DNA from: Spirochaetota bacterium
GTDB taxonomy: Bacteria > Spirochaetota > UBA4802 > JAFGDQ01
DNA: 64,000 nt
Reading direction: 5' to 3'
Assembly (NCBI GenBank): GCA_043803405.1
Contig: JAZDKB010000015.1
Coordinates: 174,780 to 238,779, forward strand
Shown here: one piece after another, positions 1 to 64,000 of the stretch
Layout of the letters: the number at the start of each line of letters is the position of its first letter
Position numbering within the stretch: position 1 is the stretch's first letter
The notes under the pieces: model-generated
Databases searched by the model: none
What the model was told of the DNA's origin: nothing
The model's input: only the letters and a program-made list of their open reading frames with translations
Program-made: the position numbers and the translations under genes

Positions 1-1145
1 TTTACGTGATCCGTTAATAGCGTATTGATATTTATCAGCAAGTCCAGAGACTCAAGAATAGAATCTGCCAAAAGTGGAAGAAATTCATTTATCTGCTGTG
101 TACCGCGGGCTGCCGCATCCGTAATTATCGCGTCGTTCGCGATCACTTTTATTCCTACCTGAACAACCGCTTCAGCCATCACAGGATTTACTTTGCCCGG
201 CATAACGGATGAGCCTGCCTGCAGTTCCGGAAGATGAATTTCGCCAAGAAAGTTCATCAGGCGCAGATCGTTTGCAATCTTTATCAGGTTAACTGCGTGA
301 GCCTTAAGGATACCGGAAACCTCAACGAATGAATCGGCATGCGCCGTTTCTGCCATCACGTTCTCCCCGCGTGATAGCCCCAGCCCGGTAACATCCCGTA
401 ATTTTTCATTAACCAGAAAAATATAATTGCGCGGAGCAGTAAGTCCGGTCCCGACTGCCGTTCCTCCAAGATTTATTACCCGCAGGCGTTCTTCGCATTT
501 AAACGTCCTCCAGCGGTCCCTGGATATGGCCTCTGCAAATGCGGAAAATTCCGCGCCAAGAGTGATCGGCACTGCTTCCTGCAATTCCGTCCTTCCGAGT
601 TTAACAATGCCTGCGAAGGCCTTTTCTTTTTCCTGGAATGCTCCCTGCAAGTGAGAAACAGCGTCTGCCAGAATACGCAAACGATAAATTGATGCTATTT
701 TGATTGCGGTTGGATAAACATCGTTCGTAGACTGATGAAGATTTACATCCTCCAGAGGATGGACAACAGCATAATCTCCTTTTTGCCCGCCAAGCAGTTC
801 AATAGCGCGGTTTGCAATAACCTCATTGATATTCATATTGGTAGAGGTCCCGGCTCCGCCCTGTAAAGCATCTACCGGGAACTGATCGGCCATCAAACCC
901 GATGCGATCTCCGTACAGGCTTCTTCTATTGCATGGGCTTTTTCAGCAGGCAGAAATCCGGTTTCCGCATTTGCCATACAGCAGGCTTTTTTAACCAAAG
1001 CAAGGGCTTTAATGAGCGATTGATTTGTGAATTTCCCGCTGATACGGAAATTGTCAATTGCGCGTTTTGTATGAATTCCCCAATATACATTACGAGGGAT
1101 TACCAGTTCGCCCAATAAATCTTTTTCTTTTCTTTGATCTGTCAT
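1..1145 (-). CDS. aspA: aspartate ammonia-lyase (fumarase/aspartase family), 3' end runs off the window
   Basis: Not in the ORF track. Manual translation from ATG at 1145 gives MTDQRKEKDLLGELVIPRNVYWGIHTKRAIDNF..., including QGGAGTSTNMN and the family signature GSSVMPGKVNP. Confidence 0.9.
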   Translation of the reverse strand, partial: MTDQRKEKDLLGELVIPRNVYWGIHTKRAIDNFRISGKFTNQSLIKALALVKKACCMANAETGFLPAEKAHAIEEACTEIASGLMADQFPVDALQGGAGTSTNMNINEVIANRAIELLGGQKGDYAVVHPLEDVNLHQSTNDVYPTAIKIASIYRLRILADAVSHLQGAFQEKEKAFAGIVKLGRTELQEAVPITLGAEFSAFAEAISRDRWRTFKCEERLRVINLGGTAVGTGLTAPRNYIFLVNEKLRDVTGLGLSRGENVMAETAHADSFVEVSGILKAHAVNLIKIANDLRLMNFLGEIHLPELQAGSSVMPGKVNPVMAEAVVQVGIKVIANDAIITDAAARGTQQINEFLPLLADSILESLDLLININTLLTDHV

Positions 1146-1315
1146 TGCAATTATTTACTCATTTTAACTCACTTCTTTATTAAAAAATAAGCCGCTTATT
1201 GACCCGGCATGAATCCAAAAACAAATATATATTGAATTCATCTCCGGATCAATAAACACTGATTTTATCGATACTGTAAAAATAAAAGTCAACTAACTTG
1301 AGTAATTAAATTAAT

Positions 1316-1352
1316 AAAAAAAAGAGGTTTGCCGGTTAAGGTCAAACCTCTT
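1316..1352 (-). terminator. intrinsic terminator after hydA
   Basis: Stem AAGAGGTTTG / CAAACCTCTT with an adjacent A-run (U-tract on the minus strand), about 20 bp after the hydA stop. Confidence 0.75.
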
Positions 1353-1372
1353 CTTTCCTGTGATCCTATACC

Positions 1373-3151
1373 TTATCCCAACAATCCATTCTCGTCCAGT
1401 TTTTTATGAGGCATATCTGTGCCTCTTTTTTTGTACTTAGTGTGAAGCAGTTTATGTGATTTATGTCCCAAAGGTTCTTTCAGGAATTTCTCATAGAGCT
1501 TCTTGACCGACTCATTTTCATGAGACTGACGATGTTTCTGAACTTTACCATCGTCCGCATATAGAGCTAACGAACGTTTTTTGCGTATCTCGTTGTTTGT
1601 CGGAATCGGTTCGCCGCCGCCGGAAATACATCCGCCCGGGCAGCACATTACTTCAATAAATGCGTAACTTGCTTTGCCTGCGCGGATAAGATCCATCAGT
1701 TTACGCGCGTTCCCGAGACCGTGAGCTACAGCAAACTTGACATCACCGAGAGGGCCAACTTTAACAGTGGCTTCTTTAATGCCTTCAAGGCCGCGAACAG
1801 GTGTTATATCCAGACTAGGCAGATTCTCTCCTGTTACAACTGCGTATACAGTACGCAAAGCTGCTTCCATAACACCGCCTGTTGCTCCGAATATCGTTGC
1901 TGCTCCTGTATATTCTCCCATCGGCGCATCATAGTCCTCATCTTTCAGATTCAGGAAATCAATGCCGCCTTCTTTTATCATGCGGCCTAATTCTCTTGTG
2001 GTTAAAACAAAATCCACATCGCGGAATCCGCTGCTGTCCATTTCTTCACGATTGCATTCTGTTTTCTTGGCTGTGCAAGGCATAATGGAAACGGAAACTA
2101 TATTTTTCGGATCAATTCCTGCTGTTTCAGCATAATATGTCTTTGCAAGAGCGCCGAACATCTGCTGAGGCGATTTGCAGGTAGACAGATGATCAAGCAG
2201 ATCCGGATAAAAATGTTCGCAGAATTTAATCCAGCCCGGGCTGCACGAAGTGATCATCGGCAGCTTGCCGCCTTCTTTAACTCTCTTCAGCAATTCATTG
2301 CCTTCTTCTATGATTGTAAGATCTGCGGTAAAGTTGGTATCGAATACCTTATCAAACCCGAGACGACGCAAAGCTGCAATCATTTTGCCTGTTACAAGAC
2401 TGCCCGGCTCCATACCGAATTCTTCGCCAAGTGCTGCGCGAATAGCCGGCGCTTCCTGAACAATTACATGTTTTGTCGGATCATTTAAAGCTTTCCAAAC
2501 TTCATTAACATCATCTTTTTCGTAAAGCGCCCCAACCGGGCAAACAAGGATACACTGTCCGCAGCCAACGCAATTTGATTCTACCAGCGGCAGATTAAAC
2601 GCCGGTGATACCTTTACATCGCTTCCGCGATACGCCGGAGTTAAAACGCTGACAGTCTGAATTTTATCGCATACCTCCACGCAACGGTGACATTGAATAC
2701 ATTTTCTGCTGTCTCTTACAATCGAAGGGCTTGAATAGTCAATTACTCCTTCTTTCGGGAACTGAGTATAATCAAAACGGACTTCTCTCAACCCGACAAA
2801 TTCAGCAACTTTCTGCAAATCGCAATTCCCGTTTCTTACACAAAAGTTGCATTCCTGTGGATGATTTGCCAGAAGCAGCTCTACTACCATTTTTCTCGCT
2901 TTTCTGACTTTCTCAGTATTTGTATGTATAACCATCCCTTCTGTAACAGGAAAAACGCATGATGCAACCAGGCTGCGCTGTCCGTCAACTTCGCTCATGC
3001 AAACGCGGCAAGCTCCCGGTTTATGGTTGAGTTCCTGCCAGGCACAAAGCGTAGGGATTTTAACCCCCGCCTTGTTTGCAGCTTCTAAAACAGTAGAACC
3101 TGTCTCAACCGCAACTTTTATATTATCAATGGTTACATTAACATTCGACAT
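1373..3151 (-). CDS. hydA: [FeFe]-hydrogenase catalytic subunit (group A3-type, HydA/HndD)
   Basis: N-terminal 2Fe-2S, HxxxCxxCxxxxxC and 2x4Fe-4S motifs; H-cluster motifs TSCSPGW, MPCTAKKTE and EVMCCPGGCISGGGEP. Start moved to ATG 3151, which has an AGGAG RBS. Confidence 0.95.
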   Translation of the reverse strand: MSNVNVTIDNIKVAVETGSTVLEAANKAGVKIPTLCAWQELNHKPGACRVCMSEVDGQRSLVASCVFPVTEGMVIHTNTEKVRKARKMVVELLLANHPQECNFCVRNGNCDLQKVAEFVGLREVRFDYTQFPKEGVIDYSSPSIVRDSRKCIQCHRCVEVCDKIQTVSVLTPAYRGSDVKVSPAFNLPLVESNCVGCGQCILVCPVGALYEKDDVNEVWKALNDPTKHVIVQEAPAIRAALGEEFGMEPGSLVTGKMIAALRRLGFDKVFDTNFTADLTIIEEGNELLKRVKEGGKLPMITSCSPGWIKFCEHFYPDLLDHLSTCKSPQQMFGALAKTYYAETAGIDPKNIVSVSIMPCTAKKTECNREEMDSSGFRDVDFVLTTRELGRMIKEGGIDFLNLKDEDYDAPMGEYTGAATIFGATGGVMEAALRTVYAVVTGENLPSLDITPVRGLEGIKEATVKVGPLGDVKFAVAHGLGNARKLMDLIRAGKASYAFIEVMCCPGGCISGGGEPIPTNNEIRKKRSLALYADDGKVQKHRQSHENESVKKLYEKFLKEPLGHKSHKLLHTKYKKRGTDMPHKKLDENGLLG

Positions 3152-3170
3152 AAAATAAATCTCCTTATAT

Positions 3171-3201
3171 TTACCCCGCAGCACAAAACCCTGCGGGGTA
3201 A
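3171..3201. other. intergenic stem-loop between hydB and hydA
   Basis: Perfect 11-bp stem TTACCCCGCAG / CTGCGGGGTAA with no clear U-tract. Confidence 0.6.
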
Positions 3202-3214
3202 TTCTTTGCATTAT

Positions 3215-6200
3215 TTATACTGCAGCATCGCAACGCAGACATCTGCTCGCTTCTTTAATTGCATCCTCTTTTGTAAATCCAAGCTCTACTTCTGCGAAAC
3301 TTAGTTTACGTGAAGCTGCTTCCAGTTCCGGCATAGCCATTTGCGGAGTTTCCACAGTTTCTTCATCTATAATTAGAGGAATTTCAATTCTTTCCAATGC
3401 AGGTTTTTCGAAAGCCGGTTCGCCGTTTGCAATGCGTATAGCTGAATCTATATCATCAGCAGCCTGATGCCCTGCCTGTATTGCCCCGATAACCGTATCC
3501 GGTCCGGTTTGTGCGTCACCGCCGGCAAAATAGCGCATATTGCTTGTGCGTGATTTATAACCGTTACCGACTTCGAAGTAATCCCACTTATTCACTACAT
3601 TGGCTATCTTCTTATCAAGGAAGCTCATATCCGCTACCTGTCCTACAGATGCTATAACTGCATCTACATTAAGCGTAAATTCCGAACCTTTAATGGCAAC
3701 GGGTTTTTTACGTCCGCTGTTATCGAATTCGCCTAGTTTCATACGCTCGCAGGTAATTGAGCTAACCTTGCCATCCTTCCCTTCTATTTTTAAAGGAGCT
3801 ACCAGATACTCTATCTTGATTCCTTCATGTTCGGCTGCTATGATTTCTTCCTCGGCTGCAGGCATATCCTGGCGCAGACGACGATAAATAATCGTTACTT
3901 CCGCTCCGAGACGAACTGCAACGCGGGCTGCGTCAATTGCAGAATTTCCACCGCCGACTACAGCAACTTTCTTTCCGAGAGTCTTTTCGCCCTTCATCCA
4001 TTTCTGCTCATCAGCATTGAATAAGCGCAGGAATTCCACACCGCCGTAAACATTTTTCAGGTCTTCGCCCGGTATTCCGAGTTTCTGGCTCTTATGAGCA
4101 CCTACTGCCAGGTAAACATAATCAAATTCCTTATCAATCTTCTCAAATGATATGTCGCGTCCGATGCGTGTATTTAGTTTTAATTCAACGCCAAGAGAGA
4201 TGACATCATCAATTTCTTTTTGCAGAATATTTCTCGGCAGCCTGTAAGAAGGTATGCCCCAGCGCATCATTCCGCCTGCATTGGGAAGTTCTTCAAAAAC
4301 AACAACCTGGTAACCGCGCTGAGCAAGGTCACGTGCAGCTGTAAGACCTGCCGGGCCTCCGCCAACAACAGCTATCTTTTCTTTCCTTGTAACAAGAATC
4401 TTTGCCGTTACCGGACGGTCAGCGTTATCCGAAATAAAGCGTTTTAAGAATTTAATTGCCAACGGCTCGTCAAGGTTACCGCGACGGCATTTGGACTGGC
4501 ATTTGTGATCGCATACTCTTCCGCAAACTGACGGAAAAGGATTGGATTGCAGCATAACTTTATATGCATCGCTGAATCTATCTTCTCTGATCAAAGCAAT
4601 ATACGATGGTATATCCATTTCAACAGGGCATGTATGCTGACATGGCGATTTAAACAACGCAGTACATACTGCTGCGCGGCAGGTATGTTCTCTGATGTGC
4701 TCTTCATATTCATCACGGAAATAGCGTATTGTACTTAAAACAGGATTCGGAGCTGTTTGGCCAAGACCGCAAAGAGCTGCATTTTTAATAACCTCAGCCA
4801 TTTCTTCCAGAAGTTCTATGTCTCCTTCTTTGCCCTTACCCTGGGTAATGTTCGTCAATATTTCAAGCATCCGCTTTGTGCCTTCACGGCATGGAGTACA
4901 TTTACCGCAGGATTCATCCTGGCAGAAATCCATAAAGAAACGCGCCATGTCTACAGCGCATTTATCTTCATTCATAACGATTAATCCGCCGGAACCCATA
5001 ATCGCTCCGAGTTCAACGACCTTTTCATAGTCAACAGGTGCATTCAAATGCTGAATCGGGATGCATCCGCCGGAAGGTCCGCCAAGCTGAGCAGCTTTGA
5101 ATTTCTTTCCTTTCGGTATACCGCCGCCGATATCGTATACAATTGTACCAAGGGTAGTTCCCATCGGTACTTCAACAAGACCTACGTTGGCAACGTCGCC
5201 GGTTAGCGCAAATACCTTTGTGCCTTTGCTCTTTTCTGTTCCGACTGATGCGTACCATTTTCCGCCGCGAACAATGATTTGTCCGATATTGGCTAATGTT
5301 TCAACATTATTCAAAATACTCGGTTTTTGCCACAGACCTGCAACAGCCGGGAATGGAGGCCTTGGTCTCGGCATACCGCGTTTTCCTTCAATTGAGGTCA
5401 TCAGGGCTGTTTCTTCACCGCAAACAAAAGCGCCTGCACCCTGATAAATCTCTAAATGAAAATCAAAACCGGTTCCTAAAATATTTTCTCCAAGCAATCC
5501 TGCTTCTTTTGCCTGGTCTATAGCAATGGTTAAACGGTGAATAGCTAAAGGATACTCAGCGCGGCAGTAAATATATCCCTGATGAGAGCCGATTGCTTTA
5601 GCTGCTATAACCATACCTTCAAGTACAGCATGTGGATCTGCTTCCAGAACGCTTCTGTCCATAAAAGCGCCCGGGTCACCTTCGTCTGCATTGCAAAGTA
5701 CATATTTAATGTCGTTTTTAGACTGCGCTGCAAATTTCCATTTCATTCCTGTCGGGAATCCTGCGCCGCCGCGTCCTCTTAGTCCGGACTCAAGAACCTC
5801 ATTAACGATTTGTTCCGGGGTCATTTCAGTAAGTGCTTTGGCCATGCCGGAATATCCGTCTCTGGCAATATACTCTTCTATCTTTTCAGGATCAATTAAT
5901 CCGCGATTTCTTAAAACTCTCAATTCCTGTAATGCGAAGAATGGAATATCCTGCATTGAAGGAATAACTTTGTCTGTAACAGGTTCTCTGTATAACAGGC
6001 GCTCTAAAATTCTTCCCTTTACCAAATGTTCTTCAACAAGTTCGGGAATATCTTCCGGTTTTATTGTTATATAAATAATACCTTCCGGATAAACAACCAT
6101 AATCGGCCCTAAAGCGCAAAAGCCGTTACAGCCGGTTTCAACAACCTTAATTTCCTCGGCTAAATTTCTTTTGCCTATTTCTTCTATTAAAGCTTTTTTA

Positions 6201-6271
6201 ACTCCAAGACTGCCCGAAGATTGACAGCCTGTACCTCCGCATATTAGTAAATGTGATCGAAAAACCTTCAT
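3215..6271 (-). CDS. hydB: hydrogenase diaphorase subunit (NuoF/HydB-like) fused to a GltD/NfnL-like FAD/NAD(P)-binding module
   Basis: N-terminal thioredoxin-like 2Fe-2S domain; GRGGAGFP, NADEGDPGAFMD, GAFVCGEETAL, GGPSGGC and ESCGKCTPCREG; then PCQHTCP...CGRVC, GGGPAGL, GGGNSAIDAAR..YRR, FAGGD and C-terminal RCLRC. Confidence 0.92.
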   Translation of the reverse strand: MKVFRSHLLICGGTGCQSSGSLGVKKALIEEIGKRNLAEEIKVVETGCNGFCALGPIMVVYPEGIIYITIKPEDIPELVEEHLVKGRILERLLYREPVTDKVIPSMQDIPFFALQELRVLRNRGLIDPEKIEEYIARDGYSGMAKALTEMTPEQIVNEVLESGLRGRGGAGFPTGMKWKFAAQSKNDIKYVLCNADEGDPGAFMDRSVLEADPHAVLEGMVIAAKAIGSHQGYIYCRAEYPLAIHRLTIAIDQAKEAGLLGENILGTGFDFHLEIYQGAGAFVCGEETALMTSIEGKRGMPRPRPPFPAVAGLWQKPSILNNVETLANIGQIIVRGGKWYASVGTEKSKGTKVFALTGDVANVGLVEVPMGTTLGTIVYDIGGGIPKGKKFKAAQLGGPSGGCIPIQHLNAPVDYEKVVELGAIMGSGGLIVMNEDKCAVDMARFFMDFCQDESCGKCTPCREGTKRMLEILTNITQGKGKEGDIELLEEMAEVIKNAALCGLGQTAPNPVLSTIRYFRDEYEEHIREHTCRAAVCTALFKSPCQHTCPVEMDIPSYIALIREDRFSDAYKVMLQSNPFPSVCGRVCDHKCQSKCRRGNLDEPLAIKFLKRFISDNADRPVTAKILVTRKEKIAVVGGGPAGLTAARDLAQRGYQVVVFEELPNAGGMMRWGIPSYRLPRNILQKEIDDVISLGVELKLNTRIGRDISFEKIDKEFDYVYLAVGAHKSQKLGIPGEDLKNVYGGVEFLRLFNADEQKWMKGEKTLGKKVAVVGGGNSAIDAARVAVRLGAEVTIIYRRLRQDMPAAEEEIIAAEHEGIKIEYLVAPLKIEGKDGKVSSITCERMKLGEFDNSGRKKPVAIKGSEFTLNVDAVIASVGQVADMSFLDKKIANVVNKWDYFEVGNGYKSRTSNMRYFAGGDAQTGPDTVIGAIQAGHQAADDIDSAIRIANGEPAFEKPALERIEIPLIIDEETVETPQMAMPELEAASRKLSFAEVELGFTKEDAIKEASRCLRCDAAV

Positions 6272-6336
6272 ATTATCAACATCCTCCTTAAGAAATAATC
6301 ATGCATCAAAATTATCCGTCATGATGGATGAAAAAT

Positions 6337-6720
6337 TTATTTATTAATTTCTGAGCCTTTCGCTAAAACAAAAGGCGTTTGAATCTGTCCCTCTAAAATG
6401 TGCTTTTTAAAAACCTGTCTCATTTTATTGGGATTCATATATTCATACTTGATCGGTTCCTGGTTAAGAATTTCTACAGTAACTAATGGTTCGCGGCTGC
6501 ACAGACCCATACATCCGGATGTTGTTACGAAAACATCGTTTACAGCTGCGGCCTGTATTTCGTCTAATAAAGCATCCATAACTTCCTTTGCTCCTGAAGC
6601 TATACCACATGTTCCCATATGAACAGTTACCTTAGCTCTGCGCTCACCATCGCGCAAAGCCATTTCTTTGTGTACTTTCTCTTTTATTTTCTTTAAATCT
6701 GCGATATTCAGTTTTGCCAT
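6337..6720 (-). CDS. thioredoxin-like [2Fe-2S] ferredoxin subunit of hydrogenase (HndB/HydD-like)
   Basis: VHMGTCGIASGA...SGCMGLCSREP; lies within the operon; GAGGT RBS. Confidence 0.88.
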   Translation of the reverse strand: MAKLNIADLKKIKEKVHKEMALRDGERRAKVTVHMGTCGIASGAKEVMDALLDEIQAAAVNDVFVTTSGCMGLCSREPLVTVEILNQEPIKYEYMNPNKMRQVFKKHILEGQIQTPFVLAKGSEINK

Positions 6721-6761
6721 TAGCAATACCTCCTGTTTTTTTCCTTATATTAAATTTGGCA

Positions 6762-7256
6762 TTACGTATATTGACTTAAAACTTCTTTAACTTTAGCTGG
6801 TTTAACCCGTCCATGAACAATATCATTCACAACAATAACAGGGCCAAGTCCGCATGCACCCAGACAGCGAACAGTTTCATAGGTAAACATACGGTCAGGT
6901 GTAGTTTCACCTTCTTTTATATTCAGCTGTTTTTGTAATGTATCATGCAATGCTTTACCGCCACGCACATAACATGCTGTCCCAAGGCAAACACGAACTG
7001 TATACTTTCCTCTCGGTGTCATTGTGAAAAATGAATAAAAGGTTACAACTCCATAAACACGACTTAACGGTAAATTCAAACCTTCGGCAATCCTTTTTTG
7101 GACAGGAAGCGGCAAAAATTCCAATGTGACCTGTGCTTCTTCAAGAACCGGAATTAATCCGCCTGGTTTGTCTTTAAATTTTTTAATTATTTGATCTAGT
7201 TTTGCAACTTGTTCCGGCGTAAACTCTTTTAATAGCTCGGCATCTTCAGCTTTCAT
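6762..7256 (-). CDS. hydC: NuoE-like [2Fe-2S] hydrogenase subunit (HydC/HndA)
   Basis: VYGVVTFYSFF, VCLGTACYVRG and CLGACGLGP motifs. Confidence 0.92.
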   Translation of the reverse strand: MKAEDAELLKEFTPEQVAKLDQIIKKFKDKPGGLIPVLEEAQVTLEFLPLPVQKRIAEGLNLPLSRVYGVVTFYSFFTMTPRGKYTVRVCLGTACYVRGGKALHDTLQKQLNIKEGETTPDRMFTYETVRCLGACGLGPVIVVNDIVHGRVKPAKVKEVLSQYT

Positions 7257-7283
7257 TTAAATCTTCCTCCATTTTGGGGCTTT

Positions 7284-7832
7284 TTAAACAATAGACTCTA
7301 GTGAATTGAGCCCTTCCTTAATAACGCCCTTAATATACTTTAATATTTCAGGATGACTTATCGGTACATCCTCAATTTCTTGACGAATCAGGCGTGTATC
7401 AAGTATAAACCGCCTGCCATCACACCAATGTTTATATATAAAATCAACTTCTGAATTTCCAACAATCAGAGTGATTAAAACACTGCTAATATTACCCATC
7501 GGCTGTCTGTCGACATGCCGAAGCCGGAAAGTAATTGTAAGTTTAGTGCCCTTACCTTCCACCGACTTCAGTTCCATTTTTCCGCCGGTTGTTTCTGCAG
7601 CACTCGCAATAAGCGGCAAACCAAGACCGACGCGCCGAACCGTTTTTGTAGTATAAAACGGATCCATAACTCTTTTTAAATCTTCTTTCTTAATACCGCA
7701 GCCGTCGTCAGCTATTTCGATCGTAAGCAAATCCTGCGCGGAATCCTCTCTCACTGAGATCTCAATCAGCTTTGCGCCTGCCCTTACGGAATTCTCAGCT
7801 ATGTCGAGAATATGTTCAGCAAGCTCAAGCAT
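7284..7832 (-). CDS. histidine-kinase-like ATPase (HATPase_c), hydrogenase-operon associated
   Basis: HILDIAENS, DDGCG, DPFYTTK and GLGLP motifs; a family commonly found in hyd operons. Confidence 0.85.
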   Translation of the reverse strand: MLELAEHILDIAENSVRAGAKLIEISVREDSAQDLLTIEIADDGCGIKKEDLKRVMDPFYTTKTVRRVGLGLPLIASAAETTGGKMELKSVEGKGTKLTITFRLRHVDRQPMGNISSVLITLIVGNSEVDFIYKHWCDGRRFILDTRLIRQEIEDVPISHPEILKYIKGVIKEGLNSLESIV

Positions 7833-8573
7833 TTATTGCTCCAGCACGCAGCGGCCGTTTTCATTGCTAAACGCCATTTTTAACTCAGAAAATGACGGTT
7901 TTTCAAAATTACACTTTATAATGGACGTTCCAATATCTTTCAAATAATGGGCATCTGAGGATGTAATAAAGGAATATTTATTTAATTCTTTATATTTTTT
8001 CCTTGCCTCTTTGATCCCCATAGCCGCCGATATTTCCAGAGCATCAAAATGCATATCCTCACTTATAAATCCCAGCTGACTTAAAACGCTAAAATTTTCA
8101 TGATCGATGTGCGAAGCGATTGCCAGCCCATTATGCTGATGGATATGTGATATAACCGTATCTAGCGACAGATCGGTCGCTCCGATCAATAATCTATCGC
8201 TTAAACCTTCAACTTCCGCATTTTCATTCACAATTGCCTGAACGCCAAACCGTTTTTCATTATTTTCACCCGGTAAATGGGCGTATATGATTTCCTGTAA
8301 TTTCAACAAATCAGGTAAATTATCAAAAATCGCCAGGACATGCACTTCTTCACTTGTTGTAACTTCCATGCCGGGTAAAATCTTTATATTTTTGTTAAGA
8401 GCGGCTTTAATTACATACTGAACATTTTCAGATGAATTGTGATCACATATAGCAATTAAATCCAATTTAGCATCCAGTGCACGCTCAACTAAAGCGCTTG
8501 GATGCATATCCAGGTCTGCACAGGGCGACAGGCAAGTATGAATATGTAAATCGCAATTAAAAACTTTTAACAT
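7833..8573 (-). CDS. PHP-domain phosphoesterase
   Basis: DLHIHT, ICDHN, GMEV, SHID and SSDAH metal-binding motifs. Confidence 0.88.
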   Translation of the reverse strand: MLKVFNCDLHIHTCLSPCADLDMHPSALVERALDAKLDLIAICDHNSSENVQYVIKAALNKNIKILPGMEVTTSEEVHVLAIFDNLPDLLKLQEIIYAHLPGENNEKRFGVQAIVNENAEVEGLSDRLLIGATDLSLDTVISHIHQHNGLAIASHIDHENFSVLSQLGFISEDMHFDALEISAAMGIKEARKKYKELNKYSFITSSDAHYLKDIGTSIIKCNFEKPSFSELKMAFSNENGRCVLEQ

Positions 8574-8593
8574 CTTCCTATTAGCAGATCAGG

Positions 8594-8941
8594 CTACCGA
8601 ATATTATTTAATTCCATTAACTTATATATTTCACCGGTCAGTTTAAAGGCGCTCATATCCGAAACCAGAACAGGTATTTTTTCCTCATTCGCCTTTTCCA
8701 ATGTATCCTCATTAGGTTCGCATGAATTAACTAAGATAATACCCGAATGCTCCTTTAAGCTTGCTACCGCAACTATATTCTGGTGCACCTGTCTTGTTAT
8801 CCATACATCTCCTTCGTGGGAATTTGCCATTACATCGCTTAAGAGATCTCCTGTATAACCTCCTTTAACGTTATTGGTAAGACTGTCATTTGCACATCTT
8901 ACTTTCAAATTCAAAGCTTTAACAATCGTATCTATATTCAA
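8594..8941 (-). CDS. DRTGG-domain protein
   Basis: GGYTGDLLSDVMA..VWIT...NIVAVA pattern; TTG start. Confidence 0.8.
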   Translation of the reverse strand: MNIDTIVKALNLKVRCANDSLTNNVKGGYTGDLLSDVMANSHEGDVWITRQVHQNIVAVASLKEHSGIILVNSCEPNEDTLEKANEEKIPVLVSDMSAFKLTGEIYKLMELNNIR

Positions 8942-9029
8942 TTTTTTACCTTGTAAAAGATGATTGAATTAGTCTTAAAAAAACGGCATTATATTTGCTG
9001 CGTATTAAATAAAAAGTATTGCTGTATAT

Positions 9030-9482
9030 TTATAAAATACTGATTGTCGCTTTAATAATTGTTCCTTTGCCCACTTCCGAAGATATATTCAGGTTATCGG
9101 AATATTTTTTCATATTAGGCAACCCCATACCGGCCCCGAATCCCATCTCTCTTATATGATGATCTGCCGTTGAATATCCCTCCTGCATTGCAAGCTCAAT
9201 ATCCGCGATACCCGGCCCCTCATCGACCGCTTCTATTTCTATGGTGTTCGGACTTACTTTGACAGAAATTACGCCTTTTATCGCGTGACAAACAATATTA
9301 ACTTCCGATTCATACGAAACAATTGCTGCTCTTTTTATCAAATCACCGGAAATCCCTATTTTCTTTAAACCTGATTTTATGCTGGTAGAAGCTATTCCGG
9401 CTTTACTAAAGTTATCACCTTCTATTTCAAAACAACCCTGATATAAATAATCTTTTGTTTCAGTCACTGTTTCAGTTAACAT
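9030..9482 (-). CDS. anti-sigma factor / Ser-Thr kinase (RsbT-like)
   Basis: YESEVN, DEGPGIADIELAMQEGYST and GAGMGLPNMK motifs. Confidence 0.88.
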   Translation of the reverse strand: MLTETVTETKDYLYQGCFEIEGDNFSKAGIASTSIKSGLKKIGISGDLIKRAAIVSYESEVNIVCHAIKGVISVKVSPNTIEIEAVDEGPGIADIELAMQEGYSTADHHIREMGFGAGMGLPNMKKYSDNLNISSEVGKGTIIKATISIL

Positions 9483-9791
9483 TATCCGAATAACCGGTTA
9501 CGTCTTCTTAATGTAGAAAGCAGCGGTTGTTGCAGGCAAAACGTGCCGGGTAAAAATTATCCAAACCGGGTAATATTTCTACATTTAAAAATATTCAGTG
9601 TCAAGAATAAGTTCCTTGAAATTTTTAACAACTAATTTTTGTCAAATCATCAGGATTTTTAGTAAATAAACACAGTAATACGAATAATTAATTACTTTAT
9701 ATTTTAAATCTACAAAAATTAAAAAAACAGTCAATTACCAATAATTGTGATTTAAGAATAATAAATTTTGGGGATTAAATAACCTGAAGCA

Positions 9792-10154
9792 TCAAATGCT
9801 TTTTACAATCTCAAGCAATTCATCCGGATTTATCGGTTTTCCCAGTATCCCATTTACTCCGGATGTGCATTCATTAAGGTTATTAGCCGTAAAAAAATTC
9901 ATATTGCCGAAAAAATAGATTTTTACATCCATATTTTTTTTTCGCATTCTTTTTACGACATCAATGCTTCTGGTTATTTGTTCGGCCATTATGTTATATA
10001 TAACCAGGCATGGTTTTTCAGCTTCGAATTTTTTATAACCATTCTCGCTATTCAAGGCTGTTACCACATGGAATTTGCCGGATTCCAGCGTATTACTTAA
10101 TGAAGACAGCACTTCAGGATCATCATCAATTATCAATATCTTCTTTTTTGCCAT
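9792..10154 (-). CDS. single-domain response regulator (atypical receiver)
   Basis: ILIIDDD and KP motifs present; the phospho-acceptor Asp position reads N (VIYNI). Confidence 0.75.
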   Translation of the reverse strand: MAKKKILIIDDDPEVLSSLSNTLESGKFHVVTALNSENGYKKFEAEKPCLVIYNIMAEQITRSIDVVKRMRKKNMDVKIYFFGNMNFFTANNLNECTSGVNGILGKPINPDELLEIVKSI

Positions 10155-10415
10155 GATAAACAGTTTCCTGACATCATTAAAAAAAGCATAATGCGGAATT
10201 CATTATAGATCATATTAAGCCGGTAACAAAATGTTTAATTTTCAGCAGGTTTTAATATCTTAAGATAATAAGGAAAAATCCGCTAATCTCTGTCTGACTG
10301 CTGAAATCTGTTTTAATGGTCGGAAATTTATTTTTTTATTTACTATGCGCTTAATTCACTAAAAAAGTAAATTCTTAATAATTGTTATTTTATTATAACA
10401 AAAATTAGGGATATG

Positions 10416-11081
10416 TTATTTATGATGCATTATTACCCACTGGATGGCGTTTCTGGTAAGTTCCGAAGAATCTTTAATACGAAGCTTTTCTTTAATATTT
10501 TTTTTATGGCTTTCAACAGTATATATGCTAAGACTTAATTTATTTGCAATTTCTTTGGTGCTGAAACCATTGCCTATAAACTGATAAATTTCAAATTCCC
10601 TGTTGCTTAAATTTTCAATAGTTAAATCCGAACCTCCCTGTTTGTGAATCAGCTTATTAAGCAGCTTTTTTGATAATTCGCTGCTTAGATAAAGTTCGTC
10701 ATTTAATACAGTGCGTACGGCATTGATAATGTTTTTTGCCGCATCTTCTTTCATTATATATCCATGCGCGCCCGATTTGATCGCCCTTTCGGCATATATC
10801 GATTCGCTGTGCATAGACAGTACAAGTGTATAGATATCCGGAAATCTTTCTTTTATTGACCGTATCAGATCGATCCCGTTAACATTCCCCGAAAGTGTTA
10901 TATCAATTATAGCAACATCCGGCTTGTCGCGGTTGATAATCTCCATTGCCTCATTCGCGCTGGCTGCTTCTCCGCTTATTACAAGATCGCTTTCTTTCTC
11001 CAGAACTCTCTTAATTCCCTGCCTCAGAATTGGATGATCATCAACGATTAATACTTTTTTAATTTCTTTATTTTCGTTCAT
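10416..11081 (-). CDS. NarL/LuxR-family response regulator
   Basis: VDDHPILR, IIDITL and VLSMH; LSNRE...EIA..L.LSIYTVESH HTH. Confidence 0.93.
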   Translation of the reverse strand: MNENKEIKKVLIVDDHPILRQGIKRVLEKESDLVISGEAASANEAMEIINRDKPDVAIIDITLSGNVNGIDLIRSIKERFPDIYTLVLSMHSESIYAERAIKSGAHGYIMKEDAAKNIINAVRTVLNDELYLSSELSKKLLNKLIHKQGGSDLTIENLSNREFEIYQFIGNGFSTKEIANKLSLSIYTVESHKKNIKEKLRIKDSSELTRNAIQWVIMHHK

Positions 11082-11099
11082 AATGAATTACCAAAAGTA

Positions 11100-11942
11100 T
11101 TAAATTGAATTTTCATATTTATTTGGCTCTGTTTTTATTTCCAGAACGGCTTTAACTTCAAAACCCTTTTTACTGCGGTTACCTGCAAAAAATTCCGCGC
11201 CAATTATAGCAGCTCTGTATTTCATAATTCTCAGACCCATGCCGTTTCCCATCTCGCCTGCTTTACAGCCGCTTCCATCGTCAATGACAACCAGCTTGAT
11301 TTTGTTGTTCTCTGATTTCATGCAGATATGAATGTTTTTTGCTCTTCCGTGCTTAATAGCATTTGTAACTGCTTCGCGGGCAATATAATAAAGATGATTC
11401 GCAGCCTGATTATCATCCAGTAAAAAATCTCCTTTACTGGAAATTTTACATGATACGCTAAAAACCTTCTCAATAGTCGAGGCCATTTCACTCAAAGCCG
11501 AATAAAGTCCGTTTTTATTCATCTCAACAGGATAAAGCACTTTTGAAATACTTCTGGTCTGAATAATCGATTTTCTTACCAGATTATTAATCTCATCAAT
11601 ATCGTCCAGTGCTTCATTGTATTTCTCTTTCAGTTTTTCCCTTAGAGCTTCTATTAAAAAAGTAACAGCCGTAAGGTTTTGCCCAATGCCGTCGTGTAAA
11701 TCCTCACCTATCCGTTGCCTTTCTTTTTCCGCTATCTGCATAATTTCTTTCTGAAGTATTCTTGTTTCATTTAATGCTTCAAATTTTATCTCTTCAGCCC
11801 GTCTTCGCTCATCGATCTCTATTTGCAGTTTGCTTGTATGTATCTGGCTAAGTTCTTCCAAACGTTTCTTATATTTTTCTATTTCAGTCTCAGCATGCCT
11901 TTTATTAGATGTGTTTTTTAATATCTTTTCCAGTCTTTTCAT
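11100..11942 (-). CDS. cytoplasmic sensor histidine kinase (HisKA_3 + HATPase)
   Basis: ERQRIGEDLHDGIGQ, EAVTNAIKH, DDGSG and GMGLRIM; no transmembrane segment. Confidence 0.88.
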   Translation of the reverse strand: MKRLEKILKNTSNKRHAETEIEKYKKRLEELSQIHTSKLQIEIDERRRAEEIKFEALNETRILQKEIMQIAEKERQRIGEDLHDGIGQNLTAVTFLIEALREKLKEKYNEALDDIDEINNLVRKSIIQTRSISKVLYPVEMNKNGLYSALSEMASTIEKVFSVSCKISSKGDFLLDDNQAANHLYYIAREAVTNAIKHGRAKNIHICMKSENNKIKLVVIDDGSGCKAGEMGNGMGLRIMKYRAAIIGAEFFAGNRSKKGFEVKAVLEIKTEPNKYENSI

Positions 11943-12141
11943 AAAGTTGTTGCCTAATAAACAATTCCGTATATTAGTATTTTCATTTGTTATTCCGGCA
12001 GTTTCATCCGGCTAATAGTATACATACAAATTCTAAAAAGCTTTATAATATTTTTAAATCAAGCATAAAAAGTTATTTATCGCAATTATCAAAGAATGTT
12101 AAATATGCGAATTAAAACATATATGCCTGAAGAAATTAAAA

Positions 12142-12672
12142 ATGAATAAAACCAATTCAAATATTATTAAAATCAACTGGATCAACGACAAATCGTTCCA
12201 CAGTGCGCTTGTGCCGGGTTATTCCGGAAAGAAAAAGACCAGGAAGTTAAAAGAGTTTTCTAAATCAAAAGGCAATTGTTTTTTTTCAAATGGAATATCG
12301 CATGGATTAATTGATTTTGTATACAGGGCAGTAATTAATTTAAAACTTAAAGATAAAAAGCTGATTTTTTCCAAGGGAGCGGTAAAAATAAACGGAATAT
12401 CTGCGCTAAATGCCGTTGCAGTTAGGGAACTGGACTGGGATGTAGGAATATCAATACGAATACCGCATAAATTAAATCATAATAAAAAAATAGTATTATT
12501 AATAGACGATAAACATTATACTTTTAAAGTGATGGAAATCATTGTACTTGCAGCCCTTTTACGAATTGTATACCCGAAGAAAGCACTAAAATGGTGTTCG
12601 GATAAAGCTGTTTTTATTTTAGCATACGGCTGGAATTATCTTATACTTACAAATAAAGAAATAAAAAAATAA
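12142..12672 (+). CDS. hypothetical protein
   Basis: 176-aa ORF filling an intergenic gap; no recognised motif. Confidence 0.45.
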   Translation: MNKTNSNIIKINWINDKSFHSALVPGYSGKKKTRKLKEFSKSKGNCFFSNGISHGLIDFVYRAVINLKLKDKKLIFSKGAVKINGISALNAVAVRELDWDVGISIRIPHKLNHNKKIVLLIDDKHYTFKVMEIIVLAALLRIVYPKKALKWCSDKAVFILAYGWNYLILTNKEIKK

Positions 12673-12782
12673 AAAAAGATTGATTTTTTATTAATTCTTT
12701 AAATAATAACTTATCAGCAAAAAAGTTAAATTATAATATTTTGATAATTGTAAGTCCTTATTAAATATAAAGAGAGGCAACC

Positions 12783-13388
12783 ATGGCAGTAAACACAAAA
12801 AATAGCTCAAAAACAGGAGCAAAAACTTCCGCTCAAAAGAAAGGCGCATCAAAACAAGCAAAAAAGCCGGAAAAGAAAGCATCGTCAAAAACTGTTGTGA
12901 AATCCGGCGCTGCTCAAAAAACAGCTATTGATAAAAACTCAACAGAAACCAGTAAAGCCTTTGACAAAAAAATAGATGAATTGGCTCAAAAAAGCGCTTC
13001 TGTTCAAAAACAGAACGAAAAATCAAAATCTTCGATGAAAACATATATCGGTATATTAGTTATTCTTATAGCAGCTGTACTTGTTTATTTCTTATATCCG
13101 AAAGGGAAACCGGCGACTGTAAAAGATCAGGCTATCCCCAAAGAACCGGCTGCACCTGCTCCTGAAGCAAAAGCAATCGAGCCAAAAACCGAGGCAGCAA
13201 AGCCAAAAACGGGCGATGTAATAATATATAAAGTAAAGTACAAAGACCAGTTAACCGAAATAAGCAAACAGCAGTATGGCAGTTTTAAAGAATGGAAACG
13301 TATTTATGAAGCCAATAAAGATAAAATAAAAAATCCCAACCTGATATATCCAGGCCAGGAATTCATTATACCCAAGATTGAAAAATAA
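12783..13388 (+). CDS. membrane-anchored LysM-domain protein
   Basis: Lys-rich N-terminus, one TM segment, Pro/Ala linker and C-terminal LysM (YKVKYKDQLTEIS..WKRIYEAN..NPNLIYPGQ); GAGG RBS. Confidence 0.88.
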   Translation: MAVNTKNSSKTGAKTSAQKKGASKQAKKPEKKASSKTVVKSGAAQKTAIDKNSTETSKAFDKKIDELAQKSASVQKQNEKSKSSMKTYIGILVILIAAVLVYFLYPKGKPATVKDQAIPKEPAAPAPEAKAIEPKTEAAKPKTGDVIIYKVKYKDQLTEISKQQYGSFKEWKRIYEANKDKIKNPNLIYPGQEFIIPKIEK

Positions 13389-13400
13389 TCTACGACAACT

Positions 13401-13424
13401 AGAGACAGCTGAAAGGCTGTCTCT
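13401..13424. terminator. hairpin between convergent LysM and alr genes
   Basis: Stem AGAGACAGC / GCTGTCTCT. Confidence 0.55.
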
Positions 13425-13448
13425 GGCATAGCCTCTAATTATAAGCAT

Positions 13449-14567
13449 TTAGCTGATATATACCTTCTGTACTCTTTTGGAAATACCGCAAGTCACTTCA
13501 TAAGGTATTGTGCCTATCAATTCCGCTATTGTCTCTGCTGTAACTTTATCTTTACCGAAAAGGACTACTTCAGTGCCAACCGGATATTCGTCATTGCCGA
13601 GATCAACGAGTATTTGATCCATGCAAACACGTCCCGCTACCCAATACATTTTTCCGCTGATAATTACGCAGGCCTTATTCGAAAGAAACCTGCTGTAACC
13701 GTCACCGTAACCGGCAGGTATTGTAGCAATATTAGTATCGGACCCGGTTTTATACGTAAGTCCGTACGAAAGAGGCGTATCCTTCTTAACCCTCTTTATA
13801 AAAACAATACAGCTTTTAAATGTCATTGAAGGTATCAACTTAACACTGGAATTACAGTTCCTGGATGGTCTGTATCCATAAGCCATAATTCCCGGACGCA
13901 CCATGTTGAACATTGATTCTTTGTAGTTAAGTATTGCTGCGCTATTGGCCATGTGTCTGTATTTAACATCTAATTTATTTTTTTCAAATTCAATAATTAA
14001 TGATTTAAAGATATTTATCTGGTTCCGTGTAAATTCCGATTCGGGATCATCAGGTACAGGGCAATGTGTAAAAATGCCTTCGAGGATAACACCCGGAAGG
14101 ACTGAAATTCGTTTACCGATTTCCAGCGCTTCATTTGGCATACACCCTATTCTACCCATTCCTGTGTCGATTTTCAAATGCAGTTTTAGAGTTTTCCTTT
14201 TTTTAGATGCTGCAGCCGATATCATTTCTGCAAGGCTAAGATCAGCCACTGTCTGGGAAATATTGTAGTCGAGCAATGCTTCAATCTCTTCTTTGCGCGG
14301 AAGTATTAACCCGAGATTTAACACCGGAAGTTTTATGCCTGCTTCACGGAGTTCTATCCCCTCTACAGGCGAGGACACGCCAAGCATATCAGCAAGGCTG
14401 TTTTCCTCAGCCAGCCTGGATACCTGAACCGCGCCGTGGCCATAGCCGTCGGCCTTCACTGCAAGAAGAACGGATTTATTATCAGTGTGTTTTTTTATCG
14501 ACTCAAGATTTTTTCGTATAGCAGTCAGGTCGATTTCTATATATGTTTTCTTTAAAATATTCTTCAT
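13449..14567 (-). CDS. alr: alanine racemase
   Basis: AVKADGYGHG (PLP lysine), HLKIDTGMGRIG, VRPGI and GRVCMDQ. Confidence 0.95.
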   Translation of the reverse strand: MKNILKKTYIEIDLTAIRKNLESIKKHTDNKSVLLAVKADGYGHGAVQVSRLAEENSLADMLGVSSPVEGIELREAGIKLPVLNLGLILPRKEEIEALLDYNISQTVADLSLAEMISAAASKKRKTLKLHLKIDTGMGRIGCMPNEALEIGKRISVLPGVILEGIFTHCPVPDDPESEFTRNQINIFKSLIIEFEKNKLDVKYRHMANSAAILNYKESMFNMVRPGIMAYGYRPSRNCNSSVKLIPSMTFKSCIVFIKRVKKDTPLSYGLTYKTGSDTNIATIPAGYGDGYSRFLSNKACVIISGKMYWVAGRVCMDQILVDLGNDEYPVGTEVVLFGKDKVTAETIAELIGTIPYEVTCGISKRVQKVYIS

Positions 14568-14877
14568 TGATATATATGTTCAAAGCATTATTTATGTTAA
14601 TTATTTATCCTGACTGACTTTTCCGTGATATTATAATCAGGTTAGAAATATATGTTGTTGCTCAATTATAATAAATACATTTTTTTATCAAGGTATATTT
14701 TTACCTGGAAAAATCTTTATTAGAGTCCGTGGATGGAGTATTTGCGGCGGTATAGCCGGAAAAATCGTGTATCTCATTAACATAAAATAATTGCCGAATA
14801 TTGCTTGACTGATATGCAAATAATGTATAAAAATCAAACCTATATAATAAAATTATCAAAATTCAGGGATATTTTTT

Positions 14878-15537
14878 ATGAAAAAACTAGCTTTAATCCT
14901 AATAATACCAATAATTATCATAATGTCGGCAAGTGCATTCCCGTACGCAAAAACCATGGACGGGAAAATAGGCACAGGTTATGCTTCCGATCCTGAAAAA
15001 TTCGGATGGCAATTAAACTTCGCATGGCTTGCAGATCTTGATCCGTTCTTCGCCCTCGGCTTTGAGCCCGGTTTTTACTGGGCTACATGGGAGAAGAAAG
15101 TAAGCAGCGTAGAAGTCGGCGAAGTAGGCGCCAATGTAAAAGCCGACTCGGACGCGTATATTATTCCCGTACTCGCAGACGCGCAGATACGTTTCCCGAA
15201 CCTGCAAAGCAGACTGCATGTAATTCCGTACCTTACTCTTGGCCTCGGCTATTCATTCATGATTTTGCATTATGCTACGCCCGAATATGACGATTCCGGA
15301 GGACAACATCACGACTCCGATACCCAGACAAAATTCTTCCATGGATTTACATGGCAGTTAATGCTAGGGATGGCTTACGATCCTGGCCAATCGTCAAAGA
15401 TAAAATTTATTGCTGAAGTCGGCTACAGAGGAGCAAAGCTTTCCAAAGGCAACCTGGAAATTGATATGTCGGGAGTTGTGTTAAATATCGGAGTAAAATA
15501 TCCGCTCGGGGAATCCGAACCGGCAAAATCGATATAA
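14878..15537 (+). CDS. outer-membrane beta-barrel-like protein
   Basis: Signal peptide and alternating amphipathic beta strands (PYLTLGLGY, EVGYR, NIGVKY). Confidence 0.65.
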   Translation: MKKLALILIIPIIIIMSASAFPYAKTMDGKIGTGYASDPEKFGWQLNFAWLADLDPFFALGFEPGFYWATWEKKVSSVEVGEVGANVKADSDAYIIPVLADAQIRFPNLQSRLHVIPYLTLGLGYSFMILHYATPEYDDSGGQHHDSDTQTKFFHGFTWQLMLGMAYDPGQSSKIKFIAEVGYRGAKLSKGNLEIDMSGVVLNIGVKYPLGESEPAKSI

Positions 15538-15564
15538 ACTAATTATGCAATCTTATTACTATAC

Positions 15565-15595
15565 CGGGCTGCACTCACAAGGCAGCCCGTTTTTA
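15565..15595 (+). terminator. intrinsic terminator between convergent genes
   Basis: Stem CGGGCTGC / GCAGCCCG followed by a T-tract. Confidence 0.7.
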
Positions 15596-15603
15596 TTATT
15601 TTT

Positions 15604-17133
15604 TTATTTCTCCAGCAGTTTAAATTCAGTACGCCTGTTCTTTTCATCAAAGCCCGGGCCCATCTGCGGGATTATCGGCTTTCTTTTGCCGAAGCCCCTG
15701 ATCGCAAATCTGTCTTTGGATATTCCTTTGCTGATCAGATAATCCATTACAGATTTTGCCCTTGCCATGCTCAGTTTATCGTTAAAGTCATCCGAGCCGT
15801 GAAGATCGGTATGTCCTATTATCTCAAAACGCATTGAAGCATGTTTCTTTACATATTCAGCAAATGCATCGAGATACGGAAACGACTCAGGCTTGATTTT
15901 CGCAGACTCAAAATCGAAATAAATTGAATGGATATCGAAGCTTGCTTCTTTCTCAATCGGAGAAAGCTCAAATATCTGCGGCTTTCCTTTTAGAGCAGCT
16001 ATATCGATTGAATCAAAAAGAGGCAGATATCCTTCTTCATTTATAAAAACATCCAGATTCTTTACCTGCGGTTTATGTTTTACCAGGGCTTCACCTTTAG
16101 CATCTGTTCTTTTTTTAATCTCGTATGTTGCCGGACTTTTATCGCCTTCTTTTACTTTTGTAGATAACTTCATTTCAGTTTCCACGGGCTTTTTGGTTTT
16201 TTTATCGCGGACAATTATTTTTAATGTATCGTCCTGAACTGATATCCCTGCTGTATATATATCGTATGAACCGTATCCGCCTTCCCTGTCCGAACAGAAA
16301 TATATTGAATCATTTATCAATGAAAGATTAGTCTCATTCTTCGGCGAATTTATTTCAGAGCCAAGATTTACCGGTTTCCCGAACGCCCCGTTTTCGTACT
16401 TCACGTAATACATATCCCAGCCGCCATATCCGCCCGCCCTTCTTGAAGAAAAGAAAAAGCCTTTGCCGTCCAGCGAGGGCACTAGCCCGGTATCCTGTGC
16501 GTTAACATTTACAGGCACAGGAAGCGGTTCAGGATTGATGAACTCGCCGTCGCTGTACGCAGCTTTCATGATGCGCGCCCTGCTGACATCTCCGAAAGGC
16601 ATGCTGGTATAATACAGGGTAAGCGCGTCAGAGCTAAGGCTGGGGCTTCGCTCATGGCTTATAGTGTTTATTGCACCGGGCACTTTGATGGGGCTTGACC
16701 ATCTTCCTTCAACATTTTTACTTACATAAAGATCGAAAGATACTTTAATCTGCCCGGACATATCTTTAGGCATTTCAAAACTGCCGTCCCTGTCGGAAGA
16801 AAAAAATATAAATGAGCCGTCGGGCGTAATATATGGGCTTTCATCATCGTACCTGGAATTAATTTCACTTATAGGCACGGGATTTGTCCATGCATCGTTC
16901 TTATAGTAGCTGATGTATATATGCTGATACCCGCTGCTGCCGCGCTTGGAGTTGAACACAAGGGTTTTACCGTCTGCAGTAAAGGAAGGAGCAAAATCCG
17001 CGCCGGCAGAATTTATAGGAGGTCCAATGTTCAAGACTTTATCAACATGAATAGTCTGCGCACTTATCTGTATTTTTATTAATAAGCATATAACAATTAA
17101 AGCTGACTGCAGTAATACTCTCCGGATGTGCAT
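15604..17133 (-). CDS. OmpA-family protein with PD40/WD40-like repeats
   Basis: Repeated 'INS..D.AP....DG..FSS.R.GG.G..DIY' units and a C-terminal OmpA domain (IYFDF, GHTD, LSMARA, NRRTEF). Confidence 0.9.
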   Translation of the reverse strand: MHIRRVLLQSALIVICLLIKIQISAQTIHVDKVLNIGPPINSAGADFAPSFTADGKTLVFNSKRGSSGYQHIYISYYKNDAWTNPVPISEINSRYDDESPYITPDGSFIFFSSDRDGSFEMPKDMSGQIKVSFDLYVSKNVEGRWSSPIKVPGAINTISHERSPSLSSDALTLYYTSMPFGDVSRARIMKAAYSDGEFINPEPLPVPVNVNAQDTGLVPSLDGKGFFFSSRRAGGYGGWDMYYVKYENGAFGKPVNLGSEINSPKNETNLSLINDSIYFCSDREGGYGSYDIYTAGISVQDDTLKIIVRDKKTKKPVETEMKLSTKVKEGDKSPATYEIKKRTDAKGEALVKHKPQVKNLDVFINEEGYLPLFDSIDIAALKGKPQIFELSPIEKEASFDIHSIYFDFESAKIKPESFPYLDAFAEYVKKHASMRFEIIGHTDLHGSDDFNDKLSMARAKSVMDYLISKGISKDRFAIRGFGKRKPIIPQMGPGFDEKNRRTEFKLLEK

Positions 17134-17231
17134 AAATCCTCCTTAAAAATAGTATATCGTAATAAGATATTATTTTAATATTCAAAAGCAAATATTTTTT
17201 TGAATTTAAAAGGATTATTGCCGGATTTAAT

Positions 17232-17504
17232 TTAAATTGTGCGTGATCTTTTCGTACGTATTCTCTTTATTGGACGACTTTTAATTTGGGTAGTTTTATT
17301 TGCGAGTTGTATTAAGGATAATAGAGCCGAGTTTACTGCTTCTTCATTTTGAAAGATATCGGCAACTTCCGGTTTAAGCACAATGACGTTTGATGATTCT
17401 TTTATACGTTTAGTATATTTACCGCGTACAAATCCTTTTGCAAAATCCTCTATTTTATACTCGGCGCGAAGTTCATCATTTTTCTTTTGATTAATTTTCT
17501 TCAT
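17232..17504 (-). CDS. BrnA-like antitoxin
   Basis: DELRAEY...VRGKY...V.L.PEVA..F....VN.AL pattern; overlaps the brnT stop. Confidence 0.7.
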   Translation of the reverse strand: MKKINQKKNDELRAEYKIEDFAKGFVRGKYTKRIKESSNVIVLKPEVADIFQNEEAVNSALLSLIQLANKTTQIKSRPIKRIRTKRSRTI

Positions 17505-17763
17505 ATATCTTTCTTTCACCTCGAGTTGCTGGTCGGGCACTAATTATTCTTATAATTTCACCATCATCGGTATGCGCTACTACTAATAAGCGACCTTGTT
17601 TTGACAGGCCGAAAGTAATATATCGCTTTTCTGTAAGTGAATGGTCAGGATCAAATCCAGTCGCGGACATTGGGTCATTCAGAGCAGTAACGGGTTCCTC
17701 AAACGAAACTTCGTGTTTTTTTAAATTTGATCTTGCTTTATTTGAGTCCCATTCAAATTTCAT
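17491..17763 (-). CDS. brnT: BrnT-family toxin
   Basis: MKFEWDSNKARSNLKKHEVSFEE...IRIISARPAT..ER..YE. Confidence 0.9.
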   Translation of the reverse strand: MKFEWDSNKARSNLKKHEVSFEEPVTALNDPMSATGFDPDHSLTEKRYITFGLSKQGRLLVVAHTDDGEIIRIISARPATRGERKIYEEN

Positions 17764-17884
17764 TATTTATAAAATAAAACTTCTAATTGAGTTGTCAACC
17801 TATTAAAAAGCTATCCAAATATATTTTTCTGGCCAAACTGCAATATAGAATGCTTCCTAAAACCAAAAGGTTGAACGATGCTCA

Positions 17885-18062
17885 ATGGGCTGTCACAAAA
17901 ACAAAACTGCCGATTAACACGTGTTATATAAATAATAAACGTTGTCATTTTTGCCGAAAGGAGAAATCTCAAGAAAATAGATTTCTCACCCTGCTTTCCG
18001 TCGACTTCGATCGGGATTCGCAGGGTTCGAAATTACATTACCTGTTTTTAAGCCAGCCCCAT
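17885..18062. repeat. MITE-like element enclosing a TGTCAT...GAGAAATCT/AGATTTCTC REP-type palindrome
   Basis: Imperfect terminal IRs ATGGGCTGTCACAAAAAC / GTTTTTAAGCCAGCCCCAT; the inner palindrome (17943-18037) is related to 37130-37205. Confidence 0.55.
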
Positions 18063-18089
18063 GACTTATCTAGTGAAAAAGAAGCTTAC

Positions 18090-19079
18090 TCATCTGCTTT
18101 CTATAGTTAAATATACCATTGTCTGATTTAATAATTGATACGCGATCTCGCCGAAAGTGATTGGGCCTGTTACACCGCCTGTCTTTTTCCCTTCCAGTTC
18201 GGAATAAAGATAATTCAGAATACAGTTGCACGAGAAAAAAATAGCATTCGCATCTTTACTGGGCATTTGCTCATTAAAACATGATACATAATCCCCAACG
18301 GGAGCTGCGAGTTTATATTCAATTCCCTTGAATATTGGGGCATAAAAATTTACTTTTTTCTGCTCTTTATCTATGCTCTGGAAGCTTGTATTAACCATTG
18401 CGCCTAAATAATCCGCAACCAGCGGCAGCTTTGTATCCGCTTTTATCTCTGTAAGATACTCGGCAAAATTTCTTTTTTTGCCGTTTATAAACGCATCAAC
18501 TGCATAGAATGCATCCATGGGGAACGTAATTGTATCTCCGGTGCTCTGTTCAAAAATATTAATAATATTAATATTTGCGTATTTATTATCAGGAAGAGTG
18601 ACGTGCATTACAACAGCGCCATCCTCAATTATCTCTTTATTTTGGCCGGAAAATACCTTAGGAGTAATTTTCCCTAAATTTTCAAGATTTATGCCGGATA
18701 TCCACCCAATCAGGGGTTTTGTTCCAAATCCGTCAAAGCCCGGAGCATTAAGCGCAAACTGCAGATGTGTCGTGCTTGTTGCAGGAATAATGATGACGCT
18801 TAATCCGTTTGCAGGAGCATCTTTAAAAACTTTTTCAATATTTGCAGCATTATATTTTTTTATGCTTACTTCCTTAACATATGATGGGATCTCGGTTACA
18901 CAGATTTTATCCGTAGAAAACACTCCTCCGTTTTCAGCCATAAAGTACGGGATTGTGCCGGCGATCCATTTTCCAGAGGGTATCTGTTTAAGCAATTCCT
19001 CGTCACCGGCAAGAATGAGACCCTGTCCCCCGGCAATTTTTTCTTTAACTTCGCTTAATGTATACATTACTCTTTTCAT
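18090..19079 (-). CDS. DUF6976-like (FIST-like) protein
   Basis: LAGDE, WIAGTIPYFM, PLIGWISG, FSCNCILNYLY and GPITFGEIAYQLLNQT; family recalled from memory. Confidence 0.7.
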   Translation of the reverse strand: MKRVMYTLSEVKEKIAGGQGLILAGDEELLKQIPSGKWIAGTIPYFMAENGGVFSTDKICVTEIPSYVKEVSIKKYNAANIEKVFKDAPANGLSVIIIPATSTTHLQFALNAPGFDGFGTKPLIGWISGINLENLGKITPKVFSGQNKEIIEDGAVVMHVTLPDNKYANINIINIFEQSTGDTITFPMDAFYAVDAFINGKKRNFAEYLTEIKADTKLPLVADYLGAMVNTSFQSIDKEQKKVNFYAPIFKGIEYKLAAPVGDYVSCFNEQMPSKDANAIFFSCNCILNYLYSELEGKKTGGVTGPITFGEIAYQLLNQTMVYLTIESR

Positions 19080-19324
19080 TTAATTCCTCCTGCATTCAGT
19101 ATTTTTTCAAAATCGCTATGCGCTACAGGGAACATTGCGCTGTTTTTAAAGAATTCGCGTAATTCAATAATGCAGCTGAGCAAATTGGATTCCGACGGAT
19201 CGACTTTTACTTTGAGCTGCAATCGTACGACCAGGAACTTTAAACCCAGAAATTCGAACTTGCAATCCAGCTTCTGCAACAATAACTTTTTCCATAATTC
19301 ATCCGGAACTCTTGTTATATCCAT
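19076..19324 (-). CDS. small hypothetical protein coupled to the DUF6976-like gene
   Basis: GGAGGA RBS before ATG 19324; 4-bp overlap with the downstream gene. Confidence 0.65.
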   Translation of the reverse strand: MDITRVPDELWKKLLLQKLDCKFEFLGLKFLVVRLQLKVKVDPSESNLLSCIIELREFFKNSAMFPVAHSDFEKILNAGGIK

Positions 19325-19605
19325 ACTTCCTCCTTCAATAGTATTAACAATTAAAGAATTCAATTTAAATAGATCCTTTAACGATTGAGGAATACGCTTT
19401 TGCGTTTTTCCAGGTATAAAGTAAAAAGTAAACGGACTTTTGATCTAATGAAATTGATTAAAAATAATAAAAAGATTATATCACTATTTTTAAAAAAGTC
19501 AAAATAATTCTGGTAATATTTTTAATAATATCTAAACAATATCAGATCTCATTTTATAATTACGTACTTATTTAAATTCATATTTCTACGATGACTTGTA
19601 TACTT

Positions 19606-20598
19606 ATGGAAAAACTAACAGATACTGAAATACGCATACTGAACCGCGTGCAGAAAGACTGGAAGCTCGGTGCAACTCCGTTTGCTTATCTTTCGGACGA
19701 ACTTGGCATAAGCGAAGATACTTTGATTACTGCGATAGAGAAATTAAAACGCGGGAAAATAATACGCGACATTTCCGCGATCTTTAACGCCGCGTCCATG
19801 GGTTACAAATCCGCGCTTGTAGCGCTGGAGGTACCGGAAGACTGCATAGGTAAAGCCGTGTCTGCAATAAACGCCAATACCGGAGTGAGCCATAATTACC
19901 TGAGGGATCATAAGTATAATATCTGGTTTACGCTTTCGGTCGCAAAAGACAGATCGCTTGACGAAGAAGCAAAAGCCCTTGCAGACAAATCTGAAGCTAA
20001 AGACTTCCTTGTTTTAAGAAACGAAAGGCTGTTAAAGATAGGGGTGAATTTCCACTTTGGGGAAAATGAGGATAATACTGAAGCTCCTGGTAACGTAAAC
20101 ATAAAAAACGTTCCCGTGCGGGAACTTTCGCAGCAGGAGAAACTGGCTGTAAATATCCTGCAAATGGATTTGCCCTTAACAAACAGGCCGTTCAGGGAGC
20201 TTATTCAAAAATCGAATTCTGATATTGAAGAAAGCCGGGTTGTTGCTTTGGGAGAAGCATTTAAAAAAGAAGGCATAATGCGAAGGTACAGCGCTATTGT
20301 TAAACACGCAGGTGCCGGCTACAGATTTAACGCAATGACTGCGTGGAAGCTCGCGGATTACGGTGACGACGTGCTGATTAAAAAATTCGCGTCTGTTCCG
20401 GATATCTCACATCTTTACCTGCGGACAATTTACCCGGGCAGATGGGAGCACGGGCTGTTTGCAATGATACATGCGAAAAGCAAAGACGAACTGGATGCAA
20501 TCATCGTTAGGCTGGAGACGCAGACCGGGATTAAAGATTATCTTGTATTAAACACGGTCAGGGAACTTAAAAAGCAGCGCGTTATGTATTTCATATAA
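19606..20598 (+). CDS. fused siroheme decarboxylase AhbA/AhbB (NirDL-like, Lrp/AsnC fold)
   Basis: Two tandem Lrp-like halves: GVSHNYLR.H.YNIWFT and NAMTAW..ISHLYLR...W...LFAMIH. Confidence 0.8.
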   Translation: MEKLTDTEIRILNRVQKDWKLGATPFAYLSDELGISEDTLITAIEKLKRGKIIRDISAIFNAASMGYKSALVALEVPEDCIGKAVSAINANTGVSHNYLRDHKYNIWFTLSVAKDRSLDEEAKALADKSEAKDFLVLRNERLLKIGVNFHFGENEDNTEAPGNVNIKNVPVRELSQQEKLAVNILQMDLPLTNRPFRELIQKSNSDIEESRVVALGEAFKKEGIMRRYSAIVKHAGAGYRFNAMTAWKLADYGDDVLIKKFASVPDISHLYLRTIYPGRWEHGLFAMIHAKSKDELDAIIVRLETQTGIKDYLVLNTVRELKKQRVMYFI

Positions 20599-20612
20599 AC
20601 TGCCTGACACTG

Positions 20613-21176
20613 CTAAAATCCATCATATTTTTTACTGTCTTTTTTCTTCTGTGTCTCCAGATTAAGATTCAGTTCATGTTTTTCCTTTGCTTCTTTGAGT
20701 TTAAGATCTAAATATTCGACGAAGATTACGCATGGTATGAACCTTGAAGTACGGCAATACTCGCTTTGCCACACCGAGATTTTGTATCTCTTTTCCTCAA
20801 GCCATCTTCCCATAAGATGAGCATTGATTTCCCTGTTGAACTCCTCGCCGGCGTAGTCGTTGGCTTGACCATATTTTTCAACCATTCTCTGTTTCACCTT
20901 TGCAATTTCTCCGGACGTTATCTCAACTTGTATAAAATACAACCTGTCCGAATGGTCAAAAAACAGTTTGGAACTTACAAGATCCCCTGTTTCGATTTTC
21001 ATGTCTTCGTTTCCGAAAAAAGTGACATTGTTATATTTCCCTTTAACAAGATTTTTAATCTCATTTCTTGTCTGACCCAGATAAAACTCTTTATATCCGA
21101 TCTTTGATACTTCTGAAAAAACTGATGTTGACAGTATAAGGCTCAGTACCCCTGTTATTAACGTGACTTTTTTCAT
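20613..21176 (-). CDS. exported hypothetical protein
   Basis: Signal peptide MKKVTLITGVLSLILSTSVFS. Confidence 0.7.
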   Translation of the reverse strand: MKKVTLITGVLSLILSTSVFSEVSKIGYKEFYLGQTRNEIKNLVKGKYNNVTFFGNEDMKIETGDLVSSKLFFDHSDRLYFIQVEITSGEIAKVKQRMVEKYGQANDYAGEEFNREINAHLMGRWLEEKRYKISVWQSEYCRTSRFIPCVIFVEYLDLKLKEAKEKHELNLNLETQKKKDSKKYDGF

Positions 21177-21475
21177 AATCTTTCACCTGCATTGTTAAGG
21201 ATGAATTAAAAAATATTAAAAAAAATTGTAACTAATTAGAAATATCAATAAAATATTATAAAAAGTCAATTGAATTTTTTTTATTGTTTCACAGATACGG
21301 TTCAAAAAATTATTGATTTATAAAACCGCCTCTGCTATCGTATCGAGATTTTCATTTTTCAGACTGTTCATTCTAAAAGACTATATTAGACAGATTTATT
21401 TTCCTGCTATACTTGTTTACTTTCAGACCAATCCGACAAACAGGAAGAAGTTTATTTTACATAGGGAGAATAACT

Positions 21476-23341
21476 ATGAACAATCTTTCTCAAAAATTAA
21501 AACATTGCATAATATTAAAAATTATTTTTATATTTATCATTTCCTGCCAGATAGTATTTTTTGCGGGCTGCAATAATAGTTCGCAGAACAGCGGGAATCC
21601 AAATGGCGGTACAAATGGCCCGATTATAATTTCAGTAAGCACATCCAGATTAAGCGGAGTTGCTCCTTTGTCCGTATTTTTTGATGCTACAGGCACTACT
21701 GGTCTTACCGATCTAGGCTTTTTTGCAGATAACGCAGCATACATGGATGCAACATTCGCATGGAACTTTGACGCAGATAATACTGATCCGGATGGCAAAT
21801 ATGAAAATGCCAGCGGATTTGTAGCAGCTCATGTTTTTGAGCATCCGGGCACATACAGGGTTCACCTCGATGTTTATGATGCAGCAGGTAATACAGCTTC
21901 CAAAGATACAGTCATTACAGTTTCCGCTTTTAGCGGAACGACTTATTACGTTGCTGCTGATGGTGACGATAGTGGCACAGGAGCAATAGATGATCCGTTC
22001 CAGACAGTTTCCCACGCTCTTACCGGTTCTCATGTACAGAATAATACAAGAATATTATTTAAGCAAGGTGATATATTTAATACAGCTTATGTCGGAATCA
22101 CGAGTTCTGCTACACCAGTTATTGTAGGTACTTATGATGATCCGAGTGATCCTTCCAGTGACAAACCAATTATCTATTCTACCGAATCAAACGGGGCTTA
22201 TTCAACAATTGATCTTACGGTTAACGATTGGCGAGTAATGAATTTAGAAGTACAATCAGGTGGGTATTCTTATAATGTACCTCCACGTTATCCATCCGGT
22301 ATAAATTTTACATCATCCTCAACTAATTGTTTAAAATATAGAACCGCAGAGAATAATCTAGGTCAATTACCTTTGAATATAGGAGGTCATTATAATACAA
22401 TTGCAGAATGTGAATTTTATAATGTAAATCTCGGAGGATATTCTTCAGGTACTGCAACCAATTATGAGAATGCTATTATTGGTAACAATGTACATGACCA
22501 AATAGGAGATCACGAGGGACATACTTTCCGTTTACAGGGTGGAAATAGATTTTTTATTGCGCATAATACATTTGGGCCGAATATTGAAACAGTTGTTTGG
22601 GATGCGCTAACTATAAGGGGTAATTCAGAAAAAGTAGTTATTTATAAAAATACGATGTATGGCAACGTACTTTCTATTAGACCGCAAAATACAAATTCTG
22701 CTGAAGAATATCAACATCATGTTTTGGCAGATTCTAATTTATTTATAGGTGTTAGCGGACATCGTCAAAGTTCAGTACAAATAGATGCAAAAGATATTGT
22801 CTTCAGAAATAATATATTTTATAATTATGAATATATATTCTCTATTCAAGATGACTCCATTGTTGGTTCTTCTCAAAGAATTAAAATATATAATAATACT
22901 TTTATAAATCCTTCTGTAAGTAATGCTTTTTATTTATTTTATATCGATCAACCATGTACTAATTTAGAATTTAAGAATAATTTAATGCTAGATGTAGCTA
23001 GTGTTAACACTATTTGTTTTCTGGGAATCGAAAATGGTAACACATTGACGAATTGTATATCAAATCATAATATGTTTTATGGTAGTAATTGGGTAGCTTC
23101 TCCTGTATTATTCAATGGAGGGACTTTAGCTATCTGGCAATCTTCTACCGGCAATGATCAAAATAGTTTTATTGCGAATCCAAATCTTATAAGTACTGAT
23201 CCCAATAATATTAATTTTGGTAAACCGCAAGCAGGCAGCCCAGTCATAGGTGCAGGTGAGGCTTTGCTTTATAACGCTCTCGATTACAACGGAAATTTAA
23301 GAGGAGCTTCGCACGATATTGGAGCTTGCGAATATTATTGA
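21476..23341 (+). CDS. lipoprotein with PKD domain and right-handed beta-helix repeats
   Basis: Lipobox FAGC; SGVAPLSVFFDA..WNF..HVFEHPGTY (PKD); TYYVAADGDD; many NN-type beta-helix repeats; DIGACEY C-terminus; AGGGAG RBS. Confidence 0.8.
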   Translation: MNNLSQKLKHCIILKIIFIFIISCQIVFFAGCNNSSQNSGNPNGGTNGPIIISVSTSRLSGVAPLSVFFDATGTTGLTDLGFFADNAAYMDATFAWNFDADNTDPDGKYENASGFVAAHVFEHPGTYRVHLDVYDAAGNTASKDTVITVSAFSGTTYYVAADGDDSGTGAIDDPFQTVSHALTGSHVQNNTRILFKQGDIFNTAYVGITSSATPVIVGTYDDPSDPSSDKPIIYSTESNGAYSTIDLTVNDWRVMNLEVQSGGYSYNVPPRYPSGINFTSSSTNCLKYRTAENNLGQLPLNIGGHYNTIAECEFYNVNLGGYSSGTATNYENAIIGNNVHDQIGDHEGHTFRLQGGNRFFIAHNTFGPNIETVVWDALTIRGNSEKVVIYKNTMYGNVLSIRPQNTNSAEEYQHHVLADSNLFIGVSGHRQSSVQIDAKDIVFRNNIFYNYEYIFSIQDDSIVGSSQRIKIYNNTFINPSVSNAFYLFYIDQPCTNLEFKNNLMLDVASVNTICFLGIENGNTLTNCISNHNMFYGSNWVASPVLFNGGTLAIWQSSTGNDQNSFIANPNLISTDPNNINFGKPQAGSPVIGAGEALLYNALDYNGNLRGASHDIGACEYY

Positions 23342-23456
23342 TAGAAAGGCAATAGAAAAATGTCATAAATCACCAGGGAATTTTCGGGTATTGAGCTGAT
23401 TCAAAGTTCTTATTTGGGAATTAAACGATTCATTGTTGTAAGGATATTGAGTTGTA

Positions 23457-26400
23457 TTATATCTTCTCCTGATGCTTCAGCATAGGTTCCAGAATCTTAA
23501 GTGAGGTTTCAGTAAAATCATCGTTTACAGGAGAAATATTTCCAAAGCACAGGTTGTAATATGCATCAGTGCCCTCCCCGCCTCCCTGATACTCATTGCC
23601 TGTCCATTCATCTTCAGCCTGCGATCTGGCCTTTTCAGCGGAATTGCCCTTAAACATTGAATCGGCAAATTTAAGGGAAGTTTCCGGGAAAAAGCGGATA
23701 AGCTCATTGTGGCCTTTAATAAATAAATCCAGCAAATCGCAGAGCAGATCGCCGCAGTTCTGGGGCCGGCTAATTTCCCATTCCGCGTTCTTGCAAATTA
23801 AAATGCTCTTTGCAGAGCAGTCGCTATTGTTAAGCGTATTCAGTATAATATGTTCTATCCATGCTTTTATTCTGTCAGCGGCTTTTGCTTTAGCATACCT
23901 GTACCGCAGCATTCCATTTTGCCGGATATTATCCAGCCTGCCTGTCAGCTTAAAACCGCGGATATCCAGATCGACCTCAACAGTATCCGGCCTGACACAT
24001 CCGGAAATTTCTTCTATCCTGCACACAAAATTTTTTATTCCGGGTAATGAATTTTCAAAAAGCGCCCTTCCCGTCTCTCCGTGAGGAAGCATTCCGCGGG
24101 CGCGGACAATATTATACAGATCGTCCAGGTTTCGGCCTGCCATACAATGCCCGCATATCATTTCCTCAAGGAGATATTTCTGTAACCCCTCGACGCTAAA
24201 CGGTTCTTTCTCATCCAGGACGTCCGTTCTGTTGTCCAGATAAATGCCAAGTACATTCGTGCAAAGATATTTTGCAGGATTGCTGAAAAACGAAAGCAGG
24301 CTGCTCACTGTGATCGTTTTCCCCGGAACAAGACAAGTATCGGAAAGTCTGCCTTTTATGAACAGGCTTTCGTCTTTTCTTTCCGACACTGTAATTTTGC
24401 AGGCTGCATGATTTTCTTCCGAGTAGCTGAACAGGTTTTTATTATCTGTAAAATATTTACCGCTGAATGACTGCAAGGGATGCTTTATAAGTATATGATC
24501 TTTTATTGCAGCGTCCTTTGCCATGTATTTCCCTATATAGTCCAGGAGTTCGCTTACCACGACCGAAGGCTGAATTTCGCTGTTGTCTTTAATGCTTTGC
24601 CCTGTGTAGCTGATATACAAACTTTGCCCTGCAGATATGATCGCTTCCAGAAAAAGATACCGGTCATCGTCGCGGCGCGACCTGTCGCCGCGTATGGGCT
24701 TCTGAGATATCAGGTCAAAGCTTACGGGATTGTCGGCTCTTGGGAATGAGCTGTCGTTCAGTCCCATAAGACAGACTGCCTTGAAAGGGATGCTGCGCAT
24801 GGGCAGCATTGCGCAGAATGTGACGCCGCCTGTTAAAAAGCCGCTGCTTATGCGCCTGTCCTTAAACAACGCCCGCAGCCATGTTATAATAACCACGGGT
24901 TCTATCTCCTCATGAAAATCAGACTTTTCCTCTATTGAAACAAGTTTAATAACAGCATCCCGTATCATCTGAATATTTTCAGAGTCGTCGTTAATATCAA
25001 ATATTCTGCTGACTATTGTTTCAAGAACATTGGTCCAGCCGGAGAGCGTATATTTTTTTGAGAGCGATTCTGTTATGCCTGTAAGCGTATTGAAATATTC
25101 GATGAACTTTCCGAGTACTGCAGAATCGCTGCCCTCAATGTCATAAGGCAGAATATCCTGAAACATTGTTTCGGCATTGCCCGGCATCGCGTAACCCAGA
25201 AGCATACGCTCAAGACCGGACTCCCACGTGTTCTCTTTAAAAGCAGGCAAACCCAGCTTTCCACGAAAATCCGCGTCGATTCCCCAGCTTACGTTCGTGC
25301 CTTTTATCCATTCGCGGATCAGTTTAAGATCGCTCAGAGTAAGGCCGAAGTTATTTAATACATTGCCGTTTTCCAGAATATCCAGAATCTTTGCTGCTTC
25401 GAACCTGCTGTTCTTAAGCTCAAGCACGGCAAAGAATGTCCTTTCGGTAAGGCTGTCTTTTTCAATGCTCCTGTCTGCAATTGAGAATGGAATTCTGCGG
25501 CGCTCGTCGCGCGGTTCACCGAATACCGCAGAAATATATGGCGAATATGCTTCGATATCCGGTGTCATCACGATAATATCGCGTGGTTCCAGCGCCGGGT
25601 CCGAATTAAACATATCGAGGATATTATCATACAAAACTTCCGTTTCACGCATCGGGCTGTGGCACGAATGCACTCTTACCGACATATCTGCAGCAAGCGC
25701 AGCCGCAGTAAACTTCGCGCGCCCGTTCTCATCGGGCTCAGTCATGTCGAGTATGTCGCGCTGAATATTGTGAAGCAGTGAATCGCGAGGCTGCTCCGAA
25801 AACAGGGGGTATTCCTGCGTGTTGTCGTCTTTCGTTAGCATTGAAAAAAAATCGCCTCCCACCCTTCCCAGCGAAGCAAGAAGACTGTTGCCCTTTTCCA
25901 GATGCAGTTCGTTTGTGGTGATATTATCCTTATATTTTCCCATGGTCTTTGCGATGTTTTTTTCCGGGTAAATATCGGCCCAGTATTCCCTGCACGGATT
26001 CATGAAAAAGATATTTACCTGAAGATAACCTGATATCGCGGAGAGAATATCCAGGTGAAATTCAGGTATCGAAGATATCCCGAATACTGAGATCCTTTCC
26101 GTAAGAGCAGCCGGATTGAAATCCTCGTTCTTTAGCTGCCCGAAAAATTTATTTTTTAAATCATGCGGAAGCTGCGGTTTACGACCGCTTATCAGGTTAC
26201 GCCATAGCTCAGGCTGCCAGCCGCTGCCCTTTCCGCTGTTCCAGCCGAGCATCATGTCCGGCCTGTATGTGAGGTACTGATCGAACGTGTCAGCAATACG
26301 CGCTGACAGCTGGTAGCTGCGCAGCATAGCGTCATCTGCAGTCAGGTATTCTTTAAGGCTTTCGAATTCTTTTTTTTCAAGACAGCCAGGCAATACTTTC

Positions 26401-26690
26401 ATTATCTGCCATGCTGCAACTGAAGTATCGAAAAGACGCTCGCCGCTGTAATCCGGAATGATCCTGCTGAAAATCTCATCAATGATATTGTTCGGGTAAT
26501 AATATTTGCAGTTCGACCATACGCCAAGCCTCTCAGCCATCTGCATGGATATCCAGCGCGCCATGCCCGGGCTCTGTACAACGATCGCTTCCGGCTTTAA
26601 CGGTGAAGAAAGCGGCTTTCTTATAGTATCAGCGAGCTTGTCAGCAAGGGCTTCCAGTTTATTGCTTGTGTATAGTTGGATATTGGGCAT
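23457..26690 (-). CDS. recC: exodeoxyribonuclease V gamma subunit
   Basis: SNKLEALA, IVVQSPGMARW, FDQYLTYRPD, NPCREYWADI, CHSPMRE, MRSIPFKAVCLMGLN and DRYLFLEAI. Confidence 0.93.
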   Translation of the reverse strand: MPNIQLYTSNKLEALADKLADTIRKPLSSPLKPEAIVVQSPGMARWISMQMAERLGVWSNCKYYYPNNIIDEIFSRIIPDYSGERLFDTSVAAWQIMKVLPGCLEKKEFESLKEYLTADDAMLRSYQLSARIADTFDQYLTYRPDMMLGWNSGKGSGWQPELWRNLISGRKPQLPHDLKNKFFGQLKNEDFNPAALTERISVFGISSIPEFHLDILSAISGYLQVNIFFMNPCREYWADIYPEKNIAKTMGKYKDNITTNELHLEKGNSLLASLGRVGGDFFSMLTKDDNTQEYPLFSEQPRDSLLHNIQRDILDMTEPDENGRAKFTAAALAADMSVRVHSCHSPMRETEVLYDNILDMFNSDPALEPRDIIVMTPDIEAYSPYISAVFGEPRDERRRIPFSIADRSIEKDSLTERTFFAVLELKNSRFEAAKILDILENGNVLNNFGLTLSDLKLIREWIKGTNVSWGIDADFRGKLGLPAFKENTWESGLERMLLGYAMPGNAETMFQDILPYDIEGSDSAVLGKFIEYFNTLTGITESLSKKYTLSGWTNVLETIVSRIFDINDDSENIQMIRDAVIKLVSIEEKSDFHEEIEPVVIITWLRALFKDRRISSGFLTGGVTFCAMLPMRSIPFKAVCLMGLNDSSFPRADNPVSFDLISQKPIRGDRSRRDDDRYLFLEAIISAGQSLYISYTGQSIKDNSEIQPSVVVSELLDYIGKYMAKDAAIKDHILIKHPLQSFSGKYFTDNKNLFSYSEENHAACKITVSERKDESLFIKGRLSDTCLVPGKTITVSSLLSFFSNPAKYLCTNVLGIYLDNRTDVLDEKEPFSVEGLQKYLLEEMICGHCMAGRNLDDLYNIVRARGMLPHGETGRALFENSLPGIKNFVCRIEEISGCVRPDTVEVDLDIRGFKLTGRLDNIRQNGMLRYRYAKAKAADRIKAWIEHIILNTLNNSDCSAKSILICKNAEWEISRPQNCGDLLCDLLDLFIKGHNELIRFFPETSLKFADSMFKGNSAEKARSQAEDEWTGNEYQGGGEGTDAYYNLCFGNISPVNDDFTETSLKILEPMLKHQEKI

Positions 26691-26748
26691 TGTAAATAAT
26701 TATATCTATAGAGTAGGATTTTACCGTGTACTTAGATATACTATAAGA

Positions 26749-27021
26749 TCAATATATCTCATCATGGCTTCCGATATCAATCGGAATTACTTTATTATCT
26801 TCGATTAAAAAATCAATTGATATCCGATAAGAAATATTTATTGATACAGAATACAATTCAGACATTCTGCCGTGCAATTTGTGTAATCTTAATGAAGGAT
26901 GATTTGGATTCAGTTCCAGCAATTTTAGAGTTTTTTCATATTGAGATATTAATTCAGGATGTTTTTTAGCAAATTTTGCTGCCCGTTTTAAATAACTCTC
27001 AGTATAAATTATGTCAAACAC
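26749..27021 (-). CDS. RelE/YafQ-family toxin
   Basis: HPSLRLHKL.G....S.SIN.SYRI...IDIGSHDEIY; overlaps the antitoxin gene. Confidence 0.85.
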   Translation of the reverse strand: MFDIIYTESYLKRAAKFAKKHPELISQYEKTLKLLELNPNHPSLRLHKLHGRMSELYSVSINISYRISIDFLIEDNKVIPIDIGSHDEIY

Positions 27022-27271
27022 GAGTTATTCTCTTTATATGTTTTTCAACGGATTCTTTTATAAACTTTCCTTCTTTGATATCTTTTCTGGTTTCCTGAAG
27101 CGCAGTTTCCAGTTCACATTCCCTTAAATAATTATATTTTTCAATTGGAAGAACAACAAATTTATTTTTTCCTCTAACAGTTATAATTACTTCTGTTCCA
27201 TCTGCTGTTTCCTCTTCCAAAATAGAAACACCCTTTGTTTTTAATTCGTTTGCTGTTATTATTTGTGGCAT
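27014..27271 (-). CDS. Phd/YefM-family antitoxin
   Basis: ITANELKT...VIITVRGKNKFVVLPIEKY. Confidence 0.85.
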   Translation of the reverse strand: MPQIITANELKTKGVSILEEETADGTEVIITVRGKNKFVVLPIEKYNYLRECELETALQETRKDIKEGKFIKESVEKHIKRITRV

Positions 27272-27288
27272 TTTTATTAATCCTTTTA

Positions 27289-27330
27289 ATAGTACGATTT
27301 ATAATACTATCATTATGTTTAATCTGTCAA
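27289..27330 (-). promoter_or_regulatory. sigma70-type promoter with overlapping palindromic operator for the TA pair
   Basis: Minus strand TTGACA-18-TATTAT; palindrome ATAGTA-N10-TACTAT (27289-27310) overlaps the -10 box. Confidence 0.5.
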
Positions 27331-27417
27331 TATTTTTTTATTAAAAAATTTTTGTATTGAAGTAATATTTATCTTCATAAATATATATTTATAATTTATT
27401 CGCAGACATTAAAAAAA

Positions 27418-28389
27418 ATGCCAGAACCAACAACATTATCATCCGTAATCAATAAAAACAATGCCGGTGCCCGGCTTATTGACTTTCTGAGTTCGCGGTT
27501 CAGGTATCACACAATCGAAAAATGGGAAGAGATTATTAATGCACAGGATGTAAAAGTAAATGGTTCAGCTTCTTTGCCTGATTATATCCTTAAAAACAAA
27601 GACATCGTTTCATATACAGTTATACTTAACGAACCTCCAGTTGATTCGAATATTAAAATTATTCATAATGAAGACAGTTTTCTTGTAGCGTTTAAACCGG
27701 GTAATCTTCCCTCACATGCTGACGGTAACTTTATTAAGCATACTTTTTCTTACTTAATAAAGAAGATGATGTCGGATAAAGGTTATGACGGATACCTTAA
27801 ACTGGCGCATCGGCTCGACCGCGAGACGAGTGGCCTCCTTGTTGTTGCAAAATCGAAAGATGCTAACCGCGCCCTTGCCCGTCAGTTCGAGGCCCATGCT
27901 GTTGAGAAAGAATATATCGCGATAGTCCGCGGTTCAATTCAGGACGCTTCATTTGAAGCAGACGGCGCGATCGCGCCCGATCCCGAAAGCTCTGTGTCTA
28001 TCAGGAAGCGCGTTGTGCCTGCAGGTACACCGAACGCGCAGGCTTCCCTCACCCGCTTTGAAGTGATCGAGCGTCTTACAGACTATACAGTCGTGCGATG
28101 CCTGCCTGCTACCGGCCGCACGAACCAGATACGCGTGCATCTCGCGCACATTGGGCACCCGCTCGCGGGAGACAAGCTTTACGGCAGAAGCGATGCAGAG
28201 TTCCTGGAATTTGTGCGAGCTGCACGCAGAGGAAGTTTTGAGATGCTGCCGTGGATGGACGCGCCCCGGCATATGCTCCACGCGTCCTCAATCGCGTTCA
28301 AGCATCCGGTAACAGGCGAACGGGTACAGTTCCTGTGTCCGGTGCCTGAGGATATGATGGAGTTTATTAGGAAAGTATTAAAAAAATAA
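27418..28389 (+). CDS. RluA/RluD-family pseudouridine synthase
   Basis: S4-like N-terminus; KPGNL, HRLDRETSG, TGRTNQIRVH and GDKLYG. Confidence 0.93.
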   Translation: MPEPTTLSSVINKNNAGARLIDFLSSRFRYHTIEKWEEIINAQDVKVNGSASLPDYILKNKDIVSYTVILNEPPVDSNIKIIHNEDSFLVAFKPGNLPSHADGNFIKHTFSYLIKKMMSDKGYDGYLKLAHRLDRETSGLLVVAKSKDANRALARQFEAHAVEKEYIAIVRGSIQDASFEADGAIAPDPESSVSIRKRVVPAGTPNAQASLTRFEVIERLTDYTVVRCLPATGRTNQIRVHLAHIGHPLAGDKLYGRSDAEFLEFVRAARRGSFEMLPWMDAPRHMLHASSIAFKHPVTGERVQFLCPVPEDMMEFIRKVLKK

Positions 28390-28390
28390 T

Positions 28391-28735
28391 TTACCGAGTT
28401 TTACAGTTTGAGAGGTAGTATTTTACTTTTTTCTTTTCGATTTCTTCGTACCCGAATATTTTTATATGACGCCTCTCTTTTCCATTACCTTCCAGCACAG
28501 AATATGGATCATCCATCATTGATCCATTTCCGAATTCTATAGATATATATTTTTTTCTTTGAAATATCCCACATAAAAGAAAATCGGTTTTATAAACTAT
28601 TCCGCCATACATTATAACTTCCGAAGCTTCCGGAATAATCTTCAATATTATTTTACGCAGGACAGTAATCATCTTTGCCTCTTCCGGCATAAATGCTTCT
28701 AAATCCTGAATAAACCGTTTAACATCTTTATCCAT
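28391..28735 (-). CDS. DUF1801-family protein
   Basis: LRKIIL...E.IMYG...CGIF...SIEF..G....DP...LEG.GK.RRHIK. Confidence 0.75.
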   Translation of the reverse strand: MDKDVKRFIQDLEAFMPEEAKMITVLRKIILKIIPEASEVIMYGGIVYKTDFLLCGIFQRKKYISIEFGNGSMMDDPYSVLEGNGKERRHIKIFGYEEIEKKKVKYYLSNCKTR

Positions 28736-28740
28736 TTTTA

Positions 28741-29154
28741 TTAACTCTGCTTTGCAAAACCCAGAATATAGCCGTTGCAATCTGCAATATAAAACTCACG
28801 CATTCCGTACCAACTGGTATGGATATCTTTTATTATTTTTACTTTGTCTTTAAATTTTTTATAAATAGAATCAATGTCATCTACTTCGAAATAAAATGAC
28901 ACAGATGCTCCAATTGGCTTATTCGCAAAATATGGAATATCAGATGAAAGGCTTCCTTTCGATTGAAACATAATCTCAATTGATTCTGATTTAACTAAAG
29001 CGTATACTAATTTTCTTTTGTAATCATTTTCAAACAATCCTTCATTTTTATCTTCAGGGACTCCCATCACAAAAGTGAAGTTCAGATAATCCTGATAAAA
29101 TTTAACTGTTTCTTGGACATCATTGACCATTAAATTTGCCGTTAATTTTTGCAT
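28741..29154 (-). CDS. VOC/glyoxalase-family protein
   Basis: NLMVNDV.ETV.FY...L.F; YFEVDD; WYGMREF...D.NGY.L.F. Confidence 0.88.
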   Translation of the reverse strand: MQKLTANLMVNDVQETVKFYQDYLNFTFVMGVPEDKNEGLFENDYKRKLVYALVKSESIEIMFQSKGSLSSDIPYFANKPIGASVSFYFEVDDIDSIYKKFKDKVKIIKDIHTSWYGMREFYIADCNGYILGFAKQS

Positions 29155-29263
29155 CCTATGCCTCCGAATTTATTATTGATCATGTACACTCAGCAGCAGT
29201 ATACTAAAAATTCCTTTCACTAAATAATTTATCTATTAATTTTAGTCTTGTAAAAATGCGACA

Positions 29264-29986
29264 TTACTGTTTTTTTAGCGGGACAGTTCCGGAGAGCATT
29301 TTATATTCTTTGTAAAAATGTGACTGGTCATAATAGCCGGCATTTTGAGCAATAGAAGCGAGTGAGTCTTCAATATTTACTTTGAGTATTTTATTCACAT
29401 ATTGAAAGCGGGTTATCCTTGAATAAAATTTGGGGGATATTCCTACAGAATTCATAAATTTACGTTCAAGATGGCGTCTTGATACGCCTATAATATCTGC
29501 AATTTCATCTACTGTTCTTAATCCATTATTATCCTTAATTAAAACAGCAGCCGAATATGCAATCTTATCAAATTGCTTTTCCATGAAGCACTTCTTTAAT
29601 TTATTTTCTATGGCAGAAAAAATAAAGTTTTTATTAGAAACACAATCTGCATCAATTGCAGGAATATTCAGTTCGCAGATTTCGTCAAGAGGGATATTTT
29701 TATCTGTCAATTCTATCAGGGGAATATTTAAAAATGGAGAAGCACAGCAGGGTCTAAAACGAATACCGATGCTTATTTCGGCAGGTTCAATAAACACTTC
29801 AGCAGGCCTGGTCATACATCCAACAACGAATTGATTACATCGCCCATTATTAAACGATAATATAATATCAGTACATCCATCAGGGGGAATTATCGCTTTT
29901 ATTCTTTTACTGGTATTGTTAGAGTAAGTCCAATATGCTTCAATATACTGCGCTGCCCAGTTTTCGGGAGTTAATTCATAATACAT
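29264..29986 (-). CDS. AraC-family regulator (DUF6597-type N-terminus)
   Basis: PDGCTDI, GIRFRP, SRRHLERKF...GISPK and GYYDQSHF. Confidence 0.88.
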   Translation of the reverse strand: MYYELTPENWAAQYIEAYWTYSNNTSKRIKAIIPPDGCTDIILSFNNGRCNQFVVGCMTRPAEVFIEPAEISIGIRFRPCCASPFLNIPLIELTDKNIPLDEICELNIPAIDADCVSNKNFIFSAIENKLKKCFMEKQFDKIAYSAAVLIKDNNGLRTVDEIADIIGVSRRHLERKFMNSVGISPKFYSRITRFQYVNKILKVNIEDSLASIAQNAGYYDQSHFYKEYKMLSGTVPLKKQ

Positions 29987-30060
29987 ATAAGTACACAGAG
30001 TAAAATATTTTCAGCAGTCAATTACTATTGTTTTTATAAATCTTATATCCTTCTTCCGGG

Positions 30061-30765
30061 TTATGCTTTTATCATCCTTACGGAATCAAAATATCTATTA
30101 GGCGTTATTCCGACATGCTTTTTGAAAATTCTGATTAAATGGCTCTGATCATAAAAACCGCATGAGAAAGCAACATCCATTTTATCCTTTTGCTGCATTC
30201 CTCTTTCTTTAAATTTTTTCACCCTAGATTGCAAAATATACTGATGTAATGATAAACCTACCACTTCTTTAAACAAATGAAGAAGATAATGCGGGCTCAG
30301 GCCAATATTATGCGCCAGTAAATCAACTGTCAGTTGTTTTGTGTAATTATTATCTATATATTTCAGTATTTCATCTATCTTACTATATTTTTTCTTGTAA
30401 CTGTACTTGCTTTGTTTTAAATAATAGGAAATAAGAGATCTAAAATTCCCATTCTTAAAAGCTTTATGAAACTTTTTATCAAAATTAGTTCCCTCATAAA
30501 GCTGATTAATGTCATCAGCACATATAATCGAATAACTGGCTTCATCAACATAACTCATGTGAACTTTATACGGCGGCACAATGAATAAATCATCTTTCTT
30601 TAATTCAATTTTTTTCCCATCAATAAATAATACTTTTGTACCGGAATCAATCCGTCCTATGCAAATCCTTCTGTTAATGTGCATCGGAAAAACATGAGAT
30701 AAGTTGTTTACCTCTAGTATTTCTAAAGAAGAATTTGATATTAATGTTTTATATTCCGTTTGCAT
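30061..30765 (-). CDS. AraC-family regulator
   Basis: Cupin-like N-terminus; LSPHYLLHLFK and GFYDQSHL.R.FK..VG.TP. Confidence 0.88.
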   Translation of the reverse strand: MQTEYKTLISNSSLEILEVNNLSHVFPMHINRRICIGRIDSGTKVLFIDGKKIELKKDDLFIVPPYKVHMSYVDEASYSIICADDINQLYEGTNFDKKFHKAFKNGNFRSLISYYLKQSKYSYKKKYSKIDEILKYIDNNYTKQLTVDLLAHNIGLSPHYLLHLFKEVVGLSLHQYILQSRVKKFKERGMQQKDKMDVAFSCGFYDQSHLIRIFKKHVGITPNRYFDSVRMIKA

Positions 30766-30770
30766 GATGA

Positions 30771-31157
30771 TCAGTTCAACGGCGGAGTAAATTTTGCCAA
30801 AAGGATCATACCTTTTTTACCGGCTTTAATGTTATGCAGAATATTTCCCGGGATTAAAGAAATAACACCAGGATAATAATTTAAAGTCGTATTATCAACC
30901 ATCGCTTCTCCATCTCCATCAATTATCTCATGTAATTCCGCTTTGCCTTCATGGATATGATTGCCTATCTCATGATTCGGCTCAATTTTCACTATCATGG
31001 CGCTTAAATTATTATTGCTGTCCGAACCGGTAAATAAATTTTTTATAAATACGCCTTCAAATTTAGGATGCTTTTCCCATTGAATACTTGAAGTATTGTT
31101 AAGCTTTTCCCCATTGATAAAAACACTGCCATTTTCCAGCCAATTAGCATTATTCAT
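30771..31157 (-). CDS. cupin-domain protein
   Basis: HIH..AELH....G.G...PG..LH cupin motifs; GGAGG RBS. Confidence 0.85.
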   Translation of the reverse strand: MNNANWLENGSVFINGEKLNNTSSIQWEKHPKFEGVFIKNLFTGSDSNNNLSAMIVKIEPNHEIGNHIHEGKAELHEIIDGDGEAMVDNTTLNYYPGVISLIPGNILHNIKAGKKGMILLAKFTPPLN

Positions 31158-31364
31158 TTAATAACCTCCATTAAATTTATTACAATAAGGATAATATATT
31201 TATTGGAAAGTGTATTGTATAAAGTTGCGGTTAATAAAAAAATAATAAAACTAACATCCCAAATACAGATCACATACAATCGAAAATAGCTATAGCATCC
31301 ATACAGGCATCAGAAATAAAAGTATTATTATTCAATAATTCAGTAGATTTAATCATCGTATAGC

Positions 31365-32159
31365 TTAATCAACATAGTAATCAATTGTAATATTTTTAAT
31401 TTTATCGTTTTTAAATTCAAAAGTTATACTGTCTGGGTCAGAAGAAAAAGCAAGAGTGTCGTTCTCGTTTGTGACTGGTTCGCCGAATATTTTAATTATA
31501 TCATCCTTTGATTTTTTAAAATTAATACCATACTTCAGTTTTATTTTATCGTTTAGAATATATATATTCCGTAAGAACTGTTTAGAAAAATCGCGCGTCT
31601 GCACAATATAAAACCGATTATTTAGAAAACATATATCAATGCAATCAATGATTACACCTGCTGAATGTTCAATTTCACCTTTATGATTTATCTGCTTAGA
31701 TGGTTTACCAAACTGTGAAATCAAATACTGCAGCATTGAATTTCTTTTATTAGTCCTGGATTGAAAATTATAATTATGTACATACGGATTTTGGATGAAT
31801 GATTTTATGATCTTTTTATATTTGTCTTCACGTACTTTTTCAAGAAAATATTCTTTGGATAATAGGCCACTGCTTAGCACCCAGCCTTTTTGATTTTTAT
31901 AGATCACCTGCAGCCAGTACCAGTTTAATTCTTTTATTTCTGAAGCATAACTTATTTCCGACAATGGCTTTAATTTTGTCCCGTATGGGATCACTGCTAA
32001 AGTTTTGCTTTTTAGATAAGGTTCCTCTAACAGGTTTATACCTGCGTTTTCCGACACAATCCTCTCTTGGGATATTTCATCATTATGTATTTCATTATTG
32101 CTGCATGAAAATACATGTAGAACCAATAATAGCGGTAAAATAAAAAGTTGTTGTTTCAT
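31365..32159 (-). CDS. lipoprotein with bacterial SH3-like domain
   Basis: Lipobox VFSC; GINL.EEP...IPYG...WLQV.Y...GWV. Confidence 0.7.
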   Translation of the reverse strand: MKQQLFILPLLLVLHVFSCSNNEIHNDEISQERIVSENAGINLLEEPYLKSKTLAVIPYGTKLKPLSEISYASEIKELNWYWLQVIYKNQKGWVLSSGLLSKEYFLEKVREDKYKKIIKSFIQNPYVHNYNFQSRTNKRNSMLQYLISQFGKPSKQINHKGEIEHSAGVIIDCIDICFLNNRFYIVQTRDFSKQFLRNIYILNDKIKLKYGINFKKSKDDIIKIFGEPVTNENDTLAFSSDPDSITFEFKNDKIKNITIDYYVD

Positions 32160-32234
32160 AATTTGACTTAAACTCCAAAAATTCGCTCTTCCAAAATTAT
32201 TACTTTAACAGACCACCATAATTTCTGTTTAGGT

Positions 32235-33191
32235 TTATTCAATATTAAAAACAGCCCAGCATATCCCCTTCACGACCTCACGCATTTTATTAAAATCAAG
32301 AGTATCAATAGTATCCGTATCCTGGTGATAGTTTGTGTTCCTGTAGAAGGCGGTATCCGTAACCATGACCGCATCATACCCGAACTTCCAGTAATTGCGG
32401 TGATCGGAGAAATCCAGCCCATGTATAAATGACGGAGCTTTCAGCATACTTACGTCAATCGATGATCTGCGCATGTGTCTGTCAATCTGATTGGCAAAAG
32501 TAGAACTCCCGTAATTACTTACGATTCCAATAAAGTTTCCTGTAGTGGGATAAAATAATTTTAAAATTCCAAGCGGATATGACTGAGATTTTTTTTCATC
32601 AGTGAAAAATCCGATCATCTCAAGACAAATCATTCCTTTTATGTTTACATTGCCTTTGCGTAATGACTCAGCATGAACATAACTTCCCATATTTTTAGTA
32701 CCGAAAAAAGGGGGCTCTTCAAGAGTATATGCAACGAACTCGATCCCGTATGGCAGCCTGCTTTCATGAGTTTTTGCAAAGCGGGCGATTTCGAGCAGCC
32801 CCGCAACCGCGCTCGCATTGTCATCTGCGCCTGGCTGGCTGCCGCATACATCATAGTGAGCTCCGATAATCAGGCGGCTGCCATCCCGGGGTCCGGCATT
32901 GGCTATGATATTCCGGTAGATTTTTTCAGACACAATAAATTTCTGCTCACGGGTATTTAGTCCGAATTTTTTAAATTCTTGGAGGATAAATTCAGATGCT
33001 TTAATCATCGATACCGGATGTTCGTAGTTTCGCGGAGGATCAATCGAAGTAAGATACTGAATAGTTTTCTTCATGCTTTCTAAACGGATGTCAGGTTCAG
33101 GATAAAAGTACTGCTTGCTAGCGCATCCGGATGTCAGGATCACGAAAATGAGAAGCAGCCTAATATTATGCTGGTTAAATTTACTGTTCAT
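32235..33191 (-). CDS. M28-family metallopeptidase (lipoprotein)
   Basis: GAHYD, GADDNASAVA, LEEPP, LEMIG and SDH. Confidence 0.9.
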   Translation of the reverse strand: MNSKFNQHNIRLLLIFVILTSGCASKQYFYPEPDIRLESMKKTIQYLTSIDPPRNYEHPVSMIKASEFILQEFKKFGLNTREQKFIVSEKIYRNIIANAGPRDGSRLIIGAHYDVCGSQPGADDNASAVAGLLEIARFAKTHESRLPYGIEFVAYTLEEPPFFGTKNMGSYVHAESLRKGNVNIKGMICLEMIGFFTDEKKSQSYPLGILKLFYPTTGNFIGIVSNYGSSTFANQIDRHMRRSSIDVSMLKAPSFIHGLDFSDHRNYWKFGYDAVMVTDTAFYRNTNYHQDTDTIDTLDFNKMREVVKGICWAVFNIE

Positions 33192-33273
33192 GATTTTCTC
33201 CGAGAAATCACAATACGATGAACTTTACACTCTTTCGAGTTTGCTTTTAGCAGTTTGCAAACCAAAGAAAAAA

Positions 33274-33801
33274 TTACTCAGGAGGCCTGTACCCGATTTT
33301 AAATTTAAAAGCCCACAATGACGCCCCGTCAAATGTTGGAACCCGTGATGCGGGACTGTTATGAAAATATCCTTTTTTAGTGACTATACCGATATGGCAG
33401 TTTCCTCCGCCTGTGCATTTCCCGTCCTTTCTTCCGCTGAATCTGTTAACCCAGACAATAACATCTCCCGGCTTCAGACTGCTTTCATCTTCTATTTTTT
33501 TCCAGTGTCTTAGCAATTCCTCAACCCTTCCCACTCCCAGCATTATTTCTTTAATCGCACCGGCCTTTTGCAGTATGATTGTGGCAACCTTTGCACATGC
33601 CCATTTGCCGTATCTGGTATCTGCATCGTTGGTTCTGATTCCATAAAGTTTTACGATACCATTTTCATCAGTAAAATACTTCTTATCCAGGGCTTTGCAC
33701 GCAACATCGTTAATTGCCTTTGCGTTTTGAGCAAAAGCAGAAGAAGTAAACAGGCTATGTGTAAGTAAGATAACGAATAAATATATTTTAATTTGTGTCA
33801 T
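33274..33801 (-). CDS. exported NlpC/P60-like (papain-fold) amidase candidate
   Basis: Signal peptide; WACA...LKPGDVIVW...HIGIV Cys/His arrangement. Confidence 0.55.
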   Translation of the reverse strand: MTQIKIYLFVILLTHSLFTSSAFAQNAKAINDVACKALDKKYFTDENGIVKLYGIRTNDADTRYGKWACAKVATIILQKAGAIKEIMLGVGRVEELLRHWKKIEDESSLKPGDVIVWVNRFSGRKDGKCTGGGNCHIGIVTKKGYFHNSPASRVPTFDGASLWAFKFKIGYRPPE

Positions 33802-33837
33802 AGGCTGTTTATTTTATTCAGATCAAAAATTTCTGCT

Positions 33838-34317
33838 TTATTCTTTATTATCCGGCAAGCCTTCAATCCGGTGCCACATATTTTTAAAGCGAAAAAAATA
33901 AAACCAGAGTAATAACGAACCGGTTAAAGCTGCAGCAATTATTGCGCATAATGCCTGTCCAATTGCCATAAGCCCATGCCTTATGCCGTCAACGATCACA
34001 TATGGCGGATTTACAGCTAAAAATAATGCGAAGAATATTATAAATGATCCGGTATATATGAATATTACTGAAAAAACAGTAAAATACCAGCGGCATAGCC
34101 TGAATAATATCCTTTGCAATGTATGTTTTCGAATGACCAAAAAAACAGGAATTATAAACGAACAAAGATAGACAAAAAGAAAAACGCATAGAAGAAAATT
34201 TGGTACATCTTTTAATGAACCGTTTATAATTAAAAACATTTGCGGAACTGCTGCATATGCGATAAATATGACATCAATTATAAAACTAACGTTGTTTTTC
34301 AAATTATTAAAACCCAT
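33838..34317 (-). CDS. hypothetical membrane protein
   Basis: About four hydrophobic segments. Confidence 0.6.
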   Translation of the reverse strand: MGFNNLKNNVSFIIDVIFIAYAAVPQMFLIINGSLKDVPNFLLCVFLFVYLCSFIIPVFLVIRKHTLQRILFRLCRWYFTVFSVIFIYTGSFIIFFALFLAVNPPYVIVDGIRHGLMAIGQALCAIIAAALTGSLLLWFYFFRFKNMWHRIEGLPDNKE

Positions 34318-34358
34318 TTTAAAAATTGTTAAGATTATTTAAGCAAAAGCCTAATCGA

Positions 34359-34685
34359 TTATTTCAGTTCGGGACTTCCATCCCCTTTTTTCCATTTGCC
34401 GTCTGGATCGCCCAGCATTTGGCCGTTGGTTACTCCTGAACCATTGGAACATTTTTTCGCGAGAGTAACATCCCATATTCTTCCGTTTGCTTCATAGTCT
34501 TTGCCGAACTGTGTCAGATTATCATCCAATCCTTTTCCATCAGCATGACAGATAGCGCACGAAAATTTTTTGCCGTTCGGAATATTCCTGATGTCCCTTG
34601 ATTTGCCGGATACTTTGTAAGAAAATAAAAATGCGGCTGCAATTAACGCAGAATAGACAACAATGCTCCTTCTGAAACGATTCAT
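34359..34685 (-). CDS. small exported CxxCH protein with temptin-like motif
   Basis: Signal peptide; IPNG..CAICH..FGKDY...W...NG..LGDP..W. Confidence 0.65.
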   Translation of the reverse strand: MNRFRRSIVVYSALIAAAFLFSYKVSGKSRDIRNIPNGKKFSCAICHADGKGLDDNLTQFGKDYEANGRIWDVTLAKKCSNGSGVTNGQMLGDPDGKWKKGDGSPELK

Positions 34686-34796
34686 ATTATATCCTTATTG
34701 AATACTAAATATTACAAGTCATCTCAAAATTAGATTTTATGTTCGATAAATTGAATTACTCACAAAATTTTTAAGATAACTTGTTATAAATTCCTG

Positions 34797-36137
34797 TTAT
34801 ATTGAAAATCTTTCAAGATGAATCCGTGATTTTTTAATTTTTAATATCTTCAGTGCATGAAGCACTCTCCGCAGCATTGGAGCAGGTCCGCAAAAATAAA
34901 ATCCCGTTTCCTCTATTTTTAGACCCCCGATTTTGAATATTGTTTCAATTTTTTCTTCATCGATAATGCCTTTTTTACCATTCCATTCATCTTCACGGAA
35001 TACTACCGGAATATAATGAAAATTTTTCATATCTTTCTTTAATAATTCTGCATCGTCAAACATAATCAGATCGCGCTTGTAATCAACGCCCCAGAACAAT
35101 ATGACCGGCCTGTTCCTGTCGCAAGCGTGCATGTATCTGAGCATACTAAGCGCCGGAGTAATACCGATGCCGCCGACAATAAAAACGATACCTTTCTCCT
35201 CAGGATGAAGCAGATAAGAGAATCTTCCATACGGTGCGTCAATATAAGCTTTATAGCCGGTTTTAACATTTGCAATAGCTGAACTGTAATCGCCCAGAGC
35301 TTTGATTGTTATAGATATGCGCGTTTTATCCATAGGATGGGATACTATGGTAAACGGATGTTCCTCACGTTTTATTCCTTCACCTTTAATTCTGAAAAAT
35401 CCGAACTGGCCCGGAAGATAATTAAAAATTTTTCCATTGTCCGGTACAAGAACAAGCGTTTTAATATCATCAGAAAACGAAATCACCTCTTTTACTGTAT
35501 ATGGGTTGCGAATTACAAATATCAATTTTATAAATTTATGATAAATATAAAAACATAGACCTATTGCAAGGTACATAAAAAATGCCAAATTTACATAAGG
35601 ACTTACCTGTGCGGAACACGTCTTTGTAACATGAACGTACATTACAATAATAGCCGGGAGGGCAATGTTATGAAGCGCAACCTGGTACTCATATTTCGCG
35701 ATATACAGTTTCTCGCAAAATTTCCGGAATCGAAAAAACGGCTCGAACCGCATTAAAAAAGAGTCGGATATAAACACGAGTGCAAAAACGCAAACGCAGC
35801 AAAAGAGAATGAAAGCCGCATCCCCGAATCTTCCTGCAGGTATTTCGCCCAGAGCAGACTCTTCGATAATTTTATGTGCCAGAACCAATACCAGGCACAA
35901 AAATGCCATAACGGCATGTATTCTATAAAAGCGGTCCTGCCCGAACTCTTTCTCTAAAAATTTAACTCTGGATATCAGAACAAATTCCGCAATTAACCAT
36001 GCATAAGCTGTTGCGCCCAATATCATTCCTATAAGGAGAGCAATATCTGAATATTTTTCCGGATCGGCAATGAACAATACTACGCACAAAGGCACAGGAC
36101 TTAAAAAATATAATGTTATCAGGATTACCTTTTTCAT
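34797..36137 (-). CDS. ferric-reductase-like transmembrane protein with FAD/NAD(P)-binding domain
   Basis: Six TM segments with paired His (RIH..LAH, ALH..VH); PGQF, EEHPFT, DAPYG, GGIGITP and FCGP. Confidence 0.88.
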   Translation of the reverse strand: MKKVILITLYFLSPVPLCVVLFIADPEKYSDIALLIGMILGATAYAWLIAEFVLISRVKFLEKEFGQDRFYRIHAVMAFLCLVLVLAHKIIEESALGEIPAGRFGDAAFILFCCVCVFALVFISDSFLMRFEPFFRFRKFCEKLYIAKYEYQVALHNIALPAIIVMYVHVTKTCSAQVSPYVNLAFFMYLAIGLCFYIYHKFIKLIFVIRNPYTVKEVISFSDDIKTLVLVPDNGKIFNYLPGQFGFFRIKGEGIKREEHPFTIVSHPMDKTRISITIKALGDYSSAIANVKTGYKAYIDAPYGRFSYLLHPEEKGIVFIVGGIGITPALSMLRYMHACDRNRPVILFWGVDYKRDLIMFDDAELLKKDMKNFHYIPVVFREDEWNGKKGIIDEEKIETIFKIGGLKIEETGFYFCGPAPMLRRVLHALKILKIKKSRIHLERFSI

Positions 36138-36289
36138 AAATTGTTTTTTTTAATGACAATTATTTGGTAAATATAATATTTTCAAGAATATAATTTTCGA
36201 TAATTTTTATTTTGACTTTTCCGTTATTAATAATAGCAATATCAATTGACCCGTGCAATCATTTATCTTAAGAATATAAAGGTATATAA

Positions 36290-36826
36290 ATGAAAAAAAT
36301 ACTGTTTTTAACAATTTGTTTCCTTAGCTTCATCTCATCGCAGATATTTGCAGAAAATAATATTAGTTATCTTCATCAAAAGAATTTTGCATATAACACA
36401 AACTGGCAATATAATATTTCTTTGCTTGCATTATCCGACGCAAATACATCGTCTGAAACCAGGGCTGTAAAAGCAAAATCGTCCGGAATAAATCTACACA
36501 GGATTCTGGGCTGGTCTACGATTCTTTCTGCTGCTGCAACGATTATAACCGGAGCTGCCGGTGCAGGCGATGATAAAATTCATTGCGGTCTTGCAGGACT
36601 ATCGACAGTGCTTGCAGCAGTTACCTGCGCAAATGGTTTTTATGAGTATAACGATACGATCGGATTTGACGGCGATAAACGCTATACTGCACACGCGGCT
36701 GCGGGCATGTTCGCGACTGCAGGATTCGCCGCCTCATTGCTGCTGGCGGACGGCAAAAGCCATGCTGCAGCAGGTAGTATATCGGGGGCAGCGTTTTTAT
36801 TTACAGTTGGAATTATTTACTTTTAA
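36290..36826 (+). CDS. hypothetical membrane protein
   Basis: Signal peptide plus four His-containing hydrophobic segments. Confidence 0.65.
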   Translation: MKKILFLTICFLSFISSQIFAENNISYLHQKNFAYNTNWQYNISLLALSDANTSSETRAVKAKSSGINLHRILGWSTILSAAATIITGAAGAGDDKIHCGLAGLSTVLAAVTCANGFYEYNDTIGFDGDKRYTAHAAAGMFATAGFAASLLLADGKSHAAAGSISGAAFLFTVGIIYF

Positions 36827-37107
36827 ATTAGCATTGTAAGATATGCTTCATGGCTGCTTTAATAGCTTCAGTAATTAATTCTCTGGAACATCAGCCTATT
36901 CGTTCTTCATTTTATTCTGTGCCCTGTACCGCAAAAAATTTATAAGTTATCCTGATTATAAAAGATATAGAAATCATAATAGTTTTGAATATAGACTGTC
37001 AGGTTTTTTCTGAAAAACTTATATACAATAAAAAATTATTGTTTTAATTTAGTATTGCTATTATTCTTTTAATATCACTCTTACCCATTATTTTAAAGGA
37101 AACAGAT

Positions 37108-37222
37108 TATACTTATTGCAAATCTAAAGTGTCATTTCGACCGAAGAGGGAAATCTATCTTTGGAAATTAAGAGATTTCTCGTCGCTACGCACCTCGAAA
37201 TGACAGTTCTGCAACAAGTCTA
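37108..37222. repeat. REP-type palindrome with MITE-like flanks
   Basis: Perfect 11-bp IR TGTCATTTCGA / TCGAAATGACA (37130-37205), inner GAAATCT/AGATTTC stem, and outer imperfect IR TATACTTATTGCAAA / TCTGCAACAAGTCTA. Confidence 0.65.
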
Positions 37223-37371
37223 TTATATAAATACAAATCGAATTAAAAGGATTTCTGATTCAATCAACCAATTTGCTGAAAAATAATGATTCGAAAAATG
37301 GAAATTAGTTTAATTTATATAATATGGTTACAATTTTTTATAGTTAAGAATAATAAATGAGGTATACATAT

Positions 37372-40065
37372 ATGAAACCGACGATTAAAAATAACAGCCC
37401 AGCCTGGCATACACTGTCCATCGAAGACGTATTCTCTCACTTAAAAGCAACACCCGCAGGCCTGACAGTACCGGAAGTGCTTGAGCGTATGGCGGAATAT
37501 GGTCCGAACGAACTGCAGGCCGCCCATCGCATATCGCCATGGACAATTCTTATTGATCAGTTTAAAAATGTATTAATTATCATACTTCTTGCAGCTACTG
37601 TACTTTCTTTTTTCCTTGGTCATGGCATTGAATCCATTGCCATTGCAGTTATAGTACTTTTTGCGGTGTTCCTGGGATTTATTCAGGAATTCCGGGCAGA
37701 GCGCGCAATTGAGGCTTTGAGACAAATGGCAGCGCCGACTGCTGCAGTGCTCCGCGATGGACAGGAAGTAAGCCTTCCAGCCAGGGAACTTGTTCCCGGG
37801 GATGTTATAGTGCTGACTGCAGGCAACAAAATCCCGGCAGACGCAAGGTTGCTCGAATCCGTCAATCTGCAGGTCGAAGAAGCTGCGCTTACCGGAGAAT
37901 CGCTGCCGGTAGACAAGAATACATCAGTTCTTGACAACCGCGATCTGGCCTTGGGAGATCGAAAAAATATGATTTTTGCCGGTACGGCCGCGACTTATGG
38001 ACGGGGCCGCGCGATGATTGTTGCAACAGGCATGAATACCGAGCTTGGCAAGATAGCTCAAATGCTAGAGACAGTTGAAACAGGCAAGACTCCTCTGCAG
38101 GAAAATCTCAATAAGGTCGGCCACATGCTGGCACGTGCAGCACTTGTAATAGTTGCACTTATTGTAGCACTCGGACTGTTCAGGGGTCAGCCGGTCATCG
38201 AGATGCTGATATTCGGTATCGCTCTGGCTGTGGCTGTAGTCCCTGAAGCCTTGCCAGCCGTGGTTACCATCTCACTCGCTCTTGGAGTACAGAGGATGGT
38301 AAAACGCAACGCGCTTATGCGGCGCCTTCCGGCTGTTGAGACGCTTGGCAGTACGTCAGTTATCTGTTCCGATAAAACAGGTACGCTTACAAAAGATGAG
38401 ATGACTGCCCGCAAAATTTTTGCCGGAGGACAAATTCTGGAAATATCCGGAGCCGGTTATGATCCGAAAGGCAAATTCTCGTTAAATGGGACAATTGTTG
38501 AGCCATCCGGCCCTTTACTGCAGCTGCTTAAAGCATCCGCTCTTGCCTCCGACGCTCATATAACTCATGATGAGGAAGACGGCCGCTGGCATGTTAAAGG
38601 CGACCCTACCGAAGGCGCACTGGTAGTAGCTGCCGCCAAAGCCGGATTGTCCAAAGCGGATCTTGATTTGAAATTTCCCCGCGTTAATGAAATCCCATTC
38701 ACTTCAGAAACCAAACGCATGACTACTATTCATACAGGGTTCGGGGAGAGCATGGCTTTTTCCAAGGGCGCGCCGGAAGTTATCCTCGGTTCCTGTGTAA
38801 AGCAGTTAAGCACTGAAGGGGAAATATCGCTCGATACTGCCGGCAGGGATGCAATTCTTGAAACAGCCAGAAGTATGGCTGGCGAAGCCTTGCGTGTACT
38901 GGCTGTGGCAAGTAAGCAGGCTTCACAACCGGAAAACGCAGAAAATGAAATGACCTTTCTCGGATTGGTGGGAATGATTGACCCGCCGCGCCCTGAAGCA
39001 AAAGAGGCAATCCAGAAATGTGAGCAGGCCGGTATCAAAGTAGTAATGATCACAGGCGATCATCCAATCACAGCGCAGGCTGTTGCGCGCGAACTGGGGC
39101 TTCTTAAGACCGGGCGCGTTATTACAGGCATAGAACTTGAAGCAATGAGCGAAGAAGAATTCGACCGGGAGGTCAAAAACATCGAGGTTTATGCCCGTGT
39201 CTCTCCGGCTCATAAATTGCGCGTGGTTACTGCCATGCAGAAGAAAGGTTACGTTGTCGCGATGACAGGCGACGGTGTGAATGACGCGCCGGCTCTCAAG
39301 AAAGCAGATATCGGAATCGCGATGGGCATCACCGGAACTGACGTTACAAAAGAGGCTGCCGCAATGACGCTTACGGATGATAACTTTGCTTCAATCGTAG
39401 CTGCTGTTGAAGAAGGCCGTGGCATTTTCAGCAACATCAAGAAATATCTTATGTACCTGATCTCATCCAATATAGGCGAAATCGGTTTAATGGCAGGGGC
39501 AACTCTAATGGGACTGCCGCTGCCTTTGACGGCAGTGCAAATCCTGTACGTTAACCTGGCAACTGACGGCCTGCCCGCTCTGGCTTTATCAGTTGACCCG
39601 CGCGAACCGGACCTTATGCTTCGCAAACCGCGTAATCCGCGCACTGGTATTTTTACAAGGCCGGTTATAGTCCTTATGGTAACCGGTGGAGTATGGTCTG
39701 CACTTGTAAACTTAAGCCTGTTCGCATGGGCGCTGAATACTGACAGGAGTGTTGAAGAAGCCATTACTATGACTTTCGTTTCACTGGTGCTCATCCAGTT
39801 CTTTAAAGCCTATAACTTTCGCTCCGACCGCAATTCAGTGCTTAACCGGCCGTTCATCAATAAGTGGCTTAACATAGCCATACTGTGGGAACTTGCGTTG
39901 CTGGCACTCATCATTTATATTCCTTTCCTGCAGAGACCGTTCGGAACCTTTAGTTTGCCGTTGATTGATTTGATAATAATTATCCTTCTTTCGCTTACTA
40001 TTTCACCTGTACTTGAATTAGTGAAGTGGATGGAACGTCGCGGCTGGTTCGGTACGCTGAACTAG
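37372..40065 (+). CDS. cation-transporting P-type ATPase (P2A, Ca2+-type)
   Basis: [44 protein letters not shown] and NLATDG. Confidence 0.95.
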
Positions 40066-40243
40066 AAATTCAGCTTGGTAAAACTTTTTTTCAGCAAGAA
40101 TAAATATATTTAAAATATATTTTTTTCTATCGATAATATTTTCCACAATATTTAGAAACTATCGCAGTAAAATCTATTTGACTTTTAGGAATATTAAATT
40201 GAGATTTCCGTTAATAGTCTGTTTTCCAAAAAGGATTTTTATT

Positions 40244-40960
40244 ATGAGTTATAAATATGTCAGATGGGTTTTAATTTATATGATAATATTTGCACTTGTT
40301 TTTACTGCAAAATTATATGCCCAGGAAGATGCAACTCCAAGTGAAAATTCACCCAGAAGATATTTCAATGCCTATATTTATCCGGCATCATTAATATTAA
40401 CCTGCCTTATGCTCCCGGATTCTGACAATGATAAAGACAGCAACTATACAACTGAAAAAACTGAAAAAGACAGAACATATTTTACAAATATTTATTTAAC
40501 CTTTGAATTTATTCCGATCAATCCTTTAAGTATCATTATTACACCTTCATATCAGGGATGGAATTTTACGGATGAGGGATATGAAGATAAAGGTAAATTG
40601 AATCATGACAGGATAGGAGGCGATTTAGGATTACGTTTATATTTTACCGGAAATCCAAACTTGGATGGATTTTTTATTCAGGCAACAGGCGGTATGTACT
40701 ATTTCAGCAGAGATATTAATTATAAAGATAACTCTGTAAAAACTGCTTCGTACAGGGCTGTTTTATATCAGGGAATGGGATATATCGGTTATAAATACGG
40801 CGTAGCTTGTTTCAGCATAGGTGCCGGATATAATTATTATAAAGATAAAAAATTATCATATAAATATAAAGATGAAAGATATGATCTCAGGGAGGACATG
40901 GCGCAGAGAGGCTTTGCGATAGACGTATCACTTTCCATCGGATTATTCTATGAATATTAA
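40244..40960 (+). CDS. outer-membrane beta-barrel-like protein
   Basis: Signal peptide; aromatic-rich amphipathic strands; C-terminal SIGLFYEY. Confidence 0.6.
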   Translation: MSYKYVRWVLIYMIIFALVFTAKLYAQEDATPSENSPRRYFNAYIYPASLILTCLMLPDSDNDKDSNYTTEKTEKDRTYFTNIYLTFEFIPINPLSIIITPSYQGWNFTDEGYEDKGKLNHDRIGGDLGLRLYFTGNPNLDGFFIQATGGMYYFSRDINYKDNSVKTASYRAVLYQGMGYIGYKYGVACFSIGAGYNYYKDKKLSYKYKDERYDLREDMAQRGFAIDVSLSIGLFYEY

Positions 40961-40966
40961 ACAGAT

Positions 40967-43900
40967 CTAATTCATCTTCCTTATCTCTTCCAATACCTGC
41001 TCCAGTCTTTTCCCGGAGATCTTTATTCCAGACTTTATCTCGGGTGCGAAAACGGAAATCTTGTATTCTTCTATAAGCCAGAAGAATGTCCTGAGAGCTT
41101 TCTTTTTTTCATTTGAGGTTGTCTTTGTAAGGATATTGTATTCATGATCCAGAGCGTCTTTAAATAATAATATTTCCTTTTCTTTCTGGATATCCTTTTG
41201 AAGATTAGCGCATCCGCGCTCCGCTCTGATCGCCAAGGCCTTGATGTATTTTCCGAGACTAGCGAGTTCGTTATCATCATAAACAAGCAGAAAATCGCGC
41301 GGAACAAGAATGTTCAGTTCGTCTTTAATTTTATTCAGAAAAACGAGGTTCGGTTTAATGGCTTTATTTTGCAATTTTAAAATGCCAAGTTTATCTGTTG
41401 CTGTTGTATAATTCTCAAGTACATCGATCAGTAAAAGACGGAGATGGACTCCGTGTTCCCGTAAGGATTCCCGCATCATTTTAATATTATTAATAAAGTC
41501 CTGCTTTGATCTTATATCCTTATAAAAATTTTTACTCATCATCCGCTTGTGATATTGTTCCCGGATCGATGAAAGCCCTCCGAAAAGCATGACAGCACTT
41601 TTTAATTCATCCGGAACATCGAGTTCATTTTTAATTATGTTCAGCTGGCCGGATAATTCTTTTGCCGTTAGTTCCGCGACAGCTTCCTTGTGAGAACCGG
41701 CTGCTGTTTCCATGTCCATGAAAATCCGCAGGCTTAGCTTCCCGTTCTCTTTTCTCAGCCCGGGATAAAAAACAAACTGTAACCCATTTTCATTTTTTGT
41801 TTTTATTTCTTCCGGCAGATCGCCGAAATCCCATTCGCGGATATCTTCTTTTTCCCATTTGTTTTTTATTTCATTAAAGGCGCGTGCTTTATATTTTTCG
41901 GTCAGCTCCCTGATAATATTTCCAGCGTCTTTGCCGGATGTTATCTCAATGCCGTTTTTATCTCTTATGGATAGTTTTAATCTCAGATGATCCGGTAATT
42001 TCTCCGGAGGCCATTCCTGATTTGGTATCTCAATATTATATTTTTCATAAATAAATTTTTGAAGCGACGCGATCATAGGATTGCCTTTCGGCATTTCCCT
42101 AATAATCTTTTCAACTGAGTCTGCCGCCGGTATAAAATACCTCCTGTACTGCTTTGGCAGGTTCTTTATCAGTTCGGTAATTTTTTCTCTGTATAGTCCG
42201 GGGATCGCTGATTCAATTAAATTAATATTTATAGACTGTAATACTGAAACAGGGATGATAAGTGTTATGCCGTCATCCTCGCTTCCCGGATTAAACTTAT
42301 ATAACAAATCCAGCGTAATGTTATTTATGGATATCGTTTCAGGATATTCCTTTAACTTATTATAATCCGGCAAAGAAGAAAGCATGTCCTCATCATTCAT
42401 GCATAAAAAATCATCATTCCTGTTCTTTTTTATAAGCGAATCAAGAGTGCCGATATTATATGCATCATGTATGTGATCAGCATAAAACATATACAGATCA
42501 TCCCTGCTTATAAGTATCTTTTTGCGTATCCTTTTTTCAATCCGCATAAAGTTTTTTATAAGCTCTACGTTATGCTGCAGGAACTGAAACTCACGGCCAA
42601 GCTGAAAGAGTTCTGCTGTTTTTCCTGCGTATGCCGTGCCGTCAAGCCCGATCTCGGTAAACATATCCTCTATAAGCGCATCGCGTATAAAGACTTTGCA
42701 TGCTTCCTCAGGATTCTTCCTGCCGTATAGAACCCTTCTGTTTCTGATAATTTCAAGGCCGTATAACGTAACTTGTTCAGAGGCATATACATCGCCCTTT
42801 TCCCTGTCCCAGTACGGGTCTCTGTACGAATATTCGCACAGATCTCCTGCAAGCTCCTCCAGCCAGTCCGGCTTTATATTCGCTGCAGTTCTCGCGAATA
42901 AAAGCGAAGTCTTTACTAATTCCGCGCACACTATCCAGTCTTTCGCCCTGCCGAACAGTCCGGAACCCGGAAATATCACCACTTCCCTCTGCTTTGATGC
43001 AATGAACAGGTTGTTTGTTTTTTTATTTGCAATGTTTGATAAAAAACCTGTCAGTATGGATTTATGTATTGCATTGTACAGCAGGTCATACTCCTTAATA
43101 AATCTGTGCTTTTTCTTAACCGCTTTTTTCAATGTAAGACCATTCTCTTCGAGCGTACCCGAAAGCTGCGCGTGGATTTCCCGTATATCTTTCATCCTGT
43201 TGTATGATATAAAATTTTCCCTGCAGAATTTCCTTATCTTATTCTGGCTCGCATTGTCATTATACAGATCAGTAAATTTATTCCATATATTCAAAAGAGT
43301 AATAAAGTCCGAAGAACGGTCTGTAAAAGCGGCATGTTTTTTATCCGCTTCGTTTTCTTTACCTGGTGGCCTTTCCCTCGGATCCTGAACCGAAAGCATG
43401 GAAGCAATGGCAAGCACTTCTGACATGCATTTACGTTCGCCTGCTTCAATAAGCATTCTGGATAATCTCGGATCAACTGGGAGAGCTGCCATTATCCTGC
43501 CCCTGTCAGTAAGAGAAAAACTATTATCTTCCTTTCGGATAGCACCAAGTTCAATCAGGGTATTATATCCGTCAGTAATCGCCTGCTGCTTAGGTTTATC
43601 AATGAAGGGGAATAGCGATATATCGCCAAGCCGCAGTGCTGTCATTTTCAATATGACTTCCGCGAGGTTTGTCCTGAATATTTCAGGCTTTGTGAACCGG
43701 TCACGGCCTTCATAATCCTCTTTAGCATACAGCCTTATGCACACGCCCTCCCTTACCCTTCCGCATCTTCCCATTCTCTGGTCCGCGCTGCTTCCGGAAA
43801 TTGCTTTTATTGGCATGGATACGATTCCGCTGGTAGGCGAATATTCGGACATCCTTGCGAGCCCGGTATCTATAACATAACTTATATTCGGTATTGTTAG

Positions 43901-45136
43901 CGATGTCTCTGCAATGTTCGTGGATACAATTATCTTTCTTTTTGATATGGGGCTGAATATCTGTTTCTGCTGGCCGGCAGGCAGTCTTGAATAAAGAGGA
44001 AAAACCGCGAAATTATATTTATTCTTTTTTTGAAGCAGATCACATGTCTCGCGTATGTCCAGCTCCGTCGGCATAAATATGAGTATATCTCCGCCCGACG
44101 GGCATGGATGCCCTAGTGCAGGATGCGGACAGGATGTCCTCTTGTATCCTGCAGACGGGCAGGATGCCCTAGTGTCGAGTACGGTCACGGATGACTGTTT
44201 GTGTTCGACCGACGGGCAGGATGCCCTAGTGTCGGGCACGGTCACGGATGACCGTTTGTGCTCGAAAGACATATCTTCTCTTAATAAAGATAATGCCACG
44301 TCGGCTGCCTGTTCAATATAATCTGCCGGAATATTTTCTGCATCTTCAGCAGCATCGGTATACCGGACTTCAACTGGATACATTTTTCCAGATACTTCAA
44401 TAACAGGAGCATTGTTGAACGCCTTTGAGAACTTGTCCGTATCAATTGTCGCGGATGTTACAATGAGTTTAAGGTCCCTCCGCCTGGCAAGGAGCCTTTT
44501 CAATATTCCCAGTATAAAATCAATATTGATGCTTCTCTCATGCGCCTCGTCTACGATGATGGTATCATAAGCATTCAGGTACGGATCGCCTGCTGTCTCT
44601 GCGAGAAGGATGCCGTCGGTCATTATCTTAATGAATGAATTCTCCCCGGTCTTTTCATCAAAGCGAATTTTGTATCCGACTGAACTTCCGACTTCCTCTC
44701 CGAGTTCTTCCGCGATCCTGTTCGCAATGCTTATCGCGGCTATTCTTCTCGGCTGGGTGCAGCCTATAATGCCGTTTATGCCTCTTCCTGCAGCAAGACA
44801 GAACTTGGGCAGCTGCGTCGTCTTGCCAGATCCGGTCTCGCCGGATATAATTACAATATTATTAGTCCTGATAGCTTCTATTATTTCATCTTTTTTCGCG
44901 GTTATAGGAAGTTCCGGAATATAAGAGAATGCCGGGATGTTTTTTTTACGCCATTCTTTTTTCTGAATAGAAAAACTTATCTTTCTCTTGAGCCTAAGGA
45001 GCTTATTTTTATCTTCAGTTCCGGATTTATTTTTTCTGCTTTTATGAAGCAGACGCTTTAATTCTTTTCTAAAGCCGTACCTGTCCGGGCTCATCACTTG
45101 CGGAAGCAGCAATTCAAGTTGTTTATATGGATCCAT
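40967..45136 (-). CDS. hrpA: ATP-dependent RNA helicase HrpA, carrying a 57-aa repeat-derived insertion
   Basis: GETGSGKTTQ, TQPRR, DEAHER, SAT, TNIAETSLT and QRMGRCGR; long HrpA C-terminus. Confidence 0.93.
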   Translation of the reverse strand: MDPYKQLELLLPQVMSPDRYGFRKELKRLLHKSRKNKSGTEDKNKLLRLKRKISFSIQKKEWRKKNIPAFSYIPELPITAKKDEIIEAIRTNNIVIISGETGSGKTTQLPKFCLAAGRGINGIIGCTQPRRIAAISIANRIAEELGEEVGSSVGYKIRFDEKTGENSFIKIMTDGILLAETAGDPYLNAYDTIIVDEAHERSINIDFILGILKRLLARRRDLKLIVTSATIDTDKFSKAFNNAPVIEVSGKMYPVEVRYTDAAEDAENIPADYIEQAADVALSLLREDMSFEHKRSSVTVPDTRASCPSVEHKQSSVTVLDTRASCPSAGYKRTSCPHPALGHPCPSGGDILIFMPTELDIRETCDLLQKKNKYNFAVFPLYSRLPAGQQKQIFSPISKRKIIVSTNIAETSLTIPNISYVIDTGLARMSEYSPTSGIVSMPIKAISGSSADQRMGRCGRVREGVCIRLYAKEDYEGRDRFTKPEIFRTNLAEVILKMTALRLGDISLFPFIDKPKQQAITDGYNTLIELGAIRKEDNSFSLTDRGRIMAALPVDPRLSRMLIEAGERKCMSEVLAIASMLSVQDPRERPPGKENEADKKHAAFTDRSSDFITLLNIWNKFTDLYNDNASQNKIRKFCRENFISYNRMKDIREIHAQLSGTLEENGLTLKKAVKKKHRFIKEYDLLYNAIHKSILTGFLSNIANKKTNNLFIASKQREVVIFPGSGLFGRAKDWIVCAELVKTSLLFARTAANIKPDWLEELAGDLCEYSYRDPYWDREKGDVYASEQVTLYGLEIIRNRRVLYGRKNPEEACKVFIRDALIEDMFTEIGLDGTAYAGKTAELFQLGREFQFLQHNVELIKNFMRIEKRIRKKILISRDDLYMFYADHIHDAYNIGTLDSLIKKNRNDDFLCMNDEDMLSSLPDYNKLKEYPETISINNITLDLLYKFNPGSEDDGITLIIPVSVLQSININLIESAIPGLYREKITELIKNLPKQYRRYFIPAADSVEKIIREMPKGNPMIASLQKFIYEKYNIEIPNQEWPPEKLPDHLRLKLSIRDKNGIEITSGKDAGNIIRELTEKYKARAFNEIKNKWEKEDIREWDFGDLPEEIKTKNENGLQFVFYPGLRKENGKLSLRIFMDMETAAGSHKEAVAELTAKELSGQLNIIKNELDVPDELKSAVMLFGGLSSIREQYHKRMMSKNFYKDIRSKQDFINNIKMMRESLREHGVHLRLLLIDVLENYTTATDKLGILKLQNKAIKPNLVFLNKIKDELNILVPRDFLLVYDDNELASLGKYIKALAIRAERGCANLQKDIQKEKEILLFKDALDHEYNILTKTTSNEKKKALRTFFWLIEEYKISVFAPEIKSGIKISGKRLEQVLEEIRKMN
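44097..44267 (+). repeat. three tandem 57-bp GGA-hairpin modules inside hrpA
   Basis: Units 44097-44153, 44154-44210 and 44211-44267, each GAC-hairpin-TAGT-bulged hairpin; homologous to modules at 53.7-59.0 kb. Confidence 0.92.
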
Positions 45137-45230
45137 GATTATATCTGTAAAAATGATTTATATTAAGAAGCTATTTCACTAGATAATTCCAGAATGAGCT
45201 AATATGGATATTATCTATTGAGCAGGCGTC

Positions 45231-45641
45231 TCATCTTCCGGGTACTGAACATTTCCATATCGGGGGCAGGTACCCGCTTTCCTCCCACATTTTTGCCGCC
45301 TCCTCAATGAATATCCCTTCCGGTTTGCAATGCTCATTGTCCAGCTCTCTCGGACGCAGCATGCGGCAGCCATAAGGCCTGTCCTCCCACTTCAGTTCGC
45401 AGCCGTTTTCCTTTAAAAAGATGCAGCCCACTCTGCGTACAGGATCTTTGTAATGCGGACGCACTACCCGCGCCTTTATGTGCTCATCCAGCAGCAGTAT
45501 AATAGCATACCTTCCGCTTTCCACGGCAGCCCTTACAGCCTGGGCAGATCCGAATTGTGTCGGCAAACAGTGACCGGACTGCCGCCGACAGCACTCGCCC
45601 ATACAGTGCGTGCACATTTCGGTTTCTCTATATCCTTCCAT
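45231..45641 (-). CDS. YkgJ-like Cys-rich (Zn/Fe-S) protein
   Basis: CTHCMGECCR...CIFL..GC.L..EDRP.GC; GGAGG RBS before ATG 45641. Confidence 0.7.
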   Translation of the reverse strand: MEGYRETEMCTHCMGECCRRQSGHCLPTQFGSAQAVRAAVESGRYAIILLLDEHIKARVVRPHYKDPVRRVGCIFLKENGCELKWEDRPYGCRMLRPRELDNEHCKPEGIFIEEAAKMWEESGYLPPIWKCSVPGR

Positions 45642-46103
45642 GCCTCCCCCTTCGTAAACAGCTCCTGTTTCATAACCAGGGCGACAAAATATTCTGCTAA
45701 AACTAATATTATTGGCCATCTTAAAAATACTAAAAAATGAATGCGATATTAAAAATTTTATTTATTTTATCAAATTTTTAAAGTTCCGGTAATTTTTAAG
45801 ATGATAAAACATAGTGATTTTTTATTTTTATTCTGTAATCTGCATTTAGTGAATGATTCGTAATCCGCTAAAACAGGCACTTGTTTTTTATAGTAAACTG
45901 TTTAACCTATTCTAATAAGCAACATATTTTTGTTAAATCAATATTACTTAAATTAATATTAAATTTTTTCTTTTTCTGAGAAATCCAAAAAGTTTAATTG
46001 ACTTTTAAAAAGCTCATGTTGAAATTCGACCAATTTAATCAAGTCATTAATACTGGGTTAACAGGCGTTATTTATATATTTTCGACATCAGGAGTTAGAT
46101 TTT

Positions 46104-46670
46104 ATGTCAGCAATTTCCGAATTCCGCAAAGGTATGGCTATCCGTTACAATAATGATATCTGGGTCATTACCGAATTTCAGCACGTTACGCCGGGCAACT
46201 GGCGCGCTATGGTGCGAACCAAGCTGAAAAATGCAAAGACCGGGCGAGTGCTTGAAAATACTTTCAGAATGACGGATCAGATTGAAGAGGTTCGCCTCGA
46301 AGAAAAGGAAATGCAGTATATCTATAAATCCGATGACGATCTATACTTTATGGACAATGATACGTTTGACCAGATCTTTATACCCGCGGACCTTTTAGGA
46401 GATCAGCAGCGGTTCTTAAAGGAAGGCGGCCTTGTCAAAATCATGTTCCTGGAAGGAAATGCCATATCGGCAGAACTTCCTGTGTCTATTGAGCTCCTTG
46501 TAGCAGAGGCCGATCCATCGATCAAAGGCGCCTCTGTACAGAATATTATGAAAAATGCCATTCTCGAGACACGTGCCAAGGTACAGGTACCGTCGTTTGT
46601 AAATGCAGGTGATGTTCTCAAGATCGATACCAGGACAGGCAAATATATGGAACGAATTTCCCGCAAATAA
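46104..46670 (+). CDS. efp: elongation factor P (atypical loop TPGNWR)
   Basis: EF-P sequence throughout (VRTKLKN..TG, FMD..TFDQ, QVPSFV..GD..KIDTRTG.Y..R); AGGAG RBS. Confidence 0.93.
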   Translation: MSAISEFRKGMAIRYNNDIWVITEFQHVTPGNWRAMVRTKLKNAKTGRVLENTFRMTDQIEEVRLEEKEMQYIYKSDDDLYFMDNDTFDQIFIPADLLGDQQRFLKEGGLVKIMFLEGNAISAELPVSIELLVAEADPSIKGASVQNIMKNAILETRAKVQVPSFVNAGDVLKIDTRTGKYMERISRK

Positions 46671-46936
46671 ACTATATATATTTAAAAATATAAGGCTGAT
46701 TTTCTTTATTCAGAAAAAGCAATTCATTTCTATTTGAATAATAAAATTTCTAAATCTCTTTTAATTCAATAATATATTATATAAGCTTAGTGATATCTTA
46801 TCTTAATAGAATTATTTTCCCCAGATAAAATAAAAAATAGAAAATTATATTGACCTTTGCTAAAAACCGGTTATCGTAGCTGCCATTGTTCCAATATCCT
46901 TTTAATCATATTGAAATTCAATAAGAGACAGGTATT

Positions 46937-47275
46937 ATGGATAAAACTCTTTCAATACAAAGCGGCCTTGGTAAAAGGCTGAACCAGGTAAAAAAGTTCG
47001 AAGAAAGAACGATTATGTTTAAAGGAAAAGAGATACCGCTGGTCAGCAAAATCACGATAGGCAGGGATCCGGATAATAACATAGTACTTAAAGACAAAAT
47101 GGTTTCACGGTATCATGCCGAGATTCAAAAGATAAAACAGGAGATTTTCGTAAGAGACCTGAACAGTTCCAACGGAACTTATGTAAATGACTTCGAAATC
47201 CCGCAGAATAAATACGCAAGGCTTCAGGGAAAAGACAGGATAAGGGTCGGCAAAACAGAATTGATTATAAGATGA
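46937..47275 (+). CDS. FHA-domain protein
   Basis: TIGR....D..VSR.HA...DLNSSNGTYVN. Confidence 0.9.
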   Translation: MDKTLSIQSGLGKRLNQVKKFEERTIMFKGKEIPLVSKITIGRDPDNNIVLKDKMVSRYHAEIQKIKQEIFVRDLNSSNGTYVNDFEIPQNKYARLQGKDRIRVGKTELIIR

Positions 47276-47403
47276 TAAAGGCAACGATGCTTTCCGCTTC
47301 ATTTCCTGGCAATTACCATATGGCTTAAAAGACTTTTATACCTGCATTCGGCACGGTACTGAATAATCCTTTCATACAGTTCAGTCAGTATTTTACTGCC
47401 ACA

Positions 47404-48726
47404 TTAAAACTTATGAGTAAACATAAAAATGGGAATTGCCATTGAAAGCACAGGCGCAGCATAATAGAGTCCGCGGTTATCACCGAAATATTCTGTAAAA
47501 TGATATTTCTTTGTAATGATTATCGCAGCAGGCACGCCGATGCATAAGCCTGCCACAATGCCCATCATTAATGACGCTGCTCCCTTTGCAAATCCGCTGG
47601 ATTTATCCAGGTTCATAAATAATTCATAGGCGATAAATGTAGTAATGCCAAAGAACAAAGCGCTTGTTGTTAAGTAAGTATTGAATTTTACCATGGGATT
47701 CGAATCGGGATTGTTCTTATATCTATGCTCATAACAATAGATAGATAACGAAATGTACATAAGGGACAGTGCGCCTGCAGTTACACATTCAAACATATTC
47801 TGTCTGAACTGCGATTTCTGTGCTACTTTTACTTCACTGTAAGCTTTATCCTGAACATTATCGCTTTTTTCTTTTAAGAATGATTCAACATCGTCGTTCC
47901 TGTTTAAAGCCGCGTAATATATTGCCGTCTTTTTATCGTTTGATAATAATTCGGCATCCGCGCCATGCTCAGCACCAAGCTTAACCAGTTTAAGGATTTC
48001 TTCTTTTGCTTCTGATGTATAATGATGTCCGCGGGAATGAACATTAGAAAGAATATGCAGCTGCGTAAAGCCGTCGCCCGGCCTTTGAATGTTCGCATCT
48101 GCCCCGTTATCCAGGAGGATACGGATTACATCTACTGAATCCTTAAACATGGCTTTCAATATTTTATAATACTTATCGTTTTCGCATTCGGATTTATAAA
48201 TATCGCGTATGCGCATCATTTCATCCATGCTGTGTACTGCCCTTTCCGTTGCAACATGCAGAGCTGTTCCAGCTTTCAGCTTATATTGGTCACCGCTGCT
48301 TACAGCATTTACTTTTGCACCCTGCTTTATAAGGAGTTCAGCAATGCGCGGCCGATGCCAGTACGCAGCAGCATGCAGCGGAGTCTGATTATCGTTTCCG
48401 TAAATATTTATCTTTGCGCCATGATCAATTAAAAGCTTTACCAGCTTTTCATTGCCGGAATATATTGCACCGAAAACAGGTGTACTGTCTTTTTCAAATA
48501 CTCCTGTATTTCTTTCGTTCACAGAAGCGCCCGATTTAAGCAGCCTGTTTGTCTCTTCAATATCCCCGCGTATGCATGCCTGGTAGAGCTGTGTTTCATC
48601 GTTATGTATCTGGGCAATGGAGTTATTTGGGAATAGCATGCAAACAAAAATAAATAAAGTATAACATACTGAGGCTATTATAATTCGTTTTGATTTCAGA
48701 AAAGATTTATTTGTATTCATGATCAA
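47404..48726 (-). CDS. exported ankyrin-repeat protein with C-terminal membrane domain
   Basis: Signal peptide, TPLHAAA/GA.VN repeats and a hydrophobic C-terminus. Confidence 0.85.
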   Translation of the reverse strand: MIMNTNKSFLKSKRIIIASVCYTLFIFVCMLFPNNSIAQIHNDETQLYQACIRGDIEETNRLLKSGASVNERNTGVFEKDSTPVFGAIYSGNEKLVKLLIDHGAKINIYGNDNQTPLHAAAYWHRPRIAELLIKQGAKVNAVSSGDQYKLKAGTALHVATERAVHSMDEMMRIRDIYKSECENDKYYKILKAMFKDSVDVIRILLDNGADANIQRPGDGFTQLHILSNVHSRGHHYTSEAKEEILKLVKLGAEHGADAELLSNDKKTAIYYAALNRNDDVESFLKEKSDNVQDKAYSEVKVAQKSQFRQNMFECVTAGALSLMYISLSIYCYEHRYKNNPDSNPMVKFNTYLTTSALFFGITTFIAYELFMNLDKSSGFAKGAASLMMGIVAGLCIGVPAAIIITKKYHFTEYFGDNRGLYYAAPVLSMAIPIFMFTHKF

Positions 48727-48906
48727 CAGTACCTTTTCACGATGTTTATTTTAATTTAAAATAAGCATTATTTAATTAGTTCTTGATGAATAATTCAGTT
48801 TAACACAGCAAAAGCATGGTTTTTCTCCCGCCTGCGGCGGGGGAAAGGGCATTGTTCACCAAAAAACTAATTAAATTTTCTACTTTAAATAATTCATTAT
48901 TAAGAA

Positions 48907-50166
48907 TCAAAAATGATATATTATTAATGGAATTAAAATTGAAGCAACAGGAGCAGAATAATAAAGCCCGCGGTTGTTCTTAAATGATTCACGATTATGA
49001 AAACCAATAATCCCACCTGCTACTCCGCCTGCAATACCACCGATAAGCATATACAGCTTACCTGTGTAGATACGGCCTATTGCAACACTAAAACCTCCTT
49101 CAACACCTGTAAAAGTATTAATTGCTACAGAAGCGCCGATAAGAGCACCTCCAAGAAATCCAATCGCGCCGCCTGTTACAACAGAATTAAAATTTCCCAT
49201 GGGATTATCGGCAGGATTGTCTTTATACCTGCTCTCTCTGAAATAAATCGTTAACCCTGTATAAATAAAAGGAATTGCAAGCAGTAAAGCATGCTCCCTT
49301 GTTGTTTTTAAACGCTCTCCAGTCCTGGCTGAATTGCTTTTACTCTTATACATTGCGATCTGATTGTTATCTTCAGAAGTAAGATTCATTCCATATTTTT
49401 TTATGCAATCAATAACTTCCTCATCTGACTCGTATTTAATGGCATATTGAAGCGGATTTATCCCTTTATCATTATTTATATGAACATCGGCTTTATTCTG
49501 AAGCAATAATTTAATTGCTTCAATATTTTCATAACGTACTGCTTCGTGCAGAGGAGTATATTTGTATTTAGTAGTATAATTGACCCTGGCCCCATTCTGG
49601 ATAAGCAATTTTGCCAGTTCCAGTTTTTCTTTTGAAAGCTTACCCTTATTGAAAATTATATACAGAGGGGTTTCATCCGAGTTATTTGCAGTATCAAAAG
49701 GAGCGCCTTTTTCTATTAAATATTTCGCAATTTCAAGATTGGAGTTCTTAAAAAAGTCTTTGTCAGAAAGGCTGTGAAGAAGAGTATCTCCAAATTTGTT
49801 TTTTATTTTAATATTTGCTCCATGATTATAAAGAAAATCCGTTATTTCATAACTGCTCTGCCCGTTATAAAGATGAATTGCATCATAAAGAGCTGTTTTG
49901 CCATAATAGTCGCGAAGATTTGGATCAGCTCCCTTTGATATAAGATATTTTACAACATGAAATTTGCCAAAAAGAACAGCAGTCTCAAGTAATGTACTTT
50001 CATTATAATTTTTAATATTTACATTCGTTCCTGATTCTATTAAATATTTTATCCTTTCAAGATTGCCATAGGCTGCTTCTTCAAAAATATTTCTTTCTTC
50101 TGCAATAAGACCTGTATTAAACACTATTATAATAACTGTTAAAATTAGATTGTTTTTTAATTTCAA
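48907..50166 (-). CDS. exported ankyrin-repeat protein with C-terminal membrane domain (paralog of 47404-48726)
   Basis: TTG start, ankyrin repeats and shared C-terminal motifs RYKxNPxxNPM and NRGLYYxAP. Confidence 0.85.
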   Translation of the reverse strand: MKLKNNLILTVIIIVFNTGLIAEERNIFEEAAYGNLERIKYLIESGTNVNIKNYNESTLLETAVLFGKFHVVKYLISKGADPNLRDYYGKTALYDAIHLYNGQSSYEITDFLYNHGANIKIKNKFGDTLLHSLSDKDFFKNSNLEIAKYLIEKGAPFDTANNSDETPLYIIFNKGKLSKEKLELAKLLIQNGARVNYTTKYKYTPLHEAVRYENIEAIKLLLQNKADVHINNDKGINPLQYAIKYESDEEVIDCIKKYGMNLTSEDNNQIAMYKSKSNSARTGERLKTTREHALLLAIPFIYTGLTIYFRESRYKDNPADNPMGNFNSVVTGGAIGFLGGALIGASVAINTFTGVEGGFSVAIGRIYTGKLYMLIGGIAGGVAGGIIGFHNRESFKNNRGLYYSAPVASILIPLIIYHF

Positions 50167-50271
50167 TTGTGACCTTTCCTGTTAATGGTTTAAATAATTT
50201 ATGAGCTATGTTTCTTTATAAATTTGAAATGTCTGCCTGCAATCAAATTATCAAGCTGCCGTAAAGTTATT

Positions 50272-50847
50272 TCAGCCTTTTATCTTCTTTAACAAAAAGG
50301 CCATATTTTCTCCCAGTGTTTTCATGTTAAGCATGCCTTCTTCATCTTTATTTACATCCCCTATCTCTTTTCCATAAACCATGTTCCAGTAACTGGCTCC
50401 TACTAAGAACATCTGCATGTAGTGAAGAAAGTGATTCATTGTATCAAAGGCATGGGTGGCTCCGCCTCTTCTTACTGCGACAACTGAACCTCCTACTTTA
50501 TGCTTAAAAATGCCTCCGTTTTTTGCTGAGACCATTCCTGCACGGTCTATCAATGCTTTCATCTCTGCCGTGACATCTGTAAAGTATGTGGGAGATCCTA
50601 AAATTATTCCGTCTGCTTCGACCATTTTATCAATACAATCATTAATACCGTCGTCATCTAAAACACAGTGCTTGTCCAGATTTTTCGCGCATGCCATGCA
50701 GGCTGTGCATCCCCTGACCGGCTTTGCTGCTATATTAATTATCTCGGTTTTAATGTTCTCTTTTTCCAGTTCACGGAAGACTGCTTTTATCAGCAATGAG
50801 GTATTGCCTTCTTTATGTGGACTGCCATTAATTCCTATAACTTTCAT
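50272..50847 (-). CDS. iron-sulfur flavoprotein / NADPH-dependent FMN reductase family
   Basis: GSPHKEGNT, CTACMAC.....C, GSPTYF and RRGG. Confidence 0.9.
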   Translation of the reverse strand: MKVIGINGSPHKEGNTSLLIKAVFRELEKENIKTEIINIAAKPVRGCTACMACAKNLDKHCVLDDDGINDCIDKMVEADGIILGSPTYFTDVTAEMKALIDRAGMVSAKNGGIFKHKVGGSVVAVRRGGATHAFDTMNHFLHYMQMFLVGASYWNMVYGKEIGDVNKDEEGMLNMKTLGENMAFLLKKIKG

Positions 50848-51258
50848 TTTATTTCTCCTTAAGTTATTAAGATTTTACAAAAAAGCCGGATGGATTACGA
50901 GCGCTGGTACTGACATTCTAAATCTAATCTCCTCTCTGCTTCTCAAACTTCCATTACTCAATCAGTGTGAACCAAAATCCTTACTTATTTTGTTACGTAG
51001 CGTAATAATATTAATGATAGTTTATAAAGATTCATTATATTTGTCTTCCTAAATGAAGAGATGTCTGCAAATAGGAATGCCTGCTGAACTGTAGGTACTG
51101 GCAGCGATATTTAAATTATTATCGGCTTCGATCTACACACGATTCTCTTCAACAAAACCGACATTAGAAATATAGTTATGCAATGCTTGTCAGAAAAACT
51201 CGATATATGGTTTTTACATAATTACTTTTAAACAGATATCTAATAAAATATTATTAAT

Positions 51259-51771
51259 TTAATCATCAACATCATGAAATAAATACCATTCATCTTCAAT
51301 GTGTCTAAGTGCACTATATGTTAAAAACTTACCTGATTTTCTCTTAGCTTTATAATATACATCTAAATTCTCTACAATAGCAAAATCCTTGGAAATTAGA
51401 GACTTATTTTTATAATAGGCGTATCCTTTTTCTTGACCACTTACACTAATACCTTGTGTATTATAAGTGAAATCAATATTATCTTTTTGAGATGAGCGGT
51501 AGAAACTTTTTATCCCTATTTTTTTTAAAATTATACGATATTCAATTAGTCTTTCTTTTTTAAGAATATAATCATCCGGGTCAATGAAATCTAATGCAAG
51601 TCTTCTAAGTTGTGTTTCTTGTTTTATCATTTTTACAAGCTTCTCAAAGTCGCTTTTATTTACTCTAAAATGATCAATCATAGAATTATCATCTGGAGTT
51701 TTTGAGCAGCTAAATAAAATCAAAATTAGCGGAATAAATAATAATAATTTTCTCAATATATTTAGCATCAT
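51259..51771 (-). CDS. hypothetical lipoprotein
   Basis: Lipobox LFSC; AT-rich ORF. Confidence 0.6.
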   Translation of the reverse strand: MMLNILRKLLLFIPLILILFSCSKTPDDNSMIDHFRVNKSDFEKLVKMIKQETQLRRLALDFIDPDDYILKKERLIEYRIILKKIGIKSFYRSSQKDNIDFTYNTQGISVSGQEKGYAYYKNKSLISKDFAIVENLDVYYKAKRKSGKFLTYSALRHIEDEWYLFHDVDD

Positions 51772-51997
51772 TAACTCTCTAAAGGGCGGCTCACTACATA
51801 CATTATTTTTATGTTGAGACTGTTGAAAAATCAAATTTTTTGAAAATTTGAAAAATTCGATTTCGATTACAGGCGATTATAAGCAATGATAGCAAAATAC
51901 GATTAACGAAAATTTTTAAAATTCAAAAAGCTACTATTTTTCAATGATCTCGTTAGAAATAATAAATTTAAACTAACTAAATCAATAATTCTTAATT

Positions 51998-53083
51998 TTA
52001 TAAATACTGTTTATTTATCATTTTCTCTGGTTCTAAACATAGTAAATATAAAATTATTAAAAACATAAATTCTATGGGTTTCATTAAGATATATATTAAA
52101 TCTGCTTTGAATGGTGTATTAATTTTTTTTGATAACGGATAACCATATTTGTCATAATTCTTACGAATCCATCTATGTACTTTTGGGAAATGATCACTTA
52201 TTAATTCTTCAAATGCATTTGCTATTAATAATTGTCTGTTTACAATAATTGTACTGCCTTTACGGGTTCCGAGTCGAAGTGGTTTAACAATTTTATTATG
52301 CCCGCTTGCTGCCACTGTACAGAGATAATGGCCATGATGCTCCAAATATGGAGGATGACTGTACTGCGAAAATTTCCAGGTTGTTGTTTCTGTAAAAACT
52401 TTTACTATTGAATCATGATCTTGCCCTATAAGAAGCAAAAGCATTGTCATTATCAAATATACAGGAATCAACAGCAGAATTACCCATACTGCAAGATTTT
52501 TTGATGAAGCTAATTTTTCGTTAATTAAGTTAAGTATTTTGTTATTAAATTGTCTGTTTTCAGAACATTTTGCTTCTTCAAAAATAACCTTTAATATAAG
52601 AAGAATCACGATAATTATTGTCATCACAGGAGCTAACATAAGAAAAATATTGTCACTACCTCCTACATTAAAATTTTCATTATCATGATTATATGAAAAC
52701 TGAAATATAACAGGAATACAGATGAAGGCTTCAATAAGCATCATCACAATACATGATACCAGAAAAAGAGGCGGCAATTTTCTCCCTTTAGTCCATATTT
52801 GAAAAGATGATATAGAACCCAATATAAAATAAGTGAGTAAAGTCAGCCAGTGTTTGTCCGCAAATGGACTATATGATTCGTCAACTGGATCAATAGCTTC
52901 CTGATATGAAGTATAACCTTTTAATAAAAAGGAAATAACAAATATCGCAAGAGAGGATAAATATAAAAAAAAGATAATATATTCGAAAATAAATTTTACT
53001 TTTCCAATAGAAGATCTGCTATATTTTAATATTAAAAAAGAAAGTATTAAGATACTTATAAATATATACACTAGAATTGGCAT
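51998..53083 (-). CDS. DUF6688-like membrane protein
   Basis: Several TM segments, then GHYLCTVAA.GH..VKP.R.G.R...VNRQL..ANAFE; family recalled from memory. Confidence 0.7.
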   Translation of the reverse strand: MPILVYIFISILILSFLILKYSRSSIGKVKFIFEYIIFFLYLSSLAIFVISFLLKGYTSYQEAIDPVDESYSPFADKHWLTLLTYFILGSISSFQIWTKGRKLPPLFLVSCIVMMLIEAFICIPVIFQFSYNHDNENFNVGGSDNIFLMLAPVMTIIIVILLILKVIFEEAKCSENRQFNNKILNLINEKLASSKNLAVWVILLLIPVYLIMTMLLLLIGQDHDSIVKVFTETTTWKFSQYSHPPYLEHHGHYLCTVAASGHNKIVKPLRLGTRKGSTIIVNRQLLIANAFEELISDHFPKVHRWIRKNYDKYGYPLSKKINTPFKADLIYILMKPIEFMFLIILYLLCLEPEKMINKQYL

Positions 53084-53196
53084 AAGTAGTATTCAGATAA
53101 AATTAAAAAATTTTGCAATTAATTTCTAACTAGTTAATTTAATTTGTTTAGATAATAATTTTAAATTATTATTATGTCTATTATTTTTTTATTAAT

Positions 53197-53442
53197 TTAA
53201 TCTGTAAGAAATGTGAACCGTAGGTTATAATGATTTAAATGATTGGAAAGGATTTTGGCACGGATGTCCATTTGTGCCTGACGCCATCCTTTCCATCCGC
53301 GGTTCAGACAACCAACAACGTGGGTGCTGTTATCAATTTTTTTATTAGGCTTATCAAGGCTGGTAAGAAGCTTATCTATCAAATCTGCTTTTTCTACAGG
53401 TTTCAGAGAAAGCGTGTCTTTGAGTAAATTATCCGTAAGCAT
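53197..53442 (-). pseudogene. truncated addiction-module antitoxin, no partner toxin
   Basis: The first ~37 aa (LSLKPVEKADLIDKLLTSLD) resemble 56685-56882; the expected W..E..R tail is replaced by unrelated sequence. Confidence 0.55.
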
Positions 53443-53564
53443 TGCTTTATCCTCTATCCGTTCTAAATAATTTTATTGATGATATTATTTATTATGAAAA
53501 TTGATTTTGTCAAGTTGTTTAGTTGAATGACATTATGAGATTATTTAATAATTGTATAACACCA

Positions 53565-53880
53565 CGCCCTTGCTCCTTCCATCGCCTTTCTGTTCCCGTT
53601 TACCGTTGCATTCGCCCTTGCTCCTTCCACGCGATTCATTTTACTCTGCGCATCTGCTAACGTGCAACCCGCGGCCGGCCAAAACGCGACAAGCATGGAT
53701 GCTTTAGTGCAGAGCGCAGGCAGGAGGCCTGTTTGCGCTCTGCCGACGTCCTGTCGCTTGGCCGGCATTAGGACATCCTGTCCGTCAAGCTCCGCTTGCT
53801 GACCTTTCGGCCTCCTGCCTCGGTCTGCATTCCTTACCTCCTGTAATTCGCGGAGAGGGGGGCGGATAGAGAGAAGTGTG
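53565..53880. repeat. intergenic repeat A, copy 1 (nested modules 53673-53786 plus extra 52-bp insert 53800-53851)
   Basis: Near-identical to 54456-54785, 57738-57996 and 58739-59062. Confidence 0.92.
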
Positions 53881-53923
53881 TGGGTAAAGTTTTTTTGCCT
53901 GTCAGGTGTTTGAAGATTTTTAT

Positions 53924-54151
53924 CTATGATTCAAATTCAGATCGCGGCAGGCCCGGCTGTCTAATTATAGACATCAGTGTTCCAATACGGATTTCTTTAT
54001 GATTAGGGACGGGTATAGTTATTGTAGAATCTGTTATTCTCTTTTGCATAAGAACATGGCTGCCGTGTGTTCTAATATAAACAAATCCATGTTTTTGCAG
54101 TATGCCGCAAACTTCCTTTCCTGAAAAAATTTTTAATTTACCCAACAGCAA
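53924..54151 (-). CDS. hicA: HicA-family toxin
   Basis: SGKEV..IL.K.GF...R..GSH...VPNHKEI..GTL.SI; start codon uncertain. Confidence 0.88.
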   Translation of the reverse strand: MLLGKLKIFSGKEVCGILQKHGFVYIRTHGSHVLMQKRITDSTITIPVPNHKEIRIGTLMSIIRQPGLPRSEFES

Positions 54152-54359
54152 CCTCTAACTGTGTTATGTAAATTTCTTCATGTAATCGTGTTTTAATTTC
54201 ATCAGGTGATGCGGCTTCAAAAAATAGTTCTAATGCTTCTTTTAAGTTATTTCTGGCTTCATCTACTGTATCTCCCTGGCTTGCTATATCTAACTCCGGG
54301 CACAGGGCAACGTAGCCGTTATCTTCTTTTTCAATAATTGCTGTAAGTTTTTTATTCAT
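54138..54359 (-). CDS. hicB: HicB-family antitoxin
   Basis: AIIEKE..GYVALCPEL..SQGDT.DEA..NLKEALEL. Confidence 0.9.
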   Translation of the reverse strand: MNKKLTAIIEKEDNGYVALCPELDIASQGDTVDEARNNLKEALELFFEAASPDEIKTRLHEEIYITQLEVAVG

Positions 54360-54455
54360 AGTATTCTTGCTCTTATGTTTATTTTTAACTTAACTATTAT
54401 TTACAGTTTGATAAATAGCAACAAATTTATTTAATAATTATTAACAACCACTCTT

Positions 54456-54785
54456 CCGCCCCTGCTGCTAACTCTGCCTTTTACGCGCCCGAAGCGTTTC
54501 TGCCCGCGAGCACCCCAACGCCCTTGCTCCGTTCGCTGCCTTTCTGATCCCGTTCATCGTTGCATTCGCCCTTGCTGCTTCCACGCGATTCGTAACACCT
54601 GGCGCATCTGCTAACGTGCATCCCGCGGCCGGCCAAAACGCGACAAGCATGGATGCTTTAGTGCAGAGCGCAGGCAGGAGGCCTGTTTGCGCTCTGCCGA
54701 CGTCCTGTCGCTTGGCCGGCATTAGGACACCCTGTCAGTCAAGCCCTGCTTGCGGAGAAGGGGGGCGGATAAAGAAAAGTGTGTG
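54456..54785. repeat. intergenic repeat A, copy 2 (nested modules 54627-54740)
   Basis: Direct alignment with the other A copies. Confidence 0.92.
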
Positions 54786-54898
54786 ATGTGTTCTTGTTTA
54801 CAGCACTGAATGTTTTATCCTTAGAGATGAAAGTTTCAAATAACATGTCTTTAATAAATTATAGATCTGCATGTTTTAATTCCTGATTGAATGAATTA

Positions 54899-56014
54899 TT
54901 ATACCGTCCATTCAAATAGCTTTTCAAAAAATTTTGTTGTTCTGTAAAAATGATTTCTGCTAAATATTTCGCGGCCTTCAGTTTTTTTCTCTACTAACCC
55001 GAAATACAAAGCAAAATTATTCAAAAACAGATAGGAAAAACCTGACTCAACAATTGATTGTTTATCTTCTTCATCAGATAATTCGTGAAGTATATACGGG
55101 AAAGCCAGGCCATATGCCTGAGCAAGCTCGACACCTGTTATAAACCCGGCAGCTTTTTTTCTGATCAGATGCAGATTGAAAACATATGATTGCTGCATAA
55201 ATCCGAAAGATTCCGGATATCTTGTGAGATAAAGCCAATTATATGAAGTTGCATAATAATGAAAAAGCATTTTATAGTTTTCATATATGTTGCTGTTTTT
55301 ATAGAGTTTTAAACCCTTTGCAGTAATTGTAAAAATATTGTGCTTTTTTTTCATTAGGCCTGAATTAGTAAAGAAAAAACGCATGGCCTCAATTTCTTTA
55401 ACCTCTGCTTCCATGCGGGGATTGATTTCATAAATCGAATCGTCTTTTATGAACTTTTTGTAGAATTCCTGAACGAGCTTTTGCGGGAAATTCCCTTTTT
55501 GTGTTGCTTTTATACCTTTTTCGCTTTCGGCCAGAGCATTAATAATATATTCAAACTGCCTGTATACCGGAGTTTCTTTTATGAGGTTTTCTTCTATTTC
55601 ATCCCTGAAATGGACAATCGGATTTTCCGAAAAATTATTTCGCAACACTGAACGCATTTGAGTAGAAGACAAACCGAGAAAATCGTCCTGAATTTTGCTG
55701 TTTGCGGCATTCATTTCTTTTTCCATAAATGCCTGCGCTTCATTTATATCATTGAATTCATGCTTCTCCATTTCATTTTTCATTTTATTAAGAACTTCCG
55801 TTGAGGGATTAGGCATGCCAAGGCTTTCCATTAAAGTTGGCACAGGACCGTTTCGCGTATCCCATTTAGCTACAAGTTCACCGTAATGCTCTATGCTATT
55901 TTCAATGCTTTTCTGCGCTGGAAAAGGAATGATATTATCATTCTTCAGACAGCAATGCTTGTACTTCTTCCCACTGCCGCACGGACATGGTTCATTTCTT
56001 CCGACTTTATTCAT
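54899..56014 (-). CDS. SEC-C motif protein
   Basis: N-terminal VGRNEPCPCGSGKKYKHCC; the remainder is uncharacterised. Confidence 0.8.
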   Translation of the reverse strand: MNKVGRNEPCPCGSGKKYKHCCLKNDNIIPFPAQKSIENSIEHYGELVAKWDTRNGPVPTLMESLGMPNPSTEVLNKMKNEMEKHEFNDINEAQAFMEKEMNAANSKIQDDFLGLSSTQMRSVLRNNFSENPIVHFRDEIEENLIKETPVYRQFEYIINALAESEKGIKATQKGNFPQKLVQEFYKKFIKDDSIYEINPRMEAEVKEIEAMRFFFTNSGLMKKKHNIFTITAKGLKLYKNSNIYENYKMLFHYYATSYNWLYLTRYPESFGFMQQSYVFNLHLIRKKAAGFITGVELAQAYGLAFPYILHELSDEEDKQSIVESGFSYLFLNNFALYFGLVEKKTEGREIFSRNHFYRTTKFFEKLFEWTV

Positions 56015-56177
56015 TAATGTTTTTCCAGAAATATTTAATAAGTTTTTGTATATTTACTTTTATTTTAAGACAATAATTAATTAAATAATATCAAGCGATT
56101 ATTATCCGGCTAGTGATTATAGACCTGTTTTTAACAAAATTATTACAGGTTATTCAGCCTTCTGTTTCACTACGCCA

Positions 56178-56369
56178 TTGCATTCGCCCCTGCTGCTTCC
56201 CTTGCCTCTCTGTTCATACCGGATGCTTGTCTGCAAATAACGGGAGCGACGGGCATGGATGCCCTAGTGTCGGACACGGACAGGAGGTCCGTTTGTGTCC
56301 GACCTACGTACGCGGTTCAATAACCCGGAGCGGTATCTACTCACGGAGCGGGGAGGGGCGGAGTGCGTA
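56178..56369. repeat. intergenic repeat B, copy 1 (57-bp module at 56248-56304)
   Basis: Aligns with 57512-57680 and 56957-57035; shares the CGCCCCTGCTGCTTCC start with repeat A segments. Confidence 0.9.
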
Positions 56370-56397
56370 TAGGGGGATTAGGTTACAACGAATGTCA

Positions 56398-56688
56398 TTA
56401 TTTCCTAGACTGCCAATACCATGGCTTTCTATGCATATGAGCTATTGCCCAGATTGTTACCATGTCTTTATCTATTGAAAACAATATTTTATATGGAAAT
56501 TTTGGAATGTATGCTTTATAAATATTATCTGCTTCTATTAAAAACCAATTGGGGTTTTTGATAATTTTTTTTATTTGAGTAATAACAGCTTTTTTAAATC
56601 TTTTTCCTAATCCTTCTGATTGATTTTCATACCAATCAATAGCATCATTAAATTCCTTGTTTGCTAGTTCATCTATACTAATCTTCAT
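56398..56688 (-). CDS. RelE/ParE-family toxin
   Basis: A..E...AI.WYE....LG.RF...KFPY.I......AIAH..RKP.YW. Confidence 0.88.
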   Translation of the reverse strand: MKISIDELANKEFNDAIDWYENQSEGLGKRFKKAVITQIKKIIKNPNWFLIEADNIYKAYIPKFPYKILFSIDKDMVTIWAIAHMHRKPWYWQSRK

Positions 56689-56882
56689 AAATATAGTTTT
56701 TCAAAATCAAGCAGCTTAGCTTTCCCTTCATTAACTGCTTTCATCCGTGATTTAACTTCAATAAGCCATGATTTGCGTATTTCTTCTTCTTCATGATCTA
56801 TGCTGGCAAGAATTAATTCTGCAAAGATCACTCGTTCATTTGGCGGCATTTCCAATGCTTTATCTAAAAGTCCTTTATCCAT
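56685..56882 (-). CDS. addiction-module antitoxin
   Basis: AL.MP..ER...AE..LAS.D......W..EV..R; GAGGAG RBS; 4-bp overlap with the toxin. Confidence 0.85.
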   Translation of the reverse strand: MDKGLLDKALEMPPNERVIFAELILASIDHEEEEIRKSWLIEVKSRMKAVNEGKAKLLDFEKLYL

Positions 56883-56956
56883 AATTATTTCTCCTCGTAT
56901 ATACTTTATATGTTACTCGGAACTTAAATTGCAACAAATTTTCTTTATTAAAATTG

Positions 56957-57100
56957 AATAACGGGAGCTACGTACGCGGTTCAATAACCCGGTGCGGTAT
57001 CTTCTCACAAAGCGGGGAGTGGCGTGGTGCGTAAAGATAGATTGGACGTAATTTATTAATTATTTGCTAAAACAATTTTCCCGTGCCTCTGCTGCTCCCC
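56957..57100. repeat. intergenic repeat B, copy 2 (partial, lacks the 57-bp module)
   Basis: AATAACGGGAGC|TACGTACGCGGTTCAATAACCCGG; 3' extension shared with 57680-57745. Confidence 0.85.
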
Positions 57101-57228
57101 CAATTAAACAAAATTATAACCGAACAATCATTTTTATTTCAGCTATTTTTAGCTGCATAACTTGGAAATTAACTAACACTTTAAATATAAATGAAAAATT
57201 GATCCAGATACTTTGATGTTAATTATCT

Positions 57229-57387
57229 CTAATCATTATCTTTAGGACATCCAAGAATGATGAGTTCTCCTGATGGAGTCTTAGTTACCAATCTCTGTTC
57301 ATTATAAATGGCATAATGGCAAAAAACATATCCATACTGATAGGATACATAAAGATTACACTTTTTACAATCTTCTAATAATTTCAT
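57229..57387 (-). CDS. 52-aa Cys-rich small protein (putative metal-binding)
   Basis: Manual translation: MKLLEDCKKCNLYVSYQYGYVFCHYAIYNEQRLVTKTPSGELIILGCPKDND*; same strand as the neighbouring cassettes. Confidence 0.5.
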   Translation of the reverse strand: MKLLEDCKKCNLYVSYQYGYVFCHYAIYNEQRLVTKTPSGELIILGCPKDND

Positions 57388-57511
57388 GATAGATCTTTCT
57401 TTTGAGTGTTTTTATTTTTTATAAGAGCATATTAACTAAAAGAAGCAATCTATATTTAATAAAAAGCAAGCAAATACATATGAAAATATTCCATAGCTTT
57501 TGCTTAAACCA

Positions 57512-57737
57512 CGCCCCTGCTGCTTCCTTAGCCTCTCTGCGCATACCGAACGCTTGTCTGCAAATAACGGGAGCGACGGGCACGGATGCCCTAGTGTCGG
57601 ACACGGACAGGAGGTCCGTTTGTGTCCGACCTACGCACACGCTTCAATAACCCGGAGCGGTATCTTCTCACGGAGCGGGGTACGTAAAGAGAGATTTGAT
57701 CTAATTTATTAATTATTTGCTAAAACAATTCTCCCAA
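57512..57737. repeat. intergenic repeat B, copy 3 (57-bp module at 57575-57631)
   Basis: Aligns with 56185-56355. Confidence 0.9.
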
Positions 57738-57996
57738 CGCCCCTGCTCCTTTTGCCGCCTTTCTGCTCCCGTTCGCCGTTGCATTCGCCCTTGCTGTTTC
57801 CGCGCGATTCATAACACTTGGCACATCTGCTAACGTGCATCCCGCGGCCGGCCAAAACGCGACAAGCATGGATGCTTTAGTGCAGAGCGCAGGCAGGAGG
57901 CCTGTTTGCGCTCTGCCGACGTCCTGTCGCATAGCCGGCATTAGGACATCCTGTCCGTCAAGCTCCGCTTGCGGAGAGGGGGAGGGTGGATAGAGA
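57738..57996. repeat. intergenic repeat A, copy 3 (nested modules 57846-57959)
   Basis: Direct alignment with the other A copies. Confidence 0.92.
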
Positions 57997-58022
57997 AAAC
58001 AATATAGAAGTAATTGAAAGTT

Positions 58023-58364
58023 TTATTTGGTAATTCCGATAAGAGACTCAACAACTTTTCTTAATTCGGGTATATGGAGTTTAATGGTTTCACTGATTAT
58101 TTTAATATCAATATCTTCGTAGCCATGAACTATTCTATTGCGGAGGCCGATAATTTTGGAACTTGGCAATTCATTTAAAATATTTGTATTTTCAATTTTA
58201 TTAACTGCTTCACCGATCTGAGTGATACACATCATTATTGCATATTCGCCCTCAATATCAGAAAGAGTCTTCTCAATTGTGCCATGTTTTTCAACAATAA
58301 TGTTAATATCACTGATATATTTTAATATCAATTCCAATTTGGCAAGATCGCTTCTTTTAAACAT
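58023..58364 (-). CDS. HepT-like (DUF86/HEPN) RNase toxin
   Basis: QIGEA and the RNRIVHGY (RX4HXY) motif. Confidence 0.88.
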   Translation of the reverse strand: MFKRSDLAKLELILKYISDINIIVEKHGTIEKTLSDIEGEYAIMMCITQIGEAVNKIENTNILNELPSSKIIGLRNRIVHGYEDIDIKIISETIKLHIPELRKVVESLIGITK

Positions 58365-58665
58365 ACATAACTTCCGGGAGAATATATTTCTTGCCTATCT
58401 CATTTAATGCATTTTTATTCGCCAGATCAATTTCCATTCCGAGCTCTTTTTTAAATTCTTTTTCTATCTGCTCAATTACCGGTATTACATCCCAACCCGG
58501 ATATTTTTTATAAAAGCTGTCAGTCATTTCATACAATATATCAATATCGCTATTTTCGGTTTCTTCTCCGCGTACGTATGAGCCGAAGACACCAAGGATT
58601 ATAAAACCCTCAGGTTCGTATTTGCTCTTTAAATTTTTTATTTTATTTATTACTGTAGTATTCAT
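58357..58665 (-). CDS. MntA-like minimal nucleotidyltransferase antitoxin
   Basis: VFGSYVRGE....SDIDIL; overlaps the HEPN gene. Confidence 0.88.
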   Translation of the reverse strand: MNTTVINKIKNLKSKYEPEGFIILGVFGSYVRGEETENSDIDILYEMTDSFYKKYPGWDVIPVIEQIEKEFKKELGMEIDLANKNALNEIGKKYILPEVMYV

Positions 58666-58738
58666 ATTTTAAACTTAATTTATTCAATTTACATGTACTA
58701 ATACTTAAAAATAATTTTTGTCAAGTTGTTTAATCATA

Positions 58739-59062
58739 CCGCCCCTGCTGCTAACTATACCTTTTGCGCGCTCCGAAGCGTTTCTGCCCGCGAGCACCCC
58801 AACGCCATTGCTCCTTTCGCCGCCTTTCTGTTCCCGTTTGCCGTTGCATTCGCCCTTGCTGCTTCCATGCGATTCATAACACCTGGCGCATCTACTAACG
58901 TGCATCCCGCGGCCGGCCAAAACGCGACAAGCACGGATGCTTTAGTGCAGAGCGCAGGCAGGAGGCCTGTTTGCGCTCTGCCGACGTCCTGTCGCTTGGC
59001 CGGCATTAGGACGTCCTGTCCGTCAAGCTCCGCTTGCGGGGAAGGGGGCGGATAGAGAGAAG
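58739..59062. repeat. intergenic repeat A, copy 4 (nested modules 58911-59024)
   Basis: Direct alignment with the other A copies; ends 7 bp from the hsdR stop. Confidence 0.92.
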
Positions 59063-59068
59063 AATGCT

Positions 59069-62000
59069 TTATGGGACTTCCGTCAGTTCATCTGCTATCA
59101 GCTCAGCCTGTTTTAGAACTGTTTCTGTTGCAAGCTTCTGCATATCCGGCGGATAGCCGTACTGGCGCAGTATGCGTTTAACTATGACTTTTAGTTTTGC
59201 TTTTACGCTTTCTTTAATTGTCCAGTCAATGGAAGCATTCTCTTTTACTTTCTGAAAAAGGACAACAGCAAGCTCCCTTAGCTTATCCTGCTCCATTACT
59301 TTTCTTGCGCTTTCATTGTTTGCAATAGCAGTATAAAACGCATATTCCTGCTCGGACAAATTCATTTCTTCAGCTGCTTTGTCCATGCTCTTTATTTCTT
59401 TTGAAAGTTCTATGAGTTCTTCTATTACTTCTGCAGCAGTAAGAATTTTATTGTGGTATTTCTTAATGGAATTTTCCAGCATTTCCATGAGCGTCTTGCC
59501 CTGAACAAGGTTTTTCTTAACTCTGGATTTAATTTCATCATCAAGCAGTTTCCTCAGGGTTTCAAGAGCGATGTTCTTATGCTCCATGTTCTTGACTTCG
59601 AGCAAAAACTCTTCAGAAAGAATTGAAATGTCGGGTTTCTTAATACCTGCTGCATCGAATACATCTATGACTTTTTCTGTAACAAGGGCTTTGTCAATTA
59701 CCTGATGAATTGCTGTCTCGATTTCATCGTCGGTAAAACCGGAACCGGTGCTGTCGAACTTGGCGAGTCTTGATTTCACTGCCTGGAAAAAGGCTACTTC
59801 GTCTTTAACATCCATTGCCTGTTCATGCGGGATTGCAATAGCAAATGCTCTGGATAGCGCTGTCACTTGATCTATGTATCTCTTCCTGCCGTCATCTATT
59901 GTGAGTATATGCTCTTCAGCAGAAAGAATAAGCGAGAGCTTCCTTCCTGTTTCAGCTTCAAAATAGTCCTCGTAAGCAAATCCATGAAACATCTGGGAAA
60001 CGACTTCAAGCTTTTCAAGCATAAGCTGTACTGCCTGTTCCTGTGCAACGGCCGGGTCGCCTTTGCCGCCGGAGTTGGAATAGAAAGAAAGAGCTTCTTT
60101 AAGGTCGGATGCTATTCCAAGATAATCTACTATTAGGCCGCCTTCTTTATCCTTGTACACACGGTTAACGCGAGCAATTGCCTGCATCAGGTTATGGCCT
60201 TTCATGGGCTTATCAATGTATAGAGTATGGAGCGATGGAACATCGAAACCAGTCAGCCACATATCGCATACAACCACTATCTTTAAATCATCTTCGGGAT
60301 CTTTCATGCGATCTGCTAGAGTTCTGCGCTGATCTTTAGTGGTGTGATGCCTGGAGATTTCAGGACCGTCGGATGAAGCTGAGGTCATTACTACTTTTAT
60401 TGTGCCTTTGCTGAGTTCTTTGTTGTGCCATTCTGGTCTTAATTTAATTATTTCATCATATAGTTTAGCAGCTATACGACGTGACATGGTTACTATCATT
60501 GCCTTGCCGTCTATAACTTCCTGACGAAGTTCAAAATGAGTAACAATATCTTTTGCTATTTTTTTAATGCGATCTTCGCTGCCAACAAGGGCTTCAAGCT
60601 GTGTCCATTTCGCTTTTTCTTTTTGCGTTACGCTTAGTTCATCTCCCAGCTCATCATCGAGTTCCTTAACCAGTTCTTTTCCTTTATCACTGAGATTAAT
60701 CTTTGCAAGCCTGCTTTCGTAATAGATGCGAACAGTTGCGCCGTCCTCTACTGACTGAGCAATATCGTAAACATCAACATAGTTGCCGAATACTGCCGGT
60801 GTATTAATATCTGTCTTTTCTATTGGTGTGCCGGTAAATCCCAGGTACGTTGCATTGGGCAATGCGTCGCGCATATACTTTGCAAAACCATAGACGATTT
60901 TTTTTCCTATAACATTTCTGTTTTCATCTTTAACATCAATATGTTTTGCGCTAAATCCGTATTGCGTTCTATGCGCTTCGTCTGCAATAACAATGATGTT
61001 TCTGCGGTCAGACATCTTTTCAAAAACATTGCCTTCTTCCGGCTGGAACTTTTGAATAGTGGTAAACACAACTCCGCCGGATGCAACCTTCAGGAGTTCT
61101 TTCAGGTGATCTCTATTTTCTGCTTGAACGGGCTCTTGCCTTAACAGCTGTTTCGATGCTGCAAACGTATCGAATAACTGATCGTCCAGATCATTGCGGT
61201 CTGTAATTACAACGATTGTGGGATTATCCATTACGAGAACAATTTTACCGGTGTAGAAAACCATTGAGAGCGACTTGCCGCTCCCCTGCGTGTGCCAGAC
61301 TACGCCGCCTTTTTTATCGCCAACAGGTTGCGAGTAAACGCCGGGAACTCCGTAGCTTTTCGGGTCTTGTGCTACCATGAAGGTGGGATTATCTTTCTTT
61401 GTGTTTGCAACATATCCCGACGCCCTGAGCGTTGATTCTACTGCACGGTTTACTGCGTAATACTGATGATATCCTGCTAATTTCTTTTCTATTTGAATAA
61501 ATGTCTGTCTGGTTACTTTATCTTCCTTTTTCGATTCTTCGAATACTATGAAATGGCGGATCAGATCAAGTAGCGTTTTCTTTGTCAGCATTCCTTTTAT
61601 CAGAGTTTCCAGCTGGCCTATAAGAGTTGAGGCTTCTGTTTTTCCGTCTGAGGTTTTCCATGCCATGAATCTGCTTAAACCTGAGGAGATTGTGCCTGCT
61701 TTTGCTTCTAACCCGTCGGAAATTATCAGAAAGCCATTGTACGTAAAAAGAGTCGGTATTGCCTGTTTATATGTCTGGAGCTGCTTAAAGGCGGAATGTA
61801 CTGTGGCGTTTTCATCAGCGGGATTTTTTAGTTCTATCACGACAAGGGGCAATCCATTTATATACAGGATTACATCCGGTCGTTTGTTAACGTGGTTTTC
61901 AATTACTGTTAACTGGTTAAGTACAGTAAAGTCATTGTTTTCCGGGTCGTTAAAATCTACAAGCCAGACAAGATCGCCGCGGCTGTTGCCGCCTTTCTGG

Positions 62001-62302
62001 TATGTTACATTGATTCCCTCGGTCAGCATTCTATGAAAGGTTTCGTTATTATTAATGAGTTCAGGTGAATTGATGCGTTGTAATTGTTTTATGGCGTCGT
62101 CACGGATATCTGCAGGGATTTTAGGATTGATTCTGGCAATGGCTCTTTTGAGTTTATCGGGCAATAGAACTTCTTCAAAGGATTTGCGGGCAGGGGTTTC
62201 GCTGTCTGGGGCAATATCCGGGCCGTATATGTAACTGTAGCCTTGTTTTTCAAGGAGGGCAATGGAGTATTGTTCGATGGAGGATTCGGTGATTTTATGC
62301 AT
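59069..62302 (-). CDS. hsdR: type I restriction endonuclease subunit R
   Basis: PD...INGLPLVVIELK nuclease motif, HTQGSGKS, DEAHR, FTGTP, LTGFD and QAIARVNR. Confidence 0.95.
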   Translation of the reverse strand: MHKITESSIEQYSIALLEKQGYSYIYGPDIAPDSETPARKSFEEVLLPDKLKRAIARINPKIPADIRDDAIKQLQRINSPELINNNETFHRMLTEGINVTYQKGGNSRGDLVWLVDFNDPENNDFTVLNQLTVIENHVNKRPDVILYINGLPLVVIELKNPADENATVHSAFKQLQTYKQAIPTLFTYNGFLIISDGLEAKAGTISSGLSRFMAWKTSDGKTEASTLIGQLETLIKGMLTKKTLLDLIRHFIVFEESKKEDKVTRQTFIQIEKKLAGYHQYYAVNRAVESTLRASGYVANTKKDNPTFMVAQDPKSYGVPGVYSQPVGDKKGGVVWHTQGSGKSLSMVFYTGKIVLVMDNPTIVVITDRNDLDDQLFDTFAASKQLLRQEPVQAENRDHLKELLKVASGGVVFTTIQKFQPEEGNVFEKMSDRRNIIVIADEAHRTQYGFSAKHIDVKDENRNVIGKKIVYGFAKYMRDALPNATYLGFTGTPIEKTDINTPAVFGNYVDVYDIAQSVEDGATVRIYYESRLAKINLSDKGKELVKELDDELGDELSVTQKEKAKWTQLEALVGSEDRIKKIAKDIVTHFELRQEVIDGKAMIVTMSRRIAAKLYDEIIKLRPEWHNKELSKGTIKVVMTSASSDGPEISRHHTTKDQRRTLADRMKDPEDDLKIVVVCDMWLTGFDVPSLHTLYIDKPMKGHNLMQAIARVNRVYKDKEGGLIVDYLGIASDLKEALSFYSNSGGKGDPAVAQEQAVQLMLEKLEVVSQMFHGFAYEDYFEAETGRKLSLILSAEEHILTIDDGRKRYIDQVTALSRAFAIAIPHEQAMDVKDEVAFFQAVKSRLAKFDSTGSGFTDDEIETAIHQVIDKALVTEKVIDVFDAAGIKKPDISILSEEFLLEVKNMEHKNIALETLRKLLDDEIKSRVKKNLVQGKTLMEMLENSIKKYHNKILTAAEVIEELIELSKEIKSMDKAAEEMNLSEQEYAFYTAIANNESARKVMEQDKLRELAVVLFQKVKENASIDWTIKESVKAKLKVIVKRILRQYGYPPDMQKLATETVLKQAELIADELTEVP

Positions 62303-62303
62303 G

Positions 62304-63862
62304 TTAATTGCTTGTTATTAACTTCTCAACAATTTGAAATATTGGCTCAAAATATCTAAAATCACTTTTTATAAAGTTACTTGTTGAATTTGCAAAAGCT
62401 GATTTTTTTTCATCCTTGATTTTTATTATTCTTCCACCACCAGGAATTTCAATTTCTTCAGTAAAACCATGTAGTTTAGAATCATCAAACAGTAATTCTA
62501 TACATAATCTAGATGCTTTCCCATAAGATTGTTTAGCATAGTCAGTCCGGTGTGCAGGGACTGGCAGTAAGAAAACATAACCTTTATGTTTTTTATGTTT
62601 TGCTAGAAGACCTTTTTGCGAATCATTTTCAATTTGCTCCCAGACTTTATCGTTATTATTTTTCTGTTCTAGTAATTTATTCCAATTTTCAAATGCTTCA
62701 TCAAAATCTAGCATACCTAAAAATATATTGTTTCTATTATTTCTAAAAATGTCGCCTCTTAGAAAAGTATTTCCTATGAAAGATCTATCAAATGCTTGTT
62801 GAATTTTAAATGGAATTTTACTGCCATTTTTCAATTTATTCCAAGCGTTTTCCAAAATTATCTTATCTGTTGGTCCTTCAATAAATAATACCGGTTTAGT
62901 TTCATTCTTTAAGTCATTTATCGTCTCTAATAATAAAGAATTTTCTTCTAATTTTTCTTTAATATAAGGTGAAATTATATGTAAGAGTCCCATGTCTTTA
63001 TCAATATTTTTTATTTCATTCGGATCAATTTTAGTAAATTCCGTAATACTATTATCTACATTTTTTAAGGTATTATACATTATGGTTTCTTTCTGATTTT
63101 TCCCTATTGTATAAAAAGCAGGTGAATGTGTAGTAAGAAAAATTTGTATGTAATCTGAATAGTTTTCAAAATTTTTTGCCAATTCGAATGCTTGGAACAT
63201 TTCCAAATTATTTTCAGGTTCTTCGTAACCCCAAATAGTATCACTTCTCACAGCACCTTTCGCGTGGTGAATCCGTTCTTTTTCAGCCAAAAATTTCAAT
63301 ATTACAGGAACATGTCTTACTTTTATTCCATCGCCTCTATGTTTTAAAGAAATAGTCCGTCCTGTTATCTGGGTCTCAAAATCAAGAATTGAGAATATAG
63401 TCGAAAGATCTTCTGGTAACTGAATTTTACTTTCAAACGAAAGTTTTTCTAATAATTCTCTCGATAAAAGATCTGTGTGGTGTCTAATTTCATTAACAAA
63501 ATTAGTACCTGCTGTTTGCAAGTCAGACTTTAATACTGAATATAATGTCTCGTATAATTTTTTTAAAAGTTCACTAAAGTAATCATTTCCTTTAATCGCT
63601 GGAACATAATGGAATTGAAGCCTTTTTAACCATAGTTTAACTCTTGATCTATCAGTTATTGCAGAACCATTTGCATATTTAGTTACTTCACTATACAATC
63701 CGATTTCACGCCACTTTTTAATCCATATTATTTTTTTTGAATGTCCTTTAAATGTATCCGGTGGAGTAAGGAAAATACGAATTTCAATCTCTTTTGCTTT
63801 ATGTTTCTTGGTAACTGTAAATTTTGAATAATCTGTTTCAAAATTATATTTTTGTCCTAAAT
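62304..63862 (-). pseudogene. ABC/AAA ATPase-TOPRIM (OLD-like) gene, 5' end cut off by IS256 insertion
   Basis: RGDG, YEEPENNL, LTTHSP, TOPRIM FIEGPTD and LDFD. The frame stays open past 63698 (LGQKYNFETDYSKF...) up to the IS end, with no Walker A inside the window. Confidence 0.75.
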
Positions 63863-64000
63863 GAGAGTGTAAAAAAGATTGTGTAAACAGCCATAGAATA
63901 AATAATTGAAGACAGAGGAGAAGAAAATGGCTGAAGGAAAAGAAATAGTAGAAGAACTGTTAAAGCAGATAGATTTTAAGAATTTAACAGTAAATCAGAT
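63863..64000 (+). mobile_element. IS256-family element, left end
   Basis: GAGAGTGTAAAAAAGATTGTGTAAACAG resembles IS256-family terminal IRs, followed by an RBS and transposase start. Confidence 0.75.
63927..64000 (+). CDS. IS256-family transposase N-terminus (partial)
   Basis: GAGGAG RBS; MAEGKEIVEELLKQIDFKNLTVNQ. Confidence 0.65.
   Translation, partial: MAEGKEIVEELLKQIDFKNLTVNQ

What the first reader, a model, noticed from the sequence alone, without database searches (positions are those of the whole stretch)
44097..59024. A 57-bp structured, apparently mobile two-hairpin module with covarying stems (at least 13 copies)
Seen: the module is GAC + hairpin 1 + TA(G/A)T + ~9-bp outer stem + inner hairpin + T-rich 3' bulge + outer stem + 1 nt, and is exactly 57 bp in each copy. 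Plus-strand copies start at 44097, 44154, 44211, 53688, 54642, 56248, 57575, 57861 and 58926; four minus-strand copies enclose the repeat-A ones. Stems differ but stay paired. Hairpin 1: GGGC/GCCC, AAGC/GCTT, GGAC/GTCC. Outer stem: GTCGGACAC/GTGTCCGAC, GCAGAGCGC/GCGCTCTGC, GCCGGCCAA/TTGGCCGGC, GCAGGATGC/GTATCCTGC (G-U pair). Where hairpin 1 is 1 nt shorter the second arm is 1 nt longer, which preserves 57 = 19 codons. Inference: selection acts on single-strand structure and length, so this is a structured RNA or ssDNA element rather than a plain repeat. No mobiliser is encoded in the window.
Basis: partly seen in the sequence, partly recalled or inferred. Interest (0 to 1): 0.9.

Follow-up and report, generated by a model that had tools for sequence, protein, structure and literature searches.

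The report
Tiny self-nesting mobile double hairpin
A 57-base DNA unit with two predicted GGA-tipped hairpins sits at spots that are cleanly empty in sister copies and related genomes, inside other repeats, inside itself and in frame in a helicase gene, so it is a tiny jumping element related to the known TwoAYGGAY motif, likely moved as single-stranded DNA by an enzyme not yet identified.

Summary
Confirmed: nine plus-strand 57-nt units and four minus-strand units enclosing them. Stems covary (14 of 17 pairs). It is mobile: clean empty sites exist in the window, the genome and relatives, with no target duplication. Three tandem copies add 57 residues in frame to HrpA. That first base covaries with the linker (C/TAGT 87, T/TAAT 15, 2 exceptions of 104), in the register of RAYT guide-to-cut-site pairing. 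The 13 copies reflect about 4-6 insertions; the rest rode along in duplicated repeats. The family occurs in 80 of 122 genomes of the order and is 51-60 nt in metagenomes. It resembles the TwoAYGGAY core but fails that Rfam model and has no basal stem. Orientation is 33 sense to 35 antisense, against a cis CsrA role. No mobiliser is linked; DUF559-flanking repeats are frequent hosts. The scan reported the same kind of element earlier in Gammaproteobacteria. Verdict: new variant; probably an HUH-mobilised ssDNA mini-element; enzyme unknown.

The parts
44096..44152 (+). Module (C-GAC / TAGT type), copy 1 of 3 tandem, antisense and in frame inside hrpA; orthologous copy in G002, site empty in G001 and G005
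44153..44209 (+). Module, tandem copy 2 in hrpA (first base A)
44210..44266 (+). Module, tandem copy 3 in hrpA
40967..45136 (-). hrpA RNA helicase gene, 1389 aa; the three modules encode residues 291-347, just before the Helicase_C domain
53687..53743 (+). Module nested in the inner hairpin of an opposite-strand module (repeat A copy 1)
53674..53787 (-). Host module (T-GAC / TAAT type), 57 nt of its own plus the 57-nt insert
53798..53849 (-). Extra 52-nt two-GGA-hairpin insert of another subtype, present in only one of the four repeat-A copies
54641..54697 (+). Nested module, repeat A copy 2
54628..54741 (-). Host module, repeat A copy 2, hairpin 1 damaged
56247..56303 (+). Module in repeat B copy 1
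56963..56972 (+). Empty version of the repeat-B site (GGGAG^CTACG)
57574..57630 (+). Module in repeat B copy 2
57860..57916 (+). Nested module, repeat A copy 3
57847..57960 (-). Host module, repeat A copy 3
58925..58981 (+). Nested module, repeat A copy 4
58912..59025 (-). Host module, repeat A copy 4
53535..59048 (.). Cassette-like array: four ~276-bp repeat-A composites and repeat-B copies between small genes (HicA/HicB, SEC-C protein, ParE/antitoxin, HepT/MntA)

Best explanation
The unit is a 51-60-base non-coding insertion element with fixed ends and no target duplication, likely cut out and pasted as single-stranded DNA by an HUH/Y1-type strand-transfer enzyme encoded elsewhere. Shown: anatomy Y-NNN / hairpin 1 / N-A-R-T linker / hairpin 2, ending at the last stem base; empty and filled sites; nesting; tandem runs; in-frame residence in genes; covariation of the first base with linker base 3. 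Inferred: the GGA strand folds; the linker at the 5' foot of hairpin 2 acts as a guide whose third base pairs with the first base of the unit and whose invariant T faces the purine before it, so placing the left cut as the GTAG tag does for RAYT enzymes; the GGA loops are the protein-recognition mark; targets are short R^C steps, often in exposed hairpin repeats. A resident unit's own left junction is such a site, which would explain tandem growth. Most spread inside one genome is passive, as cargo of larger repeats. Odds: mobile unit 0.95; ssDNA-level mechanism about 0.65; HUH/Y1 enzyme about 0.45.
For: Empty sites: window 56963 vs 56247; junctions identical over the aligned flanks in G000 C7 vs C36:26491, G000 C9 vs G002 L076, and G118 L126 vs L130, where the empty site has no C at the junction and so fixes both ends; hrpA empty in G001 and G005. 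T-starting units sit inside hairpin stems that lack that T. First base vs linker: C/G 87, T/A 15, 2 exceptions of 104 cores; 93, 5 and 2 of 100 metagenomic cores, a set selected by a C/TAGT pattern; near-identical units at one host site in G021 differ at both positions together (L248 vs L249). Base before the unit is G or A in about 80% of 58 flank clusters and 63 of 82 metagenomic sites; base after it is C 58, G 13, T 11, A 0 of 82. Corneloup 2021 (PMC8266576, passages): CT and CA cut sites are chosen by pairing with A3G4 or T2G4 of the tag, and GTAG-to-GTGG moves the cut to CC. IS200/IS605 Y1 elements make no target repeats (PMC3333891, passages). G-T over A-C on one strand. No bias to the transcribed strand, 33 vs 35 of 68. 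Variable units stand 5' of a constant unit in two tandem sets (L236; L252/L255). One unit lies inside a RAYT-like gene in G000 and one in a RAYT-like remnant in G001.
Against: No Y1 gene is linked: 0 of 30 Y1 loci in five module-rich genomes and 1 weak hit in 29 RAYT loci carry a unit. No co-occurrence across 122 genomes (RAYT query p=0.25; PF01797 p=0.78); G002, with 28 matches, has no PF01797 hit at 1e-5, though one RAYT-like hit. The RAYTs of G000 have their own GTAG repeats. For T/TAAT units the target base after the cut is not T (C4, G4, T2, A1), so the guide pair does not predict target choice; it may be only a structural pair at the foot of hairpin 1. G, not A, dominates opposite the invariant T. 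One host family fits the boundary only with a 1-nt discrepancy (L049/L050). In hrpA the shared, older unit is the 5' one, against 5' addition. No replication-strand preference is visible among 13 loci of G000 (my count). No excised circle or reaction was observed.
Confidence: 0.5

Rival explanations
1. The unit works as RNA: its two CANGGANG-like loops bind a CsrA dimer, and it either spreads through an RNA intermediate or is kept as a mobile CsrA-binding tag.
For: Loops are A(N)GGA(N) closed by C-G (my parser required GGA, so this count is circular, but the first 17 copies share it). Gardner and Eldai (PMC4333381, passages) propose CsrA binding for TwoAYGGAY. csrA is present in G000, beside a fliW-like gene by my reading. 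Metagenomic variants carry tandem-GA-type internal loops. G-U bias fits RNA as well as DNA.
Against: Orientation 33 sense vs 35 antisense; antisense in hrpA and in the RAYT gene. csrA is in 113 of 122 genomes and does not track the unit (p=0.49). Older copies in G001/G002 have decayed loops or closing pairs. No reverse transcriptase among neighbours. Uniform ends without duplication or 5' truncation are not typical of retro-insertion (own knowledge).
Confidence: 0.2
2. The unit enters at nicks made by the small DUF559 (Vsr-like) nuclease, or similar repeat-linked nucleases, in their own flanking hairpin repeats; DUF559 would be the mobiliser or its helper.
For: In the same five genomes, 4 strong and 1 weak of 20 DUF559 loci carry a unit within about 200 bp of the gene, against 0 of 30 Y1 loci (p=0.02 or 0.007). 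Many units sit at one fixed spot at the 3' foot of the hairpin of DUF559-type repeats. Genome co-occurrence 58/22/22/20, p=0.03.
Against: Five families were tested, so p=0.03 does not survive correction, and kin are not independent. 22 module-positive genomes have no DUF559 hit, including G048 with 10 matches. Units also sit in hrpA, RAYT genes, other repeats and each other. Adjacency is expected if the unit is merely cargo of these repeats. A plain nickase does not explain precise joining of both ends.
Confidence: 0.12
3. A recombinase (IS110-family or integron integrase) inserts a circular form at a one-base C core.
For: No target duplication; C follows the cut in 58 of 82 sites. G000 has an integron-integrase-like gene and IS110 genes. 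The window array is cassette-like.
Against: IS110 is in only 32 of 122 genomes (p=0.28). IS110 genes next to units in G118 share the same host repeat. Several clean insertions have no shared core base. The unit has no attC boxes, and attC-like sites near intI differ from repeats A and B. Target specificity is very short.
Confidence: 0.1
4. The covariation is mostly mutational (template switching that perfects palindromes) and copies spread only with larger repeats; there is no dedicated mobility.
For: Passenger copies at one host site show compensated stem changes, and unrelated long inverted repeats in G000 stay perfect while their sequence varies. Most copies are cargo: 22 and 16 of 122 parsed copies fall in two flank clusters.
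Against: 58 flank clusters, some of them variants of one host family; clean single-unit differences in hrpA, a RAYT gene and inside other units; the first-base/linker pair is not part of a continuous palindrome.
Confidence: 0.05

Closest known systems
TwoAYGGAY RNA motif (Rfam RF01731; Weinberg 2010, PMC2864571, supplement passages; Gardner and Eldai, PMC4333381, passages; bioRxiv 10.64898/2026.09.22.753630, abstract and passages)
   Same: Two sequential hairpins with GGA loops about 26-28 nt apart; second arm with an inner hairpin and bulge; multi-copy; the preprint suspects mobile-element-like expansion. G000 holds about 22 such elements, three of which hit the model, one over the cut-off.
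   Different: No common basal stem (flanks do not pair); loops are mostly AGGAN, exact AYGGAY in 26 of 104 first loops; no RF01731 hit in the window; defined ends, empty sites, nesting and in-frame gene insertions, which I did not find in the passages read.
REP / RAYT (TnpA-REP) and IS200/IS605 Y1 elements (PMC8266576, PMC3333891, passages)
   Same: Short hairpins, a four-base tag at the 5' foot of a hairpin, no target duplication, strand asymmetry, tandem clusters; first-base/linker pairing in the register of guide and cut site.
   Different: Tag is N-A-R-T, not GTAG; the unit has two unlike hairpins in one orientation and fixed ends; no transposase gene is flanked by it.
CGTC-tagged REPs and Rickettsia palindromic elements (PMC3733652, PMC10969869, passages)
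   Same: No dedicated transposase known; in-frame residence in genes, among them helicase and replication or repair genes.
   Different: The GAC lies 5' of the hairpin on the folding strand, the reverse of a CGTC tag, and varies (GCC, TCC, GAG); RPEs are about 150 bp; GGA loops are not described (0 occurrences of the term in PMC3733652).
CsrB / RsmZ-type CsrA sponges (consensus recalled; pairing of sites noted in PMC4333381)
   Same: Paired GGA loops closed by C-G.
   Different: No promoter or terminator tested or seen as part of the unit; random orientation; mobile; only two sites.
Classical MITEs; PATEs of haloarchaea (PATEs recalled, no call)
   Same: Small, non-coding, non-autonomous.
   Different: No terminal inverted repeats and no target duplication, unlike MITEs; far shorter than either.

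Membership tests
TwoAYGGAY (RF01731) | Score at or above the Rfam gathering cut-off (43 bits) | tested here: not met
   No hit in the window at gathering or at E<=10; genome search gives 3 hits, none in the window
TwoAYGGAY (RF01731) | Two sequential hairpins with AYGGAY loops | tested here: inconclusive
   Two GGA loops always, but exact AYGGAY in 26 of 104 first loops and 13 of 104 second loops
TwoAYGGAY (RF01731) | Common basal stem enclosing both hairpins | tested here: not met
   Flank positions 1-6 pair no more than shuffled (position 1: 23 vs 22 expected of 54)
REP / RAYT system | GTAG tag 5' of the palindrome | tested here: not met
   Linker is TAGT, TAAT, CAGT, AAGT or GAGT
REP / RAYT system | Repeats flank a cognate RAYT gene | tested here: not met
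   0 of 30 Y1 loci and 1 weak of 29 RAYT loci; the RAYTs read carry GTAG repeats
REP / RAYT system | Cut site chosen by pairing with the tag | tested here: inconclusive
   First base covaries with linker base 3 in 102 of 104 cores, but the target base does not follow the T/A variant
REP / RAYT system | Cleavage and strand transfer on ssDNA by the enzyme | not testable with these tools
   Needs biochemistry
IS200/IS605 non-autonomous derivative | No target duplication, no terminal inverted repeats | tested here: met
IS200/IS605 non-autonomous derivative | Ends shared with an autonomous element; fixed 4-5 nt target | tested here: not met
   No gene bracketed by module ends among 1185 ORFs in 299 loci; target only R^Y
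CGTC-tagged REP | Unpaired CGTC 5' of the palindrome | tested here: not met
   Arrangement is reversed and the bases vary
Classical MITE | Terminal inverted repeats and target duplication | tested here: not met
CsrA-binding RNA | GGA loops closed by C-G, csrA in the genome | tested here: met
CsrA-binding RNA | GGA strand transcribed and bound by CsrA | not testable with these tools
   No RNA holder listed; orientation is unbiased; binding untested

The most novel reading that the evidence does not exclude
These 51-60-base units are a class of minimal, self-guiding single-strand transposons, spread across several phyla. The linker pairs with the unit's own first base to set the cut, the GGA loops are read by an unrecognised enzyme (possibly with CsrA as cofactor), and they parasitise other hairpin repeats and add 18-19-residue loops to essential proteins. 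The long-unsolved TwoAYGGAY motif would then derive from such an element.
Probability: 0.3. Interest if true: 0.85.

Novelty: new variant of a known kind. Interest (0 to 1): 0.62.

Why it matters
TwoAYGGAY has been listed as an RNA of unknown function since 2010, and a 2026 preprint calls the link between its mobility and regulation unresolved. This relative gives what a bench test needs: exact ends, natural empty targets, a natural compensatory pair at the left end and a minimal 57-base substrate. If an enzyme moves it, it would be among the smallest bacterial transposable units, with almost no target requirement and no scar. It also supplies a route for in-frame peptide insertion into conserved proteins (HrpA, a DNA polymerase III delta-type subunit, acyl-CoA dehydrogenase).

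Tried and rejected
Rfam: nothing at gathering; only chance-level hits at E<=10, including Bacillaceae-1 at E=9.2. A strict genus-type pattern gave 5 loci in the GTDB scan, in two spirochaete genomes; it was too tight, as the covariance model showed, and that scan cannot be repeated, so named taxa for the wider family are lacking. Neighbour genes: 95 ORFs by Pfam and 1185 ORFs clustered show no constant partner; recurring ones are toxin-antitoxin genes, DUF559, RAYT and IS110, each in 3-4 distinct forms. Co-occurrence with RAYT, Y1, IS110 and csrA: none. Palindromic target or basal-stem model: rejected; 15 of 54 reconstructed empty sites fold at z<-2, so hairpin targets are common but not required. 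Opposite-strand IS608-type guide rules: checked by eye, no covariation. The idea that the RF01731-positive elements of G000 are this unit inside an inverted-repeat host: no empty host among 86 long inverted repeats, so not shown. Sequencing runs: no RNA holder listed; the one DNA run covers small pieces only and says nothing on excision. An AlphaFold job on HrpA residues 1-500 had not finished after eight collection attempts, so there is no structural statement on the insert. Papers: 9 searches were answered and one timed out; none returned a description of this unit with empty sites or nesting. The library lacks most subscription papers, and the preprint's supplement (figs S17-S29, Supplementary Text) could not be seen and may describe related variants.
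Full report
Setting. The window is G000:C15:174780-238779 of a 3.98-Mb, 39% GC genome. Its two same-genus relatives are spirochaetes by record title. The finding covers two places: three tandem units inside hrpA (40967-45136, minus strand), and a cassette-like array at 53.5-59.0 kb where repeats separate HicA/HicB, a SEC-C protein, ParE/antitoxin and HepT/MntA genes.

Observation. All nine plus-strand units and four enclosing minus-strand units are present. A descriptor finds 11 of the 13 and none in 200 shuffles. On 17 distinct copies, 14 of 17 pairs change on both sides, above all 500 shuffles and all slid controls; relatedness inflates such counts. Among 104 distinct cores from G000 and relatives (129 parsed; 4 dropped by hand as mis-parsed and 3 by a filter on the first four bases), G-T pairs outnumber A-C 31 to 8 on the GGA strand, which marks it as the folding strand. 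In 100 metagenomic cores the figures are 14 to 5.

It is an insertion element. The repeat-B site is empty at 56963 and filled at 56247 and 57574. hrpA is empty at this spot in G001 and G005. G002 has the same first unit with another unit nested inside it, 38 extra residues and an open frame; G000 has three units, residues 291-347. BLAST of joined flanks gave junction-spanning hits for 96 of 132 queries; many are partial or are other filled sites, and part of the output was cut. The decisive ones are identical over the aligned flanks: G000 C7 vs C36:26491, G000 C9 vs G002 L076, G118 L126 vs L130. In the last the empty site has no C at the junction, so the C before GAC belongs to the unit and nothing follows the last stem base. 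One host family fits only with a one-base discrepancy (L049/L050). The 13 window copies reduce to about 4-6 events: the hrpA site with its additions, the minus-strand unit, the unit inside it, and the repeat-B site; the composites were then duplicated.

Range. A covariance model finds 26, 21 and 28 matches in G000, G001 and G002 and none in G003 or G004; 80 of 122 genomes of the order; 16 of 151 of a phylum sample, 6 of them outside the order. A metagenome scan stopped at 123 loci; its 100 cores are 51-60 nt, with modes at 54 (34), 58 (25) and 57 (14). Their hosts were not identified. Units of 54 nt lie within open frames of an acyl-CoA dehydrogenase, a DNA polymerase III delta-type subunit (one and three copies), a RecA-like protein and a phosphoesterase, in both orientations; I did not fetch empty orthologues for these. 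A 56-nt copy lies in a YD-repeat frame of G000 that changes frame in that stretch. So codon-multiple length lets a unit persist in genes, but it is not a requirement. Strict patterns found none in viral contigs.

A clue to mechanism. The first base covaries with the third linker base: C with TAGT-type linkers 87 times, T with TAAT-type 15 times, 2 exceptions. Two near-identical units at one host site in G021 differ at both positions, so the switch is not one ancestral event only. The base before the unit is a purine in about 80% of flank clusters and faces the invariant linker T; the base after it is C in 58 of 82 metagenomic sites and never A. In RAYT systems the third and fourth bases of the tag 5' of the hairpin pair with the two bases around the cut (PMC8266576, passages). 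The register here is the same, with the linker at the foot of hairpin 2. This is an analogy, not a test: the pair can equally be read as an extension of hairpin 1, and T-type units do not choose T targets (2 of 11). In two tandem sets the variable unit stands 5' of a constant one, as expected if a unit's left junction is itself a target; hrpA shows the reverse.

Mobiliser. None was found. Neighbours are diverse. Y1 loci carry no units (0 of 30; 1 weak of 29), although one unit lies in a RAYT-like gene of G000, in frame but downstream of a frameshift, and one in a RAYT-like remnant of G001; G015 has tandem units about 300 bp from an intact RAYT. Presence of RAYT, Y1, IS110 or csrA does not track the unit. 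DUF559 genes do show local enrichment: 4 strong and 1 weak of 20 loci (22 fetched; one left out as overlapping, one counted once as a duplicate). Units sit at a fixed spot in the hairpin repeats that flank these genes. That may only make the repeats a successful host.

RNA or DNA. The loops fit the recalled CsrA consensus, csrA is present, and CsrA binding has been proposed for TwoAYGGAY (PMC4333381, passages). But of 292 copies, the 68 between co-oriented genes split 33 sense to 35 antisense (simple ORF calls, copies not independent), and older copies lose loop bases. A role on host mRNA is therefore unlikely to be what keeps the structure. A separately made RNA intermediate is not excluded. 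No RNA run was listed.

Known relatives. The nearest is TwoAYGGAY. G000 carries about 22 elements of that kind with long basal stems; three hit RF01731, one over the cut-off. The window's unit shares the core geometry but fails the model and has no basal stem. The 2026 preprint (abstract and passages; supplement not seen) infers mobile-like expansion but the passages read show no empty sites, nesting or ends. REP/RAYT, CGTC repeats, RPEs and MITEs each fail a defining feature (membership table). Earlier notes of this scan describe self-nesting GGA-hairpin units in Gammaproteobacteria and a TwoAYGGAY-like insertion elsewhere in this genome; these are unchecked leads, and I did not test those taxa.

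Verdict. A real, precisely bounded, non-autonomous mobile unit; a new variant next to TwoAYGGAY, not a member of it. Most likely an ssDNA mini-element moved in trans by an HUH/Y1-type enzyme (0.5), with RNA/CsrA (0.2), DUF559-assisted (0.12), recombinase (0.1) and passive (0.05) rivals. Interest 0.62: the kind has been glimpsed before, but exact ends, the end-linker pair and natural targets make the open question directly testable.

Noticed in passing
window 53535-59048: Repeats A and B carry attC-like boxes (GTTAGCAG, GTTATT on the minus strand) just upstream of small genes, without matching left boxes; the array looks like a decayed integron-type cassette run. An intI-like gene lies at G000:C9:269625-270626 with different attC-like sites nearby.
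   Followed up: partly
window 53257-53282: Right-half remnant of a module beside a truncated antitoxin-like ORF (weak HMM hit, E 0.59).
   Followed up: no
G000 C3:114662, C4:15744, C19:293582 and about 20 more: TwoAYGGAY-type elements whose 20-30-bp basal arms differ between copies yet stay perfectly complementary; one (C47:30770) has an insert in its inner loop.
   Followed up: partly
G000 C9:24563, C9:52348, C18:54888 and others: Two more families of long inverted-repeat elements with variable but perfect arms; they are empty here and filled with the module in G001/G002. At one site the insertions in G000 and G002 differ by one base.
   Followed up: partly
L534, L535, L530, L532; G000 C53:38074, C10:140483: DUF559 genes are flanked by their own hairpin repeats in a REPtron-like layout. 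My paper search listed no description of this.
   Followed up: partly
L002:949-1830 (G000 C18): RAYT-like gene with GTAG repeats on both sides and one in frame inside it, a frameshift near its start, and a module inserted.
   Followed up: yes
L007:602-940 (G000 C41) and G000 C19:410297: A GIY-YIG gene lies 65 bp from one module; a partial module sits in a TGTCA-ended palindromic repeat.
   Followed up: no
L236 (G015:C101:1-3900): Array of nucleotidyltransferase/HEPN-like gene pairs and an intact RAYT, separated by hairpin repeats in empty, single and double-module states.
   Followed up: partly
L001:1876-2142 (G000 C7): 21-bp tandem repeat just downstream of an IS200-like tnpA.
   Followed up: no
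G000 C18:86545-87268: fliW-like gene directly upstream of csrA, which has a C-terminal extension (fliW named by my reading).
   Followed up: no
L416, L439, L415, L417: Metagenomic arrays in which partial units interleave, with repeated hairpin-plus-linker pieces.
   Followed up: no
G118:C1:4337899-4417686: Nine IS110 copies cluster within 80 kb.
   Followed up: no

Follow-up and report, generated by a model that had tools for sequence, protein, structure and literature searches.

An hsdR-linked array of toxin-antitoxin and other small gene modules set between patchwork repeats in a Spirochaetota bacterium

A precedent for gene exchange at repeated spacers is the PeSL-mediated shuffling in T4-type phages (PMC2839356; PMC4122927). 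As described in the relevant parts of these papers, small co-oriented accessory genes are separated by direct repeats, intergenic and roughly 100 nt or longer, gain or loss of a gene between two repeats leaves a chimeric repeat, and the process is homologous recombination with no integrase. The array analysed here resembles these loci in layout and in its chimeric repeats, and probably in mechanism. Its repeats also recall REP/BIME elements and GTAG/CGTC palindromes, which in the passages dealing with them are GC-rich hairpin units forming mosaics of modules and occurring inside coding regions (PMC3184786, PMC3733652); REP/BIME elements have further been linked to plastic and toxin-antitoxin loci, with ccdO157 as an example (PMC3184786). 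Co-oriented small genes with one spacer per module and a cargo rich in toxin-antitoxin genes are features shared with integrons and CALIN, as far as the relevant text goes (PMC4889954). Finally, the two TCC-loop hairpins of the smallest repeat unit, and its in-frame insertion into protein genes, are reminiscent of RF01690 and of Rickettsia-type palindromic elements as portrayed in parts of PMC4333381 and PMC3184786. Repeat-spaced arrays of this kind in spirochaetes are not described in the literature that we searched, which included few subscription papers and no supplements.

The window is a stretch of 64,000 nt from one contig (C15) of the genome. Inspection of its open reading frames and comparison of its repeats revealed an array that starts at the stop codon of hsdR and consists of four A and three B repeats between small genes, all on the minus strand (Table 1). 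On either side of each module lie direct repeats that belong to a single family or are chimeric. The gene order, shared orientation and gene identities proposed in an earlier note, made from the sequence alone, agree with both the reading frames and Pfam. The alternation of AT-rich genes and GC-rich repeats that it described is likewise borne out, the genes having a GC content of 28–39% and the six larger repeats 57–61%, and PADLOC confirms the defence-island setting by assigning the upstream gene to the type I restriction endonucleases. The last antitoxin gene is broken after about 38 codons and has lost its toxin, and a truncated hairpin unit lies at 53257–53282. Homologs of the SEC-C protein occur in 9 of 40 relatives, often within type I restriction-modification loci, and homologs of the 52-aa protein in 25 of 40. 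The latter gene has a second copy (79% amino acid identity) on contig C36, where A and B repeats are missing.

Table 1. Features of the array, from hsdR downstream, and a coding insertion of the hairpin unit. Gene identities rest mainly on Pfam profile matches.
Feature	Position	Strand	Evidence
hsdR, type I restriction endonuclease	59069..62302	-	Pfam HSDR_N, T1RH-like_C; PADLOC REase_I
Repeat A4: unstructured purine-rich arm and core (114 nt, 58912-59025) made up of two nested 57-nt units	58738..59062	-	
MntA-type nucleotidyltransferase antitoxin, 102 aa	58357..58665	-	Pfam NTP_transf_2, E 6e-9
HepT-type HEPN toxin, 113 aa, RNRIVH motif in translation	58023..58364	-	Pfam HepT-like, E 2e-16
Repeat A3, nested core 57847-57960	57736..58000	-	
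25-nt AT-rich linker (57704-57728) and repeat B3 with one 57-nt unit (57574-57630)	57508..57728	-	
52-aa four-Cys protein, unnamed family	57229..57387	-	No Pfam match
Repeat right-end remnant (57083-57101), linker (57051-57075) and B2, head only, without 57-nt unit	56960..57101	-	
Addiction-module antitoxin, 65 aa	56685..56882	-	Pfam Unstab_antitox, E 6e-12
ParE/RelE-family toxin, 96 aa	56398..56688	-	Pfam ParE_toxin
Repeat B1 with one 57-nt unit (56247-56303)	56160..56385	-	
SEC-C motif / Y4jL-like protein, 371 aa	54899..56014	-	Pfam SEC-C; Atlas
Repeat A2, nested core 54628-54741	54455..54778	-	
Short HicB antitoxin, 73 aa	54138..54359	-	Weak Pfam HicB_lk_antitox, below cut-off; pairs with HicA
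HicA toxin, ~75 aa	53924..54151	-	Pfam HicA_toxin, E 7e-17
Repeat A1, nested core 53674-53787, with a further TCC-loop hairpin (51 nt) as an insertion at 53800-53850	53562..53876	-	
Promoter-like region (TTGACA site 53513) and broken antitoxin gene	53197..53555	-	Weak Pfam Unstab_antitox
Three tandem 57-nt units in frame (57 aa) in hrpA	44096..44266	-	

Both repeat families are patchworks in which GC-rich arms without structure carry a 57-nt hairpin unit. The A family shares a 276-nt block in four copies, 82–94% identical to the reference copy, and the B family a 169-nt pair at 93% identity and a 79-nt block in three copies. B1 is considered a B/A chimera because its last 40 nt are A-type. The repeats had been described as 150–330 bp long and structured. 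B2 departs from this size, having some 90 nt and an AT-rich linker of 25 nt, and better folding than in shuffled sequences is limited to the nested 57-nt units (z -3.9 to -7.6), the arms and the B head giving z 0.55 to 1.7 and the whole of A4 z -1.2 and -1.8, which is not significant. Among the four A copies, the arm varies at 27 of 112 sites and the nested core at 6 of 114 (Fisher P 5e-5); the three informative sites support three different groupings, as conversion between copies would give; selection on the hairpins instead of conversion could also explain the conserved core. The ends of the A elements share only a 7–11-nt inverted match, and neither an empty site nor a TSD was found for A, B or C elements. 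Nearly all right ends stop at one short purine-rich motif, which is also present internally. A reading frame that crosses A has no stop in any of the four copies; a search over lengths 46–147 found no homolog beyond these copies, and the frame was treated as non-coding. Readings of B as domain V of a group II intron, and of the arms as hsdS ends, were judged by eye and are unsupported for this array.

The 57-nt unit is a separately mobile hairpin insertion. It covaries, with two-sided changes at 11 of 18 pairs in eight copies, a level reached in none of 500 shuffles, and both empty and filled sites occur within the one genome. Insertion is precise and mostly after CG, only 2–4 nt being shared at the junction; TIRs are lacking, despite the known empty sites. 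A profile search gave 22 matches in the 3.98-Mb genome, several of them intragenic, and just three full-length copies in 108 loci of relatives, too few to derive a target consensus beyond this genome. The insertion in hrpA marks the unit as a dispersed mobile element and not as an array-specific site. A RAYT-like gene (below the NCBIfam cut-off) also carries an in-frame unit; the repeats on either side of it are of a different, GTAG kind. No part of the window has an Rfam match at gathering level; Bacillaceae-1 RF01690 scores 19.9 bits (E 3.6) against the unit, the gathering threshold being 35 bits.

The recurrence of TTTGTCAAGTTGTTT at 53506 and 58717, which the earlier note had taken as an instance of -35-like boxes preceding several genes, is real, whereas promoter-like sites as a whole are not enriched (21 against 17.1 ± 4.8 in shuffles). 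One site matching at 11 of 12 positions lies at 53513 and none was called at the 58717 copy; the TTGACA box, shared by no more than two units, falls outside the GC-rich repeat. Terminator-like sites number 4, against 5.7 in shuffles, none of them on the gene strand.

When mapped over the genome, the A and B repeats were found to be clustered, as the cassette idea required, and not scattered over ordinary intergenic regions. The A, B and C elements make up 14 loci, all within three clusters, and among 150 random 10-kb windows of the genome only four held at least three local repeat loci, all four overlapping these clusters. In sequence these repeats are confined to this species. Exact-pattern scans for B and C in genome and metagenome collections gave nothing, or a lone chance match within a coding gene, and a 16-mer had 40 viral matches, none extending past 28 nt.

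Module content does vary between repeats, as had been predicted, when the array is set against a paralogous cluster of the same genome or a contig from a related strain. The antitoxin/ParE module and its flanks are 91.5% identical over 612 nt to C19:70990-71601, and the truncated antitoxin has an intact paralog on the same contig (88.5% over 226 nt). In the C19 cluster the second antitoxin module comes directly after the antitoxin/ParE module, a clipped B repeat separating the two; at this joining point the window has B1-SEC-C-A2-HicBA-A1. C19 thus shares two modules with the array, set in another neighbourhood, and is without the intervening 3.4 kb. Furthermore, a contig of a related strain (run X3, about 90–95% alike) joins a B right end to the linker and B2 with no 52-aa gene in two records, although another locus of that strain could be the source of these joins. 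In the third cluster (C21), large ordinary genes are flanked by related repeats in both orientations, a layout that fits passive spread equally well; one element there combines a B head with a C body. Module borders are ragged and not fixed, and no constant crossover site was found: compared with the free copy on C36, homology of the 52-aa module begins about 25 nt from B3 and ends about 80 nt before the next repeat. Low-depth contigs of the sequencing runs yielded no excised circles or back-joints and no same-strain deletion. One candidate deletion, an X2 joint of 53536 to 56979, proved to be the C19 cluster of the same organism, the intervening letters matching C19, and an opposite-strand X2 joint at 53244/53296, seen in a single contig at depth 2, may be a fold-back and was disregarded. 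A DNA search did not find the island in five same-family genomes, and this hsdR type was found in none of six, which are incomplete bins.

The same layout recurs in relatives. Toxin-antitoxin modules between local direct repeats were found at 2 of 20 hsdR loci (G034 and G084; nine of the 20 stretches are shorter than 6 kb), with unrelated repeat sequences and behind the same hsdR type, and 16 of the 20 loci are without local repeats. HepT loci of relatives have local direct repeats in 5 of 30 cases against 4 of 318 control windows, a comparison in which kin are not independent and the control windows come from three genomes.

We propose that the modules are likely gained and lost by ordinary RecA-type recombination between the local repeats, with no dedicated enzyme, and put the probability of this reading at roughly 0.55. 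The array would be the tail of a defence island, in which small toxin-antitoxin and accessory modules are set between locally multiplied patchwork repeats and may be gained, lost or swapped by homologous recombination and gene conversion. Direct repeats of 90–330 nt should offer enough homology for a bracketed module to pop out and re-integrate, and such events would leave chimeric repeats of the kind seen in B1 (B/A) and in the B-head/C-body element. Toxin-antitoxin modules would build up because, once present, they resist deletion, and hairpin units presumably keep inserting in these repeats as neutral targets. The genome encodes recA. The A arms differ at 10–19 of 112 nt, so that RecA exchange would be slowed. 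On the upstream side the contig continues for 4.9 kb past the array and then stops, the DNA upstream of hsdR is unassembled, and hsdM and hsdS were not found in the assembly; a linked recombinase may lie there.

A somewhat unlikely alternative is passive accretion, in which a permissive spot collects selfish hairpin repeats and toxin-antitoxin genes independently of one another, local tandem duplications multiply the repeats, and the repeats mark this history and hardly shuffle anything. In support of it, the genome has many other hairpin repeat families (29, 27, 21 and 11 copies), several of its toxin-antitoxin loci lie outside the three clusters, and the 52-aa gene exists elsewhere free of repeats. 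Two congeners carry the same antitoxins next to GTAG-type palindromes or a CRISPR array, and dead modules occur, namely the truncated antitoxin here and the ParE gene of C19, which has a stop. However, the alternation of one module with one repeat, the uniform orientation and the chimeric repeats are more easily reconciled with exchange at repeats, the differences of C19 and X3 end at repeats, and local direct repeats are enriched at HepT loci.

Of the cassette-capture or shuffling locus envisaged in the earlier note, the clustered non-attC spacers, the differing module content and the defence-island setting stand; a dedicated system is not supported. We consider it unlikely that the array belongs to an integron-like defence-cassette system, common to spirochaetes of its order and working without integrons, in which locally amplified hairpin mosaics serve as spacers nicked by RAYT, DUF559 or GIY-YIG proteins and the frame-preserving 57-nt micro-element is the smallest unit. 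Quite improbable, too, is the general form of this idea, that a small hairpin-cutting nuclease of these types, or else some recombinase, cuts at the repeats and drives module capture and excision independently of an integrase. It could draw on the common purine-rich right end, on the precise insertion of the 57-nt unit, mostly after CG, and on the RAYT, DUF559 and GIY-YIG genes of this genome and of relatives' restriction-modification islands, a GIY-YIG gene being itself one module of the G084 array. Against it, no such gene lies in the array, the end motif extends beyond the clusters (10 of the 24 copies of the 10-mer in the genome), the arms are unstructured, and the part that folds, once held to be a site of recombination or insertion, is the dispersed unit also found in hrpA and other genes. 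The ragged borders argue in the same direction, as do repeats that are species-private and share no sequence across lineages while the layout recurs, and no recombinase gene travels along: no tyrosine recombinase was found beside a repeat-spaced array (eight queries, four of them tyrosine recombinases, on 36 stretches of relatives), and no local repeats were scored downstream of hsdR at two loci of relatives that match tyrosine recombinases. The genome (94% complete) yielded no serine resolvase.

It is very improbable that the array is a decayed integron (CALIN), or that IntI put its cassettes at secondary sites, the attC being overwritten later. The earlier statement that no integrase is present holds for this contig, which has neither intI nor attI and none of the five tyrosine recombinases of the genome, but a full integron exists elsewhere (contigs C9/C10), with IntI on C9 (TIGR02249, 454 bits, cut-off 265). 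There are attC sites on several contigs and a decayed one beside a C21 element (E 4.5e-11), and toxin-antitoxin cargo in uniform orientation is typical of integrons in the relevant part of PMC4889954. In the array, a rule scan gave no attC match as against two in the true integron, the rules being relaxed since a strict version missed the genome's real attC sites. A profile built from eight of those sites finds nothing on this contig even when E is allowed to reach 10, which also lends no support to a likeness of the arms to attC, and no element of the array has both R boxes. The claim that the spacers lack the attC layout is therefore upheld by two scans that are positive on the true integron. 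That mis-assembly of the metagenome bin produced the alternation is extremely improbable: the bin has 54 contigs, the array lies near a contig end and no contig of the sequencing runs spans it whole, but the repeat copies differ by many substitutions, parallel arrays exist in other genomes, and X1 and X2 contigs (from runs that are perhaps the source and not independent) cross several repeat-gene junctions with no differences, among them those in 53464–53723, 54607–54817 and 57895–58045.

As the mechanism is most likely ordinary recombination, the surprise is limited. The arrays nevertheless suggest a general route by which defence islands acquire and shed small modules. Test material is at hand in two paralogous arrays of one genome, which differ by a repeat-bounded block of 3.4 kb, and in the mobile 57-nt hairpin, for which both empty and filled alleles occur.

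Compared with PeSL, the present array has repeat-bracketed accessory genes with presence and absence, observed in the paralogous cluster and in two low-depth strain contigs. Unlike PeSL it lies in a bacterial chromosome, carries toxin-antitoxin cargo, and has longer, GC-rich repeats that are built from nested mobile hairpins and are without a conserved sigma70 promoter and terminator stem-loop, the putative promoter being mostly outside the repeat. With REP/BIME elements it shares short GC-rich palindromic units in mosaics, as seen in the strongly folding 57-nt unit, whereas the A, B and C elements are few, locally clustered, species-private and mostly unstructured, and the high-copy extragenic dispersal of REP/BIME is absent (14 A/B/C loci; 22 unit matches). 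Nor is the unit simply a palindrome with a GTAG tag; the GTAG repeats of this genome flank the RAYT gene elsewhere. With RF01690 and Rickettsia-type elements it shares the TCC-loop hairpins, whose reverse strand resembles CsrA sites, but it has a fixed length (19 codons), is nested, and owes the evidence of its mobility to empty and filled sites in one genome. The array differs from integrons in having no attC with R and L boxes, no similarity to the genome's own attC and no intI or attI on the contig, and its modules seem to carry their own AT-rich upstream regions. Such arrays would escape tools of the IntegronFinder type as well as homology searches for the spacer. Taken together with the arrays of relatives, the present one shows that integron-like toxin-antitoxin arrays form repeatedly in one bacterial order from unrelated repeats, without attC or integrase.

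The array is real. Analysis of ORFs, repeats and Pfam domains bore out the order of genes and repeats proposed in the earlier note: starting at the hsdR stop and following the minus strand, A4, MntA/HepT, A3, linker plus B3, a 52-aa gene, a remnant with linker plus B2, antitoxin/ParE, B1, a SEC-C protein, A2, HicB/HicA, A1 and a broken antitoxin, A and B being direct repeats and the linker a 25-nt AT-rich piece. In the genome (3.98 Mb, 39% GC, 94% complete), at least three local repeat loci were present in only 4 of 150 random 10-kb windows, all 4 overlapping the array or its two sister clusters on contigs C19 and C21. The window is the final 64 kb of contig C15; neither hsdM nor hsdS was found in the assembly, nor was the DNA beyond them on the 5' side of hsdR. 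A 464-aa gene immediately 5' of hsdR has weak AAA_21, AriA and GajA matches; it is probably the 3' portion of an ATPase-nuclease defence gene that the end of the contig truncates. Elsewhere in the window, two neighbouring ankyrin-like membrane proteins, which resemble each other in their C-terminal tails, are located between EF-P/FHA genes and a flavodoxin gene; a DNA search of congeners returned no long match to the pair.

The array is not an integron. The genome encodes IntI on C9, and the cassettes behind it carry 130-nt attC sites; a rule-based attC scan found none in the array and two in this true integron, and a profile of eight of the genome's own attC sites gave 27 matches (E up to 10), all of them on contigs other than C15. 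The spacers are thus not attC, as had been claimed. The claimed lack of an integrase holds for C15, where genes for tyrosine and serine recombinases, IS110 and Y1 transposases were not found, but not for the genome. The C9 integron is complete: its cassettes follow intI and a 127-aa companion gene. The protein encoded by the first cassette is 1885 aa long and matches Avs1b weakly, one attC is interrupted by a group II intron, and an IS110 gene is found on C10.

Features of the array, the rest of its genome (C, contigs) and a relative's array (G084)
Feature	Location	Strand
Repeat-spaced array	window 53197..59062	minus
464-aa gene	window 62304-63698	
Ankyrin-like pair	window 47404-50166	
52-aa four-Cys gene	window 57229-57387	
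Three 57-nt units in hrpA	window 44096-44266	minus
Integron	C9:269625-282264, continuing on C10 (L022, L227)	
IS110 gene	C10:3444	
Rhs/DUF559 region	C10:137600-144685 (L133)	
57-nt unit in RAYT-like gene	C18:117748-117804 (L025:3749-3805)	
Three B copies	C19:70836-72502	
Six C elements	C21:12201-24099	
Decayed attC	C21:12481-12670 (L027)	
Filled hairpin alleles	C36:26457-26578; C44:26912-27033; C41:30175-30285	
90-nt module, G084	L140:32-121 and 3473-3562	

Full-length A copies are confined to this array, whereas further copies of B are found on C19, related elements (C) on C21, and A-like arms in the Rhs/DUF559 region of C10. Scatter across intergenic DNA was not seen: the family forms one component of 15 loci on four contigs, 14 of them within the three clusters, while the genome's other hairpin families are dispersed, with 29 copies on 15 contigs, 27 on 18 and 21 on 13. 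Antitoxin/ParE-type modules are present in all three clusters. The C19 cluster follows a Hachiman-like helicase; that on C21 also includes large ordinary genes in opposite orientation and, immediately behind a C-type repeat, a decayed attC without R boxes, a hint that the integron pool and the repeat clusters have come into contact. A possible fourth repeat-spaced cluster is the C10 region: besides the purine-rich A-like arms, it has Rhs fragments with genes downstream of them, an inverted toxin-antitoxin-like pair and two DUF559 genes. Among relatives, A matched in 13 of 60, through short units only, C in 0 of 60, and B through weak linker matches only (6 of 150); by sequence comparison, the long elements are private to this species.

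Both A and B are mosaics in composition. The purine-rich arm of A (at least 112 nt) folds no better than shuffled sequence, whereas its 114-nt core folds strongly (z −5.3 to −7.6) and consists of two 57-nt units, one nested in reverse orientation inside the other. B1 and B3 each hold one unit; B2 shares their head but lacks the unit. This unit is itself a mobile element. Two dispersed hairpin families have empty alleles, which occur 5–8 times, and filled ones, and the two kinds differ by precisely the unit, placed in the hairpin loop after CG; a Rhs fragment carries one, and its paralog is empty. Furthermore, three tandem units in hrpA add 57 in-frame residues within the helicase core, the 1389-aa protein being intact apart from this, and a RAYT-like gene between GTAG palindromes has one in frame near its start. 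Of the 22 genome-wide profile matches, 8 lie within the array; the folding part of the repeats is therefore not array-specific. Units have TCC loops, usually end in GTCG and usually follow CG; their stems covary, with two-sided changes at 11 of 18 pairs among eight copies, although the shuffle controls favour the structure because it was drawn from the same eight sequences. The unit resembles Rfam Bacillaceae-1 but scores under threshold; its reverse strand looks like CsrA sites, a likeness that PMC4333381 describes for Bacillaceae-1.

Differences in module content end at or near repeats. C19 and the window share an antitoxin/ParE module (91.5% identity over 612 nt), followed on C19 by a clipped B and then by the last module of the window in intact form (88.5% identity over 226 nt), and in the window by B1-SEC-C-A2-HicBA-A1 before that module. 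Contigs of a related strain (sequencing run X3; two records, at depth 2.6 and 5.1) run from a B right end directly into linker plus B2, and the 52-aa gene is missing there. A second copy of this gene, free of repeats, lies on C36; its unnamed four-Cys family is represented in 25 of 40 relatives, by up to five copies per genome, and has Atlas neighbours without annotation, some viral. The tail of B1 is of A type, and the head of one C21 element is of B type. A cores vary at 6 of 114 sites and arms at 27 of 112, which fits conversion or selection. The ragged borders, and a recurring end motif also found beyond the clusters, argue against a site-specific system, and the proposal that the structured repeats are recombination or insertion sites is not supported in the sense of a dedicated system.

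The layout recurs in relatives with unrelated repeats. A search of 121 other genomes from the order found the array's hsdR type in 19. Downstream of hsdR, in 20 of 23 non-self matches (omitting one without downstream DNA and the two weakest; nine stretches under 6 kb), local repeat loci numbered 5 and 7 in two stretches and 2 in each of two more; the other sixteen had none. In G084, repeats separate hsdR, GIY-YIG, DUF433/DUF5615, antitoxin/PIN, MntA/HepT and, by eye, a tRNA-like sequence; in G034 the same SEC-C gene lies amid repeat-spaced small genes. Control 10-kb windows of G084 and G034 (20 per genome) had no more than 3 repeat loci in one genome and 2 in the other, and did not include the array repeats. 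The translation of a repeated 90-nt module in G084 resembles, by eye, the C-terminal end of an HsdS subunit, which suggests that gene-end fragments become repeat modules. Local direct repeats are present at 5 of the best 30 HepT loci (one per genome, own included), against 4 of 318 control 3.3-kb windows, drawn from three genomes, and none of 14 loci for the 52-aa family (nominal P 3e-4, overstated owing to kinship among genomes). All five are toxin-antitoxin clusters or modules with distinct repeats, several of which look like the hairpin or short-tandem families commonly associated with GIY-YIG, DUF559 and GxxExxY genes. Integrase matches were not seen next to these relatives' arrays; one HepT array contains an IS256-type transposase.

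The repeats are thus mosaic, locally amplified and non-attC. Modules would probably move by RecA-type recombination between direct repeats, through pop-out, re-entry and conversion (recA is present), and toxin-antitoxin modules, whose loss is penalised, would be retained once in the array. Passive accretion of modules is a less likely alternative beside module differences that stop at or near repeats, and an enzyme-driven system is less probable still given the ragged borders; the array is probably not a new recombinase system. The repeat-spaced architecture is recurrent and apparently little-described, and the 57-nt unit is a micro-element accompanying it. The array's repeats are made of REP/BIME-like parts but lack the dispersal of REP/BIME (PMC3184786, PMC3733652). 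Although the array fails the promoter-terminator test for PeSL, the promoter-early stem-loop cassettes of T4-type phages, its proposed way of working, shuffling between repeats, is similar to that described for PeSL in PMC2839356.

Follow-up and report, generated by a model that had tools for sequence, protein, structure and literature searches.

Two Rfam families, both with twin GGA loops, have counted as candidate CsrA sponges since the RMfam paper (PMC4333381); the sponge idea is already published for this class of hairpins. TwoAYGGAY (RF01731), proposed as a sponge in the same paper, has twin AYGGAY loops, a variable copy number and an association with REP arrays. A 2026 preprint extended the family, suggested a mobile-like expansion and called the link between mobility and regulation unresolved (bioRxiv 10.64898/2026.09.22.753630). 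Bacillaceae-1 (RF01690) is catalogued as a non-coding RNA. Its reverse complement has two hairpins with A(N)GGA loops spaced by about 27 nt, and the stem of the second hairpin is long and bulged. In the literature consulted on Bacillaceae-1 we saw neither empty sites nor junction rules nor a replichore bias mentioned, although the supplements of the bioRxiv preprint may include analyses of junctions or strands. Each sponge RNA of the CsrB/RsmZ type is one transcription unit that has a promoter and a terminator to itself and carries many loops on one strand. Among mobile elements, IS200/IS605 and REP/RAYT systems have two subterminal hairpins, a flanking target tetranucleotide, a terminal tetranucleotide, no target duplication and a preference for the lagging-strand template. 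CGTC-tagged REPs are small palindromic repeats with a terminal tag, some of them intragenic, for which a dedicated transposase is not known (PMC3733652).

The window, the whole 64,000-nt stretch of spirochaete DNA analysed here, contains repeat modules that the preliminary description took for ready-made bivalent CsrA sites. We favor, with some reserve, a different reading: the modules are intergenic repeats invaded by a 57/58-nt unit, which is likely a single-strand transposon, non-autonomous and mobilised in trans by an HUH enzyme. The features are as follows.

40967-45136, minus strand, hrpA
44096..44266, plus strand, three tandem 57-nt units, in frame inside hrpA and antisense to hrpA mRNA
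53535..59065, no strand assigned, carrier repeats A1-A4 and B1-B3, GC-rich, intergenic, between small gene cassettes
53673..53787, minus strand, A1 outer unit, 58 nt, TGAC start and TAAT linker, split by the inner unit
53687..53743, plus strand, A1 inner twin-hairpin unit, 57 nt, CGAC start, loops CATGGATG and CAGGAGG, 76.3 bits
53798..53849 (ends approximate), minus strand, extra insert of about 52 nt seen in A1 only, two CAGGAGG loops
53924..54359, minus strand, HicB-HicA toxin-antitoxin pair (PF07927; HicB-like matches below cut-off)
54627..54741, minus strand, A2 outer unit, split, first loop decayed to CAGGGTG
54641..54697, plus strand, A2 inner unit, 57 nt
54899..56014, minus strand, SEC-C motif protein
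56247..56303, plus strand, B1 unit, 57 nt, between GGGAG and CTAC, target not duplicated
56398..56882, minus strand, addiction-module antitoxin and ParE toxin
56958..57060, no strand assigned, B2, empty B carrier, insertion site between 56967 and 56968
57574..57630, plus strand, B3 unit, 57 nt, insertion site identical to that of B1
57846..57960, minus strand, A3 outer unit, split, RF01690 score 19.9 bits (cut-off 35)
57860..57916, plus strand, A3 inner unit, 57 nt
58023..58665, minus strand, MNT-HepT pair
58911..59025, minus strand, A4 outer unit, split
58925..58981, plus strand, A4 inner unit, 57 nt
59069..62302, minus strand, HsdR, type I restriction subunit, stop 51 nt before the first A4 sense-strand loop

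The case for mobility begins with empty and filled sites. B2 is the empty site for the insert seen in B1 and B3, and outside the window two further B carriers are empty (contigs C19 and C21) and one is filled. The antitoxin/ParE pair itself has a 92% identical copy with B carriers on C19. The A1-A4 carriers form one family (D1, 276 nt, 82-94% identity), with carrier sub-blocks that end in GCAGCARGGGCG on the minus strand, and in each of the four one unit is nested within another. Uninterrupted relatives of the A1 outer unit are found at C9:161016, C15:42810 and C36:1928 of G000, and the extra insert of A1 sits in the loop of a carrier hairpin. The hrpA site is empty in three relatives (G001, G005 and G006) and occupied by a different nested insert in G002. 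Further inserts lie inside a RAYT-like and an RHS-like gene, and the genes next to units are miscellaneous.

The unit is of defined size (56-58 nt in 83 of 86 model matches) and inserts precisely, without consistent target duplication. On the non-GGA strand, the tetranucleotide directly 5' of the nine window units is GTCG in five, GTAG in two and GTCT in two, and the units themselves end in GTCG (eight) or GTCT (one). In 12 of 31 strict parses the next letters after the unit are CGAC, and host repeats of the GGAGAGG type flank many of the copies. Conservation of the target is thus loose, which counts against an HUH enzyme. The stems covary, which backs the register of the loops, and 94% of stem pairs are Watson-Crick (1,245, with 32 GU, 19 AC and 24 other); the excess of GU over AC on the GGA strand (32:19) slightly favours that strand as the folded one.

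A replichore bias was predicted from the junctions before any counting. In a hand count of matches against GC skews on five long chromosomes, 66 of 81 copies had the non-GGA strand as the G-rich strand, that is, as the lagging-strand template: 17/17 in G255, 21/30 in G342, 11/13 in G256, 8/10 in G325 and 9/11 in G026, four of the five chromosomes carrying the Bacillaceae-1 relative and not the exact 57-nt unit. Three sites have genes that run against the replichore; there the unit agreed with the replichore all three times and with gene direction never. In G000 the skew is weak, and the copies divide 17:9 for Y and 13:10 for the X family. Alternatively, the bias may come from the host repeats, or in Bacilli from GGA being avoided on transcripts. 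Taken together, the junctions and the replication bias point to a single-strand mechanism like that of IS200/IS605, whose topology, as set out in PMC6006769, is that of the unit junctions.

Under such a mechanism, an IS200/IS605- or RAYT-like HUH enzyme acting in trans would use the non-GGA strand as the working strand. On that strand GTCG, GTAG or GTCT stands directly 5' of the unit, GTCG ends the unit itself, and replication mostly uses the strand as lagging-strand template. Recognition by the mobilising protein would be the main reason for the loops to persist, and where CsrA does bind transcribed copies, this would be incidental and would not amount to a host switch controlling the toxin-antitoxin cassettes. 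The unit differs from IS200/IS605 and REP/RAYT elements in its loose target and in having no transposase gene between the hairpins and no autonomous partner found: a search, not exhaustive, for an element with the same ends flanking a Y1 transposase gave none. Only one of 106 neighbouring ORFs is a Y1 transposase, 250 nt away and with ends not shared, and the RAYT-like gene of this genome is frameshifted and itself contains a unit. No IS91-type transposase was matched, by a search that matched in no control genome either. The unit pattern had no match in viral contigs or plasmids and eight matches in metagenome contigs. CGTC-tagged REPs each consist of one hairpin, with a stem of 8-9 bp and a CCA tail, as against the two hairpins of the unit, and GGATG is absent from the main text of PMC3733652.

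The 57/58-nt unit is a relative of Bacillaceae-1 (in reverse complement) and of TwoAYGGAY. As in RF01690, RUCCU-type loops are present in two hairpins, with GGA on the other strand, and Bacilli loci found with the unit pattern have the same layout as Bacillaceae-1. An uninterrupted copy of the outer subtype at C9:161019 scores 36.7 bits with RF01690, above the gathering cut-off of 35. Two of the 14 matches in the genome pass that cut-off, both outside the window, whose best copy reaches 19.9; an Rfam scan of 43000-60000 gave nothing at cut-off. For RF01731 (cut-off 43 bits), one of three genome matches passes, a copy of the X family at 52.9 bits, and there is no match in the window. TwoAYGGAY has a common basal stem, which the 57-nt unit lacks and the X and Z copies do have. 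Tentatively, the Bacillaceae-1/TwoAYGGAY class as a whole might comprise minimal single-strand transposons of 57 nt, spread across phyla, that insert into the lagging-strand template and parasitise other repeats, with an opposite strand that is a bivalent CsrA site, better kept where csrA is present. Were this so, Csr sponges could develop from the unit as from a mobile seed. At this locus the empty and filled sites are exact, the 57-nt unit is defined, and a cut site and working strand are predicted; losses of csrA among carriers are natural controls, and the question of mobility and regulation thereby becomes testable by means of short oligonucleotides.

What invites a role for CsrA is the loops. 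Those that the preliminary description matched to the CsrA/RsmA consensus are all present. On the plus strand, CATGGATG occurs at 53694, 54648, 56254 and 57867, CACGGATG at 57581 (B3) and 58932 (A4), and CAGGAGG at 53721, 54675, 56281, 57608, 57894 and 58959. The minus strand has CAGGATG at 53780 and 57953, CAGGACG at 53753, 54707, 57926, 58991 and 59018, and two further CAGGAGG at 53817 and 53843. With stems of at least 3 bp, the modules hold 21 consensus hairpins in 1,735 nt, against a chance mean of 0.16 and a maximum of 3 in 300 Markov resamplings. Among 64 loop cores compared across the genome, GGA is the one with the largest share in hairpins (173 of 4,309, the median core being at 1.9%), and it forms 35 twin hairpins as against at most five for any other core. 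TCACGGATGA is indeed in hrpA units 2 and 3 (44185 and 44242, plus strand, antisense to hrpA) and occurs once on the minus strand, at 56750 within the antitoxin gene. The single GGA reported lost in A2 is the minus-strand CAGGGTG. Loop variation in spirochaetes, such as the T-to-C change of A4 that turns CAGGAT into CAGGAC, falls on positions that RsmE ignores; the preliminary description had placed the copy-to-copy changes on the N positions of the consensus. The RsmE/CsrA site rule, A(N)GGAX on a C-G pair, as given in PMC4005645, fits the unit loops and likens them to those of CsrB/RsmZ. Not every module has such a pair of loops: B2 has no unit at all.

The alternative that fares best keeps the mobile unit and has CsrA maintain its loops: by binding the GGA strand, as RNA or as transposition intermediate, CsrA would aid survival or spread of the unit, with titration as a by-product. 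We consider this unlikely, while noting that loop variation at positions ignored by RsmE and better retention of GGA with csrA both count against the HUH-enzyme explanation. When 17 units were parsed without requiring GGA, 34 of 34 loops fitted CA(N)GGANG, at 5 and 6 nt like those of RsmE complexes, and csrA was present in 15 of 15 carrier genomes from three phyla. The proposed check on co-occurrence is uninformative within this phylum, where csrA is near-universal (148 of 151 genomes); in class Bacilli, csrA is found in 27 of 29 carriers and 48 of 92 non-carriers (Fisher p 5e-5, with kin not independent). Among fetched copies, AGGA stands in loop 1 of 32/33 with csrA and 25/34 without, and in both loops of 13/33 and 2/34, respectively. 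These tallies were cleaned by hand: three spurious parses were dropped, the shifted loop of L253 was re-read, and two AGGA loops with a non-C-G closing pair and one loop-1 TAGGATG were counted as GGA. Against retention by CsrA, the Bacillaceae-1 relative persists in three genomes without a match to csrA, fliW or flhA, at 5, 20 and 69 copies, the last two in G329 and G334; in such Bacilli that lack csrA, most copies have no GGA in loop 2. Loop 2 lacks GGA in 19/33 copies even in csrA-bearing relatives, so that the invariant core is CA-N-GA-N-G. The GGA strand shows no sense bias relative to flanking genes in relatives (21 sense, 19 antisense), and the second window loop, CAGGAGG, is predicted to slip and pair its first G (closing-pair probability 0.00-0.01). 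Decay of loops without csrA (one of eight intact in G279) was considered as a further sign and is weakened by csrA-bearing controls, in which loop 2 often lacks GGA. Another genome, G029, has units and flagellins and no match to csrA or fliW, probably owing to an assembly gap. Since GGA is somewhat better kept where csrA exists, incidental binding by CsrA could accompany transposition by an HUH enzyme.

Movement through an RNA copy by reverse transcription, or by an RNA-guided recombinase of the IS110 type in place of an HUH enzyme, is less probable still. Insertion of the IS110 type would equally account for the lack of terminal inverted repeats and of a consistent duplication; IS110 is matched three times in the genome, and units often lie inside REP-like repeats. 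However, neither these three genes nor the DUF559 genes have an adjoining unit, poly-A tails and variable 5' truncation are absent from units of such constant length, and single-stranded DNA accords with the replichore bias and with stems that are almost wholly Watson-Crick.

It is very improbable that the modules are what the preliminary description proposed, a dispersed CsrA sponge kept by the host or a portable operator for the toxin-antitoxin cassettes. The genome does have csrA and fliW, and a leptospiral CsrA binds a GGA loop in vitro, according to PMC8668096. The outer units of A1-A4 place GGA loops on the gene strand 51-192 nt past upstream stops, where they could form part of read-through 3' UTRs, and ParE toxins are 4 of 106 neighbours in relatives. 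However, the five loop types are divided between the strands, with 12 loops on plus and nine on minus, so all cannot be on one RNA. B1, B3 and every inner unit are antisense, B1 and B3 having no loop on the gene strand, and the sense-strand outer units are interrupted by the inner insert. An operator would lie at or near the ribosome-binding site, whereas 311-539 nt separate the nearest sense-strand loop from the start codon that follows. Coupling of toxin-antitoxin expression to Csr is not supported: orientation is random, and the unit is missing from B2 and from the empty B carriers that adjoin toxin-antitoxin genes on C19 and C21. The array is not conserved in the 60 relatives examined, promoter-like sites in a consensus scan are no commoner than in shuffles (21 vs 18.1), and the relative in Bacilli persists without csrA, as described above. 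In predicted whole-module folds most loops are buried: the closing-pair probability is at most 0.5 for 12 of 12 plus-strand loops and exceeds 0.9 in two of nine gene-strand unit loops; covariation, for its part, backs the register of the loops. The units differ from CsrB/RsmZ in having two loops, random orientation and insertion junctions. A genome scan for a separate GGA-rich sponge gave no candidate beyond stacked units; a hairpin at C18:138271 was set aside, as it sits in apparent coding sequence. As far as the sequence tells, the toxin-antitoxin island would be an ordinary outcome, repeats having piled up between cassettes, with Csr control not in evidence.

That the A and B carriers are degenerate attC sites of a detached integron cassette array invaded by units is very improbable: repeats do alternate with toxin-antitoxin cassettes, an integron integrase is encoded in the genome and RYYYAAC-like boxes follow some stops, but a scan of 46000-64000 found no attC-like palindrome (and none beside the integrase either), the DNA folds of empty B carriers are weak (-8 to -9 kcal/mol) and the GTT box is not conserved in the C21 copies. 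Two low-depth DNA runs yielded short pieces, and one 30-letter joint, not used here, was seen in a single contig.

Between 53.5 and 59.1 kb of the window, four A and three B repeats, the intergenic carriers of the 57/58-nt two-hairpin units, are interspersed among small genes (HicB-HicA, a SEC-C protein, an antitoxin-ParE pair, MNT-HepT, and HsdR), all on the - strand. The twin-GGA loops named in the preliminary description are all found in the sequence, as are the copy-to-copy changes it reported (CATGG to CACGG in A4 and B3, CAGGAT to CAGGAC in A4) and the exception in A2, where one GGA is lost. Within their 1,735 nt, the modules have 21 CA(N)GGANG hairpins, against a resampled mean of 0.16 (300 resamplings). 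The loops occupy both strands, 12 on + and 9 on -, a point absent from that description. Genome-wide, GGA ranks first among 64 loop cores in hairpin formation, and twin hairpins number 35 with a GGA core versus at most five with any other. A damaged antitoxin-like ORF at 53197-53442 shares 87% identity in its upstream region with an intact copy on contig C19.

The unit inserts into other sequences. B2 equals B1 or B3 minus 57 nt, without duplication, the empty site being 56967/56968. Seven B carriers exist in the genome: at the B1/B3 insertion site three are filled and three empty, and the seventh ends before the site and has a truncated unit elsewhere. In A1-A4, a - strand unit is split by a + strand unit, and intact relatives of the former occur elsewhere; A1 has an additional, third twin-loop insert. 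hrpA contains a stack of three units, in frame and antisense to the gene; three relatives (G001, G005, G006) have the site empty, and a fourth (G002) has a different nested insert there. A RAYT-like gene (L003:940-1830, contig C18), frameshifted near its start, carries a 57-nt unit in frame, and GTAG-tagged palindromes flank and interrupt it. An RHS-like gene (L021, C10:138104-138210) contains two twin-GGA inserts that differ from each other and are separated by six bases; its paralogue at C10:142625 is uninterrupted and lacks both. In relatives, units are frequently within other GC-rich repeats, and the neighbouring genes are miscellaneous among the 106 of 164 collected ORFs scanned, those of five spirochaete relatives.

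The unit consists of NGAC, a 3-bp stem with loop 1, a 4-nt linker, a 9-bp stem, a 3-4-bp stem with loop 2, a 3-4-nt bulge, and a closing stem. A parser set to require the start, the linker, the stems, and a C-G closing pair, with GGA left optional, returned 17 units whose loops fit the consensus in 34 of 34 cases. In an alignment of 30 units, which includes several close relatives and three misregistered rows of the 58-nt subtype, 90.9% of 503 cells are paired (32-40% in slid controls), both sides vary in 15 of 17 pairs, and the covariation score was reached by none of 500 shuffles. A covariance model matched this genome 27 times and also had hits in the phylum at large, 30 of its 151 genomes being matched. 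An exact pattern matched 54 loci among 185,579 species, about half a dozen being chance matches within coding DNA; those with the full structure are in Bacillaceae, spirochaete MAGs, and Gammaproteobacteria. In the Colwellia-type loci L048, L082, and L298, the unit is close to contig ends; that of L298 adjoins what we take to be the 3' end of a 23S rRNA, with its GGA strand antisense to the rRNA.

The unit resembles the TwoAYGGAY (RF01731) and Bacillaceae-1 (RF01690) motifs (listed in PMC2864571) but is not a filed member: the window copies are under both cut-offs, although other copies in the genome are above. Unlike CGTC REPs, which are single hairpins (PMC3733652), it has two. Two further families share the twin GGA hairpins or their build. 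X has 23 strong copies (e.g., C3:114662-114786, C41:955-1090), one above the TwoAYGGAY cut-off, with near-perfect AT-rich inverted arms of ~25-35 bp that differ in each copy; Z, built like X, has three.

The preliminary description proposed that the loops are CsrA sites acting as a sponge or operator. The idea is not new for this hairpin class: a sponge role for both motifs was proposed earlier (PMC4333381) and restated in a preprint that also suggests mobile-like expansion and leaves it unresolved (bioRxiv 10.64898/2026.09.22.753630). The loops obey the A(N)GGAX rule, being of 5 and 6 nt on a C-G pair (PMC4005645), and such a loop is bound by leptospiral CsrA (PMC8668096). The genome has csrA and fliW, side by side on C18. 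csrA was found in every one of the 15 carrier genomes tested, which span three phyla; within this phylum co-occurrence is uninformative, because 148 of 151 genomes have it. Among 121 sampled Bacilli, kin not being independent, csrA is in 27 of 29 with Bacillaceae-1 versus 48 of 92 without, and among fetched top-scoring, hand-cleaned copies, five csrA+ genomes retain GGA in both loops in 13 of 33 units and three csrA- genomes in 2 of 34. However, three Bacilli without a csrA, fliW, or flhA match (G279, G329, G334) have 5, 20, and 69 copies. GGA is missing from loop 2 in all 17 G334 copies fetched and, in csrA+ relatives, in 19 of 33, which leaves the first G of this loop unconstrained in that lineage; the argument is limited, since these copies, inside host repeats, may have spread with them. 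At the locus itself the role is unsupported. Orientation to genes is random: five relatives have 66 units, 57 of them with a called gene on either side, and among these the GGA strand is sense in 21, antisense in 19, convergent in 14, and divergent in 3. In the window, B1, B3, and all inner units run antisense. Between the window's sense-strand loops and the next start codon there are 311-539 nt, although upstream stops lie 51-192 nt before the loops. In predicted whole-module folds most loops appear buried, the closing-pair probability being at most 0.5 for 12 of 12 + strand loops and above 0.9 in only two of nine gene-strand unit loops.

The useful outcome is instead the evidence that hairpins of this class are mobile DNA of minimal size, with a single-strand mechanism that lends itself to testing. 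New here are the junction rule, the replichore bias, and the csrA-loss comparison; a literature search of limited scope found no published junctions, replichore bias, or csrA-less carriers for the class. Read on the non-GGA strand, the nine window units are directly preceded by GTCG (5), GTAG (2), or GTCT (2) and end in GTCG (8) or GTCT (1). This junction topology is that of IS200/IS605 elements, which insert into the lagging-strand template (PMC6006769). The non-GGA strand is probably the working strand, and the unit would insert single-stranded into the lagging-strand template by an IS200/IS605-like enzyme. The replichore prediction was made after strand switches appeared in the hit lists and before skew, taken from 40 stretches of 20 kb, was measured. 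Among the best hits on five long chromosomes (all 17 in G255; 37 of 54, 15 of 24, 10 of 30, and 11 of 17 in G342, G256, G325, and G026), hand counting placed the non-GGA strand on the G-rich strand, the lagging-strand template, in 66 of 81 listed copies (17/17, 21/30, 11/13, 8/10, and 9/11, respectively). Excluded were one copy on another contig and those close to a skew switch (six in G342, two in G256); the final 0.6 Mb of G325 was assumed to retain its skew, and two G026 copies are in a mixed-skew stretch. Where gene direction and replichore are opposed, the unit sided with the replichore at three sites and with genes at none. Counting against the mechanism, four of the five genomes have the Bacilli relative of the unit, and genes there also follow the replichore; this genome, of weak skew, has Y (57-nt) copies 17:9 and X copies 13:10; and in a model-fitted alignment GU exceeds AC on the GGA strand, 32:19. 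Searches of the genome and neighbouring genes found no partner enzyme. An IS200-like tnpA fragment at L002:1310-2420 (contig C7) has flanking GATAG-tagged palindromes and a 21-nt tandem repeat.

Elsewhere in the genome, a second antitoxin/ParE cassette array, at C19:70840-72500, also has B carriers and matches window 56364-56975 at 92% identity; the unit of one carrier is deleted between its two loops. On C9, an integron integrase and then an ORF, its start presumably like that of a group II intron reverse transcriptase, occupy 269679-270623 and 277583-279034; a simple scan found no attC nearby. Families of ~250-nt purine-skewed intergenic repeats (C21:12200-24100, C18:125200-127400, C6:68100-69500) end in a GCAGCAGGGGCG-like block and often adjoin toxin-antitoxin pairs.
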